Assembly (NCBI GenBank): GCA_963796685.1
Contig: CAWCMR010000025.1
Span: 512,001-576,000 of the forward strand
From: an uncultured delta proteobacterium
GTDB taxonomy: Bacteria; Myxococcota_A; Polyangia; Fen-1088
DNA length: 64,000 nt
Direction of reading: 5' to 3'
This document shows positions 1-64,000 of the stretch, one piece after another (the first letter of the stretch is position 1; each line of letters begins with the position of its first letter). A program made the position numbers and the translations under genes. The notes under the pieces were generated by a model. The model searched no databases, was not told the DNA's origin, and was given only the letters and a program-made list of their open reading frames with translations.

Positions 1-276
1 GCACGCTCCGAGCGTGGGCTGTCCGATCGTGTGCGCCGGGCCATGGCGGCCGGGCTGGAAGTGGCCTCGCGCTCCAAGGACGACCTGGTGCGCGCCGCCA
101 CCTCGGAGATCGGCGCGTGGCTCGACCGCCTGGACGTGCAGGGCGAGCTGGCCCAGGTGCTTTCCAAGATGGTGCTCGAGGTGAAGGCCGAGATCCGTTT
201 CCGCCCGAAGGAAGATGGAACCCTCGTCCCCGAGGTCACGAGCGACGTTCAGGTGAAGCCGCCGACCAAACCGTAA
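1..276 (+). CDS. Hypothetical protein, 5'-truncated by window edge
   Basis: Frame is open from base 1 to TAA at 274-276; helical, protein-like sequence (..GAWLDRLDVQGELAQVLSKMVLEVKAEIRF..). Confidence 0.7.
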   Translation, partial: ARSERGLSDRVRRAMAAGLEVASRSKDDLVRAATSEIGAWLDRLDVQGELAQVLSKMVLEVKAEIRFRPKEDGTLVPEVTSDVQVKPPTKP

Positions 277-283
277 GATTTTC

Positions 284-394
284 ACCACAGAGGACACAGA
301 GGACACAGAGACGGAGGGGGAGAAGTAAGGATCCGGTTTCAAGCTCCGAGAACCCTTCCTTTCCGGCCTCCGTGTTCTCTGTGTCCTCTGCGGT
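284..394. repeat. Inverted repeat element with 27-bp arms built from 9-mers (ACACAGAGG x3); possible bidirectional terminator
   Basis: 284-310 ACCACAGAGGACACAGAGGACACAGAG vs reverse complement of 368-394 ACCGCAGAGGACACAGAGAACACGGAG (3 mismatches); lies between convergent genes. Confidence 0.85.
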
Positions 395-399
395 TCCAT

Positions 400-1815
<1,416 letters not shown>

Positions 1816-1838
1816 GGCCGAACGATAGCACTAGCCGG

Positions 1839-2492
1839 CTACGGAGCGACGCCACTGACGAAGGGATTGCGTTCGCGTTCGTCGGCGATGGTCGTCTCCG
1901 GCCCGTGCCCGGGGATCACGCGCGTCTCGCCGGGAAGCACGTACAGCTTGGTGCGAATGGAGACCGCCAGAGCGGCGAACGATCCGCCCGGCAGATCGGT
2001 GCGACCAACGGAATCCGCGAACAGGGTATCCCCGGCGAAGAGGACGGCATCGTCCTCGCCAAGGTAGAAACCGACTGAGCCCGGGGTGTGCCCCGGCGTA
2101 TGCAAGACGCGAATGGACACGTTGCCGACGGCGATGGTTTCCCCGCCGGTCAACCACTGCGTGGGGGCAGGCGGGCGGGCAGCGCGAAACCCGAACATCA
2201 CGCCCTGGCCGGGCAGATTCTCGTACAGTGTCTGGTCGTCGCGGTGAATGAGAATCGCCGCGTTCGTGGCCGTGGCCACCTCGCCCGTCGCGAGGATGTG
2301 ATCGAAGTGACCGTGGGTGTGCAGAAGATGCGTGACCGTGACCCCCATGTCCTTGACCGCCGCAAGGATGTCCTCGGTATTGCCGCCCGGATCGATGATG
2401 GCGGCTTGCCCGGTCTCCGCGCAAGCCACGATGGCGCAGTTGCAAGCCACCGGCCCAACCGTGAGCGTGCGTATCGTCGTGTGCGGCCTCAC
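1839..2492 (-). CDS. MBL-fold metallo-hydrolase (glyoxalase II / YcbL-like)
   Basis: [32 protein letters not shown] motifs. Confidence 0.93.
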
Positions 2493-2527
2493 GGCTAGAA
2501 GTATACCCCCTGACGAGGCCCGAAACC

Positions 2528-2589
2528 GTAGGGGCGGGTTTCAAACCCGCCCTCCGGCTGGTGTGGGCGGGTTTCAAACCCGCGCCTAC
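2528..2589. repeat. Inverted pair of GTAG-type REP palindromes
   Basis: GTAGGGGCGGGTTTCAAACCCGCCCT (2528-2553) and GGGCGGGTTTCAAACCCGCGCCTAC (2565-2589, ending in the complement of GTAGG). Confidence 0.85.
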
Positions 2590-2598
2590 CCCCTCTCC

Positions 2599-5493
<2,895 letters not shown>

Positions 5494-5511
5494 CGCCTCT
5501 CCTCCAACTAT

Positions 5512-5550
5512 CCAAATTGCCAAATTGCCAAATTGCCAAATTGCCAGATT
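5512..5550. repeat. Tandem 8-mer CCAAATTG x4 plus one degenerate copy in the nrdJ 5' leader
   Basis: Four perfect copies at 5512-5543, then CCAGATT. Confidence 0.9.
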
Positions 5551-5656
5551 TTCAGTGCCGCATCGGATCAGTCTGACACTGCGCCAAAACACACGCACTC
5601 CGATGCGGCGGCTGGCCAGCATAACTCCCGCCAAAAGGGGTCTGTGTCAACAAAAA

Positions 5657-5704
5657 ACACAATATGTAGTGTTATGCCACAGATAACCACACTACCTATT
5701 GTGT
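5657..5704. promoter_or_regulatory. Tandem NrdR boxes
   Basis: ACACAATATGTAGTGT (5657-5672) and ACACTACCTATTGTGT (5689-5704) fit acaCwAtATaTwGtgt, start 32 bp apart, upstream of nrdJ. Confidence 0.9.
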
Positions 5705-5714
5705 ATTAGCGGTC

Positions 5715-5779
5715 TGTGGATAATTTCTGAATTCGCCTTCCCGGTCGGCTATTTCGGCCCCTTACCCCCTTGTGGACAA
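5715..5779 (-). promoter_or_regulatory. Two DnaA boxes
   Basis: TGTGGATAA at 5715-5723 (TTATCCACA, perfect) and TGTGGACAA at 5771-5779 (TTGTCCACA), same orientation. Confidence 0.65.
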
Positions 5780-5892
5780 AGTCGACAAAGTCAAATAGTG
5801 ACCATACGTTGCACTACCAGCATGGCCCAATGCGCACAAGAAGCGCAGGCCAGAAAGTATCGTCCCGGAGTCTTCTCGCTTATGATCGTTCG

Positions 5893-6696
5893 GTGATTTG
5901 GCTCGAAGGAGTGTGCTGCCAGCGCGCTGGCGCCGTGGTGCTCGACATGGTGACCCTGGGGGTTGCCAGGAGCGAGCTCATCGTCATCGAGGGAGGTGCG
6001 GCCTCCGGCAAGTCCACGTTGCTCGAATTGGCGGCGGCCGCGCGCATGCCCGAGCGGGGCGCGGTGTGGTTCGCAGGCCGCAACACCACGAGCCTGCAGC
6101 GGGCGTCCTTGCCCTTCGTTCGACGCAACATCGGCTACTGCACGGCGGAGCCGCTTCTGCTACCGGACGACACCGCGCTGGCCAACGTGATGCTGGCGCT
6201 GGCCGTGCGCGGGGAAAGCCCGGCGCGCGCGGAGCAGTCGGCGCGCGAAGCCCTGGCGCTGGTGAAGGCCACCCATCTGGAAGACCGAAAAGTTGCGTCT
6301 TTGTCCTCGGGTCAAAGGCGGCTGGTCGCCTTGGCGCGCGCCGTGGCCGGACCGCCGCCCCTGGTGGTTGCGGACGAGCCCTCGGCCGGCGTCGGCGGCG
6401 AGGCCCGCGAGGTCGCGGTTTCCGCGCTCGCCACGGCCCGCGATTCGGGTGCGGCGGTCCTGGTCGCCACCGCCGATACGACCCTGGCCGACCAATTGGT
6501 GAGTAGAGGCGGACGGCAAATCCACCTCGAGCAGGGACATATCGCAGGCGCTCCCGCCATGGGCCTCGTGCCCGCGTTCACGCCGGTGCCCGCGGTGCCC
6601 GCGGTGGACGGACGGCTCCAGCCCAGGATCATCACCCTCGAGGTCGATGATGGCGAGAAAGAGGTGCTGTCCCCCGTGACCAGAGGGCCGGCATGA
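5893..6696 (+). CDS. ftsE: FtsE-like ABC ATPase (divergent)
   Basis: GGAASGKST Walker A, LPFVRRNIG (FtsE-like), LSSGQ signature, VVADEP Walker B; precedes ftsX-like gene; GTG start inferred. Confidence 0.75.
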   Translation: MIWLEGVCCQRAGAVVLDMVTLGVARSELIVIEGGAASGKSTLLELAAAARMPERGAVWFAGRNTTSLQRASLPFVRRNIGYCTAEPLLLPDDTALANVMLALAVRGESPARAEQSAREALALVKATHLEDRKVASLSSGQRRLVALARAVAGPPPLVVADEPSAGVGGEAREVAVSALATARDSGAAVLVATADTTLADQLVSRGGRQIHLEQGHIAGAPAMGLVPAFTPVPAVPAVDGRLQPRIITLEVDDGEKEVLSPVTRGPA

Positions 6697-7601
6697 GCGC
6701 AATCTGGATCGCCCGTCACGTGCACCACCAGGTGCAAGCCCATCGCCCCCTCGTTCTCGCGACCTCGGCCGCCTTCTTCTTGCTCGCGCTGGTCGCTGGC
6801 GGCGCGAGGCTGGGCGCACGCACGGTAGTCCGATGGGGAGGCATAGTGGGCCAGAACGTCCACGTCATCGTGTATCTGTCCGAGGAGGTCGACGAGGACC
6901 GCGCGCGGGATTTGTCGGAAGTTCTGAGCCGCGTGCCGAGCGTCGCCCGGGTGACCACCGTCGAGCCCGCCGCCGCGCTTTCCAGGTTCAGCGCCTCGGC
7001 CAAGGCGGTCGGCCTGGACAACAAGGCCCTCGAAGACCTCGAACCCGCCTATTTCCCACGCTCTCTCGAGGTCAATTTGATGCCGGCCGCGGATCTCAGC
7101 GAGCGCGCGGCCGATCTGGCCAAGCGCCTGCGTGGGGTGCCCGGCGTCCTGCAAGTCGATGCCATGGGCGGCGGCCTTGCCCGCCTATCGGTATGGGTCA
7201 AGCTGGGTCGCAGACTGGGCGCCATCGTGCTCGCGGCCTTGGGCTTGGTCGCCCTTGGCGCCCTGGCGGCGGTGTTCCTGCGCAGCCGCAATGCCGTGTC
7301 CAGGCGGGCGGCGGTGCTGGTGCAGCTCGGGGAAACGGCCTCGGGTATTCGTTTGCCCGGGGGAATGTGGATGGCGGCGGCGGCGGCCATCGGCGGCGGC
7401 GCGGGCGCGCTCGTGTTGCGGCTCGCCTGGCAACCGCTGGTCGGTCGCCTCGAGCACAGCCTCGGTATGGTCGCCAACCCGCCCTTCCCCTTCCTCAGTC
7501 GCACCGAGCTCGCTCTCGGCCTTGCAGCGGTGCTGCTGATTGGGCTCGCCATGGGCTACTTCGCGCCCCCTCTGCCTCGGATGCAAGACCGTGCGTCGTG
7601 A
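6693..7601 (+). CDS. ftsX: FtsX-like permease
   Basis: TM, then HVIVYL periplasmic domain (FPRSLEV, GVPGV), then further TMs; ATGA overlap with ftsE. Confidence 0.8.
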   Translation: MSAIWIARHVHHQVQAHRPLVLATSAAFFLLALVAGGARLGARTVVRWGGIVGQNVHVIVYLSEEVDEDRARDLSEVLSRVPSVARVTTVEPAAALSRFSASAKAVGLDNKALEDLEPAYFPRSLEVNLMPAADLSERAADLAKRLRGVPGVLQVDAMGGGLARLSVWVKLGRRLGAIVLAALGLVALGALAAVFLRSRNAVSRRAAVLVQLGETASGIRLPGGMWMAAAAAIGGGAGALVLRLAWQPLVGRLEHSLGMVANPPFPFLSRTELALGLAAVLLIGLAMGYFAPPLPRMQDRAS

Positions 7602-8418
7602 GTACCTACTGGCCGCGCTCGTGCTGCTCCCCGTGACGGCGAAGGCCGATCCCAGCGCCGAGGAAACCGCGCTGTTCGACCGGCTGGGCGTGCGCGAGCA
7701 CATTCTCGAAGCCCAAACCACGGCAGCCGAGACCACGACCCGGCAGCGCGCCCTTCTGGCCTACCGGCTGTGGCGTCGCCGGGAGCTTGGCTTTGCCGCC
7801 AACCCCGAGACTCGCCTCGACGATGCGCGATCGTTCGACCTGGCCCTGGTGGCTTTGCGTCGCGGCCTGGACGAGTCGCGAACCCTGGCGCGCGAGCTCG
7901 ACCGGGTGCGCGTCGAGCGCGGCGCCCTGGAAGTCGCCCTTCTGGGCCGCGCCCTTGCCGAGACCGCGAACCCCGATGACCCCACGCCTCCAGCCCTGGA
8001 AAACCTCCCGACCTCGGCGCGCTTGCTTCGCCCGGTGCGCGGAACGCCGGTGGCCGTGCCCGGCACCCGGCGTGATAGGCCGTCGAAGACCGAAATCCGC
8101 CACGACAGCGTCGAGATCCTTGCCCGCCTCAACGAGCCCGTAAAGGCCATCGCGGCTGGCGTGGTGAAGCGGGTCGAGCCCCTGGCACAAGGCGGATTTG
8201 CCGTGATGACCGCCCACCCCGGCGGGTTGACCAGCATCGTTACCGGGCTGCGCGACGTGGCGGTCAAGCCCGGCGATGCCGTGCTGGCGGGGCAGACGCT
8301 GGGACTTGCGGGCAGGAATCTCGACGGGGCGGCCGTGATCTCGGTGGAGATCTGGCGCAATCGCCAACCCCAGGACGCGGGCAAGCTGCTCCACGTCCGA
8401 TTATCCCCGGTGAGCTGA
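7591..8418 (+). CDS. EnvC-like coiled-coil protein with degenerate M23 domain
   Basis: Signal peptide, coiled coil, RPVRG..VKAIAAGVV..H..VKPGDAVLAGQTLG..VEIW M23 fold lacking zinc ligands; follows ftsEX. Confidence 0.75.
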   Translation: MRREYLLAALVLLPVTAKADPSAEETALFDRLGVREHILEAQTTAAETTTRQRALLAYRLWRRRELGFAANPETRLDDARSFDLALVALRRGLDESRTLARELDRVRVERGALEVALLGRALAETANPDDPTPPALENLPTSARLLRPVRGTPVAVPGTRRDRPSKTEIRHDSVEILARLNEPVKAIAAGVVKRVEPLAQGGFAVMTAHPGGLTSIVTGLRDVAVKPGDAVLAGQTLGLAGRNLDGAAVISVEIWRNRQPQDAGKLLHVRLSPVS

Positions 8419-8425
8419 TCCCTAG

Positions 8426-9292
8426 CTAGGAGACCTTGGTGCCGGCAAAGACGCCAGCGACCACACCGACACCGAAGGCGGAACCGGCGAAGTAGGTGTC
8501 GATGGCCTCCTTGACCGCAAGGAAGATGTCCTGCATCGCGGCCCCCTTGCCTGCGATGGACTTCCAGCGCCCCAGGGGACCCAGCTCGATCACCGGAGCG
8601 TAGAAGAACTCCCGTCCGGTGCAAAAGACCAATTCCCAGTGCGTGGTCTCGACCGACACAGGGCCGAGGCCGGCTTTCTCCAGCTGCTTGGCCAGGGCCT
8701 CGGGCTCGGGGAAGGACTTGGCATACGCGGCCAAGGCCGCTGCCAGCTCCGGCCTGCGTAGGCGAACCAGCACGTCCGTGTACACGTCGAGAAACTCGCG
8801 CCAGGTTCCGGCCAGCGGAGTCGCCAGACGAAGCGCTCCGCCCGGCTTCGTGACGCGCACGAGCTCGGAAACCAGCGTGGCGGGGGCCACGGCATCGGCG
8901 AGGGAAACATTGGCCAGCACGCAATCGAAGCCATCCTCGGCAAAGGGCAGCTTGCCTTCGAGATTGTGGGCGCGGAAAAAGATCCTGCGGCCGAGGTATT
9001 CGGCGGCGACGTTGGCGCGGGCTCGTTCGACCAAGGCCGGCGTGGCTTCGACGGCGATGAGGCGGCTATCGGCGTCGGTCCGCTGCAGGATCTCGGTGTT
9101 CGTGGTGCCCAGCCCGCAACCGATTTGCAGCACGTGGCTGTTCCGCGCCAGCACGAGATCCGCCATGAGCAAATCGGCGAGCTTCTGGCCAAACAGCGGA
9201 TAGACCTCTTCCTCGAAGACCCGGGCCAACTTCTCCTGCTGGGTAAGGAGCCGCGTGGGCCGCACCTGAGACGACGAACCTGTCGAGGACAT
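8426..9292 (-). CDS. Class I SAM-dependent methyltransferase
   Basis: VLQIGCGLG, LPFAEDGFDCV, RVTKPGG motifs. Confidence 0.85.
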   Translation of the reverse strand: MSSTGSSSQVRPTRLLTQQEKLARVFEEEVYPLFGQKLADLLMADLVLARNSHVLQIGCGLGTTNTEILQRTDADSRLIAVEATPALVERARANVAAEYLGRRIFFRAHNLEGKLPFAEDGFDCVLANVSLADAVAPATLVSELVRVTKPGGALRLATPLAGTWREFLDVYTDVLVRLRRPELAAALAAYAKSFPEPEALAKQLEKAGLGPVSVETTHWELVFCTGREFFYAPVIELGPLGRWKSIAGKGAAMQDIFLAVKEAIDTYFAGSAFGVGVVAGVFAGTKVS

Positions 9293-9374
9293 GGACGCCG
9301 CAATCTACCATCGATTTCGCACCGGCATAGCAAGTCGCGCAGGGTTCCCACCAATCCCGCGATACGCACAGAAG

Positions 9375-9469
9375 GTCGTGGCCGTGGTCGTGGCCGTGGC
9401 CATGATCTTCGTCGGCCACGACGGCGAGGACGCCTACGGCCACGGTGAGCCGTCTACGTCTACGACCAC
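9375..9469. repeat. Hexamer-based (CGTGGC/CGTAGA) imperfect inverted repeat element
   Basis: GTCGTGGCCGTGGTCGTGGCCGTGGCC ... CTACGGCCACGGTGAGCCGTCTACGTCTACGACCAC; related copy at 20539-20571. Confidence 0.65.
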
Positions 9470-9508
9470 CCGTCATCGCTCCGACAGGTGCGTGCTGGGC
9501 TCCCGCGA

Positions 9509-9979
9509 TCAGCGGTCGACATCGGACAGGATGATGATCTCGCCCGAAACCCCGCCCGGCCCGATGTGCAGCCTGCCCAGCGAGACCGGCCGGCCGGGCC
9601 GACGAGGGCCGGCGCTGCCGGGATTGAAATACAGGATGCCGTCCTGCACCTCTTTGCGCGGCTGGTGGGTGTGGCCCGAAATCACGACCTTGATGTCCTG
9701 CTTCCTGGGGTCCACGGCGAGGTGCTCGATCTCGTGGACCGTGTAGATGGCGATCCCTTCGATGGTCGTCAGGTCGTGGTCGGGCAGCGCGCTGGCCCAA
9801 GCGCCGCGATCGCAATTGCCGCGCACGGCGGTAACCTCGGCTATCGTGGAAAGCCACTGCAAGGTCCGCCGATCGTCGATGTCACCCGCGTGAATGATAC
9901 GGTCCACGGAAGCCAATGCGGAGCGCACCTCCGGTCGCAACAGGCCGTGGGTATCGGAAATGACGCCGAGGATTGCCAC
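9509..9979 (-). CDS. Metallophosphoesterase (YfcE/MJ0936 family)
   Basis: SDTHG, HAGD, GNCD, GHTH, NPGS motifs; GTG start inferred. Confidence 0.93.
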   Translation of the reverse strand: MAILGVISDTHGLLRPEVRSALASVDRIIHAGDIDDRRTLQWLSTIAEVTAVRGNCDRGAWASALPDHDLTTIEGIAIYTVHEIEHLAVDPRKQDIKVVISGHTHQPRKEVQDGILYFNPGSAGPRRPGRPVSLGRLHIGPGGVSGEIIILSDVDR

Positions 9980-10300
9980 AACCGAACCATAGCAGCCCCA
10001 TGGCGGTCCATGTACGCGTCGCACGCTTCATATCGCACCGCGCTGGCCCTCAGGCACTGGGCGAGCCGGGAGCCGAATGTAGGTTGGCTCACACCTGCGA
10101 AGATCGCCGCCACGCCGATTCCTGTCCTGAAACCACCTCGCCCCGCGCAGCGGAGCGAAGCAGGGCGGTTTCGTCCCCACCCGTCACAGCTAGGCGCGAG
10201 TTCCACCATAGACCTTGCGCAAAGCTTGCTATAGTTTCGTAGCTCGTAGCCTCGTGGCTTCGCCCGAGTTCCCGTTTTCCGCACGGTGAGGTAAGTCGAT

Positions 10301-12730
10301 ATGACAAGCACAAAGACGTCGCATCTTTTGGCTGGAAGCACGCCCAGCAAGCAGCCAATGCCGAGGGGCGTACTCTTGACCGTCGTGGCGTTGGGGGCGC
10401 TGGCCGCAGCATCCTGCAGCAGCGCCACGGTCATCGATCAAGGCCAGGGAGGAGTGAGCGGACAAGGCGGCGGCGGAAAAGCCGGCAACACCTCCGGCAA
10501 CTCCGGCGGCGGCGGGGGCGGCGGGCTCACCTTCAACACCGCCGTGCCCGACGCCAACGCCAACGTGGACCGCCCGGGCGGCGGGACCTGCGGAGACGGC
10601 GTCATCGAACGCAACGAGAGCTGCGACGACGGCAACACCGTCAGCGGTGATGGCTGCAGCCGCATTTGCCAAGTCGAGAGCAACTGGAACTGCCCCCAAG
10701 AAGGACAACCCTGCGAGAACCTCGCCAAGTGTGGCAACGGCATCCTGACCTCCGACGAAACCTGCGACGACGGCAACACCGTCAGCGGCGATGGCTGCTC
10801 GGCCGATTGCCAGACCGTCGAAAAAGGCTGGCAATGCCGCGTGCCTGGCAAGCCGTGCACGCCGAGCTGCGGGGACGGGGTGATTCCCGGGACCGAGACC
10901 TGCGACGACGGCAACACGACCTCGGGCGACGGCTGCTCGGCCACCTGCCACCTCGAGCTCGGTTTCAAGTGCGACAAGGCCGGCGCCCCATGCACCAAGA
11001 CCACCTGCGGTGACGGCAAGAAGGAAGGTGCCGAGAGCTGCGACGACGGCAACACCATGCCCTTCGACGGTTGCTCGGAGGATTGCCAGATCGAGCCGGC
11101 GTGCACGGCCGGGTCGGGATGTACCTCCCAGTGTGGCGACGGCATCGTGCTGGGCGAAGAGTGCGACGACGGCAACGTCGGCAATGGCGACGGCTGCTCC
11201 AGCGACTGCAAGAAGGAGCCAGGCTGGACCTGCACCCAGCCGGACATCGGAGACACCATGAAGGTGCCCGTGGTCTACCGGGATTTCAAGTTCAGCGCGG
11301 ACACGCAGCCAAACGGCAACGATTTCGAGCTCGGCGTCAGTGGTTCGTACGATCCCACTACCGGCATCGTCCAGGCGAGCCTGAGCAGCGACAAGCCGGG
11401 CAAGCCGGTGTTGGCTTCGCCCATTCCCACCAGCGCGCACGTCGCCAGCGCGAGTAGCTTCGCGACGTGGTACACCAACGTCTCCGGCACCAATCATACG
11501 ACTGCGTCCAAGCTGACGCTCTGGAACGATGGCAAGGGCAACTACGTGAACCGCTACGGGGCCGACGGCGCGCAGTGGAACACCACCACTCCGGCCAACT
11601 GGTGCGGCACGGTTGGCGACGAGCTCCTCGATGCGAGCGGGAACCCCATTCCGTGCACCTTCAAGTACCAGGCGGGTGTGGATGGCGGCGGCAACGGGGG
11701 CCAGACCGACTGCCAAAAGTTGGAGGCGCAGGGGTACACCATGCTGGACGGCAGTTGTCACGCGGATCAGGGCACGTACAAGGCCTTGTACATCGTGTCC
11801 AAGCAGGATGGCAATCCGCTGTTCTTCCCGGTGGACGGCGACACCTTCACGCCGGCCTCGGAGCTCACGTTCGCCCAGATTCCCCCCTATTACGACGCCG
11901 GGCATACGTGGCCGCACGACATGGACAAGAACGGCAAGGATATCTTGCACAACTTCAGCTTCACCAGCGAGGTCCGCTACTGGTTCCCGTACGACAAGAG
12001 TAAATCGTACACCCTCGATTTCGTCGGTGACGACGACGTCTGGGTATTCATCAACGGCAAGCTGGCCGTGGACTTGGGGGGTGTGCACACGCCCGTCGAC
12101 GGTAGCATCGCGATCGGCGCGAATGGCAGCGGTTCCACCACGGTGACCTCGTTCGACGCCAACGCCAACCCCAATCCCCCGACCAAGTCGACCGCCACCC
12201 TCGGATTGCAGGACGGCAAGGTGTACGAGATTGCGGTCTTCCAGGCCGAGCGCCAGACGCACGGCTCGTCGTACAAGCTGACCCTGAGCGGGTTCAACGC
12301 CGCGCCCACGAGCTGTATGCCGACCTGTGGCGACGGCGTGGTGGTGGCAGACGAGGAATGCGACTGCGGAACCGACCCCAACAATTTCCCCGCCCGGTGC
12401 ACGGGGCCCAACAGCGACGATACCTATGGCGGCTGCACGACCCAGTGCAAGTGGGGCTCGTACTGCGGCGACGGCATCAAGAACGGCCCCGAAGAGTGCG
12501 ACCAGGGCAAGGCCAACGGCACCGACACCAGCCAAGGTGGGTGCACCATCGGGTGCATGACCACCCACTACTGCGGCGACGGCATCGTCGACACCGATCA
12601 CGGCGAGCAATGCGACCTGGGCGACAAGAACGGACAGACCCTGGACAGCCAGCTGAACCCGTCATCCGATTCCACGGCGCAGATCTACTGCGCCAAAGAC
12701 TGCACGATCCCACCCGGTATCGTGTATTGA
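10301..12730 (+). CDS. Lipoprotein with Myxococcus Cys-rich repeats and fibro-slime (PA14-like) domain
   Basis: LAAASC lipobox; repeated CGDG..E.CDDGN..GDGCS..C; HNFSFTSEVRYWF..FVGDDDVWVFINGKLAVDLGGVH. Confidence 0.92.
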   Translation: MTSTKTSHLLAGSTPSKQPMPRGVLLTVVALGALAAASCSSATVIDQGQGGVSGQGGGGKAGNTSGNSGGGGGGGLTFNTAVPDANANVDRPGGGTCGDGVIERNESCDDGNTVSGDGCSRICQVESNWNCPQEGQPCENLAKCGNGILTSDETCDDGNTVSGDGCSADCQTVEKGWQCRVPGKPCTPSCGDGVIPGTETCDDGNTTSGDGCSATCHLELGFKCDKAGAPCTKTTCGDGKKEGAESCDDGNTMPFDGCSEDCQIEPACTAGSGCTSQCGDGIVLGEECDDGNVGNGDGCSSDCKKEPGWTCTQPDIGDTMKVPVVYRDFKFSADTQPNGNDFELGVSGSYDPTTGIVQASLSSDKPGKPVLASPIPTSAHVASASSFATWYTNVSGTNHTTASKLTLWNDGKGNYVNRYGADGAQWNTTTPANWCGTVGDELLDASGNPIPCTFKYQAGVDGGGNGGQTDCQKLEAQGYTMLDGSCHADQGTYKALYIVSKQDGNPLFFPVDGDTFTPASELTFAQIPPYYDAGHTWPHDMDKNGKDILHNFSFTSEVRYWFPYDKSKSYTLDFVGDDDVWVFINGKLAVDLGGVHTPVDGSIAIGANGSGSTTVTSFDANANPNPPTKSTATLGLQDGKVYEIAVFQAERQTHGSSYKLTLSGFNAAPTSCMPTCGDGVVVADEECDCGTDPNNFPARCTGPNSDDTYGGCTTQCKWGSYCGDGIKNGPEECDQGKANGTDTSQGGCTIGCMTTHYCGDGIVDTDHGEQCDLGDKNGQTLDSQLNPSSDSTAQIYCAKDCTIPPGIVY

Positions 12731-12750
12731 GAATGCGGGTCTGAAACAGA

Positions 12751-12774
12751 AGGGCGGGTTTGAAAACCCGCCCC
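12751..12774. repeat. REP-like palindrome of the same family as 2528-2589; possible terminator
   Basis: AGGGCGGGTTTGAAAACCCGCCCC between convergent genes. Confidence 0.7.
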
Positions 12775-12803
12775 GCCGTGGCCCGGCCCCGCGGGGCCCG
12801 CTC

Positions 12804-14000
12804 TTACGGGGCAGAAAGGATGCGCTGCCGCTCGGCGCGGGCGCTCTCGTTGAGCGGCCCGCCCGGGTAACGCGCGATCAGGTCGTCCAGCCTGCGCAAC
12901 GCCAGGTCGTGTTGTCCCTGGCGCTCGGCGTCCAGGGCGGACGTGAAGAGATCGTTTTCCTCCGCCAATCGCGAGATGGGGGCGGGCTGGGCCGGTTTCG
13001 CACTGAGAGCCGGCGCCGCGCCCGGAGCGGGCAGCGACTCGCCGGGTCCAGGGGCTGGCGGGGCAACTGCGGCGGCGGGCGGCGCGAGCGGCGACTCGTT
13101 GGGTTCGAGGATCCGCGAGACCCTGCCGGCTACCCTGACCGCGGTAGGTTTGTGCGTCTCGGATCGAACGGACGCTGACTCTGGACCGGGCACCAACGCA
13201 GGGGCGGCGGTTTCGGCCGCGGATTCCTCCGCCTTGCCCAACTCCAGGCAAGGCGTGGACCAGCTTTCGCCCGGATAGAGCACGACTTGCCTGTCTTCCG
13301 AACGCACCCACACCGCGCCCTCGCTGACGTGCACGCTGGACTGGCTGGTGCTGCCTCGGCACCGCTCCGGCGAGCTTTCCACCGTCACCGTGAACACCGT
13401 TCCGCGCACCTCGACTTCGCTGTCGGGCGTGCTGACCACGAAGCGTTCACCCCGCAGAAGCTTCGTCACGTGCGCATGCAGGCTGCCGTGGAAGAGAGAG
13501 AAGCGTCGCATGGAACCGAGATTGTCGACGCGCAGATTCGCCGAAGAAGAAAGCGTGATGCGGGTTCCGTTGGCGAACCCGAGGATGGCGCTACCATCCT
13601 TGCTGGACCGCACGCTGTCACCCGCGCCGAGGACGCCGAGAACCGGCAAGGGCTGCATGGAGGCCGCACGCACGAGCTGGTTTCCTTGCCCGGTGGTTTG
13701 CTCGACCACCAACTCCAAGCCGGATCCCGGCTTGACTCCGGACAAGCCGCCGCTGCCCATCAGGCGCGGAACCACGAGCGCCAAAGCCGCAGCGGAGAGC
13801 GTCAACGCTGTCCCGATTGCCATGCGCCGACGTCGCGCCTTGGCCGCGATGGCCAGGGCCATGGCGGCGACCACCGCGTCGCGATGCACATCGCCCCGCG
13901 GAGACGGACTCTCCGGCTGCGCTTCCAAGCCTTGTGCGCCCCGCGCTCCGCGCAGCACGCGTGCGGCCAGGCGCGCGTATCGTTCCTCACCCTCAATCAT
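12804..14000 (-). CDS. FecR-domain anti-sigma factor with Pro/Ala linker and C-terminal TPR-like helices
   Basis: One TM after RRRR; FVVSTPDSEVEVRGTVFTV..VSEGAVWV FecR motif; tail LAEENDLF..RYPGGPL. Confidence 0.85.
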   Translation of the reverse strand: MIEGEERYARLAARVLRGARGAQGLEAQPESPSPRGDVHRDAVVAAMALAIAAKARRRRMAIGTALTLSAAALALVVPRLMGSGGLSGVKPGSGLELVVEQTTGQGNQLVRAASMQPLPVLGVLGAGDSVRSSKDGSAILGFANGTRITLSSSANLRVDNLGSMRRFSLFHGSLHAHVTKLLRGERFVVSTPDSEVEVRGTVFTVTVESSPERCRGSTSQSSVHVSEGAVWVRSEDRQVVLYPGESWSTPCLELGKAEESAAETAAPALVPGPESASVRSETHKPTAVRVAGRVSRILEPNESPLAPPAAAVAPPAPGPGESLPAPGAAPALSAKPAQPAPISRLAEENDLFTSALDAERQGQHDLALRRLDDLIARYPGGPLNESARAERQRILSAP

Positions 14001-14629
14001 GACTCGTCCTCCAGTCCGTCGATCCCATTTGCAAGCTCGGGATCGCCTGCAATGCGCTCGTGCAGCTCGCGGCGACCACGCACCAGGCGCGATTGCGCTG
14101 CGGCCACGGTCGCGCCGGTGATGCTTGCCACCTCCTCGAGCGAATAGCCGTGCACGTCATGAAGCAGGAAGGTCCACGCGCGCTCGTGCACCATCTGCGA
14201 AAGATGCTGCATCACGCGTTCGACCATACCGCGCAAGACCGGACGTTGGTGCTCGATTTGAGGCACGTCCTCCGGTGCGAGCTCGCGGGCAAAAATGCTT
14301 CGTTCCAAACCGCGGCGTCGAATGTGCTTGTAGACGGTGTTGGCCGCGATGGTGGAAGCCCAGGTGTCGAGCGAGCACTCCCCGCGGTAGCGATCGAGCG
14401 AGTGCAAGAGCTCGATCATCGCGATCTGAACGAGGTCGTCGAAGTCGCTGTCGGAGGCGCCGAGAAGGCGGTGCACAGCGCGCCCGACCGCCGGGCGCGT
14501 GCGATCGTAGAACGAACCCGCCATGGCGGAATTGCCGCTTCGGACGGCCGCCACCAGCCGTGCATCATCGGGAGGCGCGGCAGAACCCGCCAGGGATTCC
14601 CCACCCTTGACCAACCGCAGCTTTGGCAT
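13997..14629 (-). CDS. ECF RNA polymerase sigma factor
   Basis: Region 2 (DDLVQIAM..YRGECSLDTW) and region 4 (LHDVHGYSLEEVA..QSRLVRGR); ATGA coupling to FecR gene. Confidence 0.92.
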   Translation of the reverse strand: MPKLRLVKGGESLAGSAAPPDDARLVAAVRSGNSAMAGSFYDRTRPAVGRAVHRLLGASDSDFDDLVQIAMIELLHSLDRYRGECSLDTWASTIAANTVYKHIRRRGLERSIFARELAPEDVPQIEHQRPVLRGMVERVMQHLSQMVHERAWTFLLHDVHGYSLEEVASITGATVAAAQSRLVRGRRELHERIAGDPELANGIDGLEDES

Positions 14630-14683
14630 TCTATCGGTCACACCTCCCTTGTACCGCCGCCGGCCCAAAGACAGGCCGGCCCG

Positions 14684-15607
14684 TCATAACGCAAACTCAA
14701 GGCCCAGTGCAAAACCCGGTCGCCAGCGCGAGAAGGTGTGCTGCGTCTGACCCGAATCTTCACCCATGGTCACGCTCAAGGTGCCCGAAGTGGCGCGCAG
14801 GTCCGCTTCGCCGACGATGCGCAGGGTGCGCCAAACCGTGAACCGACCGCCAAGGCTTGGACCCAACACGACGCTCCATTCAGAGGCGCTGCGCGCATAA
14901 TCGGACGTACCCGACGCCGACTCGCGCAGCACGCCCAGCACCAACCCGACGCCCAGCGCGTGACGGCCGCGCGCGGAACGGAGGAAATCCCAGAAGAGGC
15001 CCAGGTCGGCCCCGATGCCGGAATACTGGTCGGCGGATCCGAAGAGCGCCGTGCCCGAGGCCCGCAGGCGGACCGCCTCGGCAAGCCCGAAGGCATAGGT
15101 CAGCGCGGGCCCCATGGCCCAGTTGCCCGACCGCGCGCGCTCGCTGGCGAACATTCCGCCCAGCACCAGGCGCGACGGTGGCTCGGAGCCCGAGGCGGTT
15201 TTGCCCTCGATGGTTGGGGCGGCAGCAAGCGCGGATGCGGGCGACTCTCGAAGTAGCTCGGCCACGACCAGCCCCATCGCTCGACCTCGCTCGGCCGCGC
15301 TGTCTTGCGGGGAAAACGCGAGAGCCCGGCTCTTGCGAAAGCCCACCGCGCCCTCGGCCGAGGCCGGCGAGAACAGCTCGATACTGGCCGTGTTCTTGTC
15401 CTTCCACGCCATGCGAACCACGAAGCGGGCGCGCATGGGCGCCTTGTCGCCCTGCCACATGGACGGCGTGACCAGGGTGTCGGGCGCGATGGCCATGGAC
15501 ACCTCGCCCAGCTCGTGCCGCAGCGAGGCCGTCACGGCGGCGGCAGTGGCGCCACTTGCATCCGCTGGCGGAAGCAACACGAGAAGGAAGAGGCTTGCAA
15601 GCTCCAT
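14684..15607 (-). CDS. Secreted protein with probable C-terminal beta-barrel
   Basis: Signal peptide, short alpha/beta domain (ERGRAMGLVVAELL), alternating beta strands, ends GFALGLEFAL. Confidence 0.7.
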   Translation of the reverse strand: MELASLFLLVLLPPADASGATAAAVTASLRHELGEVSMAIAPDTLVTPSMWQGDKAPMRARFVVRMAWKDKNTASIELFSPASAEGAVGFRKSRALAFSPQDSAAERGRAMGLVVAELLRESPASALAAAPTIEGKTASGSEPPSRLVLGGMFASERARSGNWAMGPALTYAFGLAEAVRLRASGTALFGSADQYSGIGADLGLFWDFLRSARGRHALGVGLVLGVLRESASGTSDYARSASEWSVVLGPSLGGRFTVWRTLRIVGEADLRATSGTLSVTMGEDSGQTQHTFSRWRPGFALGLEFAL

Positions 15608-15686
15608 GGTGGGACGTATCGGACCTCTTTAGTCTTGGCGCAACCAGTGACTTTGGCAAGCCCGCTTGGCGCCAAGAGTCGATCCG

Positions 15687-16068
15687 CTAGGTGGATCCGA
15701 AACGCGCGAGGAGGCTGTCGAGGTCGAGGCGCAGCAGGCCCTCGGCGAAGCGAGTGCTGGCACCGGCTTTCTCGGCGTGGGCGGCGGCGGCCTCCTGGGC
15801 GTGGACCAGGGCGGCGTCGTGCCGCTCGCGGTAGGTGGAAAGCTCGACCTCGGGGTCGGGCGTGTGGCGCAGCACGAACGCGGCGACGTCGCCTAGGCTG
15901 GTCAGCGCCTCGTAGGCGGCGCGGATGCGCTTGAAGCCTTCTTGATCCCGGTGGGGCGGGTGCTTGATCAGAAGAGCGAAGTAGGCGCGCTTGATGGCGG
16001 CGAGATCCGAAGGTGGGACAGAGCCCCAGCACCGTGAACGGCGATTCGTCGCTGTCGTTCCAGCTCAT
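15687..16068 (-). CDS. Small J-domain protein with HPP in place of HPD (frameshift near 16010)
   Basis: Joined frames read SPFTVLGLCPT-DLAAIKRAYFALLIKHPPHRDQEGFKRIRAAYEAL. Confidence 0.8.
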
Positions 16069-18087
16069 GGTTTCCTCGGTTCGATGGGCAGGTCAAGCTG
16101 CTCGGCGGGTTGGCGGGCCCGTGGCTTCTTCTGCCTGGGCTTGCGGGGCGTCCGCGGCTTGCTCCGCTTCTTGGTACCGAAGCCCAGCACGAAGCCGGCG
16201 ATCTTCGCCGCCAGCTTGTCGTCGGCGCCGAGCTCGGGCCTGACCTCGGCCGCCCGCGCTTCGCCCGGGTGCAGGACAACGCGTTCGTAGGCACGGGCCA
16301 ACTCGAGCATGAAGCGAAGAGGAGCCTGTGTGCGGTTGCCCCAAATCAGCGTGCGCACCAGGGCCGGGCGGTCGTTTCCATAGTGCCGCACGAGGTGGCG
16401 CTCGATCTCCTGCAGCAACGGCTGCACGGCCGCGGTCTCGCACTCGCGCAGCTCCTCGATGATCTTCGAGCCAGGCGCCGATGTCGGTACGCTGACCGAC
16501 GCAGGCGCGAGCCAGGTCGAAATGCCGCGCGGGCTCTTTGCTGTCGAAGATCGCGAAAGGCAGCAGGCGCACGTTGAAAGGCAACGCGCGCGGTCCCAGT
16601 CGGCGCCACACCTTGAGCCCGTCCGCCGCGATGTAGGGCAGACCGGGATCCGCGACTTGAGCGGCCATCGCCGCGCGTTCGAGGTAGCCGCGATCGGCAG
16701 AATAGGGATTGGCCATCAGGCGCTCGAGGCTCGCATCTTCCGCGTCCAAGATAAGCTGGTCGAGCGGTAGGGCGAGATCGCGCCGAACCTCGTCGGCGGC
16801 GTCCTTCCAGGCCACATCGATCAGATCCACGATGAGGGTGTGCGGCAGGCACCAGACCAGCGCGTCTACCAGCCGAGCCCGGGCCCAGCCTTCGAGACCT
16901 TTGAGGTAGGCCGCCAGCTCGTCGCCGCGCTGGCACGCCTGCCGTGAGACCGAGAGCAGCCAGGCGGGCGCCGGCCTTCGTTCCCGTTCCTCGTCGTGAG
17001 CCGTCGGGCGAAAACTGTGCAAGGCCAGCGCCCGCGCCCACAGGGGAAAGAACTGGCCAGCCGGCAACTCCGACGCGCTGGCGAGCGCCTGCTGGCAGAG
17101 CAGAAGGGCCAGGGACGCAAGCGCCGGGACCTTGGCAAAGTCGGCCACGATCGTCTCGGCGACCGGCGCAAAGGTCGGAATGCGCGCCAGCGCGGCCACG
17201 AGGCCGAGCAAGGCCTCGCGCTCGTCCCGGCTCGCGGATTCCGCTGCCACCTTGCAGACCAGGAATCGGGCCGCGAGCAGGATCTCGTTGGCCGAGTCGG
17301 CGGGATTGGATGCGCCCTGCACCACACGGGCGAGGAGCTGGGCGGCTTCCCCGATGCGATCGCCCTCGGACGCGCGCAGGAGCAGCTCGCGCGTTGCGAG
17401 GCTGGCCGCCAGTCGGCGCACGGACGTCGCGACCTCGGGCGTCACCTTGGCTTGCCAAACGAGCAGGATGTCGCCGGCTTGGCGGAGAGGCCACGCGGCG
17501 AACAGTAGGTGGATGGCATCGGAAACGGCGTCGACGGTCTCCGGCGGCGCGGGCGGCGCTTTCGAAACACGCGCCATGGGCTCGATGCCGAGGCGCGGGT
17601 CGACCACCGCGGGCTCGGGCAACCGGGCGAGATCCAACCCCGCGAGCGCGCCAGCGTCGACCTGGCCCTGGCCAGCCACCCAGGCGGCGACGGCCGCCTG
17701 CAGGGCCGGCGCACGCGCGGCGACCAAGTCGGCCAGCGACAACCACATGCGCTGGGCGCGGACGAAGTCGCGCGCGTGCATGCAGGCCAGCAAGAGCGGC
17801 CAGCGGGCGCGTGCAGCCGCGGCGTCGTCCGCGCCGTGCGTGAGCAAGCGTGGCTCTTGCTCCGCGCGCGCCGCCAGGGTGTGCAGCCGTCCCCAGGCCG
17901 ACTGGCGATGCAGCTCGGGTAGCATGTCCCGGACGAGGAATGCGCTGCGGCCGAGCAGCGGCTCGCGTTCGGCCTTGTCGAGGCCGAAGAGCACGGCCAC
18001 CGCGCCTTCCACATCGCGACGAGCGACGGCCTTGTCGAGCTGCGCTTCCGCTCGCCGCAGGGCCTTGTCCTGGCTGCCGTGCCCCAT
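16065..18087 (-). CDS. Large alpha-helical hypothetical protein, about 670 aa (frameshift near 16463)
   Basis: ORF from 18087 continues GAWLE-IIEELRECETAAVQPLLQEIER into ORF 16065..16427; ATGA overlap with the J-domain gene. Confidence 0.72.
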
Positions 18088-18093
18088 CGCTGG

Positions 18094-19843
18094 TCAGGTT
18101 GGCTCGGGGTCGAGCTCGTCCATGCCGCCCTCGTCATGGTCGAGGAACAGATCGAGCATCTCATCTTCGATGGTGGCGCAAGCCTCCTCGTCGCTGGCGG
18201 TTTCCAGCTTGGTCAGCAAGGCCTGCATCTTGGTTCGATCGCCGGGGGCGAGATTGGCGAGCAGGGCGCGCGCCTTGCGCGCCACCGGGCTTTCGGGGCG
18301 ATCGGTGTCGGGCGTGGTCGCTTTCGGCTTGGCCCCCTTGCCGCGCGCCGCCTGGGCCTTCTTGCCGGCGTCGGCGACCTTCAAGGCCACGGTCTTGGCG
18401 TTGTTCTTTCCGGGCTGCGACACCTCGACGCGAATGATGCCGTTGAGGTCGTAGTTGAACTGAAATCTCACCGGCGAGTGCGCGGGCACGTGTGCGAGGT
18501 CGAAGAAGAACGAGCCGACCCGCGTGTTCTGCGAGCACCGCCGCGTCTCGCCCTGGAACACCTCAACCTCGATGCGCTCTTGGCCGTCGTACATCGTGTA
18601 GCAGCTCCTCGGTGCGCTGGCCGGGTAGCACGGTGTTGCGCTTGAGCACGGGGGCGAAGGTGTCCGGCTCCTCGTCGAGCGTATCCTCGTGACCGACCAC
18701 GCGCACCCCCAGCGTGTGCGCCGCCACGTCGACCAGGATGCGTTCGACAGCAGCGCCGCGCAGCAGCCCGGCCTGGACCGAAGCGCCGAGACCGACCGCC
18801 AGATCGGGATCGACGTCCTCGTGAATTTCGGCCCCGAAGGCCTCTTCGAGCATGGCCCGCACGAGCGGGATGCGGGTCGAGCCCCCGACCAGGCACAGAC
18901 GGCTCACCTGATCGGACTCGACCTTGGCGTCCTCGAGTGCCTTGCGCGAAAGCTCGATGGTGCTCCTGAGCAGGGGCTCGATGAGCGCCTCGAATTCCCG
19001 GCGCGTAATCACCAGCTCCAGGTGAATCGGCTTGCCTGCCACACTCGCCAGGAACTCCTCCTTCACGGCGACCTCGGTGGCGAGCGAGAGCTTGATCTTG
19101 GTGTCCTCGGCCAGCCGGCGCAGCTTGGCCATGGCGCGCGGATCGTCACGTGGATCGAGAGCATGCTGGGCCTTCAGGTGATCGAGAAAGACCTGCAAGA
19201 CCCGATCGTCGAAATCGTCACCGCCGAGCGCGGTGTTGCCCGCGGTGCTGCGCACCTCGCGCACGGGGCCGCTCACGTCGAGCACGGAAACGTCGAAGGT
19301 GCCACCCCCGAGGTCGTAGATGACCACCACCTCGGCATCGGCGGAGAGTCGCGCGTCGCCCACCTGGTCGTAGACCAGGGAGGCGCTGGTCGGCTCGTTG
19401 AGCAGGCGCAAGACGTGCAGCCCGGCCAGATCGCCCGCACGCAAAGTGGCGCGCCGCTGGGCATCGTCGAAATAGGCCGGCACGGTCACGATGACGTCGG
19501 AAATGGTCTGTCCGAGCGTCTTCTCCGCACCGCGTTTGAGGGCCGAGAGAATCTCCGCCGAAACCTCCTCGGGCGCAAGCTCGCGACCGTCGATCTCGTA
19601 GCGATGGCTTTGCCCCATCTTGCGCTTGACCGAGCGAACCGTGCGTTCGGGCTCGGACAGCTCGAGGTTGCGGGCTTCCCGGCCGACGCGAAAGGAACCG
19701 GTCTTGTCGAGATGAACCACCGAGGGGACGATCGCGTCGCCATCGATGGCGATGGGCACGGGGCGTCCGTCCTTGAGATAGGAGATGACCGAATTGGTCG
19801 TTCCCAGATCGATTCCCACGTGAAGATCGGATGGCTGTTTCAT
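18094..19843 (-). CDS. Hsp70-family chaperone, specialised paralog (frameshift near 18601)
   Basis: [44 protein letters not shown]; substrate-binding domain resumes [25 protein letters not shown] in the next frame. Confidence 0.93.
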
Positions 19844-20391
19844 GTTGACCTCGTACTGACGATGACTTCGCCTTCGCGGACCACTTCGCCCTGGCGCAAC
19901 ACCGCGGCCCGCGACATGCCGACGATGATGCCGGGCAACTGCGCCGCCCGGATCTCTGTTCCCACCACGCGGAAGCGACGTGCGTCGACAGGTTGCCCGA
20001 CCGCCGTATCGCGCTGGAAGCCGGAGCGGACGAGAAAGCTGGTCAGGCGCTCGAGCACCACGTTCAGCCCCCGCGCATATTCGGGGCTCGGGGCAAGTCG
20101 CACGGCCTCATCGAGCGCGTCCATGGCGTCGAAGCAGTCGTCGAAACGCAGACCGCCACCATTCGCCGTTGCAGCCGTCGCCAGCGAAGCGCGCAAATCG
20201 GTAAAGCCCGCCTCGAGCTTGGACTCGATGCCCTCGATCCGCAGGCCCTGGCGCGACTGCGCCCGCGCGACCTTTTGCACGAGCGACGCGAGCGCCGCGA
20301 TGGTGTCCTCGGCAGCGGCGGAGGGGACCTCGCTCTCGATGTCCTCGTCTACAAGCGGACGGCCGCCAAACCATCGCGAGAACCATGACAT
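19840..20391 (-). CDS. GrpE-like nucleotide exchange factor
   Basis: Coiled coil, DAMDALDEA, VGQPVD, VVREGEVIV; ATGA overlap with Hsp70. Confidence 0.82.
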   Translation of the reverse strand: MSWFSRWFGGRPLVDEDIESEVPSAAAEDTIAALASLVQKVARAQSRQGLRIEGIESKLEAGFTDLRASLATAATANGGGLRFDDCFDAMDALDEAVRLAPSPEYARGLNVVLERLTSFLVRSGFQRDTAVGQPVDARRFRVVGTEIRAAQLPGIIVGMSRAAVLRQGEVVREGEVIVSTRST

Positions 20392-20651
20392 CGCGATGAC
20401 CTACCATGGAGCATCCCGATGATTCAACCGCGCCGCTGCGGCCGTAATCCTGCGACAAGCGCAGCGACGTCGCGGGGCGCCGGGCTGAAGGCCCCATTCC
20501 AAGGCTAAGTCCCTCGCCTGGCAGGGCGGCGAAGGGAGGTCGTGGCCGTAGACCTCACCGTGGCCGTGGCCGGACATTTTGGACGCTGCGGCCATTGGAA
20601 AATCAGCCAGACGCTGGCGGCTGGCAGACCAGGGGCTTAGGAGCGGCTTGC

Positions 20652-20745
20652 GACCACCGACTCCAGAATCCAGGCCAAGTGCCTTGTGGACCTCGATCGC
20701 AGCGCCGATGACACCGCCGGTCAGTTCCTCATGCTCGAGTCCCCT
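20652..20745 (-). pseudogene. GxxExxY-family protein N-terminal remnant
   Basis: GLEHEELTGGVIGAAIEVHKALG followed by ggcctggattctggagtcggtg, i.e. GPGFLESV with two missing bases; similarity then ends. Confidence 0.8.
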
Positions 20746-20824
20746 CTGCTTGTCCTATTGGGAGTACTGCTTGTTCTCTTTCTTCCTGCTTTCCTGGCTT
20801 CCTTAGCTTAGACGGCGCGGACCT

Positions 20825-22828
20825 TCAGTAGGCCACGAATTCGTCGGCGACCAGGGCGCCTTCGCTGGAATCGTCTTCGAGCTCCAGCTCCACGGTCTGG
20901 CCGACCCACTCGCTGGTGTTCCACTCCACCTGCCGCGCGACTCCTGATGGGCTGGCGCTGGCGAGGATTGTCTCGCCCTGGCGCAAGGACACGCGCAACC
21001 CGCCGACGGGCGACCCTGCCAGGACGAAACGCAGGTGGGCGGCGTCGACGACAAAGGGCTGCGAGCGCAAAACGCCGTGTGCCTGCACCGATCCTCGCCC
21101 CGAATCCGCGGCATAGCGGCCGAACATGCCGATGGCGGCGGGTGCCGGAGCCGCGCCGAAGGCCGTGCCAAGGACGGTAAACCCGGCGAAATTTCCGCTC
21201 TCGAAATCGAAGAGGCACCGTCCGCCCAAGGGAATGGGCGGTGGGTCGCGGGTGGGCACGAGCAGGGTGCGCGGCGAGGTTTGCGCGCCGGCAAACATGC
21301 GGACCGAATCCACGCCCTCCACGAAATCGTGAATGGCGTGGTAGCGGCGATCCAGGTTCGGCCACTCGCCCGGGTAGGATTTCCAGTCGAGCACGATAGC
21401 GGCGAAGCGCTGCTCGGCGATGGCCTGGTCGAGCCCCCTCGGGCGACCGAGCGCGGCCTCGACATCGTGCACGCCCATGCGGTGAACGAAGGGACGCTTG
21501 CCGGCGAGGACGGCGTAGTAGGGGTGGAAGGGGATGAACAGCGGCTCGGGCAAGGCGCGCAGCTCTTCGAGCAGCCGACCGGCGGCCACCCGATCCTGGG
21601 CGCTCGGCACCGCGCTGGCGAGGGACGTCAGGGCGTGGCTCGGGCGCGGCCAGGGGGTGAAGATCGGCGCCTTGTCCCGGCCACGCACCGGCTTCGGGGG
21701 CGCGGTGTGCAGACTTTGCGAGCCGAGCAAGAGCGCCACGGCCGCGGCCACGGTCATCGCCCCCCACCTCCGTCCGGTCAGCGCCACTTCGAGGAGCCGT
21801 GCCGCAAGGACCGCGGTCGCGAAGGCGGGAAAGAAGACCGCCGGAATGAAGGCATTGCTGTCCGCCCACTGGGTGGCGAATCCCACCAAGGCCGTGATCT
21901 CGCCGCACGCAGCGACCAGAAGCAAGATGGCGTCGCTACGGCGCAACCTGCGCGAGAGCGCGAGGCCGGTCACGGCCAGGAGCAGGGCCAAGAAAAGTGG
22001 CCAGGCGAATTGTTGCGTAAACGGCAGGGCGATGTCGGTGACCGCCTCTTTGCGGAAGGCGTGACTCTGGTGCAGCTTGAAGATGTAGGTCCAGAACCAG
22101 CCCCCCGAGGTCTTCACCAGAAGGCCGATGCCAGCGGCAAGGGTCGCCGCCGCCACCGCGCCGTAGACCAACCCGCGGCGGAAATTCGCCACCAGCAAGC
22201 CCAGCCCGAGCCCCAGGCCCACGATGCTGGCGGTCTGTTTGGCAAAGAAGCCGAGCGCGATGAACAGCCCGGCGAGGGCGGCGCTCTTGAGTCCTTGCCC
22301 GCGTAGTGCGAGCCACAGGGCCAGTGCCTCCAAGACCAGCGGCAGCGAGTCGGCGCGAACCAGATCGTAGAAGTAGCCGGTGAAGGCGAAGCTGGCCGCG
22401 ATGGCCCCGGCGCCGCCGATGCCCGCCAAGGCGGCGAGGAGCCTTCGCCGGGGATCCTGCGACTCGCCCTGGCTGGTCACCACCACGAGGGCGAGCGAGC
22501 CGGTGAAGGCCGCGATGGAAACCAGGCGGCCGAGCAGGTAGCCGAGGGGAAAGACGAACGACAGCAGGGCCAGCAGCGCGGGATAAAGCGGCGTGTACAG
22601 AAAGGGAATGAAGTCGAGCGACGGCTCGACGTAGATCCCCTTGCCCTGCGCGATCCGTTGCGCGTGCAACAGCGTGCCGCCCTCCATCCATTCGAGGTCG
22701 AGCGGAAAGGTGGCCCGGCCGGCGAAGAGCCGCGCCTGCCAGCCCAACTGGACCAGCGCGGGCAACGCCGCCACGACCATCGAGGCGACGACCATGCCGA
22801 CGAGAATGTGGTCTCTGCGGAGCTTCAC
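20825..22828 (-). CDS. Multi-pass GT-C-like membrane glycosyltransferase with C-terminal soluble domain
   Basis: LEWMEG, YTPLYP, DLVRADS, FFAKQT, many TMs; C-terminal FDFESG beta domain. Confidence 0.7.
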   Translation of the reverse strand: MKLRRDHILVGMVVASMVVAALPALVQLGWQARLFAGRATFPLDLEWMEGGTLLHAQRIAQGKGIYVEPSLDFIPFLYTPLYPALLALLSFVFPLGYLLGRLVSIAAFTGSLALVVVTSQGESQDPRRRLLAALAGIGGAGAIAASFAFTGYFYDLVRADSLPLVLEALALWLALRGQGLKSAALAGLFIALGFFAKQTASIVGLGLGLGLLVANFRRGLVYGAVAAATLAAGIGLLVKTSGGWFWTYIFKLHQSHAFRKEAVTDIALPFTQQFAWPLFLALLLAVTGLALSRRLRRSDAILLLVAACGEITALVGFATQWADSNAFIPAVFFPAFATAVLAARLLEVALTGRRWGAMTVAAAVALLLGSQSLHTAPPKPVRGRDKAPIFTPWPRPSHALTSLASAVPSAQDRVAAGRLLEELRALPEPLFIPFHPYYAVLAGKRPFVHRMGVHDVEAALGRPRGLDQAIAEQRFAAIVLDWKSYPGEWPNLDRRYHAIHDFVEGVDSVRMFAGAQTSPRTLLVPTRDPPPIPLGGRCLFDFESGNFAGFTVLGTAFGAAPAPAAIGMFGRYAADSGRGSVQAHGVLRSQPFVVDAAHLRFVLAGSPVGGLRVSLRQGETILASASPSGVARQVEWNTSEWVGQTVELELEDDSSEGALVADEFVAY

Positions 22829-22830
22829 GC

Positions 22831-25191
22831 CTAGCCCTTGAGGGAAACCACGCTGACCCCGTCGCCGCCCTCGCCCGCGCCGCCGGCGCGAAAGCGCCCG
22901 ACGTAGGGCGACGTGGCCAGGTATTCACGCACGACCTTGCGAAGCGCGCCGGTGCCGTGACCGTGAACGACGTACACCGTGTCCGCGCCCTCGAGAGCGG
23001 TGCGGTCGAGGAAGGCTTCCAGCTCGGCCAGCGCCTCGTCGGCGCGCTGGCCGCGCAGGTCGAGGGTGTTGGCCCGCGATTGCAGCACCAGCACCGGTTC
23101 GGGCACGCTTTCGGGAGCGCTCTTCGCTCGCTGCGCGGGCTTTTGCTTCTTGCCTTTGTCGCCCTTGTCGCCGGTGCCCAGCCCGCGGTTGACCAGGGCC
23201 TCGCGCAGGCGGTGAAGGTCGAGCGCCGGCAGCTCGGGCAACCCGGCCGCGACTTCCTTGGCCTTCTTGTCGAGCAGGAGGCGCGCGGCCTCGGCGGCCT
23301 GCGGGCTGCGCTCGCGCCGGACCTCACGCACGATGTCCGAGATGGCTTCGCGCGCGTCGCGCACGGCCGCGTCGATGGCCTCGCGCGAGCGCATGGCCAG
23401 CTCGCGTTCGCGTCGGGTCAGAGCCTCGGTCGCGCTCTTCTCCGCGTCGGTACGGGCTTCCAGCTCCTGCTTCGCCGCTTCGAGCTCCAAGCGGGTTTGC
23501 TCCAGATCCTGGCTGGCGCGCTCCAGCGCTTGCTCGCGCACTTGTAAGTTGCGCAGGGTCTCTTCGAGGCCCAGGCTGCTCCCGTCCATGAGCGACCGGG
23601 CGCGCGCCAAGACCTCGTCGGGCAGACCGATGCGCGCCGCGATGTCGAGGGCGTACGAGCGGCCGGGAACGCCGTCCTTGAGCCGGAAGGTCGGGCGCAG
23701 CTTCACCAGGTCGTATTCCATGCCCGCGTTGCGGAAGCGCTCGTCGCTCTCCGCCAGCGCCTTCAGACTGTCGAAGTGGGTGGTGACCACGATGAGCCCC
23801 GACACCTCGGCCAGCGCCTCCAGCACGGCCCGCGCCAGCGCCGCGCCCTGATCGGGATGCGTCCCCACCATCAGCTCGTCACAGAGAATGAGCAACTTCT
23901 CGTCGCGCGCGGTGGTCGCGCATTCCAAGATCCCCGCCAGATTCGCCAGGTGTCCGGAGAAGGTCGACAAGTCGCCGCGCACCGACTGTTGATCGCCGAT
24001 GTCGGCCAAGACGCGGTTGAAGAACCCCACACGGCTTCCCGCCGCCACGGGCACGTGCAGCCCGGCGCGCGCAAGCAGGGCGGCCAGCCCCACCGATTTG
24101 AGCAGCACGGTCTTGCCGCCGGCGTTGGGGCCGCTGACCACCAGGGCCTTGGCCTTGCTCCAGCCCGGCACATCGCCGAGCACGAGGTTGTTGGCCGTCA
24201 CCGCGGTCTTCTCGCCCGCCGCGCGCAGGGCGAGCAGCGGGTGGCGCAGCGAGGTGAGCTCGACGATGGGCTCGTCGACGAGCTCGACCGGCATGCCTTC
24301 GTAGGCCTCGGCCAGGCGGGCGGAAGCGCCGATGACGTCGAGCCGAGCCAGGGTGTCGCGATCGGTGCGCAAGTGGGGCGCGGCAGCCGACACCGCGGCG
24401 GCAAGCTCCTCCAGAATGCGCCGACTCTCGCGCCGGATCTCGATCTCGGCGACCTTCAGGCGATTGTTGAGCTCGACCATGGCGGTGGGCTCGACGAACA
24501 CGGTCTCGCCGGTGCGCGAGGTGTCGTGCACGATCCCGAGACCCATGGATTTGAACGAAGCCCGCAAGGGCAGCACGAAGCGATCTTCGCGCAAGGTCAC
24601 GAACTGGTCCTGCAGATAAGGTACGTATGCCTCCGAGCCCAGGATCTGCTCGGCCTGCTCGCGGGCACGGGCGGCGACCTGGTCGCGTTCGTAGCGCAGG
24701 CGCAGCAGCTCGGGCGAGGCGCTGCTGCGCAGCTCGCCCGTGGCATCGAAGGTCTCGCGCGCCAGACGCACCAGCTCCTCGTGGTAGCCCAGCGCCGCCG
24801 CCAATCGCGACAGGCGCGGCGTTTGCAGCACGCCGTCAGGTTGGATGCGACCGAAGAATCGCCGGGCGTTGGCGGCGACCTCGCAGAAATCGGCTACCAG
24901 GCGCAGCTCCTCGGGACCGAGCGGAATCCCCTGGCTGACCGAGCGCAGGTGGCTCTCGATCTCGGGAAAATTCAGGGCCGGCAGCGACTCGCCCGTGCGC
25001 AAGATCGCCACTGCCTCGGATACCTCGGCCATGCGTTCGCGCGCCTCCTCCGCCGATGCGCACAGGGACAAGCTCTGGCACGCGCTCACGCCGCGCGACG
25101 AGTGTGCCCGCTGCGCCAGCTCGGCGCACACCTCGGGCCAGTCGAGAAATTCGAGGTAGCGTCGGGAAAGGTCAACCTGCTCGGAAGTCAT
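22831..25191 (-). CDS. mutS2: Endonuclease MutS2
   Basis: GIVHDTSRTGETVFVEP, SGPNAGGKT, DIGDQQS..LSTFSGH, coiled coil, Smr domain (LDLRG..HGHGTGALR). Confidence 0.95.
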   Translation of the reverse strand: MTSEQVDLSRRYLEFLDWPEVCAELAQRAHSSRGVSACQSLSLCASAEEARERMAEVSEAVAILRTGESLPALNFPEIESHLRSVSQGIPLGPEELRLVADFCEVAANARRFFGRIQPDGVLQTPRLSRLAAALGYHEELVRLARETFDATGELRSSASPELLRLRYERDQVAARAREQAEQILGSEAYVPYLQDQFVTLREDRFVLPLRASFKSMGLGIVHDTSRTGETVFVEPTAMVELNNRLKVAEIEIRRESRRILEELAAAVSAAAPHLRTDRDTLARLDVIGASARLAEAYEGMPVELVDEPIVELTSLRHPLLALRAAGEKTAVTANNLVLGDVPGWSKAKALVVSGPNAGGKTVLLKSVGLAALLARAGLHVPVAAGSRVGFFNRVLADIGDQQSVRGDLSTFSGHLANLAGILECATTARDEKLLILCDELMVGTHPDQGAALARAVLEALAEVSGLIVVTTHFDSLKALAESDERFRNAGMEYDLVKLRPTFRLKDGVPGRSYALDIAARIGLPDEVLARARSLMDGSSLGLEETLRNLQVREQALERASQDLEQTRLELEAAKQELEARTDAEKSATEALTRRERELAMRSREAIDAAVRDAREAISDIVREVRRERSPQAAEAARLLLDKKAKEVAAGLPELPALDLHRLREALVNRGLGTGDKGDKGKKQKPAQRAKSAPESVPEPVLVLQSRANTLDLRGQRADEALAELEAFLDRTALEGADTVYVVHGHGTGALRKVVREYLATSPYVGRFRAGGAGEGGDGVSVVSLKG

Positions 25192-25290
25192 CCGCGCCGG
25201 AGTGTACCGCAGACGAGGCTGCTAGGCGGAGCCATGGGGAATTCCGGTCCGAGAAGCCCATCGTGTGCGCGCCGTCCCAGCCTCGTCTTC

Positions 25291-26850
25291 TCATCTTGGG
25301 GGTCGGCGGGATTCGTGCAAGCCCAGGCTCGGGCCGGAACCGATGTCGGCCGGTTTGCCGGGGTGTAGGAAGCGAAGATACTTTTCCAGCACCGGATCTC
25401 CCGGATCCTTGACGATGAGTCTCCGGAGCAGCGGTTCGGCCTCCGCCGCGCGACCGACGGCGAACAAGGCGATGGCTCGATTCTTCGCGAAGTGATCCGG
25501 ACCGAAGCGACGGGTGCAATCTTCGTAGTACGCGAGGGCGGTCTGCGGCTCACCACGCTCGAAAAAGGCATTGCCGAGATTGAGGCACACCTGCGGGCTG
25601 TCGGGATAGCGGGCGTAGACGGATTTCCAGAGCGAGACTCCGTCGTGCCAAGCTGCGCACGCCGACACGGAGCCGAAGAGCAGCGCGAGGCCCATGCCGA
25701 GCCCGGCCGCCCAACGCAAGACCGGGCGCACACGCGGAACCAAGGACTCGGCAGCCGCGCCCGCGGCCAGGGCCAGACCTGCCAAGGGAAGGTAGACGTA
25801 GCTGTCGGCCAGAAAGCGACGCAGCGGCACGATGCCCGAGCTCGGCACATAGGCCACGACCGCGAACAACAGCCCGAAATGAAAGACCCGTCGCTGTTTC
25901 TCGGCCAGGCGACGTGCCAGCATCCAAGCGAGCATGGCCACGCCCGCAGGTAGCAGATCCACGGCGGGATCGAAGGATGGCGGCATGTGAAGCGGAATGT
26001 GCTTGGCCAGCGGCCGCAGCACGAAGAGGGCCAGCCCCAGGTGATAGCCCAAGGCATACTCGAGATCGCGCAGCCAGGAGAGCAACGGGGGCAACGCATG
26101 CAGAGCGCCGATGCGGTCCTGCCCGAACCATGACATCGCGGCGGCGAACCCTGCCACCACGACGGCAGGCAGGACGAGCGGCCAGCGCGCTCGCGGTTGA
26201 TCCTTGCGCTGGAGGATCCAGACTAGCGGCAACGCCAGGACCGATGGTTTGGAGAACGCCGCCAAGGTGAAGAGGACTGTGGTCGCAAGCGCGCCGTAGA
26301 TCCGCCGTTTGGGATGTGCCGACGTGGCGAGGAAGACCCAGGTCGCCGCCAAACCGAATGCCGTTGCCAGCAAGTCCTTGCGCCCCGAGATCCAGGACAC
26401 CGGTTCGGCCACCGCAGGATGCAGACCGAAGCACAGAAACGCGAGGCTGGCGCCCAACCTGCCAAGACCGATGAAGCGCCCGAGGCCATAGAGCAGGCCG
26501 CAGACGGCGAGGTGCAAGAGCACATTGGTGGCGTGATAGAGCCAGGGCGCGGGACCTACGATCATGTACTCGATCGCGTAGCTGGCGACGGTCACCGGGA
26601 TCGGATAGCCGAGCGTTGGCGTGAGCCAGCGTTCGCGGGAGCCACCGGCTCCGAGGACCGTCGCGTTGGCAAGCACGTGGGCCGGATCGTCCCAGTTGAC
26701 GAAGTCGAACCCCAGCGTGCGCACGTACCCCAAAGCGATGAGGCACAAAAACAGCCAAGGAAGCCAGCGGGGAGCCTGCACCGATGCTGGGAAAAGAGCC
26801 TGGTCCTCACCGGCGGGCGCGTCGCCTTGCTTGTCCACACGGTTGTCCAT
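25291..26850 (-). CDS. TMTC-like membrane glycosyltransferase with C-terminal TPR
   Basis: FVNWDDP, HPAVAEPVSWISGRKD, SKP, ADSYVYLP, NLGNA TPR. Confidence 0.82.
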   Translation of the reverse strand: MDNRVDKQGDAPAGEDQALFPASVQAPRWLPWLFLCLIALGYVRTLGFDFVNWDDPAHVLANATVLGAGGSRERWLTPTLGYPIPVTVASYAIEYMIVGPAPWLYHATNVLLHLAVCGLLYGLGRFIGLGRLGASLAFLCFGLHPAVAEPVSWISGRKDLLATAFGLAATWVFLATSAHPKRRIYGALATTVLFTLAAFSKPSVLALPLVWILQRKDQPRARWPLVLPAVVVAGFAAAMSWFGQDRIGALHALPPLLSWLRDLEYALGYHLGLALFVLRPLAKHIPLHMPPSFDPAVDLLPAGVAMLAWMLARRLAEKQRRVFHFGLLFAVVAYVPSSGIVPLRRFLADSYVYLPLAGLALAAGAAAESLVPRVRPVLRWAAGLGMGLALLFGSVSACAAWHDGVSLWKSVYARYPDSPQVCLNLGNAFFERGEPQTALAYYEDCTRRFGPDHFAKNRAIALFAVGRAAEAEPLLRRLIVKDPGDPVLEKYLRFLHPGKPADIGSGPSLGLHESRRPPR

Positions 26851-26967
26851 TGCGAGCTGCCGCCACCAGCATAGAACCTTCCGCGCGCTTTTGCATCGCT
26901 CGCCTGCGGATCGGCAGAATGCCATAGGCGAGCCGCGGCCGAGCGCCAGCGCAAAACGAAAAGGGGG

Positions 26968-27813
26968 TCACGGAAGTTGGGTCACGGGGCCGCCCAGGGT
27001 GGATTGGCCGCCGATGCGGGCCATGAGGGCGGGGAGGATCTCTTCGGAGCGCGCCCGCAGCAATTGGACCTGGTGCGAGGGCGCGGCGGTTGCCGGATCG
27101 ATGGACAACACGGGGGCACCACGCTCCAGCGCCGCATGGAGGATCAGATCCGTCACGCCCACGGAGAAGGAGGTCCCCACGAACAGGACGGCATCGCTGC
27201 CGGCTGCGGCTTCGAGCACGCGCGGCCAGCCGTAGTCGCGATGGCTGTCGTAGTATTCGTCGAACCACAGCACGTGCTGGCGCATGACCGCCTGGCAAGA
27301 GGGGCAACGCGGAAGCGTGGCGCCCGAAGGGTCGGCCAGGAATCTGTCGAGCGCGAATTCAGCGCGCGGAAGCGACCCTTCGGGAGCGCCGTGGGCGCAG
27401 CCCTGGCGCGGGCACCGAATCCGATCCGCGCGGCCGTGCACCTCGATGAGATTGCGTGAGCCGGCCTGACGGTGAAGGCCGTCGATGTTCTGCGTGACCA
27501 GGAGCATCTCTCCGCCGCGGCCCGCGCAGTGGTCCTCGAGCGCGACCAGGGCGGCGTGGGCCGAATTCGGTCGCGCGCCGTGCGTGCGTTCGAAGCGCGA
27601 GAGGTACCAACGCCACGAGCCCACCGGGTCCTCCCGGAAGTAGCGGAAGGTGCCGAGCTCGGTAACGTCCTTCTTCCACACCGCGCCCGGGTCCTGGCCG
27701 CGGAAGGTGGGGATGCCGCTGGCCAAGCTGATGCCCGCCCCGGTGACGACCAGGATGTGTTCGCTCGCGTACCGCTCGAACAGACTGGCCAAGGCGTCCA
27801 GAGCGCGATCCAC
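26968..27813 (-). CDS. NAD-dependent deacylase (Sir2/CobB family)
   Basis: GAGIS..SGIPTFRG, TQNIDGLH, EVHG, Cys pairs, VGTS. Confidence 0.93.
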   Translation of the reverse strand: MDRALDALASLFERYASEHILVVTGAGISLASGIPTFRGQDPGAVWKKDVTELGTFRYFREDPVGSWRWYLSRFERTHGARPNSAHAALVALEDHCAGRGGEMLLVTQNIDGLHRQAGSRNLIEVHGRADRIRCPRQGCAHGAPEGSLPRAEFALDRFLADPSGATLPRCPSCQAVMRQHVLWFDEYYDSHRDYGWPRVLEAAAGSDAVLFVGTSFSVGVTDLILHAALERGAPVLSIDPATAAPSHQVQLLRARSEEILPALMARIGGQSTLGGPVTQLP

Positions 27814-27825
27814 GGCGGAAGATCC

Positions 27826-28803
27826 TCAGTACACCCGTCCCACGAGCGCATGGCCGCGCACGAAGCGGTCGAGGTTGGCCAGGAACAGCGCCACCAGGCG
27901 GTCGTATTCGTCGCCGTGTCCGCCAGCTACGTGGGGGGTGATGAAACAGTTGGGCACGGACCACAGCGGGTGCTCGGGCGGCAGCGGCTCGGGCGAGGTG
28001 ACGTCGAGATAAGCGGCGCTCAGGGGACCGCGTAGGGCCGCGAGCAACGCCGACTGAGCCACGGTGGCGCCACGGCCGATGTTGATGAAGACCGCGCCGG
28101 GCTTCATGGCGGAAAATCTCGCGGTGTCGAAGAAGCCGACCGTGTCGCTTGCCGCCGGCAGAAGGTCGATGACCCAATCTGCACGCGCCAGCCATCGGGG
28201 CAGCTCGCCGAGCGGGTAGGTCTCGACCGGCTCGTCACCGTGTGGGCGCCGGCGAAAACCGACCACGTGCAGTCCAAAGGGGGCGAGCAATTCGGCGAGC
28301 CGTCGGGCAATGGCACCGAATCCGACCAGCAGGACCGTTTGGCCCGTGAGCAGGAACGAAGCCGCCCGCGTGGGCGGCGTGTTCCAGGCGTGGCTCGTGA
28401 CCTGGTCGCGGATCGAACCGGGTAGTTGCCTGGCCTCGGCCAGCATGAAGGCGAGCGCGTGCTGCGCGCAGGGCTCGTCGTACACCGAGGAGCTGTTGCT
28501 GAGCGGCGTGCCGCGAGCGAGGAATGCCGCGCGAACATCGTCGCTGGCGAAGGTCGTGTACCCGGCGCTGGCAAGGTGGACCCAAAGCAGTCGTGTGCAC
28601 GCCACGCATTGATCGGCTTCGGGTTGTCCGAAGGCAACGTCCGCTTCGACCAAGGCGGGATCGTGACGCCCGACGGGCTGAAAGCACGTGGTCGATTCGA
28701 CCGCGCGCACCAAGCGGTGGGCGCCGAGCCCCGCTTGGAGAGCGGCCAGCGAACGACCGGTCAGGTCGAGATTGCACCATACTGTGAGTGGACTCGAAGT
28801 CAT
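27826..28803 (-). CDS. D-2-hydroxyacid dehydrogenase
   Basis: VGFGAIA, INIGRG, LDVT.PEPLP, ITPHVAG. Confidence 0.93.
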   Translation of the reverse strand: MTSSPLTVWCNLDLTGRSLAALQAGLGAHRLVRAVESTTCFQPVGRHDPALVEADVAFGQPEADQCVACTRLLWVHLASAGYTTFASDDVRAAFLARGTPLSNSSSVYDEPCAQHALAFMLAEARQLPGSIRDQVTSHAWNTPPTRAASFLLTGQTVLLVGFGAIARRLAELLAPFGLHVVGFRRRPHGDEPVETYPLGELPRWLARADWVIDLLPAASDTVGFFDTARFSAMKPGAVFINIGRGATVAQSALLAALRGPLSAAYLDVTSPEPLPPEHPLWSVPNCFITPHVAGGHGDEYDRLVALFLANLDRFVRGHALVGRVY

Positions 28804-28827
28804 GGCAGCCAGCCTACATCGTCGGCC

Positions 28828-30381
28828 TCAAAGTCGCGCCTCGCGCAGGCGACGCTGCAGCTCCGCCGGATCGCGAGCCGCGGACACGGCCACCTCGCGC
28901 GTGATCTTGCCCGTGCGCAGAAGCTCGAACAGCGACGCCTCGAACGCCACCATTCCGTCCTCGCGGCCGGTCTGGATCTGGCTGGCGAGCTGGTGGGTCT
29001 TTCCCTCGCGGATGAGCGCGCCGACGGCGTAGTTGACCGTCAGAAGCTCGATGGCCGGATAGCGTGTGCCGGGACGCGCGCCCGACAGAAGCTGCTGGGT
29101 CAGCACCGCGCGCAGCACCCCCGCGACTTGCTGGCGGATTTGCCCCTGCTGGTGCTGGGGAAAGATGTCGATGATGCGGTCGATGGCCATGGGCGCGCTG
29201 CCGCTGTGAAGGGTGGACAGCACGAGGTGTCCGGTCTCGGCCGCGGTCAGGGCCATGGCGACGGTCTCGCGGTCGCGCATCTCGCCGACGAGAATGATAT
29301 CGGGCCCCTCGCGCAGCGCCGCACGCAAGCCGGCGGAGAAGCTCTCGACGTGGGTGCCGACCTCGCGCTGGTGGATGAGGCAACGGCGCGGCTGATACAC
29401 GAGCTCGATGGGATCCTCGAGCGTGATGACGTGGCGAGCGCAGGTGCGGTTGACGGTCTCGAGCATGGCGGCGAGGGTGCTCGACTTGCCCGAACCCGTC
29501 GGACCCACCACGAGCACCATGCCGCTGCTCGCACCGACCAAGCCGCCGATGCTGTCCGGCAAATTCAACTCGGAGAACGAAGGGGCATGCCGCTTGATGG
29601 GACGCAGGGCGATGGCCAGGCCGTGGGCCTGCGAAAACACGTTCATTCGAAAGCGCTGTGCCCCGTCGTCGATGTCCGGTGCCACCCACGGCAGATCCAC
29701 GCTGCCCGCGCTTTCCAACACGCGGCGGCGCGGCCGGTCGAGAATCGAGTCGACGAAGGCCCTGATTTCCAATTCGCCAATGGGCGCGGCCGAGGCCGCC
29801 GCGAAACCATCGGCCGAGCGAATCCAAAGCGGTTGCCCCGCCGAGAGCAGGATGTCGGAAACCTCGCGGCCAGCGGCGCGCGCGATGACGCCTGCCAGAC
29901 GCGCGGCCACTGCCGCGCTGGCAGGATCGTCGACGACCACCGCCGGCTCCACGACGTCGCTCGCGGCGGCGATCGGCCGGGGGATCGGCGCCCCTTCTGC
30001 GCCCGACGTGGCCACCCCCTGTGTCGCGGGTGCGACCGTCGTCGCGGGCGCGACCTGCGCCGCGGGTTTTGCCACTTGGGCCCCTCCGCGGCGCAGCTTG
30101 AGTGACATGTTGTCAGCGCTTCGTCGCGCCTCCACCGCAAACGCTCCCTGTTTTCCGGAGCGGTAGACGGAGTCGCACATGCCCGTCGCGCGCAGGGTCT
30201 CCTGCTCGTTGGCAGTCAGCACCTCGACGATGAAAGTCTCGATGGTCTGAAGGTCGAGCGGCGGCATGGTCAAGCCCCGCCCCTTGCCGCCCACGAGCAC
30301 GGGGATCTCTCGCGCGCGCAGAACAATCCCCGTCGCCTGCTGCGCGTCGATGAGCGTCAAAAGTGAATCGATGGCTGCCAT
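28828..30381 (-). CDS. PilT/PilU-family ATPase with an extra N-terminal domain
   Basis: GPTGSGKSS, EDPIE, QREVG, PDIILVGEMRD, GHLVLSTLH, ALIRE. Confidence 0.9.
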   Translation of the reverse strand: MAAIDSLLTLIDAQQATGIVLRAREIPVLVGGKGRGLTMPPLDLQTIETFIVEVLTANEQETLRATGMCDSVYRSGKQGAFAVEARRSADNMSLKLRRGGAQVAKPAAQVAPATTVAPATQGVATSGAEGAPIPRPIAAASDVVEPAVVVDDPASAAVAARLAGVIARAAGREVSDILLSAGQPLWIRSADGFAAASAAPIGELEIRAFVDSILDRPRRRVLESAGSVDLPWVAPDIDDGAQRFRMNVFSQAHGLAIALRPIKRHAPSFSELNLPDSIGGLVGASSGMVLVVGPTGSGKSSTLAAMLETVNRTCARHVITLEDPIELVYQPRRCLIHQREVGTHVESFSAGLRAALREGPDIILVGEMRDRETVAMALTAAETGHLVLSTLHSGSAPMAIDRIIDIFPQHQQGQIRQQVAGVLRAVLTQQLLSGARPGTRYPAIELLTVNYAVGALIREGKTHQLASQIQTGREDGMVAFEASLFELLRTGKITREVAVSAARDPAELQRRLREARL

Positions 30382-30517
30382 GCTTCACGATGTAGCAAGA
30401 GTCGGACCCAGACAGGATGTCACCCACGAGGACAAACGCAATCCCAGGTTGGGAAAGGCGTCGGACCCTCGCGTTCGCATTGTGTCGCCCCCACCTTTTC
30501 AGGCATGCTCGTCCACC

Positions 30518-31696
30518 ATGAACACCCGCTGTCGAGCTCGACGAGCCCTCTTACACGAATCCGCGGCACGCTGGCTGCCTTGCGCCGTCCTTTTGTTTGG
30601 CCTCGGAGGCGGCAGGGCGTTAGCCGAGGAGCATGATCGCGGACGACACGACCAGGAAAACCCGCAGGGGGCACAGGGGCAGCATCCGCATCAAGGGCAG
30701 CAGCCGCAGGGACAGCCCCAGCAGCACACGCAGCCCCAGCAGCACGCGCAGCCCCAGCAGCACACGCCCCAGCAACATCCACAGCCGCCGCAGCATCAGC
30801 AACCACCCCAATTCCAGCAGCCGCAGCACCAACAGCCGCAGCAGGTCCAGCCGCAGCAGCACTCGCAGCAACACCAACCGCCACAGCAAAGGCCGCAACA
30901 GGGATGGGGCGGCCAGCACCCGGGCGATCGCCACGAGGAGCACCCACCCCAGGGTATGCAGCGACAGCCGGGCCCCTCACCCATGCAGCACGGCCGAGCC
31001 ACGCCTGAAATGCAGCACCCTGGGCACCCGATGCAACCCGCGCCACCGCCGCACGCCGAACGCGGAAGGCCCATGCCTCCCGCGCCAGCACCACGCTTCG
31101 AGCGGGCTCGACCCATGCCGCCCATGCACATGGGACGCCCGCTGGCACCGCGTGAACCGGTCTTCGTCGACGTGGCGCCGCCGCGCCCTCGCCACGAGGT
31201 GCGCCCGCCACGACCGTCGCCGGGCCACATCTGGATCGGCGGGTACTGGGGCTTGGAAAACGGCGCGCAAGTGTGGATCGGCGGCGAGTGGGCCGAACCG
31301 CCCCAGCCCGGCTATGCGTGGGAAGCGCCACGCTGGCGTCGGCACGGTCACCGCTGGGAGTACGTCCCCGGCTACTGGCGCCACCACGGAGGCCCCGTGT
31401 ATGTCGGGCCGGCGGGTCCACAACCCGCCTACGACGGCGGCATCACCATCAGCGGTCGCGTGATGAGCATGCAAGGCGCCCCCGTGCCGGGCATCATGAT
31501 TACCCTTGCCGGCACCCAGGAAGGCCATATCGTCACCGACGGCAGCGGTTACTATGCATTCACTGGCCTGCCCCCCGGATCGTACGCCGTGCGACCGACG
31601 GGCAACTGCGCCTTCGCGCCCGACGTGGCCAACCTGAACGACCTCTACGGCAGCGTCACCCAGGACATCATCGTCTCGGACTGCGGCGGCTGGTAA
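30518..31696 (+). CDS. Secreted Gln/Pro/His-rich protein with YXWGXW repeats and carboxypeptidase-regulatory-like domain
   Basis: Signal peptide, QPQQH repeats, IWIGGYW / VWIGGEW / YVPGYW, ISGRV..TDGSGYYAFTGLPPGSY. Confidence 0.8.
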   Translation: MNTRCRARRALLHESAARWLPCAVLLFGLGGGRALAEEHDRGRHDQENPQGAQGQHPHQGQQPQGQPQQHTQPQQHAQPQQHTPQQHPQPPQHQQPPQFQQPQHQQPQQVQPQQHSQQHQPPQQRPQQGWGGQHPGDRHEEHPPQGMQRQPGPSPMQHGRATPEMQHPGHPMQPAPPPHAERGRPMPPAPAPRFERARPMPPMHMGRPLAPREPVFVDVAPPRPRHEVRPPRPSPGHIWIGGYWGLENGAQVWIGGEWAEPPQPGYAWEAPRWRRHGHRWEYVPGYWRHHGGPVYVGPAGPQPAYDGGITISGRVMSMQGAPVPGIMITLAGTQEGHIVTDGSGYYAFTGLPPGSYAVRPTGNCAFAPDVANLNDLYGSVTQDIIVSDCGGW

Positions 31697-31880
31697 GAGA
31701 AACCGATCGCGTGCCGCCTGTGCTGCAGGCGCACTCCGGAATCGTCGCTTTGTGCAATTTGCGAATTGAATCGACCGCAGCACACGACGGGGAGCAAACC
31801 CGAGCTGACAGGACCCGCCACGCCGAAGCCGGCGGGTCGCCCAACAGCACTTTCCTAGGCTTATCCGAACGGCATTGCGG

Positions 31881-32693
31881 CTAAACCGCCGACACGAGAA
31901 ACGACTCCAGCAAGGCGAGCACGCGCTCAGGCTGTTCGAGGCTGCTGATATGTCCGGCCCCTTCGACGATCTCGAGCCGCGCACCCGCGATGGCGTCGGC
32001 GAGCGCCTGCGACTCGTGCACAGGCCGCGGTCTGTCGTGCCGTCCCACCGCGACCAAGGTCGGGCATCGGATCTCGCCGAGACGCTCGTGGAGCGACGGT
32101 CGCGAGAAGATCGCCCTGCCCAAAGCCACGATGCTGGTTAGGCGGTCCTCTCCTATCTCCAGAAGCGAACGGCGAAAGCCATCGACGAGGGTTGGCTTGC
32201 CGGTGAGGGTTTCCGGTGCGAAGTAGATCGGCACCACTTGTTCGGCCAGCGGTGGCGGGATCGCACCCACGCGCTCCATGAGGTCCAGCATGCCAAAGTA
32301 CAGCGCCTGCGTCGCCGCAGGCTCTTCACTGGCGACCGTATCCATCAGCACCAAAGCCTTTACTCGATCCGGGCAATCGAGGGCCGTTTCAATGCCCCAA
32401 ATCCCGCCCACCGAAAGCCCAACGATAGCGAGCTCTGCGAGGCCCAGCGCATCGACCAAGCCTCGCATGTCGCCGGTGAGCTTCGACATGGAATAGGGCA
32501 CCTCGGGTATGGCGCCAGATTTCCCGTGCCCCCACAGCTCGGGGACGATGCAACGGTAACGAGTCGAGAGCGTCTCGATCTGCGGCGCCCACATGGCAGC
32601 GTCCCACAAATAGCTTCCGCCGAAGAGCACGGGAAAGCCCGCGCCGCGGTCGAGGTAGTGAAGGTCTTGTCCGTGGATGGCGATGTGTGGCAT
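31881..32693 (-). CDS. Alpha/beta-fold hydrolase
   Basis: GHGKS, GLSVGG nucleophile elbow, GRHD, AGH. Confidence 0.92.
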   Translation of the reverse strand: MPHIAIHGQDLHYLDRGAGFPVLFGGSYLWDAAMWAPQIETLSTRYRCIVPELWGHGKSGAIPEVPYSMSKLTGDMRGLVDALGLAELAIVGLSVGGIWGIETALDCPDRVKALVLMDTVASEEPAATQALYFGMLDLMERVGAIPPPLAEQVVPIYFAPETLTGKPTLVDGFRRSLLEIGEDRLTSIVALGRAIFSRPSLHERLGEIRCPTLVAVGRHDRPRPVHESQALADAIAGARLEIVEGAGHISSLEQPERVLALLESFLVSAV

Positions 32694-32805
32694 GGCGACC
32701 TCGCAGAGAAGCGCAATCGAAGAAGCGCAACAAGGCTAGCCCCCGTCCGGCGGAGCTGCCAGGGAGTCGTTCGGACTGGCGGACTGAGCCCTGGCGACCT
32801 TTGCG

Positions 32806-33684
32806 ATGAGCGGCCAGACTCGAGCCATGGCTGACAGCTCGAACATCGCACCGGACAGTACCGCAGTACGTGTGGCTTTGTGGCGCGCCCTGCACGTCGA
32901 GGCCGATCCGCCGCCGCACGTGCTCGAGGACGACATCGCCCTCAAATTGGTGGCGCCCGACGAGGGCTGGCGCAATCGTCCCGACATGAGCGTTTTCACG
33001 CGGCCGTTTCGCGCCAGCATCGTCGCGCGTGCTCGCTTCATCGAAGATCGGGTGGCCGCGGAGGTCAGCCGCGGCGTCGGCCAGTACGTCATTCTCGGCG
33101 CCGGCCTCGACACGTTCGCGCAGCGGCGGCCGGACCTCTGCTCGCGCCTGCTGGTGTTCGAGGTCGACCGGCTGGGGCCGCAGGCGTGGAAGCGCCGACG
33201 TCTCGTCGAGCTCGGCTTTGGGGTCCCCGGGTTTCTGCGACTGGTTCCGGTGGACTTCGAGGCCGGCGATTCGTGGTGGCAACACCTCGCGGATGCCGGC
33301 TTCGAGACCAGCCGGCCTGCGCTGATCGCCTCCACCGGCGTCAGCATGTACCTGACCAAGGAAGCCATCGCGGCCACGCTGCGCCAGGTGGCCGGGCTTG
33401 CGCCGGGCTCGACGCTCGTCATGTCGTTCTTGTTGCCCATCGATAGGGCCGATCCCGAAGTGCGTCCCGGCATCGAGCGAGCCGTCCAAGGCGCGGCAGC
33501 CGCGGGCACGCCCTTCATCAGTTTCTTCACTCCTGCCGAGATGCTCGCCCTGGCCCGCGCCTCTGGCTTTCGCGCCCCCCAGCACGTGTCGGCAGCCGCC
33601 CTCGCAGAGCGCTATTTTGCCGGCCGCAGCGACGGCCTTCGGCCGCCCGACAATTCGGAAGAGCTGCTGGTCGCGACGACGTAG
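32806..33684 (+). CDS. SAM-dependent methyltransferase (LCM-like family)
   Basis: TAVRVALWRA, RARFIED, QYVILGAGLDT, FEVD, GVSMYL. Confidence 0.92.
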   Translation: MSGQTRAMADSSNIAPDSTAVRVALWRALHVEADPPPHVLEDDIALKLVAPDEGWRNRPDMSVFTRPFRASIVARARFIEDRVAAEVSRGVGQYVILGAGLDTFAQRRPDLCSRLLVFEVDRLGPQAWKRRRLVELGFGVPGFLRLVPVDFEAGDSWWQHLADAGFETSRPALIASTGVSMYLTKEAIAATLRQVAGLAPGSTLVMSFLLPIDRADPEVRPGIERAVQGAAAAGTPFISFFTPAEMLALARASGFRAPQHVSAAALAERYFAGRSDGLRPPDNSEELLVATT

Positions 33685-33776
33685 CCGAGTCTCTGGCGGT
33701 GGCGTGCCGTCGGTCTCCACGGGCACCCACCTGGTTTGGCCAAGTCACCGGTGCCGAGGGCCAGGCCTTGCCAGCT

Positions 33777-34715
33777 TCAGCGCCCGGCCGCGAAAAGGCC
33801 GTCGGGGTCGAAGCGCTGGCGGAGGGCGGCCAGGCGCTCGATGTCGACGCCGGACTGGGCGTTGGCCCGCTCTTCGGCATCGGCATCTGCGGTGAGGAAA
33901 TTGATATAGCCGCCGCCCCGGCAGTGCTGATGCACGCGCTCCCAGGTCTCGCGCACCCAGGCGAGGTTGAGGTCGTCCTCATGGGGGTCGTCCCACGCAC
34001 TCGCCACCACGATGATGAAGCGTGCATCCCGATGCCCGGCAGCATTGGTTTCGCCGGCAACCCGGGCGACCTCACCGCCCAGCTGGAGGATCTTCACGTT
34101 GGCGTGCAGCGATGGCAGCCGCCGCGTGGCCGCGAGCAGGATAGCCAACGTGGCATCGTCCAGGTCACCGATGTACTCGCTCTTCCAGTAGTCGCGACGG
34201 CCCTTGGGTTCTCCGGCGTCGAACATCGCCTGAAAGTCGACGAAGCGCCGCGCTTGGATCAAATCGGCCAAGGGCGCACCACCTTGGCGCAGCTCGGACA
34301 GAGCGTGGGCCGCGTCGGTCTCGGTCCCGCCGTGGCAGACCACCACGATTCCCGCCGGCTTTCCCTGCATCGACTTGGGAAGGAAGGGCGCGGCGGGCGC
34401 GGCACAGAGCTTGAGCATGCACCCCATCTCGTCCGGGGCCAACGCAGCCATGGCCCGGAATTGCTCGGCAACCTCTTGCGTTCGTTCGCTTTCGCGCACC
34501 AGCAACCCAGCAACCACCATCGTGCCCATCGGCCGCAGCCGAAAACGGAAGCGCGTAACGACGCCAAAGCCGCCGCCGCCGCCACGCAGCGCCCACAGCA
34601 GCTCTTGGTGCTGCCGCGCATTGGCAACCAACACCTCGCCGGTGCCGGCGACGACCTCTGCCTCATCCAGGTAGTCGCAGGTCAAACCGAAACGGCGCGA
34701 CAACCAAAGCATTGT
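33777..34715 (-). pseudogene. 5'-truncated FAD-binding (BBE-like) oxidoreductase
   Basis: WLSRRFGLTCD..LLWALRGGGGGFGVVT..YINF..FDPDGLF; N-terminal FAD-binding region absent. Confidence 0.75.
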
Positions 34716-34852
34716 TTCGAGACCGGCACTGCGACCAAGAGGCGTCCGGCCTCGGTCGACGAACCGGCAGGAAAGGCACCGGTGTCGGCCGCGTGGCCTC
34801 GTCTGCGCCGAAAAGGGGTGATGGCATCGCCCGGCCTCGGTTCGGGCGGGTC

Positions 34853-35406
34853 CTACATCGTGCAGAATGCCGACACTGCCAAGGACTGGGCAGAGGTCAG
34901 CACAGAGCAGGCTCCCACGCTGCAATTGCCACTGACACAGCGATCGCTTTCCACACAGGATGTGCCAGCGGACAGTCTAGCCACGCAGACCGAGTGACTC
35001 GTCCCATTGGCCGCGCAATAGTCCGCATCGTCGCAGACTACCATATTGTCGCAGTCTTGTCCGACTGAGACACGGGTGGAAGCGCAGACCTCGGGGGTGG
35101 AAGCGCAGGGGAAGCCACAACGGGATTGGCTGTCGCCGGGATCGAGTCGGCAAGGCGCGCCCCAGCTTGCGCAATTCGACGCCGCTTCCTGGCCCCCCAT
35201 GCAGATGATCCACGTGTCTCCCTCGCAGCGCGCGCCAGCGGTGCTGGAATCGCAGGCGGTGGCGCGTTTGGCGTCGACAAGGTGCCGCCATCGGACGCCG
35301 AGAGGGTGCTGCCATCAACGGAGGACGCGTGCTTGTGGCTGTCGCACGAAATGGCCAGCAAGGTCGGGAACAGGAGCATTAGAAGGGCAAGGCGAGTTTG
35401 TGGCAT
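34853..35406 (-). CDS. Small Cys-rich lipoprotein (frameshift near 35280)
   Basis: MPQTRLALLMLLFPTLLAISC lipobox; other frame continues ATACDSSTAGARCEGDTWIICMGG..CVSGNCSVGAC. Confidence 0.6.
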
Positions 35407-35431
35407 GGCAAATCCTTTGAACGTCGGGCGA

Positions 35432-37096
35432 TCACTGCTCGAAGGGACCAAGATCCACGGGCGCGCGGCGAACGACGCCAGCGCGGTCGATGGGGACCTC
35501 GGGCAGCAGGTTGCCGAAATCGAGCCACGGCGTGGTGGCGGTAGGGGCGAAGGCCGCGGGGTCGTGGCCAACCGAGGTGGGAAAGGCCGCGAACCAGGTC
35601 GGGTCGAGGCTGGGGACGACACGCTCGCTGGCGGTGGGACTGTAGGCCGGCGAGCTGTCGTCAGAGCCGAAATACCCCGAGACCCAGGCGTTGTGCTCGA
35701 AGGTGGTGGCCTGCACCGTGGTGGCGTCGGTGGCCAGAAGCTGGCCGTTGGCATTGGCGGTGACGGTGGTGCCGCTGATGGTGAGCGCGACGACGACGTT
35801 GTTCCTGAACTGGTTGCCGGTCGAGTCGTTGGTGACGCCGATGGCCTGTCGGTCGTTCACCTGGGTAATGAAGAGATTGTGCGCCACCAGGTTGTTGGAC
35901 GAGCCGAGCTTGGGGTTGTCTGTCTCTTGCCAGAAGCTCGCTCCGTGCTTCGCCGGCAAGGCGAAGATGTTGTTCTTGATGGTGCTGTTTCTGACCGAGG
36001 TGAAGTTGGGCCCTTGCGCCAGGCTGTGGTGGAAGAAATTGCTGTCGATCAACATGAAGTCGGAGGCACCGCGGCCCCCGGTCGGGCCGCTGCCCGCGAC
36101 CGCATCGCACTCGGGATCGTCGTAGGCCACGCCGTCGTCGGAGCAAGTGGATAGGGGATCCGCGTTGATCTGGAAGTCGGACGAGGCGGTGTTGTAGGTC
36201 TCGTTGTAGCGGGCGATGTTCCAGTCGCTGCCGTTGCTCAGGTAAATGCCGTGTCCGTCGCCGCTGCCCGAGTCGTGGCCGATGCAGCTTTCGATCACCA
36301 GCCAATCGGACTCACCGGTGAAGAAAGGATCCTTGTTTTGCCCGTGGCCGATGTCGTTCAGGACAGCCGTGCCTTTCTGGTGCTGGTTCGCGGGATAGCC
36401 CGAGCCGACGGCGCGCACGCCATAGTCGCCGCCGATCAGCTCGAACCCATCCACCGCAACGTAGTCGGAGGCTTCCAGGTTGATGCAGGTCTTGCGACCG
36501 CTGCTGCAACAATTGATGGTCACCGCGGGTGAGCCGTCGGCCTTGCGCTCACCGACGAGCACGATGGGGTTGTCGTAACTGCCGCCGTGATCCGAGTCGA
36601 GCTCGTAACACCCGGAATAGCTGCCAGCGGTGAAGACGACCATGGTGCCGGGAACAACCGCTGCCAAGGCTGTGGCCACGCTTGTGGGGCTCGCACGCGA
36701 GCTGCCGTTGCCGGTGCCGTTCGGACTGACGTACACGGTGCTCGACGGCTGCCAGGCGCAATCCGTGTAGTACCGATTGAATTTCTCGGAGAAGCCGAAG
36801 TATTGCCCGCCTCGCGCGACAGCGGGCTCCGTCCCCGAGGCCGTGCAGCCGCCGTCGATACCGCTTCCGCCGCCCGTGCCAACGCCACCCGTGCCCTGCA
36901 GGCCCCCTAGCCCGCCGCTGCCTGCGCCACCCGCGCTCGGCTGCCCGCCGGCACCGCCGACGCCGCGATCCGGACCCGGGCCATCTTGGCCGGCCGCACC
37001 GTCGCGCACGCCCGTGCTCGAGCTGCAGCTTACCGACAGCAGCAGGCCAAGGATGAGACGCACCGTCCACGTCAGCTTGGCGTTCATGACCAGCAT
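35432..37096 (-). CDS. Lipoprotein with right-handed beta-helix (pectin-lyase-like) domain
   Basis: LSVSC lipobox, Gly-rich linker, VYVSPNG, HGIYLSNGSD, Asn-ladder repeats, DLGPFE terminus. Confidence 0.82.
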   Translation of the reverse strand: MLVMNAKLTWTVRLILGLLLSVSCSSSTGVRDGAAGQDGPGPDRGVGGAGGQPSAGGAGSGGLGGLQGTGGVGTGGGSGIDGGCTASGTEPAVARGGQYFGFSEKFNRYYTDCAWQPSSTVYVSPNGTGNGSSRASPTSVATALAAVVPGTMVVFTAGSYSGCYELDSDHGGSYDNPIVLVGERKADGSPAVTINCCSSGRKTCINLEASDYVAVDGFELIGGDYGVRAVGSGYPANQHQKGTAVLNDIGHGQNKDPFFTGESDWLVIESCIGHDSGSGDGHGIYLSNGSDWNIARYNETYNTASSDFQINADPLSTCSDDGVAYDDPECDAVAGSGPTGGRGASDFMLIDSNFFHHSLAQGPNFTSVRNSTIKNNIFALPAKHGASFWQETDNPKLGSSNNLVAHNLFITQVNDRQAIGVTNDSTGNQFRNNVVVALTISGTTVTANANGQLLATDATTVQATTFEHNAWVSGYFGSDDSSPAYSPTASERVVPSLDPTWFAAFPTSVGHDPAAFAPTATTPWLDFGNLLPEVPIDRAGVVRRAPVDLGPFEQ

Positions 37097-37250
37097 GGTA
37101 ACGCGCTTTCCGCAGTTAGGGGATCGCTGCGGTGACGGTTCTTTGTAGGCGAATGTCGGGCGATGCGGGTACTGGCGTTGCTGACAACCCGTGCCCGCAC
37201 GCAGCCTCCGTCGGACGGAGGTCCAGGTTTCTCGACACTATGTCGATTTT

Positions 37251-37279
37251 TGACCGGGAACGACCGGACACGCGGTCTA
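37251..37279 (+). promoter_or_regulatory. Putative ECF promoter (autoregulatory)
   Basis: TGACC-N18-GGTCTA just upstream of the ECF gene; same motif and spacing at 41359-41387. Confidence 0.6.
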
Positions 37280-37303
37280 TTCCAATGAGGACTCGCCGAC
37301 GCT

Positions 37304-37927
37304 ATGCCCACGCTTCCCTCTCACGTTCCCCTGTCCCTGGTCGTGGATCGGGATTGCCGCGCCGCCAGCGACGGTGACGTCGCACGGGCGCTGAGCGCCG
37401 GGGAAGGCTGGGCCGCGGTGGAGACGTGGCGACGGTTCGCCCCCATGGTGTTGACGCTGGCAAGGCGCGCCCTGGGCTCTCAGTCCGAGGCAGAGGATGT
37501 CGGGCAAGAGGTCTTCTCCCGCGTGTACCGCAAAGTGAAAACGCTGCGCGAGCCCGACAGCTTCCGCAACTTCGTCTACGCCAGTGCCCTTCGCGTGCTT
37601 CAGACCGAGCTCCACCGCAAGAAGATGCGCGCGTGGCTTTCCTTCGAGCAGCCTGATTTGCTCGATGGCCAAGGGCGCGAAACGCTGGACGTGGAGTCAC
37701 GCGATCTGTTGCGAAGGTTCTATGATCTGCTCGAACGGCTGGCGCCGCGCGACCGGATCGTGTTCGTCCTGAGGCGCGTCGAGTCGATGACCGTGGAAGA
37801 GATCGCCGCCGCCATGGGGACTTCGGAATCCACGGTGAAGCGATCGCTGGCGCGCGCTTCGAACCGCCTGTCGCGCTGGATGGAGGAAGATACACGCTCG
37901 GCCGACGGGGGGAGATGGCAACCATGA
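37304..37927 (+). CDS. ECF RNA polymerase sigma factor
   Basis: AEDVGQEVF, LREPDSFRNFV, VLRRVESMTVEEIA..STVKRSL. Confidence 0.93.
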   Translation: MPTLPSHVPLSLVVDRDCRAASDGDVARALSAGEGWAAVETWRRFAPMVLTLARRALGSQSEAEDVGQEVFSRVYRKVKTLREPDSFRNFVYASALRVLQTELHRKKMRAWLSFEQPDLLDGQGRETLDVESRDLLRRFYDLLERLAPRDRIVFVLRRVESMTVEEIAAAMGTSESTVKRSLARASNRLSRWMEEDTRSADGGRWQP

Positions 37928-39213
37928 GGACGACGACCAGTGAAACCAAGGACTGCCCGGCACTCATCGAGATGATCGACCTTTGCCGCAACAAACTGGG
38001 ACCGCCAACCGCGGCGGAGCTCGACCAGGGGCTCGACGGGTTCCTCGCCCGCATTGCGCCGACCGAGCGTCGCCCGCGGAGACTCGTTCGCTGGTCGCTG
38101 GCGGGTATTGCCGTCGCGCTGTGCACCTTGGTTGCTGTGCAGGTCGCTTCGGTTTTTCGGAGGCGCTCGCTTTCTCGTGAGGAACCAGCGCTTACTTACC
38201 GGGTCGATGGCGGCAGTGTCCTTCAGGGCGGATATCTTCGTGAATCCGGCCACGCCGGGATGAGCGTGCTGTTCAACGAGGGAAGCAGACTGACGCTCAC
38301 GCCGGGAGCGCGCAGCCAGCTCCGCGTGGTCGACCGCGACTCGGCCCACGTGAGCATCGAGCGCGGCAAGGCGTCCTTCCAGGTCGTGCACAAAAACAAT
38401 CGACGCTGGTTGGTCGACGCCGGCCCGTTCTTGGTAACGGTCACCGGAACCGTCTTCACGGTGTCGTGGGATCCGCTGAGCGAGGAGCTCGATCTCCGGC
38501 TGCTCCAAGGCAAGGTCGTAGTGAGTGGTCCGGTCTCGTCTGGTGAAATCGCGTTACGGGCTGGCCAGCGCCTGCTGGCCAATCTTACCAAGGCGGAGAT
38601 GGTCATCACCGACGAGCTGCCGGAGCAAACCAGCAGCGCACCTCCCGGCGCTGCCAGGGTGCCAGTGGTGCCCCCGCCCGGGCTACAGCCGTCGCCGCCC
38701 GAGCCATCCCCAACACCGGCGACCTCTGCGGTCGCCAGTCTGGTGCACGACCATCAATGGAGCCGCAAGTTGGCGCGGGGCGAGTGGGACCGTATCCTCC
38801 AGGACGCCAGGCGCATCGGGGTTGAGACGACGCTGGCCCAAGCCTCCAGCGAAGACCTCTTCGCTCTCGCCAACGCGGCTCGCTACCGACACCTCCTCGA
38901 ACTGGCTCGCGCCGCGCTGCTTGCCGAACGGCGACGCTTTCCCGGGTCGCAGCGGGCGCTGGAAGCGATCTACCTGCTTGGTCGCGTGGAGGAATCGCGG
39001 GAAGCCGGAACCGCCGAGGCAATCGCATGGTACGATGAGTATCTTGTCCGCGCGCCGACCGGCCCGCTCGTGGGAGAAGCTTTGGGACGCAAGATGACCC
39101 TCACCGACAAGCTCGAAGGACCAGCCCGGGCGCGCTCCCTGGCCGAAGAGTATCTTCGCCGCTTCCCCAAGGGGAACTATGCTGGATCGGCGCGCGAGCT
39201 CCTCGCACCGTGA
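37924..39213 (+). CDS. FecR-domain anti-sigma factor with C-terminal TPR-like region
   Basis: One TM; WLVDAGPFLVTVTGTVFTVSWDP; Pro linker; RFPGS..YLLGR..YLRRFPKG; ATGA coupling to the sigma gene. Confidence 0.87.
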   Translation: MRTTTSETKDCPALIEMIDLCRNKLGPPTAAELDQGLDGFLARIAPTERRPRRLVRWSLAGIAVALCTLVAVQVASVFRRRSLSREEPALTYRVDGGSVLQGGYLRESGHAGMSVLFNEGSRLTLTPGARSQLRVVDRDSAHVSIERGKASFQVVHKNNRRWLVDAGPFLVTVTGTVFTVSWDPLSEELDLRLLQGKVVVSGPVSSGEIALRAGQRLLANLTKAEMVITDELPEQTSSAPPGAARVPVVPPPGLQPSPPEPSPTPATSAVASLVHDHQWSRKLARGEWDRILQDARRIGVETTLAQASSEDLFALANAARYRHLLELARAALLAERRRFPGSQRALEAIYLLGRVEESREAGTAEAIAWYDEYLVRAPTGPLVGEALGRKMTLTDKLEGPARARSLAEEYLRRFPKGNYAGSARELLAP

Positions 39214-39223
39214 CCAAGGCCCA

Positions 39224-40270
39224 TTGAACCGCCTGCGCCTTGGGCTCAGTCTTGCGACGCTCCTGGGATGGACCGTCTGGACCACGCCAGCGCGGGCGGC
39301 CACGGTAGCCATTCTGTGGCCACCTGCCCCTTGCGCCGATGTGACCCAGGCATTGACTCTCCTGCGTGGAGAGTTGTTGTCGGTGGGCCTTGAGGTCACG
39401 GAGTCCGATCAGGCAGCCGCCCGCGCTCGCGGGGGAGCCGACTCGGTATCGTGGCTGGAAGCCTTTGCAGCACAAGGTGCGGTCGCCGTGGTCGAGACGA
39501 TTGGAACCGGTGCGCTGGAGGGGCTTGACGTGTGGGTGGTGAAGGCGCGCCCACAACGATTCGAGGTCACTCGGGTTGCCATCGAACCCGATGCTCCAAG
39601 GCAGCCGGAAATGCTGGCCCTTCGCGCGGTCGAAGCCTTGCGCGCGGGCCTTCTCCAGAGCGATTGGGCAGCACGAAAGCGACACCAAGAACCCATCGCC
39701 AAGCCACCGACGGTCGCCGCGCCCACGGGCGCGGGACAGCAGGCCGCGAGTCATGACGAGCGCGTTGGCATCGAGGTTGGAGCCGCTGCAATCATGAGCC
39801 TGGACGGACTCGGCCCTGCGGTGTTGTCGACCGCGCGCGTGGGCTGGGCGGTTCGCCCCTGGCTCGTGATGCAAGCTTCGGTGGCGGGAATAGGGAGCTG
39901 GTCCACAGTGACGACCGCGGCGGGCGACGCGCGGGTCGCCCAGCAATACGCCGTCATCGGGGGCATCTGTCGTCTTCGCTCGACCGAGCGGCTGTGGCCT
40001 TTTCTTGGCCTCGCGGCCGGGGCACTGCGCACGTCCGTCGAAGGGCAAACCGGCTGGAGCACAGGAGGCGGGACCCCGGAGCGATGGTCGGGCGTGGTCG
40101 ACGTGAGCTTGGGAGCGGGGATTCGCCTCTACGGCCGATTGTACGTGAGCTTCGCTGCACACGTCCAGGTGGCCGAGCCCTATGTGGCCGTTCACATTGC
40201 CGACACGGTCGGGGCCACCTCCGGGCGCCCCAATCTGCTGTTGACCCTTACCGTGGGTGCTTGGTTATGA
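39224..40270 (+). CDS. Secreted protein with probable C-terminal beta-barrel
   Basis: Signal peptide (PARAA), LALRAVEALRA helix, alternating beta strands, ends LTLTVGAWL. Confidence 0.72.
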   Translation: MNRLRLGLSLATLLGWTVWTTPARAATVAILWPPAPCADVTQALTLLRGELLSVGLEVTESDQAAARARGGADSVSWLEAFAAQGAVAVVETIGTGALEGLDVWVVKARPQRFEVTRVAIEPDAPRQPEMLALRAVEALRAGLLQSDWAARKRHQEPIAKPPTVAAPTGAGQQAASHDERVGIEVGAAAIMSLDGLGPAVLSTARVGWAVRPWLVMQASVAGIGSWSTVTTAAGDARVAQQYAVIGGICRLRSTERLWPFLGLAAGALRTSVEGQTGWSTGGGTPERWSGVVDVSLGAGIRLYGRLYVSFAAHVQVAEPYVAVHIADTVGATSGRPNLLLTLTVGAWL

Positions 40271-41342
40271 AGTCGGGAACGCCCGCCGGGCTTCTGTGCG
40301 TTCTTTGCATCCTGGCCAACACCACCGCATGTTGGCGCACCGACGTTTATCTGGTGACGGCCGACAGCGGCATGGGTGCTGGCGGTGCTGCGGATGGTGG
40401 AACGACCGGCGTGGTGCCGAGCGCCGGTTGCGGAAAGGCATCGACCATCGCTTTTGCGGCGGTTCCGAATCAGGACCCGAGTGCGGCGCCAGGGTCGGGG
40501 CACACGCTGGGACATGGTGTCGGCGGCTACGTCACCCTTCAGAGCAGCGGCAAGACAAGGACCTTCACCATGAGGCTTCCCGACGACTACGACCCGAACC
40601 ACCCTTACTGGTTGAGCTTCACCTTTCACCCCGCGGGCGGCAACACCTACGGAATCGACAACGGCGGAAACAATGGGTACGTCATGGCCTACTACGGACT
40701 CCAAAATCTGTCGAACAATGGTGCGTTCTTCGTGGCACCCGACGGATTGAACGGCGGGTGGGCAAACTCCAACGGGGAAGACCTGAAATTCGTCGACGAT
40801 ATGGTCGAGCTGATCGAGGACAACTACTGCATCGACACCACGCACCTCTTCGCGCAAGGGTTCGCCTGGGGTGGCGGCATGACCTACGAAATCGCATGCG
40901 CCCGCGCGAAGGTCTTCCGCGGGGTCGCGATCTACGAAGGCGCAGTCTTCAGCGGGTGTGACAATGGCAATGACCCGATCGCGTACTGGCAGATGGTCGG
41001 GCTTACCGACAGCACGTGCACCATCGACCTGGCAAGGCCGATGCGCGACCAGTTTGCCAAGAACAACGGCTGCACGCTCCCCGCCACCGAGCCACCCGAG
41101 CCACCTCAGCCTCCACCCTACTTGAACCCCGGAGGGCACGCTGTGCACGGACTACGCCGGATGTTCCAGCGGCCACCCCCTGCGCTGGTGCGTGCATCAG
41201 TCAGGTCTCGGCAACGCCATCGTCGACGGGACCTCGGATTCTCTACAACTCGTGCGCGACGGCTCCCAAGACCTGCTCGACCTCGTGTCCTTGCACCTGG
41301 GTTCCGGAAGACGTGTGGTCCTGGATGACGAAGAGCTTCTAG
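40267..41342 (+). CDS. CE1 feruloyl-esterase / PHB-depolymerase-like lipoprotein with substituted catalytic residues (frameshifts near 41140 and 41240)
   Basis: LPDDYDPNHPY, FVAPDGLNGGW, DLKFVDDM, GFAWGGGM, FAKNNGC, YAGCSSGHPLRWC; ATGA coupling to the upstream gene. Confidence 0.8.
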
Positions 41343-41358
41343 AGCACCGAACGATTGT

Positions 41359-41387
41359 TGAACCGAAATGCCAGGGGGCCTGGTCTA
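41359..41387 (+). promoter_or_regulatory. Putative ECF promoter for the GH29 gene
   Basis: TGAAC-N18-GGTCTA, matching 37251-37279. Confidence 0.6.
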
Positions 41388-41467
41388 CAAGGGTGGCCCC
41401 TCGGCGTTCTGTTGGCCCGACCAACCAGACCGGGAGGCCGCAGTGTAGTCGCGCATCAAGGAGAATC

Positions 41468-43885
41468 ATGACACGGCAGACAGTAGTCTCTCTGGCTCTT
41501 GGCCTCATGTGCGGCTCGATGGCCTGCAGTGGGAGCACACCCTCCGGTGTGGGTGCAGGTGGTGCCGATGGTGGTGGAACGCACGCCAGCGGGGGCACAG
41601 CGACAGGCGGGAATGCTGCGGGAGGCTCGGCGATCTTGTCGTCGGGTGGCCAAACATCCGGTTCGGGCGGGACCGGCCAAGGACAAGGCGGCGACCAAGG
41701 AGGCAGGGGGGGCACCGCGAGCGGCGGCAGTAGCGATGCGGGTGGCTCCACGACCTCGTCGTCCGGTGGACAAACATCCGGTTCTGGCGGAACCAGTCAA
41801 GGACAAGGCGGTGGGCAAGGAGGCAGGGGGGGCAGCGCCAGCGGTGGCATCGCTGCATCTGGCGGCCGCAGCGCCTCGGGTGGGGCCAGCGGTGCTGCCG
41901 CTGGCGGTACCACCGGCGGTGCTGCTGGCGGAGCTGGGGGGTTGACTGGGACAGGGGGCATACAGGGCTCGGGCGGAACCATCGCGGGCACCGACATCTG
42001 GAACCTGCCGAAGTTCCCCGTGGCCACTGGCCCCTATACCGCCGACTGGAAGGCGCTGGGTCTGGCCTATTCCACGCCCGAGTGGTGGCGTGACGCCAAG
42101 CTCGGCGCCTGGGCACACTGGGACCCACAATCCATGCCCGAGCAAGGCGACTGGTACGCCTACCACATGTATCAAGAGGGCTCCGCGGACTTCAACTACA
42201 ACGTCAGTCACTTCGGTGATCCGTCCGTGTATGGCTACAAGGATATCTGCAAGAACTGGGTCATCGACCTATGGGATCCCAACGCCTTGATGGATTTGTA
42301 TGTGCAAATGGGTGCCAAGTTCTTCATGGCCATGGGCGCACACCATGACAACTTCGACAACTTCGATTCGACCTACCAGCCCTGGAACTCGGTCCGAGTC
42401 GGCGTGCAGAAGGACATGGTCGGCACGTGGGCACCGATCGCGCGGCAAAAGGGGCTACGTTTCGGTATTGGCTTTCACAACACGCCGGCTCGAACCTGGG
42501 GGCAGTGGATGCCGATTCGCTACACCAGCGACGCGAAGGGCCCCTACGATGCGCTGCTAACCACCGCGGACGGCAAAGGCAAATGGTGGGAAGGTATGAA
42601 TCCCGCGGATCTCTACGGGCCCAAGCACAGCACCGACTGCTCGAACAATGCGTGCAACAATTCGGCCTATGGCACCCAGTTCATGTATCGAGTCGACGAC
42701 GCCATCAACAAGTATCATCCCGACGTCGTCTACTTCGACGACCACGCCGGCGATTCCCAGGTGGACCTGGGCGTCCACATGGGACTGGGTTCCATCGCGA
42801 CGACGATCCTGGCGAATTACTACAACAAGTCCCTGACCTGGAATCAGGGCAAGATGGACGTCGTCATGAACATGAAGGGCGTGGGCGGCCAATACGACAG
42901 CTTCCAGAACAGCGCGTCCCTGGAACCCTATGCCGAGCGCGCCCTGGTCAGGAGCACCGAAGCGGCGACCGAAGCACAGATCAGTGCCTATCCTTTCCAG
43001 ACCGAGCTCCACATCCAGGGGGGCAACTGGCACTACATGACCGGAGCGGGATACACGAGTGCATCGTCTCTGGTCACGACTCTCATGCAGAACGTCTCGC
43101 GAAACGGAAGCTTGCTGCTCAACCTCACCCAACACGGCCGGGGGAATCTCGATGCCCAGTGTACGAAGAACGCCCAAGACATCGGCGCCTGGCTCAAGGT
43201 CAACGGCGAGGCCGTGTACGCGTCCCGACCATTCGAAGTGTGGGGCGATAGCACGGTCATCTACACGCGCGCCAATGGCAACGTCTATGCGACGCTTCTC
43301 GGTTGGAACGGTGGCGCGGTCACCCTGTCGGCGCTCAAGTCGGGCGGGGCAACCCTGGGAACCGTATCCAAAGTCGAGCTACTCGGCTCCACGGTGGCGA
43401 TGACATTCTCGCAAAGCGGTCAGGGACTGACGGTGACGCCCGCGGGATCGGTGGCGGCGCTCCCGGGGATCTCCGATTCGCAGCTTGCTTCGAAGATGCG
43501 CGTGCTTCGCATCACCCACGACAAGGGCTGGATCAACGACGACGATCCGGGCTGCGCGTTTCCCGGATGGCTTCGCAAGTCGAACCTCGGCACCGGCGAC
43601 TACAACGACGATCTGACCACCAGCACGACCACCGGGGACACGTGGACCGCCTCATTCACCGGGACGGACGTCGCCATCTACGCTCCGAAGGAATCCGGAG
43701 ATGGAAAGATCGAGATCCAGATTGACGGCCAGACCAGCGCGACGGTGGATTTTTCCACCACGGGCGCCCGCCAGCCCCAGCAACGCGTGTCCGAAGTGGG
43801 CAGCCTGGCCGACGGACAGCACACCATCAGCATCATCAATCGCGGCCCTGGCCCTGTCGCAGTGGATGCCATCGTCGTCAACTAA
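41468..43885 (+). CDS. GH29 alpha-L-fucosidase-family lipoprotein with Gly/Ser linker and C-terminal beta-sandwich
   Basis: AAGGAG RBS, SMAC lipobox, PEWWRDAKLGAWAHW, HHDNF, PDVVYFD, VSRNGSLLLN, WLKVNGEAVY. Confidence 0.92.
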   Translation: MTRQTVVSLALGLMCGSMACSGSTPSGVGAGGADGGGTHASGGTATGGNAAGGSAILSSGGQTSGSGGTGQGQGGDQGGRGGTASGGSSDAGGSTTSSSGGQTSGSGGTSQGQGGGQGGRGGSASGGIAASGGRSASGGASGAAAGGTTGGAAGGAGGLTGTGGIQGSGGTIAGTDIWNLPKFPVATGPYTADWKALGLAYSTPEWWRDAKLGAWAHWDPQSMPEQGDWYAYHMYQEGSADFNYNVSHFGDPSVYGYKDICKNWVIDLWDPNALMDLYVQMGAKFFMAMGAHHDNFDNFDSTYQPWNSVRVGVQKDMVGTWAPIARQKGLRFGIGFHNTPARTWGQWMPIRYTSDAKGPYDALLTTADGKGKWWEGMNPADLYGPKHSTDCSNNACNNSAYGTQFMYRVDDAINKYHPDVVYFDDHAGDSQVDLGVHMGLGSIATTILANYYNKSLTWNQGKMDVVMNMKGVGGQYDSFQNSASLEPYAERALVRSTEAATEAQISAYPFQTELHIQGGNWHYMTGAGYTSASSLVTTLMQNVSRNGSLLLNLTQHGRGNLDAQCTKNAQDIGAWLKVNGEAVYASRPFEVWGDSTVIYTRANGNVYATLLGWNGGAVTLSALKSGGATLGTVSKVELLGSTVAMTFSQSGQGLTVTPAGSVAALPGISDSQLASKMRVLRITHDKGWINDDDPGCAFPGWLRKSNLGTGDYNDDLTTSTTTGDTWTASFTGTDVAIYAPKESGDGKIEIQIDGQTSATVDFSTTGARQPQQRVSEVGSLADGQHTISIINRGPGPVAVDAIVVN

Positions 43886-43931
43886 GCCGGCGTTGGAAGC
43901 TCAACGTGGCGGGCTCTTGTGGGCGGCCTCC

Positions 43932-44046
43932 CTAGCGGCACGCGCTCAGCAGCACGCCAACCGAGTTGCCGCTCGTTGTGACGATGTCCAGCCTGCCGTC
44001 GCCATTCAAGTCGCCGAGCGCCAGCGATCTGCCCTGGTTTCGGGCT
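43932..44046 (-). pseudogene. FG-GAP/VCBS repeat protein C-terminal remnant
   Basis: RSLALGDLNGDGRLDIVTTSGNSVGVLLSACR-stop, with an in-frame stop just upstream and no start. Confidence 0.7.
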
Positions 44047-44160
44047 CATCGTTGTGGTTCCTGAGCTGGCGTCCGAACCTGCTTAGCCACCCGCGACGCT
44101 TCATGGTACTCTGACGCAAGCTCGCAAAGCCCGTTCTGAGCGCGCTGGTGGAGGTTCTCG

Positions 44161-46140
44161 ATGCGTTCGTCGACTCGCCTTGTAGTTGTCCTTGTTTCGC
44201 TGGCCCTTGTCGCCTGCAGCTCGAACAGCAAGACCTCTGACGGCGGGACTTCAGGCGGTGGAAACGGAGGTACCCAGGTGCCCGGCACCGGTACTGGTGG
44301 CGGGACGGCTTCCGGGGGCGCGATTGGCTCCGGCGGACAAATCATGAGCGCGGACGCGGGGAGTGAATCCGGTACGGCCGACGTCCCGGGAATCGGCAAG
44401 GATGGACCCGGCGGCAGCGACGGTGGTCGCGACTCCGCAAGCGATGGTCCGGCCAACGACGGCGGAGCCAACGACGCCGCCATGGACGGTGGCGGCGTGA
44501 CCCTGGGGCCACGCTGCACGAGCTGCACGCCGCGATGCTGGGACAGCACTCTGGTTCGAGAGGCGCCGCAAGAAACTTGCACGGACCCGTCGCCGCTCGC
44601 GGGCATCGCCTCGCATGTCGATCTGGTCCTGACGATGCCGGACTCGACCAAGCGATACTTGGTCGATTCTCCGTTCGATTCCGGCAGCCAGTTCGATTGG
44701 ACCTGGTCCTTTGACAGCGCCAAGGGGCGGACCTTCAGCCAGGGCCTTCATTGCGGCAAGGTGGAAATGTCGCGCGTCCCTACCGGGGACGACACCGCTT
44801 CCCCGACATCGCAGGCGCGGCTCACGGTGACCATCGATGGCACCGCCTATTCGTCGGCGAACGGGACAGCGTCGGTCAGCCTGCACATGAAGGAACCCCT
44901 GGGTGCGACCATCAACGATCCCGCTACCGGACCGCTCTTCGATATCGAAGCGTCCGGAACCCTGGCCGCGACCACCGGAGCCAGCATCGGCCTCCAGGGT
45001 CGCATGCGCAACATGCACGCAGGTGTGGGCGAGATGGGTCTTGCCCGCCGGGAAGGCTCCATTGCAGGGCAGGGCTCGTTGGCCCCGGGCGCGGCGATCA
45101 GCGGGGGGACCCTGGTTCTGGCGTCCGTCCTGGTGAACAGCTCGCCAGCCGCGCTGCTGCTCGACAGTGCGCTGGGTGCCGACAAGACCATTCCATTGCC
45201 CGAGGTGATGGGGCTTGTCGCCTTTGCCGATGGCACGTTGTTGGCGGGTGGAGTCGACAGCGTCCACATCGCCGCCTATGACGCCTCCGGAACGCAGAAA
45301 TGGACCACGCCGCCCATCGTTCGAACGAGCCTCACGCGCGCGGGCCTGCTGGCCCGCAAGGACGGCTCTGCCTGCTTCTCGGCCGCGGGACCAACCTCGG
45401 CCAGCACGACCTATCCATCGTTGCTGGTCTGCACCGACGACGCCGGGGTGCCCCAGTGGCAGAGCTGCTATCTATCCCGTGGTTTCGCCAGAAGGTCCCA
45501 CCGAGCTGTCCGACGGAACCTTGGTGGTCGCGGATGGGCGCTCGCCCGAAGTTCTCGGCGTAGCACCGGATGGCAAGCAGCGTTTCGAGTCGCGGCCTGT
45601 ACGACGGATCCGACCAATCGGGATCCTCCCTACTACAAGGCGGTCGGTGTGGCCCGGAACGCCGACGGAGGCGGCGTCGTTCAGGTGGGCGACGATGTCA
45701 TCGCGTTCTCGGCCGACGGCGAGCTTCGTTGGCGGTCGCTCGTCCCGAGAGGAAACGGCGAAGCCCTGGTGGCGGCGGACGGAACCATCTACGCCATGAC
45801 CGGTTCACCCGCCACCGTGGTGGCCATGGACGACCAGGGACGTGTGCTGTGGACACGCCTTGTCGGACACGATGGCCAACTGGTTGGCCTTGCCGCCGAT
45901 GGATCCCTCTATGTGTTCAGCTCGGGCTGGAGCGCGAGCAACGCCCTATCGGCCATCCGAGGTGACGGTAGCATCAAGTGGTCCGTGCAGACCGAGGCGC
46001 CATCGTGGATCCTGTCTCCCGATGGCGATCTCTACGGTTGGACCGCGAATTCTGTCGATCGCGTGGGGGGTGGCTCGCCGATGGCCGACTCGCCCTGGCC
46101 TGCACCGCGCGGTAGCGGCCGCCGAGCTGGCACGCGCTAG
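44161..46140 (+). CDS. Lipoprotein with PQQ-like beta-propeller
   Basis: LVAC lipobox; DG.L.W repeats (ADGELRW, DGTIY, DGSIKW), DSPWP; segment about 45460-45600 reads better in another frame (SDGTLVVAD..DGKQRF). Confidence 0.75.
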   Translation: MRSSTRLVVVLVSLALVACSSNSKTSDGGTSGGGNGGTQVPGTGTGGGTASGGAIGSGGQIMSADAGSESGTADVPGIGKDGPGGSDGGRDSASDGPANDGGANDAAMDGGGVTLGPRCTSCTPRCWDSTLVREAPQETCTDPSPLAGIASHVDLVLTMPDSTKRYLVDSPFDSGSQFDWTWSFDSAKGRTFSQGLHCGKVEMSRVPTGDDTASPTSQARLTVTIDGTAYSSANGTASVSLHMKEPLGATINDPATGPLFDIEASGTLAATTGASIGLQGRMRNMHAGVGEMGLARREGSIAGQGSLAPGAAISGGTLVLASVLVNSSPAALLLDSALGADKTIPLPEVMGLVAFADGTLLAGGVDSVHIAAYDASGTQKWTTPPIVRTSLTRAGLLARKDGSACFSAAGPTSASTTYPSLLVCTDDAGVPQWQSCYLSRGFARRSHRAVRRNLGGRGWALARSSRRSTGWQAAFRVAACTTDPTNRDPPYYKAVGVARNADGGGVVQVGDDVIAFSADGELRWRSLVPRGNGEALVAADGTIYAMTGSPATVVAMDDQGRVLWTRLVGHDGQLVGLAADGSLYVFSSGWSASNALSAIRGDGSIKWSVQTEAPSWILSPDGDLYGWTANSVDRVGGGSPMADSPWPAPRGSGRRAGTR

Positions 46141-46227
46141 ACTAGCGGCAGACGTAGCGGCGGCTGAACGCCCCCGTCCGCTCCCGGCGACGCGCAGTGC
46201 TTGTCTTTGCGCCGCATTGGGACGATC

Positions 46228-49110
46228 ATGGACCTGTCCGTGGAGCATCAAGTGTCGACAACGATTCGATTTCATCGGCCGAGCAGCAACCTGCGCGCTC
46301 GTTCCGGCTTTACCGTGGCAGTTGCAGCGCTCGCGCTCGCGGCCTGCATCGGCGTTCCCGATCAGGACTCTCGCTACCCCGCGCCGAAGTATCCGCACCC
46401 TCCGGTGGCGGCCACTCGGTCAACCCGGCCTCGGTACCCGACCATCTCCGTCGCCACCTTGCCGAGCGGGCTGATGGTCGTGCTCGAGCAGGATTTCTAC
46501 GCGAAGACGGTCGGCGTGGTCAGTGTGGTGCGAGGAGGGGCCTCGGCCGATCCGGCCGGGGCCGAAGGGCTGGCTCATCTCGTGGAACACCTGACTTTTC
46601 GAGCCATCGATGCGACGCCCGAAGTGCCGCCGCCCCTGGCCGGCCCTGGAAAGAGCGGTGCACGTGCGCCACGCCGCGAGCGACTGATTCATCACGCTGC
46701 CACCTTGGTGAACGGGCTCACCTCGGCGGACGCGCTCACGTTCTACGAGTTCGCACCGCCCAGCCAGTTGCCTTGGCTGATCGATCTGGAGGCCGCGCGG
46801 CTCAGCGACCCTCTGGCTGGTATCGACGCCTCGCTGGTCGCGCTCGAGCGTCGCTCCATCGCCAGCGAGCACGAGCTTCGCGACGATCCCCGCTCGGGCC
46901 AGTGGGCCAGCCGCCGCATCTTCCCCACGCTGTTCCCCTCTGGCCACCCCTACGCCAGGGCGGTCGATGGCACCAGCAAGAGTCGCAGCCGCCTCAGCTT
47001 GGCCGAGGCGCGGACCTACGCCGCGGAGAGCTTCCGTCCCGAGCGCATGACCCTGCTCGTGTCCGCGCCGAGTGGAATGACCACGCTCGGCGCGATCGTC
47101 GAGCGATTGCCGAAGGCGTTGGTCGGTGACCGAAGTCATCCCGTCGCGCGCACACCGGCCGCCGAGGGAGCCGAGGCCGAGCCGGTGGTCTCGCGGTCGG
47201 TGCAAAAGCTGTCGTCGCCTTTGCCCGTACCGCAGCTCTGGATCGGCTGGACCCTGCCCGGACTGTGGGGGCTTCAGGGCGCGAGCGAAGCCCTGCTGGC
47301 CCGCTGGGTACAGCAGGATCTGGACCTGGACTACCTGCGACAGGAGGATCCGCACATTCGTCAGGTCCGCGCCTCGCTGGTCCCGGGCGTCAAGGCCACC
47401 GCGCTGATGGTGCGTGTGCTGGTCAGCGAAGGCGCGGATCCCGAGCGCATCACGCAAATCGTCGCCGGCCGCGTGGAGAGCCTGTGGACGCGCGAGCCGA
47501 GACAGCATCCCCTGCTGGAGCGGCTCAAGTCGTTGTTCGACGCCGAATTGATTCTCGATGAGCCGCCGCAGCTCGACCGCGCCGTCGCGCAGGCCGAGCT
47601 GATTGCATTCGGCGCGCGGCCGATCCCGTTTGCCGAGCAGATGGCCAAGATCCACGCCATCGCGCCCGCCGACCTGGCCAAGCTCGCGTACAAGCACCTC
47701 ACGCAAAGCCATCACCACGCGGTCTTCTACACACCCGGCGACGTCGCGTCCGACACTGCCCGACCGACCGGCCGAAGCTCGAACGGGGGCGCGGGGCGAA
47801 GCGACAGCCTGTTCGCAGACGCCGCGGGCTGGGACGACATGGAGCTGCCCGACGCTCCGGCGCCGGTGAGCAACGTGGTGGTCAAACAGCTGTCCACCGG
47901 GCTCACCGTCATCGTGGCCAAGCGGGCATCACCGTCCGTGACGGCATGGCTCGCCTTCCGGGGCGGCTACGCCGACTCCGACCCACCTCTTCTGCTCGAG
48001 GTCGCGCTACGCACCCGGCCCGATGCCAACGACGCCGCAAAGCATGGCGTCTTGACCGACCGTGGGGCCACCCGCGACGCCTCCATCGAGATCCTCGAGT
48101 TCCGGCCGAGCGACATGGCGCCTGCCCTGGACCTGCTTTTCAAGAAGGCGACCGCGCCGTTGCAGAAATGGCCGACCCACGACGAGCTCGATCGCATGCT
48201 CGCCTACGTGAACGCCGACAGCGACCTTGCCTCCGAGCAAGCGGCGCAGGCCTTTTACCGCGCGCTGTTTGGCGACCACCCGCTGTCCCGTTTGGTGAAG
48301 AAGGACGACCTCGCGCGAATCACGCGTTCGGATGTCGACTCGTGGGTGGGCCGAGTCCACAACCTGCGCAACGCCGCCCTGGTGGTGGTGGGCGATGTCA
48401 GGCCTGAAGACGTCATCAAAGTCGCGACCGAGCTCTCGGTCAAGCAGGGCGCACCGTCGTGGGTCGAGCCGATTCCCAGCATGGCGCCGCTCGCGCTGAA
48501 ACCGGCCGGAGTCGAGCACGTGGCTGCGGTGGTCACGCCACGGCCGGGCGCGCTGACCGATATTCGTCTCGGCTGTGCGCTGCCGCCGATGAGCCCCCAG
48601 GACCGGACAACGTACGAGCTGCTGAGGCTCGCCATCCAGGAGCGCCTGAGCACGGCCATGCGTTTCGAGCGCGGAGAGGGCTATGGGGTCAACGTGGGCC
48701 TCGAAACCCTGCGCGGCGGAATCGCCTTCCTGAGCCTCTCGACCTACGTGAACGCGAATGAGCTTGCCGACGCGCTGGCGACCTTGCACACGCATTGGCA
48801 GCGCTGGGGCCAAGGCGGCTTCGATGCCGGCGAGGTGAAGGTCGCCCGCTGGCTCTTCGCCGGACAGCGCGCGCTCATGCCTTCTATGGGTAACGCCATC
48901 GCGTACCGGCTGTTCAGCGACTGGAACCAGGACGCAGCCGGTTTGCTTTCGGGTGCTGCGAACGCCTTCAGCGGGGACGTGACCACGGTCGACGCCAACC
49001 GACTGAACCAGCTCTTCGCCTCGTGCAAGGCCAACGCCGTCCTCGGCCTCACCGGCCACGAGGCGACCATCCGGCAGGCGCTGCGGCGGTCGTGGCCTCA
49101 GTCGAATTGA
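46228..49110 (+). CDS. M16 (pitrilysin-family) zinc peptidase lipoprotein
   Basis: LAAC lipobox, LPSGL, GLAHLVEH (HxxEH), HPYAR, second half LSTGL..LFGDHPL. Confidence 0.88.
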   Translation: MDLSVEHQVSTTIRFHRPSSNLRARSGFTVAVAALALAACIGVPDQDSRYPAPKYPHPPVAATRSTRPRYPTISVATLPSGLMVVLEQDFYAKTVGVVSVVRGGASADPAGAEGLAHLVEHLTFRAIDATPEVPPPLAGPGKSGARAPRRERLIHHAATLVNGLTSADALTFYEFAPPSQLPWLIDLEAARLSDPLAGIDASLVALERRSIASEHELRDDPRSGQWASRRIFPTLFPSGHPYARAVDGTSKSRSRLSLAEARTYAAESFRPERMTLLVSAPSGMTTLGAIVERLPKALVGDRSHPVARTPAAEGAEAEPVVSRSVQKLSSPLPVPQLWIGWTLPGLWGLQGASEALLARWVQQDLDLDYLRQEDPHIRQVRASLVPGVKATALMVRVLVSEGADPERITQIVAGRVESLWTREPRQHPLLERLKSLFDAELILDEPPQLDRAVAQAELIAFGARPIPFAEQMAKIHAIAPADLAKLAYKHLTQSHHHAVFYTPGDVASDTARPTGRSSNGGAGRSDSLFADAAGWDDMELPDAPAPVSNVVVKQLSTGLTVIVAKRASPSVTAWLAFRGGYADSDPPLLLEVALRTRPDANDAAKHGVLTDRGATRDASIEILEFRPSDMAPALDLLFKKATAPLQKWPTHDELDRMLAYVNADSDLASEQAAQAFYRALFGDHPLSRLVKKDDLARITRSDVDSWVGRVHNLRNAALVVVGDVRPEDVIKVATELSVKQGAPSWVEPIPSMAPLALKPAGVEHVAAVVTPRPGALTDIRLGCALPPMSPQDRTTYELLRLAIQERLSTAMRFERGEGYGVNVGLETLRGGIAFLSLSTYVNANELADALATLHTHWQRWGQGGFDAGEVKVARWLFAGQRALMPSMGNAIAYRLFSDWNQDAAGLLSGAANAFSGDVTTVDANRLNQLFASCKANAVLGLTGHEATIRQALRRSWPQSN

Positions 49111-49194
49111 GACCTACTTCCACGGCGGCGCCTTGCTGGGAAAGTCGATGATGATGTCCCTGGCGCTGCCGGGAAACACGCCTACCGCCCCCAG

Positions 49195-49458
49195 TCAGGT
49201 CTCGTAGACTTCCTTGCGGTGGCCAATCTTGACGATGAGCACTACGTCTGGTGGCTCGATCGTGTAGACCACGCGCCAATCCTCCACGCGCAGCCGGCGT
49301 GCACCCTTGAGGCTGTACCGCAGGGGCTTGCCAAACTCGACGGGATGAGAGGCGAGCTTCTGTTCAATGGCCTTGCGGATTCGGTTACGAACATCCTTCG
49401 ATAGCCCTGGGATGTCTTCTCGAACGACACTTTCCAAATATTCGATTCGATAGCTCAA
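49195..49458 (-). CDS. RelE/ParE-family toxin
   Basis: GKPLRYSLKGARRLRVEDWRVVY..IGHRKEVY. Confidence 0.92.
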   Translation of the reverse strand: MSYRIEYLESVVREDIPGLSKDVRNRIRKAIEQKLASHPVEFGKPLRYSLKGARRLRVEDWRVVYTIEPPDVVLIVKIGHRKEVYET

Positions 49459-49676
49459 GCCCAAACCTTCCCATGAGGGATCCGCTTCTGTTTCTTGCCC
49501 AGCCGCTCATCGGCAACGTGCGAAAAATACAGATCCTCTTGATACTCCAGCGCCTGCTCGATCAGGCTGAGCCCCACACCCGAGACCGACTGGGATCTCT
49601 CGCTCGATAGCCGCTGCATGGCTTCGTAGATTTTGTCGTCGACTGTAATGTTGATCCGCTTCTTGGCTGTTGGCAT
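49455..49676 (-). CDS. Ribbon-helix-helix antitoxin
   Basis: KKRINITVD RHH strand, EQALEYQED; overlaps toxin start. Confidence 0.85.
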   Translation of the reverse strand: MPTAKKRINITVDDKIYEAMQRLSSERSQSVSGVGLSLIEQALEYQEDLYFSHVADERLGKKQKRIPHGKVWA

Positions 49677-49808
49677 CTCTTCTGTCTCCAGCGCAAGTGT
49701 AACACCGGTGCCACACCGGAACCAGGTATGGTGTCAGGCACCTCCCTAGCGCACCGAACGGGTTGAATGCTGTGCAGAATCGAGAGCTTGCGAGGTACTC
49801 GGAAGATT

Positions 49809-49909
49809 CACCTCGCCCCGCGAAGCGGGGAGAGGTCGACGCGCGAAGCGCGTCGGGTGAGGGGTTCGGCCATGCGAGAGAGTGCGCTGGCCCCTCACCC
49901 TAGCCCTCT
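49809..49909. repeat. REP-like double-hairpin element with inverted partial partner
   Basis: CCTCGCCCCGCGAAGCGGGGAGAGG-TCGACGCGCGAAGCGCGTCG-GGTGAGGGG, then CCCCTCACCCTAGCCCTCTC. Confidence 0.75.
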
Positions 49910-50044
49910 CTTGGCCGGCCTTGCGGTTCACCAGATCTCGGAGATTCGAGAGATCGTCTGGTGTCGGCTTCCACGCATTCAGGTGATGGAGGCGACGTTT
50001 CGTTTTGAGTGAAGCCATCAGCTCACCTCGCCCCGGCCCCGGCG

Positions 50045-50245
50045 CGGTTTCATGGCAACCGCCACCCCGAGGAGATCGGAGGCGGCGAGGTCGGTGCCTC
50101 CCTCTGCCACCTTGCCATCGAGAAGAGGGTCAGCTCGTCGACGCAGAACCACTGCTGGAAGACGGCTACGACATCCGAGCGGCCCGCCCGACCGGCCATA
50201 GCGAGGGAAGAAATGGGTGACCCTTTGGAGGGGCTCAAGCTGTGA
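50045..50245 (+). pseudogene. intI: Internally deleted integron integrase remnant
   Basis: RFHGNRHPEEIGGGEVGASLCHLAIEKRVSSSTQN (IntI N-terminal motif) fused to LLEDGYDIR (IntI C-terminal motif), ending PLEGLKL-stop. Confidence 0.8.
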
Positions 50246-50249
50246 GGCC

Positions 50250-50320
50250 GCCGAACAAGGCGTTGAACCCGACGTGCGGCCGCGGACGGCCGCTCGCAGC
50301 TTAACGGCAAACCGTTCGGC
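50250..50320 (+). mobile_element. Integron attC site
   Basis: GCCGAAC-AAGGCGTTGAAC...GCTTAACGGCAAACC-GTTCGGC; complementary R boxes, imperfect palindrome of 71 bp. Confidence 0.8.
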
Positions 50321-50455
50321 GTAACAAGGTGGGGAAGGCCGTGGGTCGTCTGGACAAGGGCACCATGGTGCGAGTCAACCGGGCCATTGGGCTTTGGTTT
50401 GGATTTGCGGCGTAGTGCTGGATATCGAGTGGACGCCTTCTGAGTTGCCCCAGCT

Positions 50456-50860
50456 CTAGCCGCCCGCTCCGGCACCCGCTCCGCCTCCAGGCCCCGCACC
50501 GGCACCAGCGCCCGCACCGCCTCCACGACCCGCGCCCGCACCGGCACCAGCACCTGCGCCCGCGCCCGCCCCTGCCCCAGCACCCGCACCGGCGCCACGC
50601 CCGCCACCCGGGCCTGCACCCGTTCCTCCTCCGGCACCTGGACCTGCCCCACCGCCGAACGTGAAGCCACCGTCTATGCCAGGAATGGCGAATACGAATC
50701 CGCCGTCCCCTCCTGGGAGCGTAAAGACAAATCCAGCATCCCCGCCGTTTGGAATTTGAATCGTTCGCGCATCAGGCGTAACCACGCCACTGTCGCCTAT
50801 CCCAACGGGGCCACGCCCTCCGGCATCAGGAGTCCCAACAGTGGGGTGAAACCTCCGACT
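50456..50860 (-). pseudogene. Fragment of a secreted-type protein with (GA)n tail
   Basis: PDAGG / GGDAGFVF repeats and GAGAGAG run; no coherent N-terminus. Confidence 0.45.
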
Positions 50861-51053
50861 GCGTCGGCGCCGCCCTAACACCGGTGCGCTGTCGGGCCCG
50901 GGCGAGGTCGAAATCTTCGACAGGTGGAAGCCGCGTCCTCGACGCCGGTGGGCGGGAGGAACCGGACAAACCCGAGCAGGACAGCGAAGCGGACGAGGAC
51001 CCGAATGCACTACCAGCCCTGAGCCCCGGCAAGACACCCCGCGGGTATGGAGC

Positions 51054-52016
51054 TCACGGACCGAAGGTCCTCGAGTCTTGCAGCATCTGCCAGAGGCGCG
51101 CAGTGACGAAGGTGCAATCGGAACCGGTGACGAGTGTGAGCCGGCCCCGCGCATCGGGGACGAGGTTGGGGCCCGTGGTCGAGTCGAAGCTGCTGCTTGG
51201 ATCCTGCGAGACGTTCTCGATCGCGGTTACGAACTTGGGTAGCCCGACTGCGATGATACCGATCTGATCGGAGGCGGTCATGAGATTGATGATCTTGGAC
51301 TGCTGGTCGGCGATGAGACTGCCCAAGGGGTTCTGAGGAAGCTCGGAAACCTGCGACGATGTGACGTCAGTCGTTTGGTCGTAGTAGGTGCTGACTTGAA
51401 TGTACCTGAACCGCTGGGCCACGATCCAATCCGCCCAGGGATCCATCGTGCCGTTGGGTGATCCCATGCTTCCCCCCTTGGCCGAGGCCGAACCGAGCGT
51501 CGAGACGACCACGACCCGCTCTGTCACCGTCCTGTCGATGAGGTAGGCATCCGCGACGTCTGTAAGGGGCCCACCGGTCGCCACCACGAGCGGCCGGTTC
51601 GGCAAACCGAGCCGAGCAGACGTCTCCACGATCAGAAGGGCACCTGCGGATCGGTTGGGCGCGGTGGCGTCGAGATTTCCGTCATTCGGCCTCACGAGTG
51701 GCGAACCTCCGCTGGCGACAGGATCTGGAATGCCGGCCAGGCCACTCGCTCGGGCGGCGGTCACCAGCTTTTGCCAATCCGCGACGTTGGTGTTGAGATC
51801 AGGCCAGAATTTGGTCGTGTTGACGATAATGCCGGCGAGAGCAGGGCCTCCCGAATTGGCAAACAAGACGGCATACACGCCCTGCCAGTTGTCGCTTTGG
51901 TTGTCGTTGCAGATGATGACCGCGTTTCGCTCGTCGACCGGGAGGAGGCCATGCGGGGAATCGGAGCCGGCATCGAGTGCCTGCCTGCTGCACGCGAGCG
52001 GCAGCAGCAACAACAT
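51054..52016 (-). CDS. Nucleoside-hydrolase-fold lipoprotein, possibly 5'-truncated
   Basis: LPLAC lipobox lacking a basic n-region; VIICNDNQSDN and VATGGPLTDVA resemble IU-NH motifs. Confidence 0.6.
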   Translation of the reverse strand: MLLLLPLACSRQALDAGSDSPHGLLPVDERNAVIICNDNQSDNWQGVYAVLFANSGGPALAGIIVNTTKFWPDLNTNVADWQKLVTAARASGLAGIPDPVASGGSPLVRPNDGNLDATAPNRSAGALLIVETSARLGLPNRPLVVATGGPLTDVADAYLIDRTVTERVVVVSTLGSASAKGGSMGSPNGTMDPWADWIVAQRFRYIQVSTYYDQTTDVTSSQVSELPQNPLGSLIADQQSKIINLMTASDQIGIIAVGLPKFVTAIENVSQDPSSSFDSTTGPNLVPDARGRLTLVTGSDCTFVTARLWQMLQDSRTFGP

Positions 52017-52682
52017 TTGTTGGACGCCCGATTTCGGGACATGGCCATCCTGCTCTGGTAGCGTCCCGGGCACTGGCGGCAGCTCGAGCACCGGTGGCCG
52101 TAGCGGCACCGGCGGAAGCACCTCGACAGTATCGGGCACCGATGGCCGTAGCGGCACTGGCGGAAACACCTCGACAGTATCGGGCACCGGTGGCCGTAGC
52201 GGCACCGGCGGAAGCACCTCGACAGTATCGGACAGCAAAGACGCCGGCCTCGGGGGAGCGATGGCAGGCGGCGGGAACGCCGGCGGCGCAGGAGCAACGG
52301 CGGTCGGAGGAGCAAGCAGCGGAGATGCCGGCGGCGGGGGAGCGACGTCTTTCGGAGGAATGAGCGGCACCGCTGGAATCTCGGGCTCGGGCGGCCTGCA
52401 AGGTGTCGGCGACGCCCACGACTCTGGAGGTGCGCCTTCTGGTTTTGGCGGCTCGTCATCAACAGGGGGAGCCTTGGCCGCGACAGAAGGCAGGGCGGGT
52501 GGACGCGTTGGGCCACTCGGCGGATCCCCTATGGGCGGCGCGGTTGCTGGGAATGACACGAGCAACGGCTGTAGCTGCACCGTAGGCAAGGGACAAGGGG
52601 CTGACAGCCGCGCGGCACGGAGGGCGGAATCGCACTTCTGCTTGGACTCTTGGCGCTCGGGTTCATTCGGCGGCGGCCGTAG
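52011..52682 (+). pseudogene. C-terminal fragment of a MYXO-CTERM-type protein containing 3 x 48-bp repeats
   Basis: TGGRSGTGGSTSTVSG x3 (about 52090-52231), NGCSCTVG, then frameshifted GIALLLGLLALGFIRRRP-stop. Confidence 0.7.
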
Positions 52683-52704
52683 CTCAGACATCTCGATCGC
52701 CTCA

Positions 52705-52883
52705 TCGCACATGGCGGCATCCCAGTTGCGCCCAACCGTGCTGCAGCCTCAGACGCCAACGCATGACCGCCGGTCACCAATTCGACGAGTTGTGACCTCT
52801 GCTCACTCGTGTGCCGTCTACGCATGCGCGCATCGTGCCCCTCGTGGTGGGAACATGCCATATGGGGTCCGTGCAGCGGTTAC
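52705..52883 (-). mobile_element. IS66-like left end with truncated TnpA HTH
   Basis: Minus strand starts GTAACCG at 52883; MRRRHTSEQRSQLVELVTGG..AAARLG from 52825. Confidence 0.6.
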
Positions 52884-53073
52884 AGAACAACCACTTCACC
52901 AACCAGGGCGAGCCCACCGACCTCGGCAAGCAGGCCGGCACGGGCTCGATCCAGGAGGCGACCAGCAACCTCTTCGAGAGCTGCACCGGCAACCGAAGGG
53001 CAGCGGCACGGCCTTCGCGCCGCCCTACGAGTACAAGTCGTCCTTGGTGCAGGGCGCTGGTCCAGACAGGTAG
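52884..53073 (+). pseudogene. Pectate-lyase-like C-terminal remnant
   Basis: NNHFTNQGEP..SNLFESCTGN / GSGTAFAPPYEY..GAGP; begins at the IS end. Confidence 0.5.
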
Positions 53074-53256
53074 GCGGAACAAGCGCCATTCCCCTCCGCC
53101 GACAAAATCTTCGACATAAGGATGTTGCGTAACCTACGTGTCCCCTATACCCACGCATCATTCATAGACAGGGAGGAGGGCGTCACGCCCGGAGGAGGGC
53201 GTCTCTCGGCGGTCGTGATACAACTACTCGATCTCGCCGCCGAGGACGAACCGCTC

Positions 53257-54129
53257 ATGACCGACCGCCAAGCCAGCCCGCGACTCCGACGGGAGGACCA
53301 CGCTGCCGAGTGCGTGATGCTGGAAGAGCGTGTCTTCTCGGTGAAAAGGCGCTTCTTGGCCATGTACAAGAAGGCCCACGCCGGGCACATCGGCAGCTCG
53401 CTGTCTTGTGCCGAGATTCTGGTCTTTCTGAAGTTCGCGTGGATGCGGGATGACGACAGCTTCGTCCTCTCGAAGGGGCATGCGGTGGCCGCGCTCTATG
53501 CCTTGCTGGCCGAGGTCGATGCCCTCACCCCTGACCAGATCGAGTCGTTCTATGGGGAGGGCACGCAGCTTCCCGCCCTGCCCCCCTGCAACGCTTTCAA
53601 GGAGATCCCCTTTGCCACCGGTAGCCTGGGGCATGGGCTCTCCCTGTGTGCTGGCATGGCCTTGGGTGCCGCCCTCAACCGTAACCCGCGGCGCGCGTTC
53701 TGCCTTACCTCCGATGGCGAGCTCGACGAAGGCAGCGTCTGGGAGGCGGCGCTCTTCATCGCCCATCGCAAGCTCTGCAACCTGGTCTGGTTGATCGATC
53801 GCAACCGTATCCAAGGGATCGGCCGGACCGAGGACGTGCTGGCGCTCGAGCCGCTCGACGCCAAGTTGCGCGCCTTCGGCTTCCATGTCGTGGTTGCCGA
53901 CGGACATGATTTCTCCTCTCTGCAGACAGCGCGAGAGGCTTGCGCCCAGGTTCCCCAGCAGCCGGTCGTCATCATCGCCAACACCGTCAAAGGCCACGGC
54001 ATCGCCTGCATGCAGGACACGGTGGATTCGCACTATCTGCCCATGGACGATGCCCAATACGCGCAGGCCCTCCAGGAAACCACGCAAGCCCATGCGGCCG
54101 CGCTCGAGAAGTATCGCGATGCGGGCTGA
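53257..54129 (+). CDS. Transketolase-like enzyme, N-terminal (ThDP-binding) subunit
   Basis: GHIGSSLS, LSKGH, TGSLGHG, SDGELDEGSVWEA..DRN, TVKGHG. Confidence 0.92.
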   Translation: MTDRQASPRLRREDHAAECVMLEERVFSVKRRFLAMYKKAHAGHIGSSLSCAEILVFLKFAWMRDDDSFVLSKGHAVAALYALLAEVDALTPDQIESFYGEGTQLPALPPCNAFKEIPFATGSLGHGLSLCAGMALGAALNRNPRRAFCLTSDGELDEGSVWEAALFIAHRKLCNLVWLIDRNRIQGIGRTEDVLALEPLDAKLRAFGFHVVVADGHDFSSLQTAREACAQVPQQPVVIIANTVKGHGIACMQDTVDSHYLPMDDAQYAQALQETTQAHAAALEKYRDAG

Positions 54130-55027
54130 ATTCGCAGACGCGATGATCGCGCTTTACCGGAGGCGCCACGATCTCGTGTTCATCACGGGCGACGTTGGCT
54201 ACATGGCCCTGGAAGGCGTGGCACAAACCTACGGCGAGCGTTTCATCAACGCTGGCATCGCGGAACAGAACGCTGTCTCGCTCGCGGCGGGTCTGGTGCA
54301 CGAAGGCCACCAGCCCTGGGTGTACAGCACCGCCCCCTTCGTGGCGCTACGCCCCTACGAGCAGATTCGCAACGATCTGTGCCTGCACAGGCTACCCGTC
54401 AAACTGGTGGGCAATGGCGGCGGCTACGGTTTCGGCATCATGGGGGCGACCCATCATGCCCTGGAAGACGTGGGGGCCATGCGGGTGCTGCCCAACATGA
54501 AAATCTATCTGCCCTTGGTCGAGACGGACATGCATCAGGTGGTCGGCATGATGGCGGAAGATCCACGGCCCAATTACCTGCGCCTGAACACGGCCGCCAA
54601 GATCCCGGCTGGAATCCCTGTCTTTGCTCCCTGGCGCAGGCTGAAGCGCGGCCAGCGGGCGGTGCTCATCGGGATGGGTCCCGTTTTGGGCAATGTCTAT
54701 GACCTGGGGAATCAGTCCCTGCTCGATGACTTGGAGATCTGGAACGTGGGGACCCTGCCCCTCGAGGATATTCCCGCGGATCTGGTCGAGAGCATCCAAG
54801 AGAAGCGGATGGTGGTGACCATCGAGGAGCACTACGGTGCTTGCGGGCTGGGGGAAGCGCTCAGCCACCTGTTCATGACCCGCGGGCTTTGGCCGCGGTC
54901 CTTCACCAGCCTGCATGCTGCCGGCTATCCCTCGGGGCGCTATGGCAGCCAACGCTGGCACCAGCAAGAGAGCGGGCTGGCAGGTCCGTCCCTGTCCTCG
55001 CGTCTGGAGGCAGTTATCCGTGGCTGA
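54119..55027 (+). CDS. Transketolase-like enzyme, C-terminal subunit
   Basis: RFINAGIAEQN, RPYEQIRND, GATHHALED, TIEEH. Confidence 0.92.
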   Translation: MRAEFADAMIALYRRRHDLVFITGDVGYMALEGVAQTYGERFINAGIAEQNAVSLAAGLVHEGHQPWVYSTAPFVALRPYEQIRNDLCLHRLPVKLVGNGGGYGFGIMGATHHALEDVGAMRVLPNMKIYLPLVETDMHQVVGMMAEDPRPNYLRLNTAAKIPAGIPVFAPWRRLKRGQRAVLIGMGPVLGNVYDLGNQSLLDDLEIWNVGTLPLEDIPADLVESIQEKRMVVTIEEHYGACGLGEALSHLFMTRGLWPRSFTSLHAAGYPSGRYGSQRWHQQESGLAGPSLSSRLEAVIRG

Positions 55028-56024
55028 GGTGAAGCTGTCCGCGGTCATCGCCTGCTACCAGGACGCGCGGGCGATTCCGCTGATGCACAAACGGTTGACC
55101 GAGGTGTTCACGTCCTTGGCCGTGGACTACGAGATCATCTTCGTCAACGACGGCAGCCCCGACGACAGCGATGGCGTCCTGCAAGGCCTGACCGCGATCG
55201 ACGCCCACGTGCTGACCATCGAGCATTCGAGGAATTTCGGCTCACAGAACGCCTTCCTAAGCGGCATGCAGATGGCCACCGGGAACGCCGTCATCCTTCT
55301 CGACGGTGACCTTCAGGATCCGCCCGAAGTCATCCCCGCGTTCGTCGAAAAGTGGCGAGAGGGACACGACGTGGTTTACGGCCGGCGCGGCAAACGCGAG
55401 GGTTCGAGGCTGTTGGCCTTGGCCTGCCGGGGCTTCTACCGGGTTTTCCATCGGCTTTCCGAGGTCCCCATGCCGCTCGACGCGGGCGACTTCGCGCTCA
55501 TGGATCGCAGCGTGGTGGACCACCTGCTCGCGCTTCCCGAGACCGACCAATTCCTGCGCGGGCTGCGCACCTGGGTCGGCTTCAAGCAGACGGGGGTGGA
55601 CTATCTTCGCCCGCAACGCGCCTTTGGGCGCTCGACCCATAGCTGGCTGAAGAACGTGTGGTGGGCCAAGAAAGCCATCTTCTCGTTCAGCTCGTTCCCC
55701 ATCGAGCTGCTGGGCTATGCCGCGGCCGTCATGACCACGCTCTCCCTCCTGGGTGTCCTCTACGAGTTGGTCGACCGGCTGCGCCGGCCGGAGAGCCCCC
55801 ACGGCATCTCCACCGTCATTGTCCTCATCTTGTTCTTCGGCAGTCTGAACCTTCTCGCGATTTCGCTGATCGGCGAATACGTGATCAAGACCGTCGAGGA
55901 GTCCAAGCGTCGACCCAAGTTCATCAGGAAGGCGGTCCGGCACGGGGGCAAGCTGTTCGGAACCGCCGCGGAGATTGAAGGCTTCTTGCGGGAGCGACAA
56001 ACGCTTCATGGCAGCGAACGGTAA
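55020..56024 (+). CDS. GT2 polyprenol-phosphate glycosyltransferase (GtrB/ArnC-like)
   Basis: FVNDGSPD, SRNFG, DGDLQDPPE, GDFALMDR, two C-terminal TMs. Confidence 0.92.
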   Translation: MAEVKLSAVIACYQDARAIPLMHKRLTEVFTSLAVDYEIIFVNDGSPDDSDGVLQGLTAIDAHVLTIEHSRNFGSQNAFLSGMQMATGNAVILLDGDLQDPPEVIPAFVEKWREGHDVVYGRRGKREGSRLLALACRGFYRVFHRLSEVPMPLDAGDFALMDRSVVDHLLALPETDQFLRGLRTWVGFKQTGVDYLRPQRAFGRSTHSWLKNVWWAKKAIFSFSSFPIELLGYAAAVMTTLSLLGVLYELVDRLRRPESPHGISTVIVLILFFGSLNLLAISLIGEYVIKTVEESKRRPKFIRKAVRHGGKLFGTAAEIEGFLRERQTLHGSER

Positions 56025-56796
56025 CAGCGTTCTCATCACCGGGACGACCTCGGGCGTGGGTCGCGCGCTCCTCGATTATTACGCGCAAAGCGGGGCCACG
56101 GTGGTTTCGGTCAACCGTCGCCACGTCCCCGAGCTCGAAACCCGCTATCCCTCCGTCCGTTTCGAGCACATCGACGTGCGTTGTGCCGAGGACGTGGAGC
56201 ATCTGGTTCGTGGGCTGGCGGCGACCGGGCAACTGCCCAACGTCTTTATCCTGAATGCAGGAATCAACCGGGTGGACAACGATGAGGCGTTTCTCTTGTC
56301 CGCCTACAAGGAAGTCGTCGATACCAACCTGTTTGGCGTGTTGAATTTCGTGGCACCTCTGACTCAAGTCCCCGTGTCCCGCCACCCGCTGCACGTGATC
56401 GCCATCGGCTCCGTGGCCAGTTATGTGGGAAACCCCTACGGTCTTGGCTATCACACCAGCAAGCAGGCACTGACCGCCTGTCTCGAAACCTGGGCAAGGA
56501 TGTACACGGGCACGGACCTGGTCTTCCAGCAGGTCGTGCTGGGGCCTGTGCACACCGAGATCTATACGATGGAGGACAGGCTTCCGGCCTGGATGGTCAG
56601 GATCAAGCACCTCTTCTCCGCATCGCTCTCGGGCACGGTGCAGGCCATTTCACGCCTTGCCCTGACCCGAAGAAGAAAGCTCTTCTATCCTGCGCGCGCC
56701 TTGCCCTTGGTCCTGGCCATGGGACTCGGCCAGCGTCTTGGCCTCTACCAAGGGCGCAAGACGCTGGGCGGGAAGGCGCGGCGCCGGACCGGGTGA
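56008..56796 (+). CDS. Short-chain dehydrogenase/reductase
   Basis: TGTTSGVG, LNAG, YHTSK (YxxxK). Confidence 0.88.
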   Translation: MAANGNSVLITGTTSGVGRALLDYYAQSGATVVSVNRRHVPELETRYPSVRFEHIDVRCAEDVEHLVRGLAATGQLPNVFILNAGINRVDNDEAFLLSAYKEVVDTNLFGVLNFVAPLTQVPVSRHPLHVIAIGSVASYVGNPYGLGYHTSKQALTACLETWARMYTGTDLVFQQVVLGPVHTEIYTMEDRLPAWMVRIKHLFSASLSGTVQAISRLALTRRRKLFYPARALPLVLAMGLGQRLGLYQGRKTLGGKARRRTG

Positions 56797-56833
56797 GCCC
56801 GGCAGGGACTCGAGCTAGAGGATACGCTCCCTA

Positions 56834-58135
56834 TTAGATGATCCCTTTGGCCCGCAACCTCGTCAGCTGGGCGCGCACGGCATCGAGCCCGCCGCTGGTG
56901 TAAAGGAGATAGAGGCGCTGCGCGCTCAGGTACGACAGCGCGGGGTTGCGGTAGTGCAGGTTGTAGCGGCCGGTGTCGCTGGGATCGTAGCCGAAGGAGG
57001 CGGCTAGATTGGCCAGGAGGACTTGCGCCACGGCGACCGCGGGGCCGGACTGGGTGTAGTCGGCGTCGGAGAGATTGTGGAGCTGGTACTCCACCGGCGC
57101 GTTCACCTGCCCGGCAGCGTTCAAGTCCACGTCGCCCAGGCGCTGCACGGCCGGCAGACGGAGATGGCCCGAGCTGTCGACACGCAGGTAGCCCTTGGCC
57201 ACTGGATCGATGCCCGCGATGATGGCGCCAGCATGCAGCCAATTCACCACCTTGTACTCGTTGCCCGAGGTCGGGTTGGAATGAGCCGATGCCTGGGTGA
57301 TGACGAACTTGGGCGAAAGCCCGCGCGCCATGGATTCCGCGATGCCGATGATGTGGTGGCCGCCGGTGCGGGAGTCGCCGGCCGCACCGTAGTTGTCGGT
57401 GGTGCCATTGCCGCCGAAATTGAGCTCGGCGAACTCGCTGCCGTCGGCATTCCATTGGAACACGAGGGGCTTGGCCCAATCGTGCAGCAAGGGCGCTGCA
57501 AAGGTGATGTCTTGATCGATGTCTACGTCGGCTCGGCCCGTGCCCTGTCCATCGTCGTCTGGATCCCCGACCATGGGCAGGCCATCATGCCCGGTGTGCC
57601 CATACATGCGTCGGTAGTTATCGGCAAAGCTCGCATTGCTGAGGTCGTTGAAGCTCTCGTGAACGGCCAGCCCGCCCGGATACGAGTGGTGCCCCCCGAA
57701 CACGCTGCCCGGTGCCGAGTAGAACGGCTGCGGGAGGTGAGGACAGGCGCTGCCTGGGTCGAGCACGGGCGGCAGAGCGCCGGCCATGGCACCGCCCGGG
57801 AAGCTGGCGGCGTCACCCGGCGCGTACAGCCCCTCGGCGGCAAGTTTGTCGATGATGGCCTGTTTGGTGGCCGCGGTCTCGCCGGCCCGGTGACGGACGC
57901 ACACCGAGCGATCCTCGACCAGGTCGTGAACATTGCGCGCGAGCGTGCGATCGTTGATTTGCGAGATGCGTTGGGCGATGAGTCGCCGGGCTGATTGGAC
58001 CAGGGGCGACGAACCGGCGAGCTGCACGGCCTGGTCGTTGCCGGCGCCGGGAATGGTCTGATCGACGGCGTGCGCGCTGGATGAATGCGTTGCGATGGCC
58101 AACACGAGCGCCGATGAGGTGACGAGCTTGTTCAT
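56834..58135 (-). CDS. Secreted HD-domain-like metal-dependent phosphohydrolase
   Basis: AAGGAGG RBS, signal peptide (SAHA), HHSYPGGLAVHE, LLHDWAK, GHH. Confidence 0.75.
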   Translation of the reverse strand: MNKLVTSSALVLAIATHSSSAHAVDQTIPGAGNDQAVQLAGSSPLVQSARRLIAQRISQINDRTLARNVHDLVEDRSVCVRHRAGETAATKQAIIDKLAAEGLYAPGDAASFPGGAMAGALPPVLDPGSACPHLPQPFYSAPGSVFGGHHSYPGGLAVHESFNDLSNASFADNYRRMYGHTGHDGLPMVGDPDDDGQGTGRADVDIDQDITFAAPLLHDWAKPLVFQWNADGSEFAELNFGGNGTTDNYGAAGDSRTGGHHIIGIAESMARGLSPKFVITQASAHSNPTSGNEYKVVNWLHAGAIIAGIDPVAKGYLRVDSSGHLRLPAVQRLGDVDLNAAGQVNAPVEYQLHNLSDADYTQSGPAVAVAQVLLANLAASFGYDPSDTGRYNLHYRNPALSYLSAQRLYLLYTSGGLDAVRAQLTRLRAKGII

Positions 58136-58469
58136 GATGAACCTCCTTTGACGGTCACAGGCGCGGGACACCCTGTCGCCGCGTCCGTGCCGCAGGTCCT
58201 AGCGCCCGCGAAAGCGCGTGCCGCCACAACCCGGCGACAAATGCGCAACAGTCTTCCGCACCCGGACACCGCATTACTACCTGGCCAGGAAATGGCAGAG
58301 CGGTGGTTGCGGCCCGGTCACGAGAGTCATTTTACCAGAATCAGCACGGCCCGTTGCTTTCTCCGAAGGTCACCGAGGCACCGTTGCGCACCCAAATGCA
58401 GGACGCCTTCCCCCGAAGACCCCACAAGATGCGAAGACACGGGTGGCCGCCGTCCGCAGAGTATGCGGC

Positions 58470-59687
58470 ATGTACCGAGCTGTGTTTCGTCAGGTGATGC
58501 TCTTCTCGTCGATCTGCCTCGCCATCGGCGGGTCGGGTTGCAGTCCGGGCCTTGGGTGGGCCGACGGGACCGGGGGAGAATTCAGCACCGGCGGCGGCAC
58601 GGGGACCGGCGGCACGACCAGCGGCGCCACGGGCGGCAGCACGACCGCGGGTTCCGGAGGCGACGCCACCGGCGGCATTGCATCGACCGGCGGCGGCGCC
58701 GGTGACGGGTCGGGGGGCGCCGCGGGCAGCGGTGGCTCGGGTGGCCGTGTCAGCGCCACGGGCGGCAACACCGCAACGGGTGGAGTCGCTGGGGGCACGA
58801 CCGTGCAGAGCGGAGCCGGCGGCGCGGCGAGTGGAGGCAGCACGGGCAGCAGTGCGACGGGCGGCGCAGGCGGTAGCGCCCCGACCAGCGGGACCGGCAG
58901 CAGCGCTACCGGAGGCAGCGGCTCGGGCGGAACGGCAGGCGGAACCGGCGGCACCGCGGGGAATGCGACCGGCGGCGCAAGCGGTCCCTTCACCTTGGCG
59001 TGGCAGGACGACTTCAACGCGCTCGACACGTCGGCCTGGCAGGCCCAGAGCTTCACCTGGGACGGCAACCAAGCACAATTCACGCCGCAGAACGTGTCGG
59101 TGAGCGGCGGCAAGCTGAACCTGTCGCTCACCAATGCTCCCAGCGGCTCGGCCAAGCCCTATCTGGGCGTCGAGCTGCGTTCGACCAAGACGCTCACCTA
59201 CGGCAAGGTGTCGGCCAGCATGCGCTTTGCCAAAGGCTCGGGCGTGGTCTCGGGGCTCGTTCTCTTCTACACGCCCTACCCCAATTGCGACTGGAACGAG
59301 ATCGACATCGAGCACCTCGGCAATTCCAGCCAGACCTCGCAGCTCAATTGCATGATCTATACAGGCACGCCGGTGCCCAACTGTACGACCTCGGTCACGC
59401 CCACCCAGGATCCGCAGGTCGTCAGCCTGGGCGTAGACGCCGAAGCCGCGTTCCACCAGTACGACATCGAGTGGACGCCGGCGGGCGTGAAGTTCTTCGT
59501 CGACGGCACCTTGCTGCGCACCTGGACCGCCAACATCTCGCTACTCAAGCTGCCGATGAACATCCTGCTCACCATCTGGGCCTCGAACAGCGCTTCCTGG
59601 GCGGGCGCGCTCGATGCTTCGTCGGCGCCGACCAGCGCCGAGGTCGATTGGATCAAGGTGTATAGCTGGTTTACCCGGTCTGTCTAG
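58470..59687 (+). CDS. GH16 glycoside hydrolase lipoprotein (lichenase-like)
   Basis: Gly/Ser/Thr linker, WQDDF, TYGK, WNEIDIE catalytic motif, FHQYDIEWTP. Confidence 0.92.
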   Translation: MYRAVFRQVMLFSSICLAIGGSGCSPGLGWADGTGGEFSTGGGTGTGGTTSGATGGSTTAGSGGDATGGIASTGGGAGDGSGGAAGSGGSGGRVSATGGNTATGGVAGGTTVQSGAGGAASGGSTGSSATGGAGGSAPTSGTGSSATGGSGSGGTAGGTGGTAGNATGGASGPFTLAWQDDFNALDTSAWQAQSFTWDGNQAQFTPQNVSVSGGKLNLSLTNAPSGSAKPYLGVELRSTKTLTYGKVSASMRFAKGSGVVSGLVLFYTPYPNCDWNEIDIEHLGNSSQTSQLNCMIYTGTPVPNCTTSVTPTQDPQVVSLGVDAEAAFHQYDIEWTPAGVKFFVDGTLLRTWTANISLLKLPMNILLTIWASNSASWAGALDASSAPTSAEVDWIKVYSWFTRSV

Positions 59688-59697
59688 CCGGTCTCCT

Positions 59698-60764
<1,067 letters not shown>

Positions 60765-60768
<4 letters not shown>

Positions 60769-61910
60769 GGCCGGGCCTCGCGCAAGAGCTTCACCGTCTG
60801 CACGAGCAGGTTCAGCGCGCGGTCAATCTCCTCGTCGGAGGTATCGCGGCCGAACGAGAAGCGCACCGAGGAACGCGCTTCGGCCGCGCTCTGTCCCATG
60901 GCGACGAGCACGTGGGACGACGTCTTGTCCGCCGAGGCGCACGCGGCCCCCGTGGACACCGCCACGCCCAGCATGTCGAGGTTGATGGTGACGGCCTCGC
61001 CGTCCAGGCCGGCGAAGGCGATGTTCGAGGTGTTGGGCAGGCGCTCGCTACCGCCGTTGATGCGCGTGCCGGGAATGCGCATCAGGACCTGCTTCTCGAA
61101 ATGGTCGCGCAGCTCGCCCACGCGGCGGGCGTCGGCGTCGAGGCGAGCGCGCGCCAGGTCGCAGGCCTTGCCGAATCCGACGATGGCCGGCACGTTCTCC
61201 GTCCCCGGTCGCAGGGTACGCTCTTGCCGGCCGCCGTGTGCCAGCGGCGCCAGGCGGACCCCGTGCCTGACGAAGAGGGCGCCCGCGCCCTTGGGTCCAT
61301 GGATCTTGTGCGACGAAAACGAAAGCAGGGACACGCCCAGCTGCTTGACGTCGATGGCCAGCTTGCCCGCGGCCTGCACGGCATCGCTGTGTACCAAGGC
61401 GCCACACGCCTTCGCAACACGCACGATCTCGGCGATCGGCTGGATGGTGCCGGTATCGTTGTTGGCCAGCATCACGGAGAACAGCGCGACGTCGGCCTTG
61501 GCCGCGGCCTCAGCGGCGACCGTCCGGACGCGTCCGTCGCCATCCACGGGCAAGAAAGCCACGTCGCGTCCCTGCTCTTTCAAATGCGTGCAGGGATCGA
61601 GCACGGCCTTGTGCTCGACCGCGCTCGTGACGAGACCCCGGCGCTCCTCCGCGGCCGCCCCGGCCACGCCCAGCACGGCCAGGTTGTCGGCCTCGGTGCC
61701 GCCGCTGGTGAAGACGATTTCGTCGGGGGTCGCACCGATCAGTGCGGCTACCTGCGCCCGCGCCCTGTCCACCAGCCGCCGGGCCGCCTGTCCCGCCTGG
61801 TGAATGCTGGAGGGATTGCCGAAGGAGACATCCAGCGCCTCGTTCATCGCGGCGCGCACCTCGGGGTCGACGGGTGTGGTCGCGTTGTAGTCGGCATAGA
61901 TCATGTTCAC
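60765..61910 (-). CDS. iscS: Cysteine desulfurase (IscS/NifS family)
   Basis: DYNATTP, TSGGTEADN, SSHKIHGPKG, STGAAC; ATGA coupling to mnmA. Confidence 0.93.
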
Positions 61911-62054
61911 GGCGTCATCCGAGAGAGGTTGCTCTAGCGCGGACGGAGCCGGTTAACCACCCGTATTGCAGCAACTTCACACGGTCCCAAGACTTGCTGC
62001 GCTAAGGGCGGACTTCTGGTTGCCGGCGTGGTCACATGTGGTTACACTGGAGCC

Positions 62055-62288
62055 ATGATCGCGAGCGTACGCACGGCCAAGGCCAAATTGTCCGAGCTTC
62101 TTGCACGCGCCGCAACCGGTGAGGAGATCGTCATCACCTCGGATGGCCGCCCCAAAGCCAAGTTGGTGGGTATTCCCGCCATCCGCGCGCGCTATCGCGT
62201 GAACCGCCGCCTCTTGACTGCAACGACACGCAAGCCCAGCACGCCTGCCGAAGAGCTGATCCGGTTGGACCGCGACGGTCGCGACTGA
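62055..62288 (+). CDS. Phd/YefM-family antitoxin
   Basis: AKAKLSELL..GEEIVITSDGRPKAKLV. Confidence 0.9.
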   Translation: MIASVRTAKAKLSELLARAATGEEIVITSDGRPKAKLVGIPAIRARYRVNRRLLTATTRKPSTPAEELIRLDRDGRD

Positions 62289-62289
62289 C

Positions 62290-62724
62290 ATGTACCTCGA
62301 TAGCGCCATCCTGGTGAAGCTCGTGGCGCGCGAATCCGATAGCCTCTTCTACGCGGACATGGTCGAGGGTCAAATTGCTTGGTCGGCCGAGCTGGCTTTG
62401 TCCGAGTGCTTCTCGGCCCTCCTGCGCAAGGAGCGTGAAGGGGCCATCACCGCCCGGCATCGCAATGCGGCCTGGAAACAGCTGGAAGATGACGTCAACC
62501 ATCACCGCCTGAACCTCGTGGGGGTTACCCGCGCACTTCTTGAGCAGGCTAATGCCATCATGGCCACGTGCCACCCTGCTGTCCCGCTACGCTCCTTGGA
62601 CGCCATCCACTTGGCCGCCGCCGCTCAGTGCACCTCGTGGCCCTTGTGCACCAGCGACGCTCGAATGCGTACGGCGGCAGCCATCCTGGGTTTCCCGCTG
62701 TCACCGCTGCCGAGAGCGCGGTGA
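62290..62724 (+). CDS. VapC-family PIN toxin
   Basis: YLDSAILVKL, LRSLDAIHLAAA, TSDARM. Confidence 0.92.
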   Translation: MYLDSAILVKLVARESDSLFYADMVEGQIAWSAELALSECFSALLRKEREGAITARHRNAAWKQLEDDVNHHRLNLVGVTRALLEQANAIMATCHPAVPLRSLDAIHLAAAAQCTSWPLCTSDARMRTAAAILGFPLSPLPRAR

Positions 62725-62743
62725 GTACCCTCGCCTTGCGCTT

Positions 62744-64000
62744 CTATTGCACGGTGATCGTCGCCAACCTCAGACGGTCGTGGCCGTCGCTGGCGCTGGC
62801 GGGCGTAACGGGCGCGCGCGCATTGCCCTTGAAAAGGCCGACGTAGACCGTGTAGAGGCCGGGGGGCATGGCCTGGGTGAAGGTGATGTGCAGGCGATCG
62901 CGGATGCGCTGCCCTGGGTGCCAGCGCTCCATGGGATAGGCGCCCTCGACGGGAACGTGGTCGAGGTTGCGGAAGCCGCCCGGGCCTTCCATGTGGAAGA
63001 AGAGCTTCCAGCCCGGCTCCATGCGGCCGCGCAACTCGAAATAGGTGACCAGCTGCGCGCTGTCGCCGCGGCGAACGGGCTGGGGCGAGAAATCGTAGCC
63101 CGCGACGTGCAAGCTGGGACCGATGGTGGCATCCAACGGCCGGCTGGGCGCGGGCATGGGCGAGCCGGCGGTCGCGACCCCGAAGGCGATCTTGTCGGCG
63201 TACCCCGGCGGCAGCGACAGCAGGGCCACGCGATTGCGCAGCTCTTCCTTGAGCTGCGAGCACGCGGGCTCGCCGGCGGGCGTCCCCCACAGATCCTTCA
63301 GCTCGCCGGGATCGTGGGCAATGTCGTAGCACTCGGTGGTGTTGTCGGGCGTCCAGTTCCAGATCAGGTGATGTGTGGCCGTGACCAGGGCGCGGCGCTT
63401 GACGTTGCCCTCGTAGCTGACCTCCTGAAAGACCGGCCCGGGCGGCGGCTCGGCCGGCTTGCCGGCCAGCAAATCGACCAGCGAGCGGCCGAGGAAAGAT
63501 GGCTCGTGCGGTCCGCGCGCCAGGTTGACGATGGTGGGGGCCAAGTCCACGTGACCGACCGGCGTGGTCAACCGCTGCGCGGGTAGGCCGGGCACGCGGA
63601 TGATGAACGGCACCTTGGTGTGCGGCATGTACAGGTGATAGCCGTGGGCCACGATGCCGTGCTCGCCCAACGATTCGCCATGATCGCCGACCACGATGAT
63701 GGCGGTCTTGTCCCAAAGCCCAAGCGTCCGCAACTCGTCGAGCACGCGGCCGAATTGCTGATCGGTGAACCAGAATCTCGCCATCGTAGAGGTCGGCCTG
63801 GGTATTGCCGAAATTCGGCGCCTCGGGGTGGCGTTGGTAGTCGAGGTGCGGGTCGTAAAAGTGCATCCACAGGAAGAACTTCTCTTGCCCATGGGCCTGC
63901 AAGAACGCGATGCCCTTGTCCGCCATCTGCCGCGCGGAGCTGCCCACGGATTCGGCCGGGCCGTTGACGTTGGTGTGCAGGGCCGCGCAGCTATCGTCGT
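62744..64000 (-). CDS. Sulfatase-family protein, 5' part outside window (frameshift near 63775)
   Basis: FLWMHFYDPH..YDGEI / WFTD..GDHGE..HG..VPFII..DLAPT..DPGE; C-terminal beta-sandwich. Confidence 0.85.
   Translation of the reverse strand, partial: TTIAARPCTPTSTARPNPWAAPRGRWRTRASRSCRPMGKRSSSCGCTFTTRTSTTNATPRRRISAIPRPTSTMARFWFTDQQFGRVLDELRTLGLWDKTAIIVVGDHGESLGEHGIVAHGYHLYMPHTKVPFIIRVPGLPAQRLTTPVGHVDLAPTIVNLARGPHEPSFLGRSLVDLLAGKPAEPPPGPVFQEVSYEGNVKRRALVTATHHLIWNWTPDNTTECYDIAHDPGELKDLWGTPAGEPACSQLKEELRNRVALLSLPPGYADKIAFGVATAGSPMPAPSRPLDATIGPSLHVAGYDFSPQPVRRGDSAQLVTYFELRGRMEPGWKLFFHMEGPGGFRNLDHVPVEGAYPMERWHPGQRIRDRLHITFTQAMPPGLYTVYVGLFKGNARAPVTPASASDGHDRLRLATITVQ

Follow-up and report, generated by a model that had tools for sequence, protein, structure and literature searches.

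The window, by which we mean the whole 64-kb stretch of DNA that was analysed, carries four closely packed genes for an ECF sigma factor, a FecR-type anti-sigma factor, a barrel-like protein (g3) and an esterase-like lipoprotein (g4), followed by a gene for a GH29 lipoprotein with an RBS-like AAGGAG 5 nt 5' of its ATG (Table 1). Every element of this unit had been described in the original prediction and was found again, as were the two ATGA overlaps and the gap of about 10 bp. The ATG of the anti-sigma gene at 37924 forms an ATGA with the TGA of the sigma gene, a second ATGA at 40267 joins g4 to the g3 stop, and the alternative TTG start of g3 lies 10 nt past the FecR stop. The divergent beta-helix lipoprotein gene that had also been pointed out is present, but its Beta_helix match is below the cut-off, and we do not count it as part of the unit because it is not conserved beside the cassette and has no promoter-like motif.

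Table 1. Genes and promoter-like motifs of the sigma factor cassette and its flanks (positions in the window).
Feature	Position	Strand	Details
Beta-helix-like lipoprotein gene	35432-37096	-	divergent; Beta_helix 19.2 bits, below cut-off
Motif copy 1, sigma operon	37250-37279	+	TTGACC (-35-like), N18, GGTCTA (-10-like); ends 25 nt before the sigma ATG
ECF sigma gene	37304-37927	+	207 aa; Sigma70_r2 (PF04542) 1.3e-11, r4_2 (PF08281) 1.7e-16, NCBIfam TIGR02937 2.6e-25
FecR+TPR anti-sigma gene	37915/37924-39213	+	432 aa; PF04773 30.7 bits against a cut-off of 24, residues 116-201
Third gene (g3), barrel protein	39179-40270	+	363 aa; alternative TTG start at 39224
Fourth gene (g4), pseudo-esterase lipoprotein	40267-41342	+	ATGA overlap with the g3 stop; frame broken twice
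Motif copy 2, GH29	41358-41387	+	TTGAACC, N17, GGTCTA; ends 80 nt before the GH29 ATG
GH29 lipoprotein gene	41468-43885	+	PF01120 225 bits, 2.3e-66, profile positions 10-345 of 345

Pfam and NCBIfam profile searches found both sigma-70 regions 2 and 4 in the sigma factor, which has three close paralogues in the same genome, all of them within paralogous cassettes. The anti-sigma factor appears to consist of a short cytoplasmic N-terminus, one putative transmembrane segment (residues ~58-85, read off the sequence by eye and not with a prediction tool), a periplasmic FecR domain, a Pro-rich linker and a C-terminal TPR region of YbgF-like type (TPR_16, 0.0019; TIGR02795, 0.0024). In an alignment of 21 anti-sigma homologues, conservation covers the FecR and TPR regions, and the linker is variable.

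FecI/FecR signalling normally requires a TonB-dependent receptor. A scan of 47 window ORFs gave no match to the Plug or TonB receptor families. Of the 16 Plug matches in the genome, the one closest to the window cassette is more than 400 kb away, and all four cassettes of the genome are free of Plug matches for 20 kb on either side. STN has a single match genome-wide, on another contig. These sequence searches bear out the earlier remark that no TonB-dependent receptor is encoded nearby.

The gene order of the cassette, on which the original prediction had depended, recurs together with its gene content and coupling in the sequences of related loci, 43 of which were taken from MAGs mostly labelled Polyangia, Polyangiaceae, Myxococcales or Sorangium. 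Genes for the sigma factor and FecR stand upstream of the barrel gene in all 40 loci with enough upstream DNA, and the start of the coupled fourth lipoprotein gene overlaps the stop of the third (ATGA or GTGA) in 40 of the 41 assessable loci. The genome of the window itself has four paralogous cassettes. Only three genes, for a sigma factor, FecR-TPR and a barrel protein, make up a distant cassette of this genome (C8), and one related locus (L026) also has no fourth gene, indicating that the core can exist without the pseudo-enzyme. When 38 barrel proteins were placed on a tree, the type of the putative sensor encoded by the fourth gene switched four times along it.

The profile searches gave no Pfam or NCBIfam match to g3, which belongs to a family of at least 396 homologues, none of them named. 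The protein comprises a signal peptide, an N-terminal alpha/beta domain (residues ~42-170), a disordered Pro-rich linker and a C-terminal 8-stranded barrel. In the AlphaFold model (pLDDT 72.5), the barrel strands cover residues 196-362, and Foldseek matched this predicted fold to OmpA with an E-value of 6.6e-9, with TM-scores of 0.70-0.74 on the target for the OmpA transmembrane domain and NspA. The C-terminal half is thus predicted to be an OmpA/OmpX/NspA-like 8-stranded outer-membrane beta-barrel behind a signal peptide. We rejected g3 as a member of the OmpA family proper, because the Pfam search found no peptidoglycan-binding OmpA domain (PF00691) and because the extra domain is N-terminal with a generic alpha/beta fold. 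The model of this N-terminal domain (pLDDT 86.9) reaches Z of ~8 for such a fold. Its best folds are anticodon-binding-domain-like folds, LacI-type half-domains and the TolB N-domain (Z 7.6-7.8), all of them middling, as is the Foldseek match to PelC (E 9.5e-4). The domain was considered as a possible STN-like signalling domain; it has no Pfam match.

Judged by its sequence, the product of g4 is a lipoprotein pseudo-esterase of the feruloyl-esterase or PHB-depolymerase kind (a CE1-like alpha/beta hydrolase), with a lipobox Cys22, the motif CWRTDVYLVT and a Gly-rich linker. Its match to NCBIfam NF050058 (2.4e-11) is below the cut-off of that model; its orthologue in L007 matches the feruloyl esterase 8jh8 (E 4e-44, residues 94-321), and an intact paralogue on contig C9 is 54% identical. 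The nucleophilic Ser, found in active relatives within GFSxGGG, is replaced by Ala (GFAWGGG, compared with GFSFGGG in 8jh8 and GFSWGAG in the C9 paralogue). The C-terminal His, putatively catalytic because it follows "...SGG" in the alignment with 8jh8, is replaced by Leu (HQSGLGN, compared with SQSDHGP in the C9 paralogue), and Leu is found in all five complete orthologues.

The same kind of loss recurs across the fourth-gene products of related loci, which are lipoproteins every time and belong to two esterase types, GH141 or GH29. Regardless of the domain type, they keep the motif C-x-R-[AT]-[DN]-[VL]-[YFD]-[AP]-[IV]-T following the Cys, with Arg at +2 in 37 and Thr at +9 in 32 of the 39 sequences tabulated. 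Catalytic sites were assigned by alignment, using one solved esterase, the positions of BT1002 from a review and the GH29 motif. In type-1 (feruloyl-esterase) sensors, the nucleophile is Ala in all six sequences reaching the site, and HQSGL replaces the His segment. The nucleophile site of type-2 esterase sensors (n=26) is occupied by Leu in 18, Ala in three, Gly in two and Ser in three, and the three sensors keeping Ser have Gln at the position of the His. In GH141-type sensors, the putative nucleophile Asp is changed to Gly in 5/5, at the position of D523 of BT1002, and the D564 position is kept; both Asp positions are kept in 2/2 neighbouring GH141 target genes, which are 60-72% identical to the GH141 sensors. 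The only GH29-type sensor has HFTA in place of the WFDG of 5k9h. These alignments indicate that the fourth gene encodes a catalytically dead CAZyme in every one of the four domain types surveyed, as had been anticipated. For the type-1 sensors, for which dN/dS was computed, values of 0.11-0.24 in 15/15 pairs demonstrate that the catalytic residues were lost under purifying selection.

The original prediction had overlooked that the frame of g4 in the window is broken by two +1 shifts, near 41141 and 41239/41240. Guided by the intact C9 paralogue, we read the gene from 40267 to ~41140, in the next frame to ~41238 and in the third frame up to a TAG stop (41340-41342). Two real 1-bp insertions would make g4 a true pseudogene and leave the window cassette without an intact sensor, as a copy of the module that is degenerating or running sensorless. 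The two shifts within 100 bp, neither of them in a long homopolymer, would fit this explanation, as would the absence of both extra bases from all relatives examined, including contigs of ~90%-identical relatives (three runs). However, after each shift the next frame stays colinear with the paralogue and the orthologues to their common C-terminus, and the portion up to the first shift has dN/dS values of 0.12-0.18 against the orthologues. Genes that are normally intact are also split in the same assembly, namely those for Hsp70 (window 18094-19843), FtsK on C8, FecR of cassette 4 and the C-terminus of the GH29-type sensor. Because the orthologues of g4 are intact and these other genes are split, the frameshifts are likely to be an assembly error, and we consider genuine decay of g4 improbable. 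The original prediction had been staked on an esterase neither active nor plainly decayed; the intact orthologues, with their lost catalytic residues and low dN/dS, agree with it, whereas the window copy with its two frameshifts does so only in part.

The claim that the same promoter-like motif precedes the sigma gene and GH29 was confirmed, with the form TTGA(N)CC-N18/19-GGTCTA at both sites. The pattern TTGA[N]?CC-N17-20-GGTCT[AG] has 14 matches on both strands of the whole 7.3-Mb genome; only three of them end in GGTCTA, two of which are the window sites. This loose pattern also matches unrelated places, with two further matches in the window. Comparison with other loci established that the motif shared by the two genes is conserved. 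Upstream of the sigma gene, it is kept as cgatttcTGACC-N19-GGTCTAT in the orthologous loci L005-L009 and L012. The GH29 copy forms a conserved island (41352-41392, four differences in 41 nt) in a spacer that is otherwise unalignable with ~90%-identical relatives (three runs). Second copies occur in five of the eight orthologous loci scanned (L006, L007, L008, L009 and L012), near-identical ones before lipoprotein genes of GH29 (L012), GH29-like (L008) and GH78 (L006) types. L029 has a one-mismatch variant before GH29, and no second copy was found within the sequence scanned for L005 and L027.

The GH29 promoter motif is thus kept in orthologous loci before lipoprotein genes of GH29, GH78 or GH141. 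The genes downstream of the motif in the orthologous loci encode GH29, GH29-like+F5/8C and GH78 lipoproteins, and in cassettes with esterase or GH141 sensors the cognate motif precedes lipoprotein esterases with intact Ser and His or GH141 genes. In cassette 3 of the same genome, it precedes an apparent GH10 enzyme and an SGNH esterase (read by eye). Non-CAZyme genes downstream of the motif encode a TPR/PMT_2 protein (L013) and a DUF1592-family protein (L023). In the window, the regulated enzyme is presumably the GH29 lipoprotein, a putative alpha-L-fucosidase that has VVYFDDHAG where 5k9h has VWFDGA, with the nucleophile Asp kept (motif read by eye). Orthologues of this gene with 75-81% identity are neighbours of the cassette in two loci, lying downstream of it in L012 and divergent to it in L029. 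Since the GH29 and GH78 genes of type-1 cassettes are not paralogous to the esterase-like sensor, the notion of a sensor as the dead paralogue of its target is limited to GH141 and a part of the type-2 cassettes.

A modular ECF sensing system free of a TonB-dependent receptor is well supported by these sequence comparisons, and the four-gene switch is probably a sensor of plant cell-wall material that does without the usual TonB-dependent receptor and activates the neighbouring fucosidase gene. In the mechanism we propose, the ECF sigma factor would be held by a single-pass FecR-type anti-sigma factor, the periplasmic part of which ends in the TPR domain. The place of the TonB transducer would be taken by a small outer-membrane OmpA-like barrel with a periplasmic alpha/beta domain, together with the translationally coupled lipoprotein, a dead enzyme that would keep its ligand pocket and serve as the receptor. 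When a plant cell-wall fragment binds, the signal would reach the anti-sigma factor through the barrel protein, the TPR domain or both, and the anti-sigma factor would then free the sigma factor to transcribe its own operon and the adjacent GH29 gene from the common TTGA(N)CC-N18/19-GGTCTA promoter. We infer the membrane topology, the protein contacts, ligand binding, sigma release and the reading of the motif by the sigma factor, and the original interpretation, in which glycan sensing by a pseudo-enzyme induces CAZymes through the barrel protein and FecR, is partly supported. Taken as a whole, this explanation, in which uncultured Polyangia (Myxococcota) possess a conserved envelope-signalling unit of modular build, is one that we slightly favour. 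A more specific version, to which we give just short of an even chance, is that the ECF sigma factor, FecR-TPR and the barrel protein form a plug-and-play chassis without a TonB transducer, on which swappable dead-CAZyme receptor lipoproteins (two esterase families, GH141 and GH29), often paralogues of the induced enzyme, would dock via the 9-residue motif after the Cys. The bound, unturned substrate would be the signal, and receptors swapped several times would have provided parallel sensors per genome for plant cell-wall decorations.

The pseudo-enzyme lipoprotein might instead be an output of the module, as a non-catalytic glycan-binding accessory co-transcribed with the regulators, leaving sensing to FecR/TPR or the barrel alone. 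Surface glycan-binding proteins of polysaccharide utilisation loci are a model for such an accessory, and the cassettes that do without the fourth gene (C8 and L026) are in keeping with this explanation, as is the fact that we infer the signalling role of the fourth protein. Nevertheless, an unlinked accessory would not need to be tied so strictly to the barrel gene by a 4-nt overlap of start and stop codons, or to have a motif following the Cys that is kept through at least four changes of domain type. The true enzyme targets have different N-termini, long linkers and no such motif. We regard an accessory role as unlikely. That the module is an envelope monitor akin to RcsF/OmpA, which would report failing export of lipoproteins or outer-membrane proteins with the dead enzyme as sentinel cargo of the export pathway of the real lipoprotein enzymes, seems less probable still. 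RcsF/OmpA/IgaA has a similar architecture, with a flexible-linker lipoprotein, an 8-stranded barrel and a partner in the inner membrane, and every presumed target is a lipoprotein with a long linker. However, in the GH141 and several esterase cassettes the dead enzyme belongs to the same family as the local target enzyme, and other CAZyme folds have taken its place several times, neither of which a sentinel would require. Nor would one expect a loss confined to the catalytic residues of a protein otherwise 60-72% identical to its active paralogue.

To our knowledge, FecR-type anti-sigma factors are understood almost only via TonB-dependent transducers, and the signal input of partnerless FecR proteins is an open question in the field. 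A dead-enzyme receptor acting with an outer-membrane barrel offers a concrete and testable answer. If correct, it would be a clear bacterial case of pseudo-enzymes repeatedly recruited as ligand receptors. The sensor type and the promoter motif might then predict which CAZyme genes are induced on which plant cell-wall component in uncultured soil Polyangia, and a chassis with exchangeable receptors could be a design for glycan biosensors.

[quoted passage not shown] 2021, PMC7826278). The authors flagged it as a case of FecR without a receptor, with nearby kinases as the sole suggested regulator; target promoter motifs are termed "not conserved", and the group description names no conserved third or fourth gene (PMC7826278). 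The cassette in the window has the FecR-TPR anti-sigma factor at +1, the Polyangia host and no TonB receptor nearby in common with this group. Unlike in that description, a barrel protein at +2 and a pseudo-enzyme lipoprotein at +3 are conserved here, as are promoter motifs within subclades.

With FecI-FecR-FecA and the Bacteroidota variant of an ECF sigma factor, an anti-sigma factor and a SusC-like protein, the module shares the ECF sigma factor, the single-pass FecR anti-sigma factor, a predicted outer-membrane partner encoded in the locus and the presumed control of nutrient-acquisition genes. Unlike in FecI-FecR-FecA, no TonB transducer, Plug or STN is encoded nearby, the partner is predicted to be an 8-stranded barrel, the anti-sigma factor ends in TPRs and a separate lipoprotein pseudo-enzyme is added. 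SigI-RsgI of Clostridium thermocellum uses CAZyme modules as extracellular sensors to control CAZyme genes through an alternative sigma factor, and, as here, several paralogous systems with differing sensor modules are found per genome. The sensor of RsgI is fused to a Gram-positive anti-sigma factor, whereas here it would be a separate outer-membrane lipoprotein of a diderm, coupled to a barrel protein. We rejected membership of SigI/RsgI, because the anti-sigma factor carries only FecR and TPR and the sigma factor is of the ECF type, not SigI. RcsF with OmpA/OmpC and IgaA is another system in which an outer-membrane lipoprotein with a flexible linker and a small beta-barrel signal to an inner-membrane regulator. 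This likeness is one of architecture: the output there is a phosphorelay and here would be the release of an ECF sigma factor, and RcsF is not an enzyme homologue. The logic of a dead enzyme as a receptor is found in BlaR1/MecR1, which use as their sensor domain a disabled relative of the enzyme class that they induce, with the substrate as the signal. These Gram-positive systems fuse the sensor and a protease domain into one membrane protein, however, and their ligand is a beta-lactam.

Five genes lie on the plus strand between 37250 and 43885 of the window (about 65% GC), which comes from a 2.1-Mb contig of an assembly of 7.3 Mb in 26 contigs (88.6% complete, 6.5% contamination). Four of them make up the cassette, and the fifth, the GH29 gene, is its presumed target. 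The cassette genes are joined as the original prediction described, by ATGA both at the sigma/FecR junction and at the junction of the third and fourth genes; the third gene has a TTG start 10 nt past the FecR stop, with an alternative ATG 35 nt upstream, and AAGGAG precedes the GH29 ATG by 5 nt. The divergent lipoprotein gene was rejected as a member of the unit, having neither a tblastn match in the 47 loci searched nor the promoter motif on its own strand. The lipoprotein gene that directly follows GH29 has no promoter motif.

Features of the window, of contigs C8 and C25 of the same genome and of two related loci (L006, L008)
Feature	Position	Strand	Remark
ECF sigma factor	37304-37927	+	
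FecR-domain protein with C-terminal TPR region	37915/37924-39213	+	
Third gene	39179/39224-40270	+	363 aa; without Pfam or NCBIfam match
Esterase-like lipoprotein (fourth gene)	start 40267	+	
GH29 alpha-L-fucosidase lipoprotein	41468-43885	+	
Lipoprotein, weak beta-helix match	35432-37096		divergent to cassette
Promoter motif, copy before sigma gene	37250-37279		
Promoter motif, second copy	41358-41387		ends 80 nt before GH29 start
Lipoprotein after GH29	44161-46140	+	Gly-rich linker; BamB/PQQ-like beta-propeller region (PF13360, 1.4e-7)
Second sigma/FecR pair	12804-14668	-	Sigma70_r2 1.7e-14; FecR 4.1e-12
809-aa protein	10301-12730	+	four DUF4215 repeats and PA14 domain; divergent to second sigma/FecR pair
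Hsp70-family gene	18094-19843	-	two overlapping ORFs
Three-gene cassette	C8:120096-123135	-	
Paralogous cassette	C25:144206-148181		
Paralogous cassette	C25:153555-161016		about 7 kb from the preceding
Lipoprotein gene with promoter block	L006:9404-12292	-	GH78 rhamnosidase
Lipoprotein gene with promoter block	L008:965-3007	-	GH29-like+F5/8C

A profile search with the third protein returned 43 related loci, mostly MAGs titled Polyangia, Polyangiaceae, Myxococcales or deltaproteobacterium, with one distant locus from a bin labelled Gemmatimonadaceae. The cassette order on which the original prediction was built turned out to be conserved. The third gene is immediately preceded by sigma and FecR homologues in 40/40 loci with enough upstream DNA (the cut loci L015, L027 and L038 are left out), and its stop codon overlaps the start of the fourth gene, as ATGA or GTGA, in 40 of the 41 assessable loci, L026 being the exception (L014 and L034 end too early). 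At E <= 1e-10, the third protein matched 6 of the 401 Myxococcota genomes in an even sample that includes the source genome, which restricts the family to a part of this phylum. The source genome itself carries four cassettes and one more distant three-gene version. This version, on contig C8, consists of sigma, FecR-TPR and a barrel protein ending ...GASF; in place of a fourth lipoprotein gene come ftsK, broken into two ORFs, and a lolA-like gene. The two paralogous cassettes on contig C25 carry an esterase-type dead sensor with GLATGGG and a GH29+F5/8C-type dead sensor whose C terminus appears frameshifted. In the FecR domain of the window cassette, Gly-Thr at residues 178-179 (VTGTVFTV) is invariant in 21/21 aligned homologues and may correspond to the conserved Gly-Thr at which canonical cell-surface-signalling anti-sigma factors cleave themselves. 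The second, unrelated sigma/FecR pair of the window has neither a barrel protein nor a pseudo-enzyme gene attached.

Every fourth-gene product is a lipoprotein, in which the motif C-x-R-[AT]-[DN]-[VL]-[YFD]-[AP]-[IV]-T directly follows the lipobox, starting with its Cys, and leads into a Gly/Ser-rich linker. In a position table of 39 sequences, 37 have Arg at +2 and 32 have Thr at +9. The strict expression retrieved one site in the six-frame genome translation because the motif varies within the source genome. The domain behind this N terminus is feruloyl-esterase-like, as in the window, in 8 external loci (type 1), an esterase of a second kind of about 310 aa in 26 (type 2), GH141 with a beta-helix in 6, and GH29 with an F5/8-type-C domain in cassette 3 of the source genome. 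The original prediction had proposed a survey for inactive CAZymes at this position, and by alignment catalytic residues are lost in all types. The nucleophile position of type 1 holds Ala in 6/6 sequences that reach the site. Among 26 type 2 sequences (24 external and 2 from the source genome), it holds Leu in 18, Ala in 3, Gly in 2 and Ser in 3, and the three that retain Ser carry Gln at the position of the His of active relatives. In the GH29-type sensor, HFTA stands opposite WFDG of the solved GH29 structure 5k9h; the Asp of WFDG is taken as the presumed nucleophile from the motif and from a review that places a conserved Asp at the end of strand beta-4. For BT1002 of GH141, the same review gives D523 as the putative nucleophile and D564 as the acid/base, which the alignment maps to chain positions 528 and 569. 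All five complete GH141-type sensors have Gly at the D523 position and keep the D564 position, whereas both residues are present in two neighbouring GH141 genes with 60-72% identity to the sensors.

NCBIfam placed the fourth gene of the window weakly in the PHB-depolymerase/esterase kind, and its intact orthologue in the related locus L007 matched a feruloyl esterase of solved structure, 8jh8, at E 4e-44. Since GFSFGGG of 8jh8 aligns to GFAWGGG, the nucleophile Ser is replaced by Ala. Contig C9 carries an intact paralogue (54% identical, GFSWGAG); compared with it in three frames, the window gene is colinear apart from two frame changes of one extra base each. Past the first shift it continues as ...CTDYAGCSSGHPLRWCVHQSGLGNAIVDGTSD, with Leu in place of the paralogue's SDHGP, and past the second it ends in the orthologue-like ...CPCTWVPEDVWSWMTKSF. 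The substituted catalytic residues noted in the original prediction appear in these alignments as Ala for the nucleophile Ser and Leu for the presumed catalytic His. Contigs of relatives, about 88-95% identical and assembled from four public runs, have exactly one base fewer at 41141 and one fewer at 41239/41240. The two extra bases are more likely to be an assembly error than decay, because the same assembly splits other genes that are normally whole, namely Hsp70, FtsK on C8, the FecR gene of cassette 4 and the tail of the GH29-type sensor. The two Hsp70 ORFs cover profile positions 102-414 and 426-527 in a frameshift-like arrangement. That the window copy of the cassette has decayed, as its twice-broken frame might suggest, is thus rather improbable. 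Type 1 genes gave dN/dS of 0.11-0.24 in 15/15 pairs, indicating purifying selection, so that plain decay, which would have spoken against the original prediction, applies at most to the broken frame of the window copy and not to the type. Judged from these sequences, type 1 pseudo-esterases are working proteins and not wrecks.

The third-gene family has at least 396 members among 8000 candidates scored; the 120 members listed, two of them from Polyangia bacterium records, are all without Pfam domains and unnamed save for 'hypothetical protein'. A structure model built with 16 homologues (pLDDT 72.5) starts with a signal peptide and has an alpha/beta domain at 42-170 and a beta-barrel at 196-362, joined by a disordered Pro-rich linker. 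Foldseek matched the barrel to OmpA at E 6.6e-9, and also to the OmpA transmembrane domain, NspA, Ail and OmpX, the target-based TM-scores being about 0.63-0.74. The description of this protein as barrel-like is therefore right for the C-terminal half; the N-terminal half is an alpha/beta domain. Modelled alone, the N-terminal domain (pLDDT 86.9) adopts a common alpha/beta fold, whose best matches (Z 7-9) were middling and generic: LacI-type half-domains and anticodon-binding domains up to Z 8.9, the TolB N-domain at Z 7.6-7.8 and PelC at a Foldseek E of 9.5e-4, with no STN-like fold among the matches listed. In a protein atlas, the barrel protein falls in unnamed Myxococcota clusters only, and the nearest named clusters (OMP_b-brl, TolB_N and LpoB/CsgG, at 0.90 or below) serve only as leads.

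Upstream of the sigma genes, the closest orthologues of the cassette share a conserved block, cgatttcTGACC-N19-GGTCTAT, also present in the window. A second copy, cgattgtTGAACC-N18-GGTCTA, precedes GH29, so that the common promoter-like motif noticed before the two genes was indeed found at both. Over both strands of the whole genome, the strict pattern gave 14 matches, of which three end in GGTCTA, two of these being the window sites. Among eight orthologous loci, L006, L007, L008, L009 and L012 have a near-identical second copy and L029 has a one-mismatch variant before a divergent GH29 gene; none was found in L005 and L027 within the DNA available. The gene behind the second copy is a GH29 orthologue in L012, a GH29-like+F5/8C lipoprotein in L008 and a GH78 rhamnosidase lipoprotein in L006; in L007 it is off the locus, and L009 has no clear gene there. 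In relatives' contigs from three runs, the esterase-GH29 spacer is unalignable save for an island at 41352-41392 that holds the motif. Other cassette types have their own variant, gaaaaaTGAACCgaTCC-N13-gCGACTGC, whose second copies stand before lipoprotein esterases that retain both Ser and His; the esterases of this kind in L017, L021 and L031 share their subfamily with the dead sensor. GH141 genes follow the second copies in L011 and L018, and the flanking motif-bearing genes of cassette 3 resemble, by eye, a GH10 xylanase and an SGNH esterase. Exceptions are a TPR/PMT_2 protein (L013), a DUF3237 protein (L014) and a DUF1592-family protein (L023). A loose pattern gave 100 raw matches in 522 kb of loci and two unrelated ones in the window; because it yields chance matches, the promoter argument rests on extended conservation and position and not on pattern counts. 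Promoter block, signal peptide (MTRSR.SQKL.VAALAILAASCSSNN) and the beginning of the linker are nearly the same in the GH78 gene of L006 and the GH29-like+F5/8C gene of L008, ahead of different catalytic domains, which suggests that enzyme domains were exchanged behind a fixed regulatory and export head.

On a maximum-likelihood tree of 38 third-gene proteins (L010, L014, L023, L026, L027, L034, L038, L046 and L047, partial or with a fourth gene then untyped, are left out), the sensor type changes four times, against a mean of 11.3 after shuffling. The feruloyl-esterase and GH141 types form one common clade (100/100), and the sister of the GH29-type cassette is an esterase-type cassette that lies about 7 kb from it in the source genome. 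The four changes imply that a conserved chassis has received different sensor domains without losing the N-terminal motif. Between L029 and the window, the esterase-type sensor is 65% and GH29 81% identical, as against 58% for sigma, 53% for FecR and 44% for the barrel protein; GH29 is divergent in L029, not downstream. The sensor-target pair may have been transferred to another chassis, or rates may have been unequal.

As originally noted, no TonB receptor accompanies the cassette: a scan of 47 window ORFs detected no Plug or TonB-receptor family. Of the 16 Plug matches in the genome, the nearest to the window cassette is more than 400 kb away and all are over 20 kb from each of the four cassettes; the genome's single STN match is on another contig. 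The cassettes thus have no linked transducer gene, which still leaves room for a role of TonB. What the sequences demonstrate is the set of parts and its conservation, together with the lost catalytic residues and the common promoter; the mechanism that follows is inferred. In FecR-type systems, the anti-sigma factor binds sigma with a short cytoplasmic N terminus and spans the inner membrane once; by analogy, the anti-sigma factor of the cassette would hold its sigma through a cytoplasmic N terminus ahead of a single inner-membrane span. The barrel protein would be anchored in the outer membrane, its alpha/beta domain facing the periplasm, and the lipoprotein would be tethered beside it, with its N-terminal motif docking onto one of two partners, the barrel protein or the TPR domain. 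A co-fold run without controls, which combined residues 85-432 of FecR (its periplasmic part), residues 41-363 of the barrel protein and the first 39 residues of the mature lipoprotein, gave ipSAE of 0.00 and 0.01, values that count neither for nor against such docking. A cell-wall fragment bound in the dead active site would change these contacts and release sigma, which would then transcribe the operon and the adjacent CAZyme gene. The lipoprotein might alternatively be an accessory output of the system, a reading we regard as unlikely, and it is less probable still, indeed very doubtful, that the lipoprotein/barrel pair monitors lipoprotein export.

A sensory role of the pseudo-enzyme thus remains our preferred reading. 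Full-text searches of the openly accessible literature yielded no description of a four-gene unit with barrel protein and pseudo-enzyme, nor of any FecR anti-sigma factor paired with a pseudo-enzyme lipoprotein; the only related entry among their results was ECF267 (PMC7826278). [quoted passage not shown] The first two cassette genes fit the group description, a likeness by description only. ECF sigma/FecR anti-sigma signalling is accordingly of a known kind, and the sensor apparatus attached to it here appears to be new.
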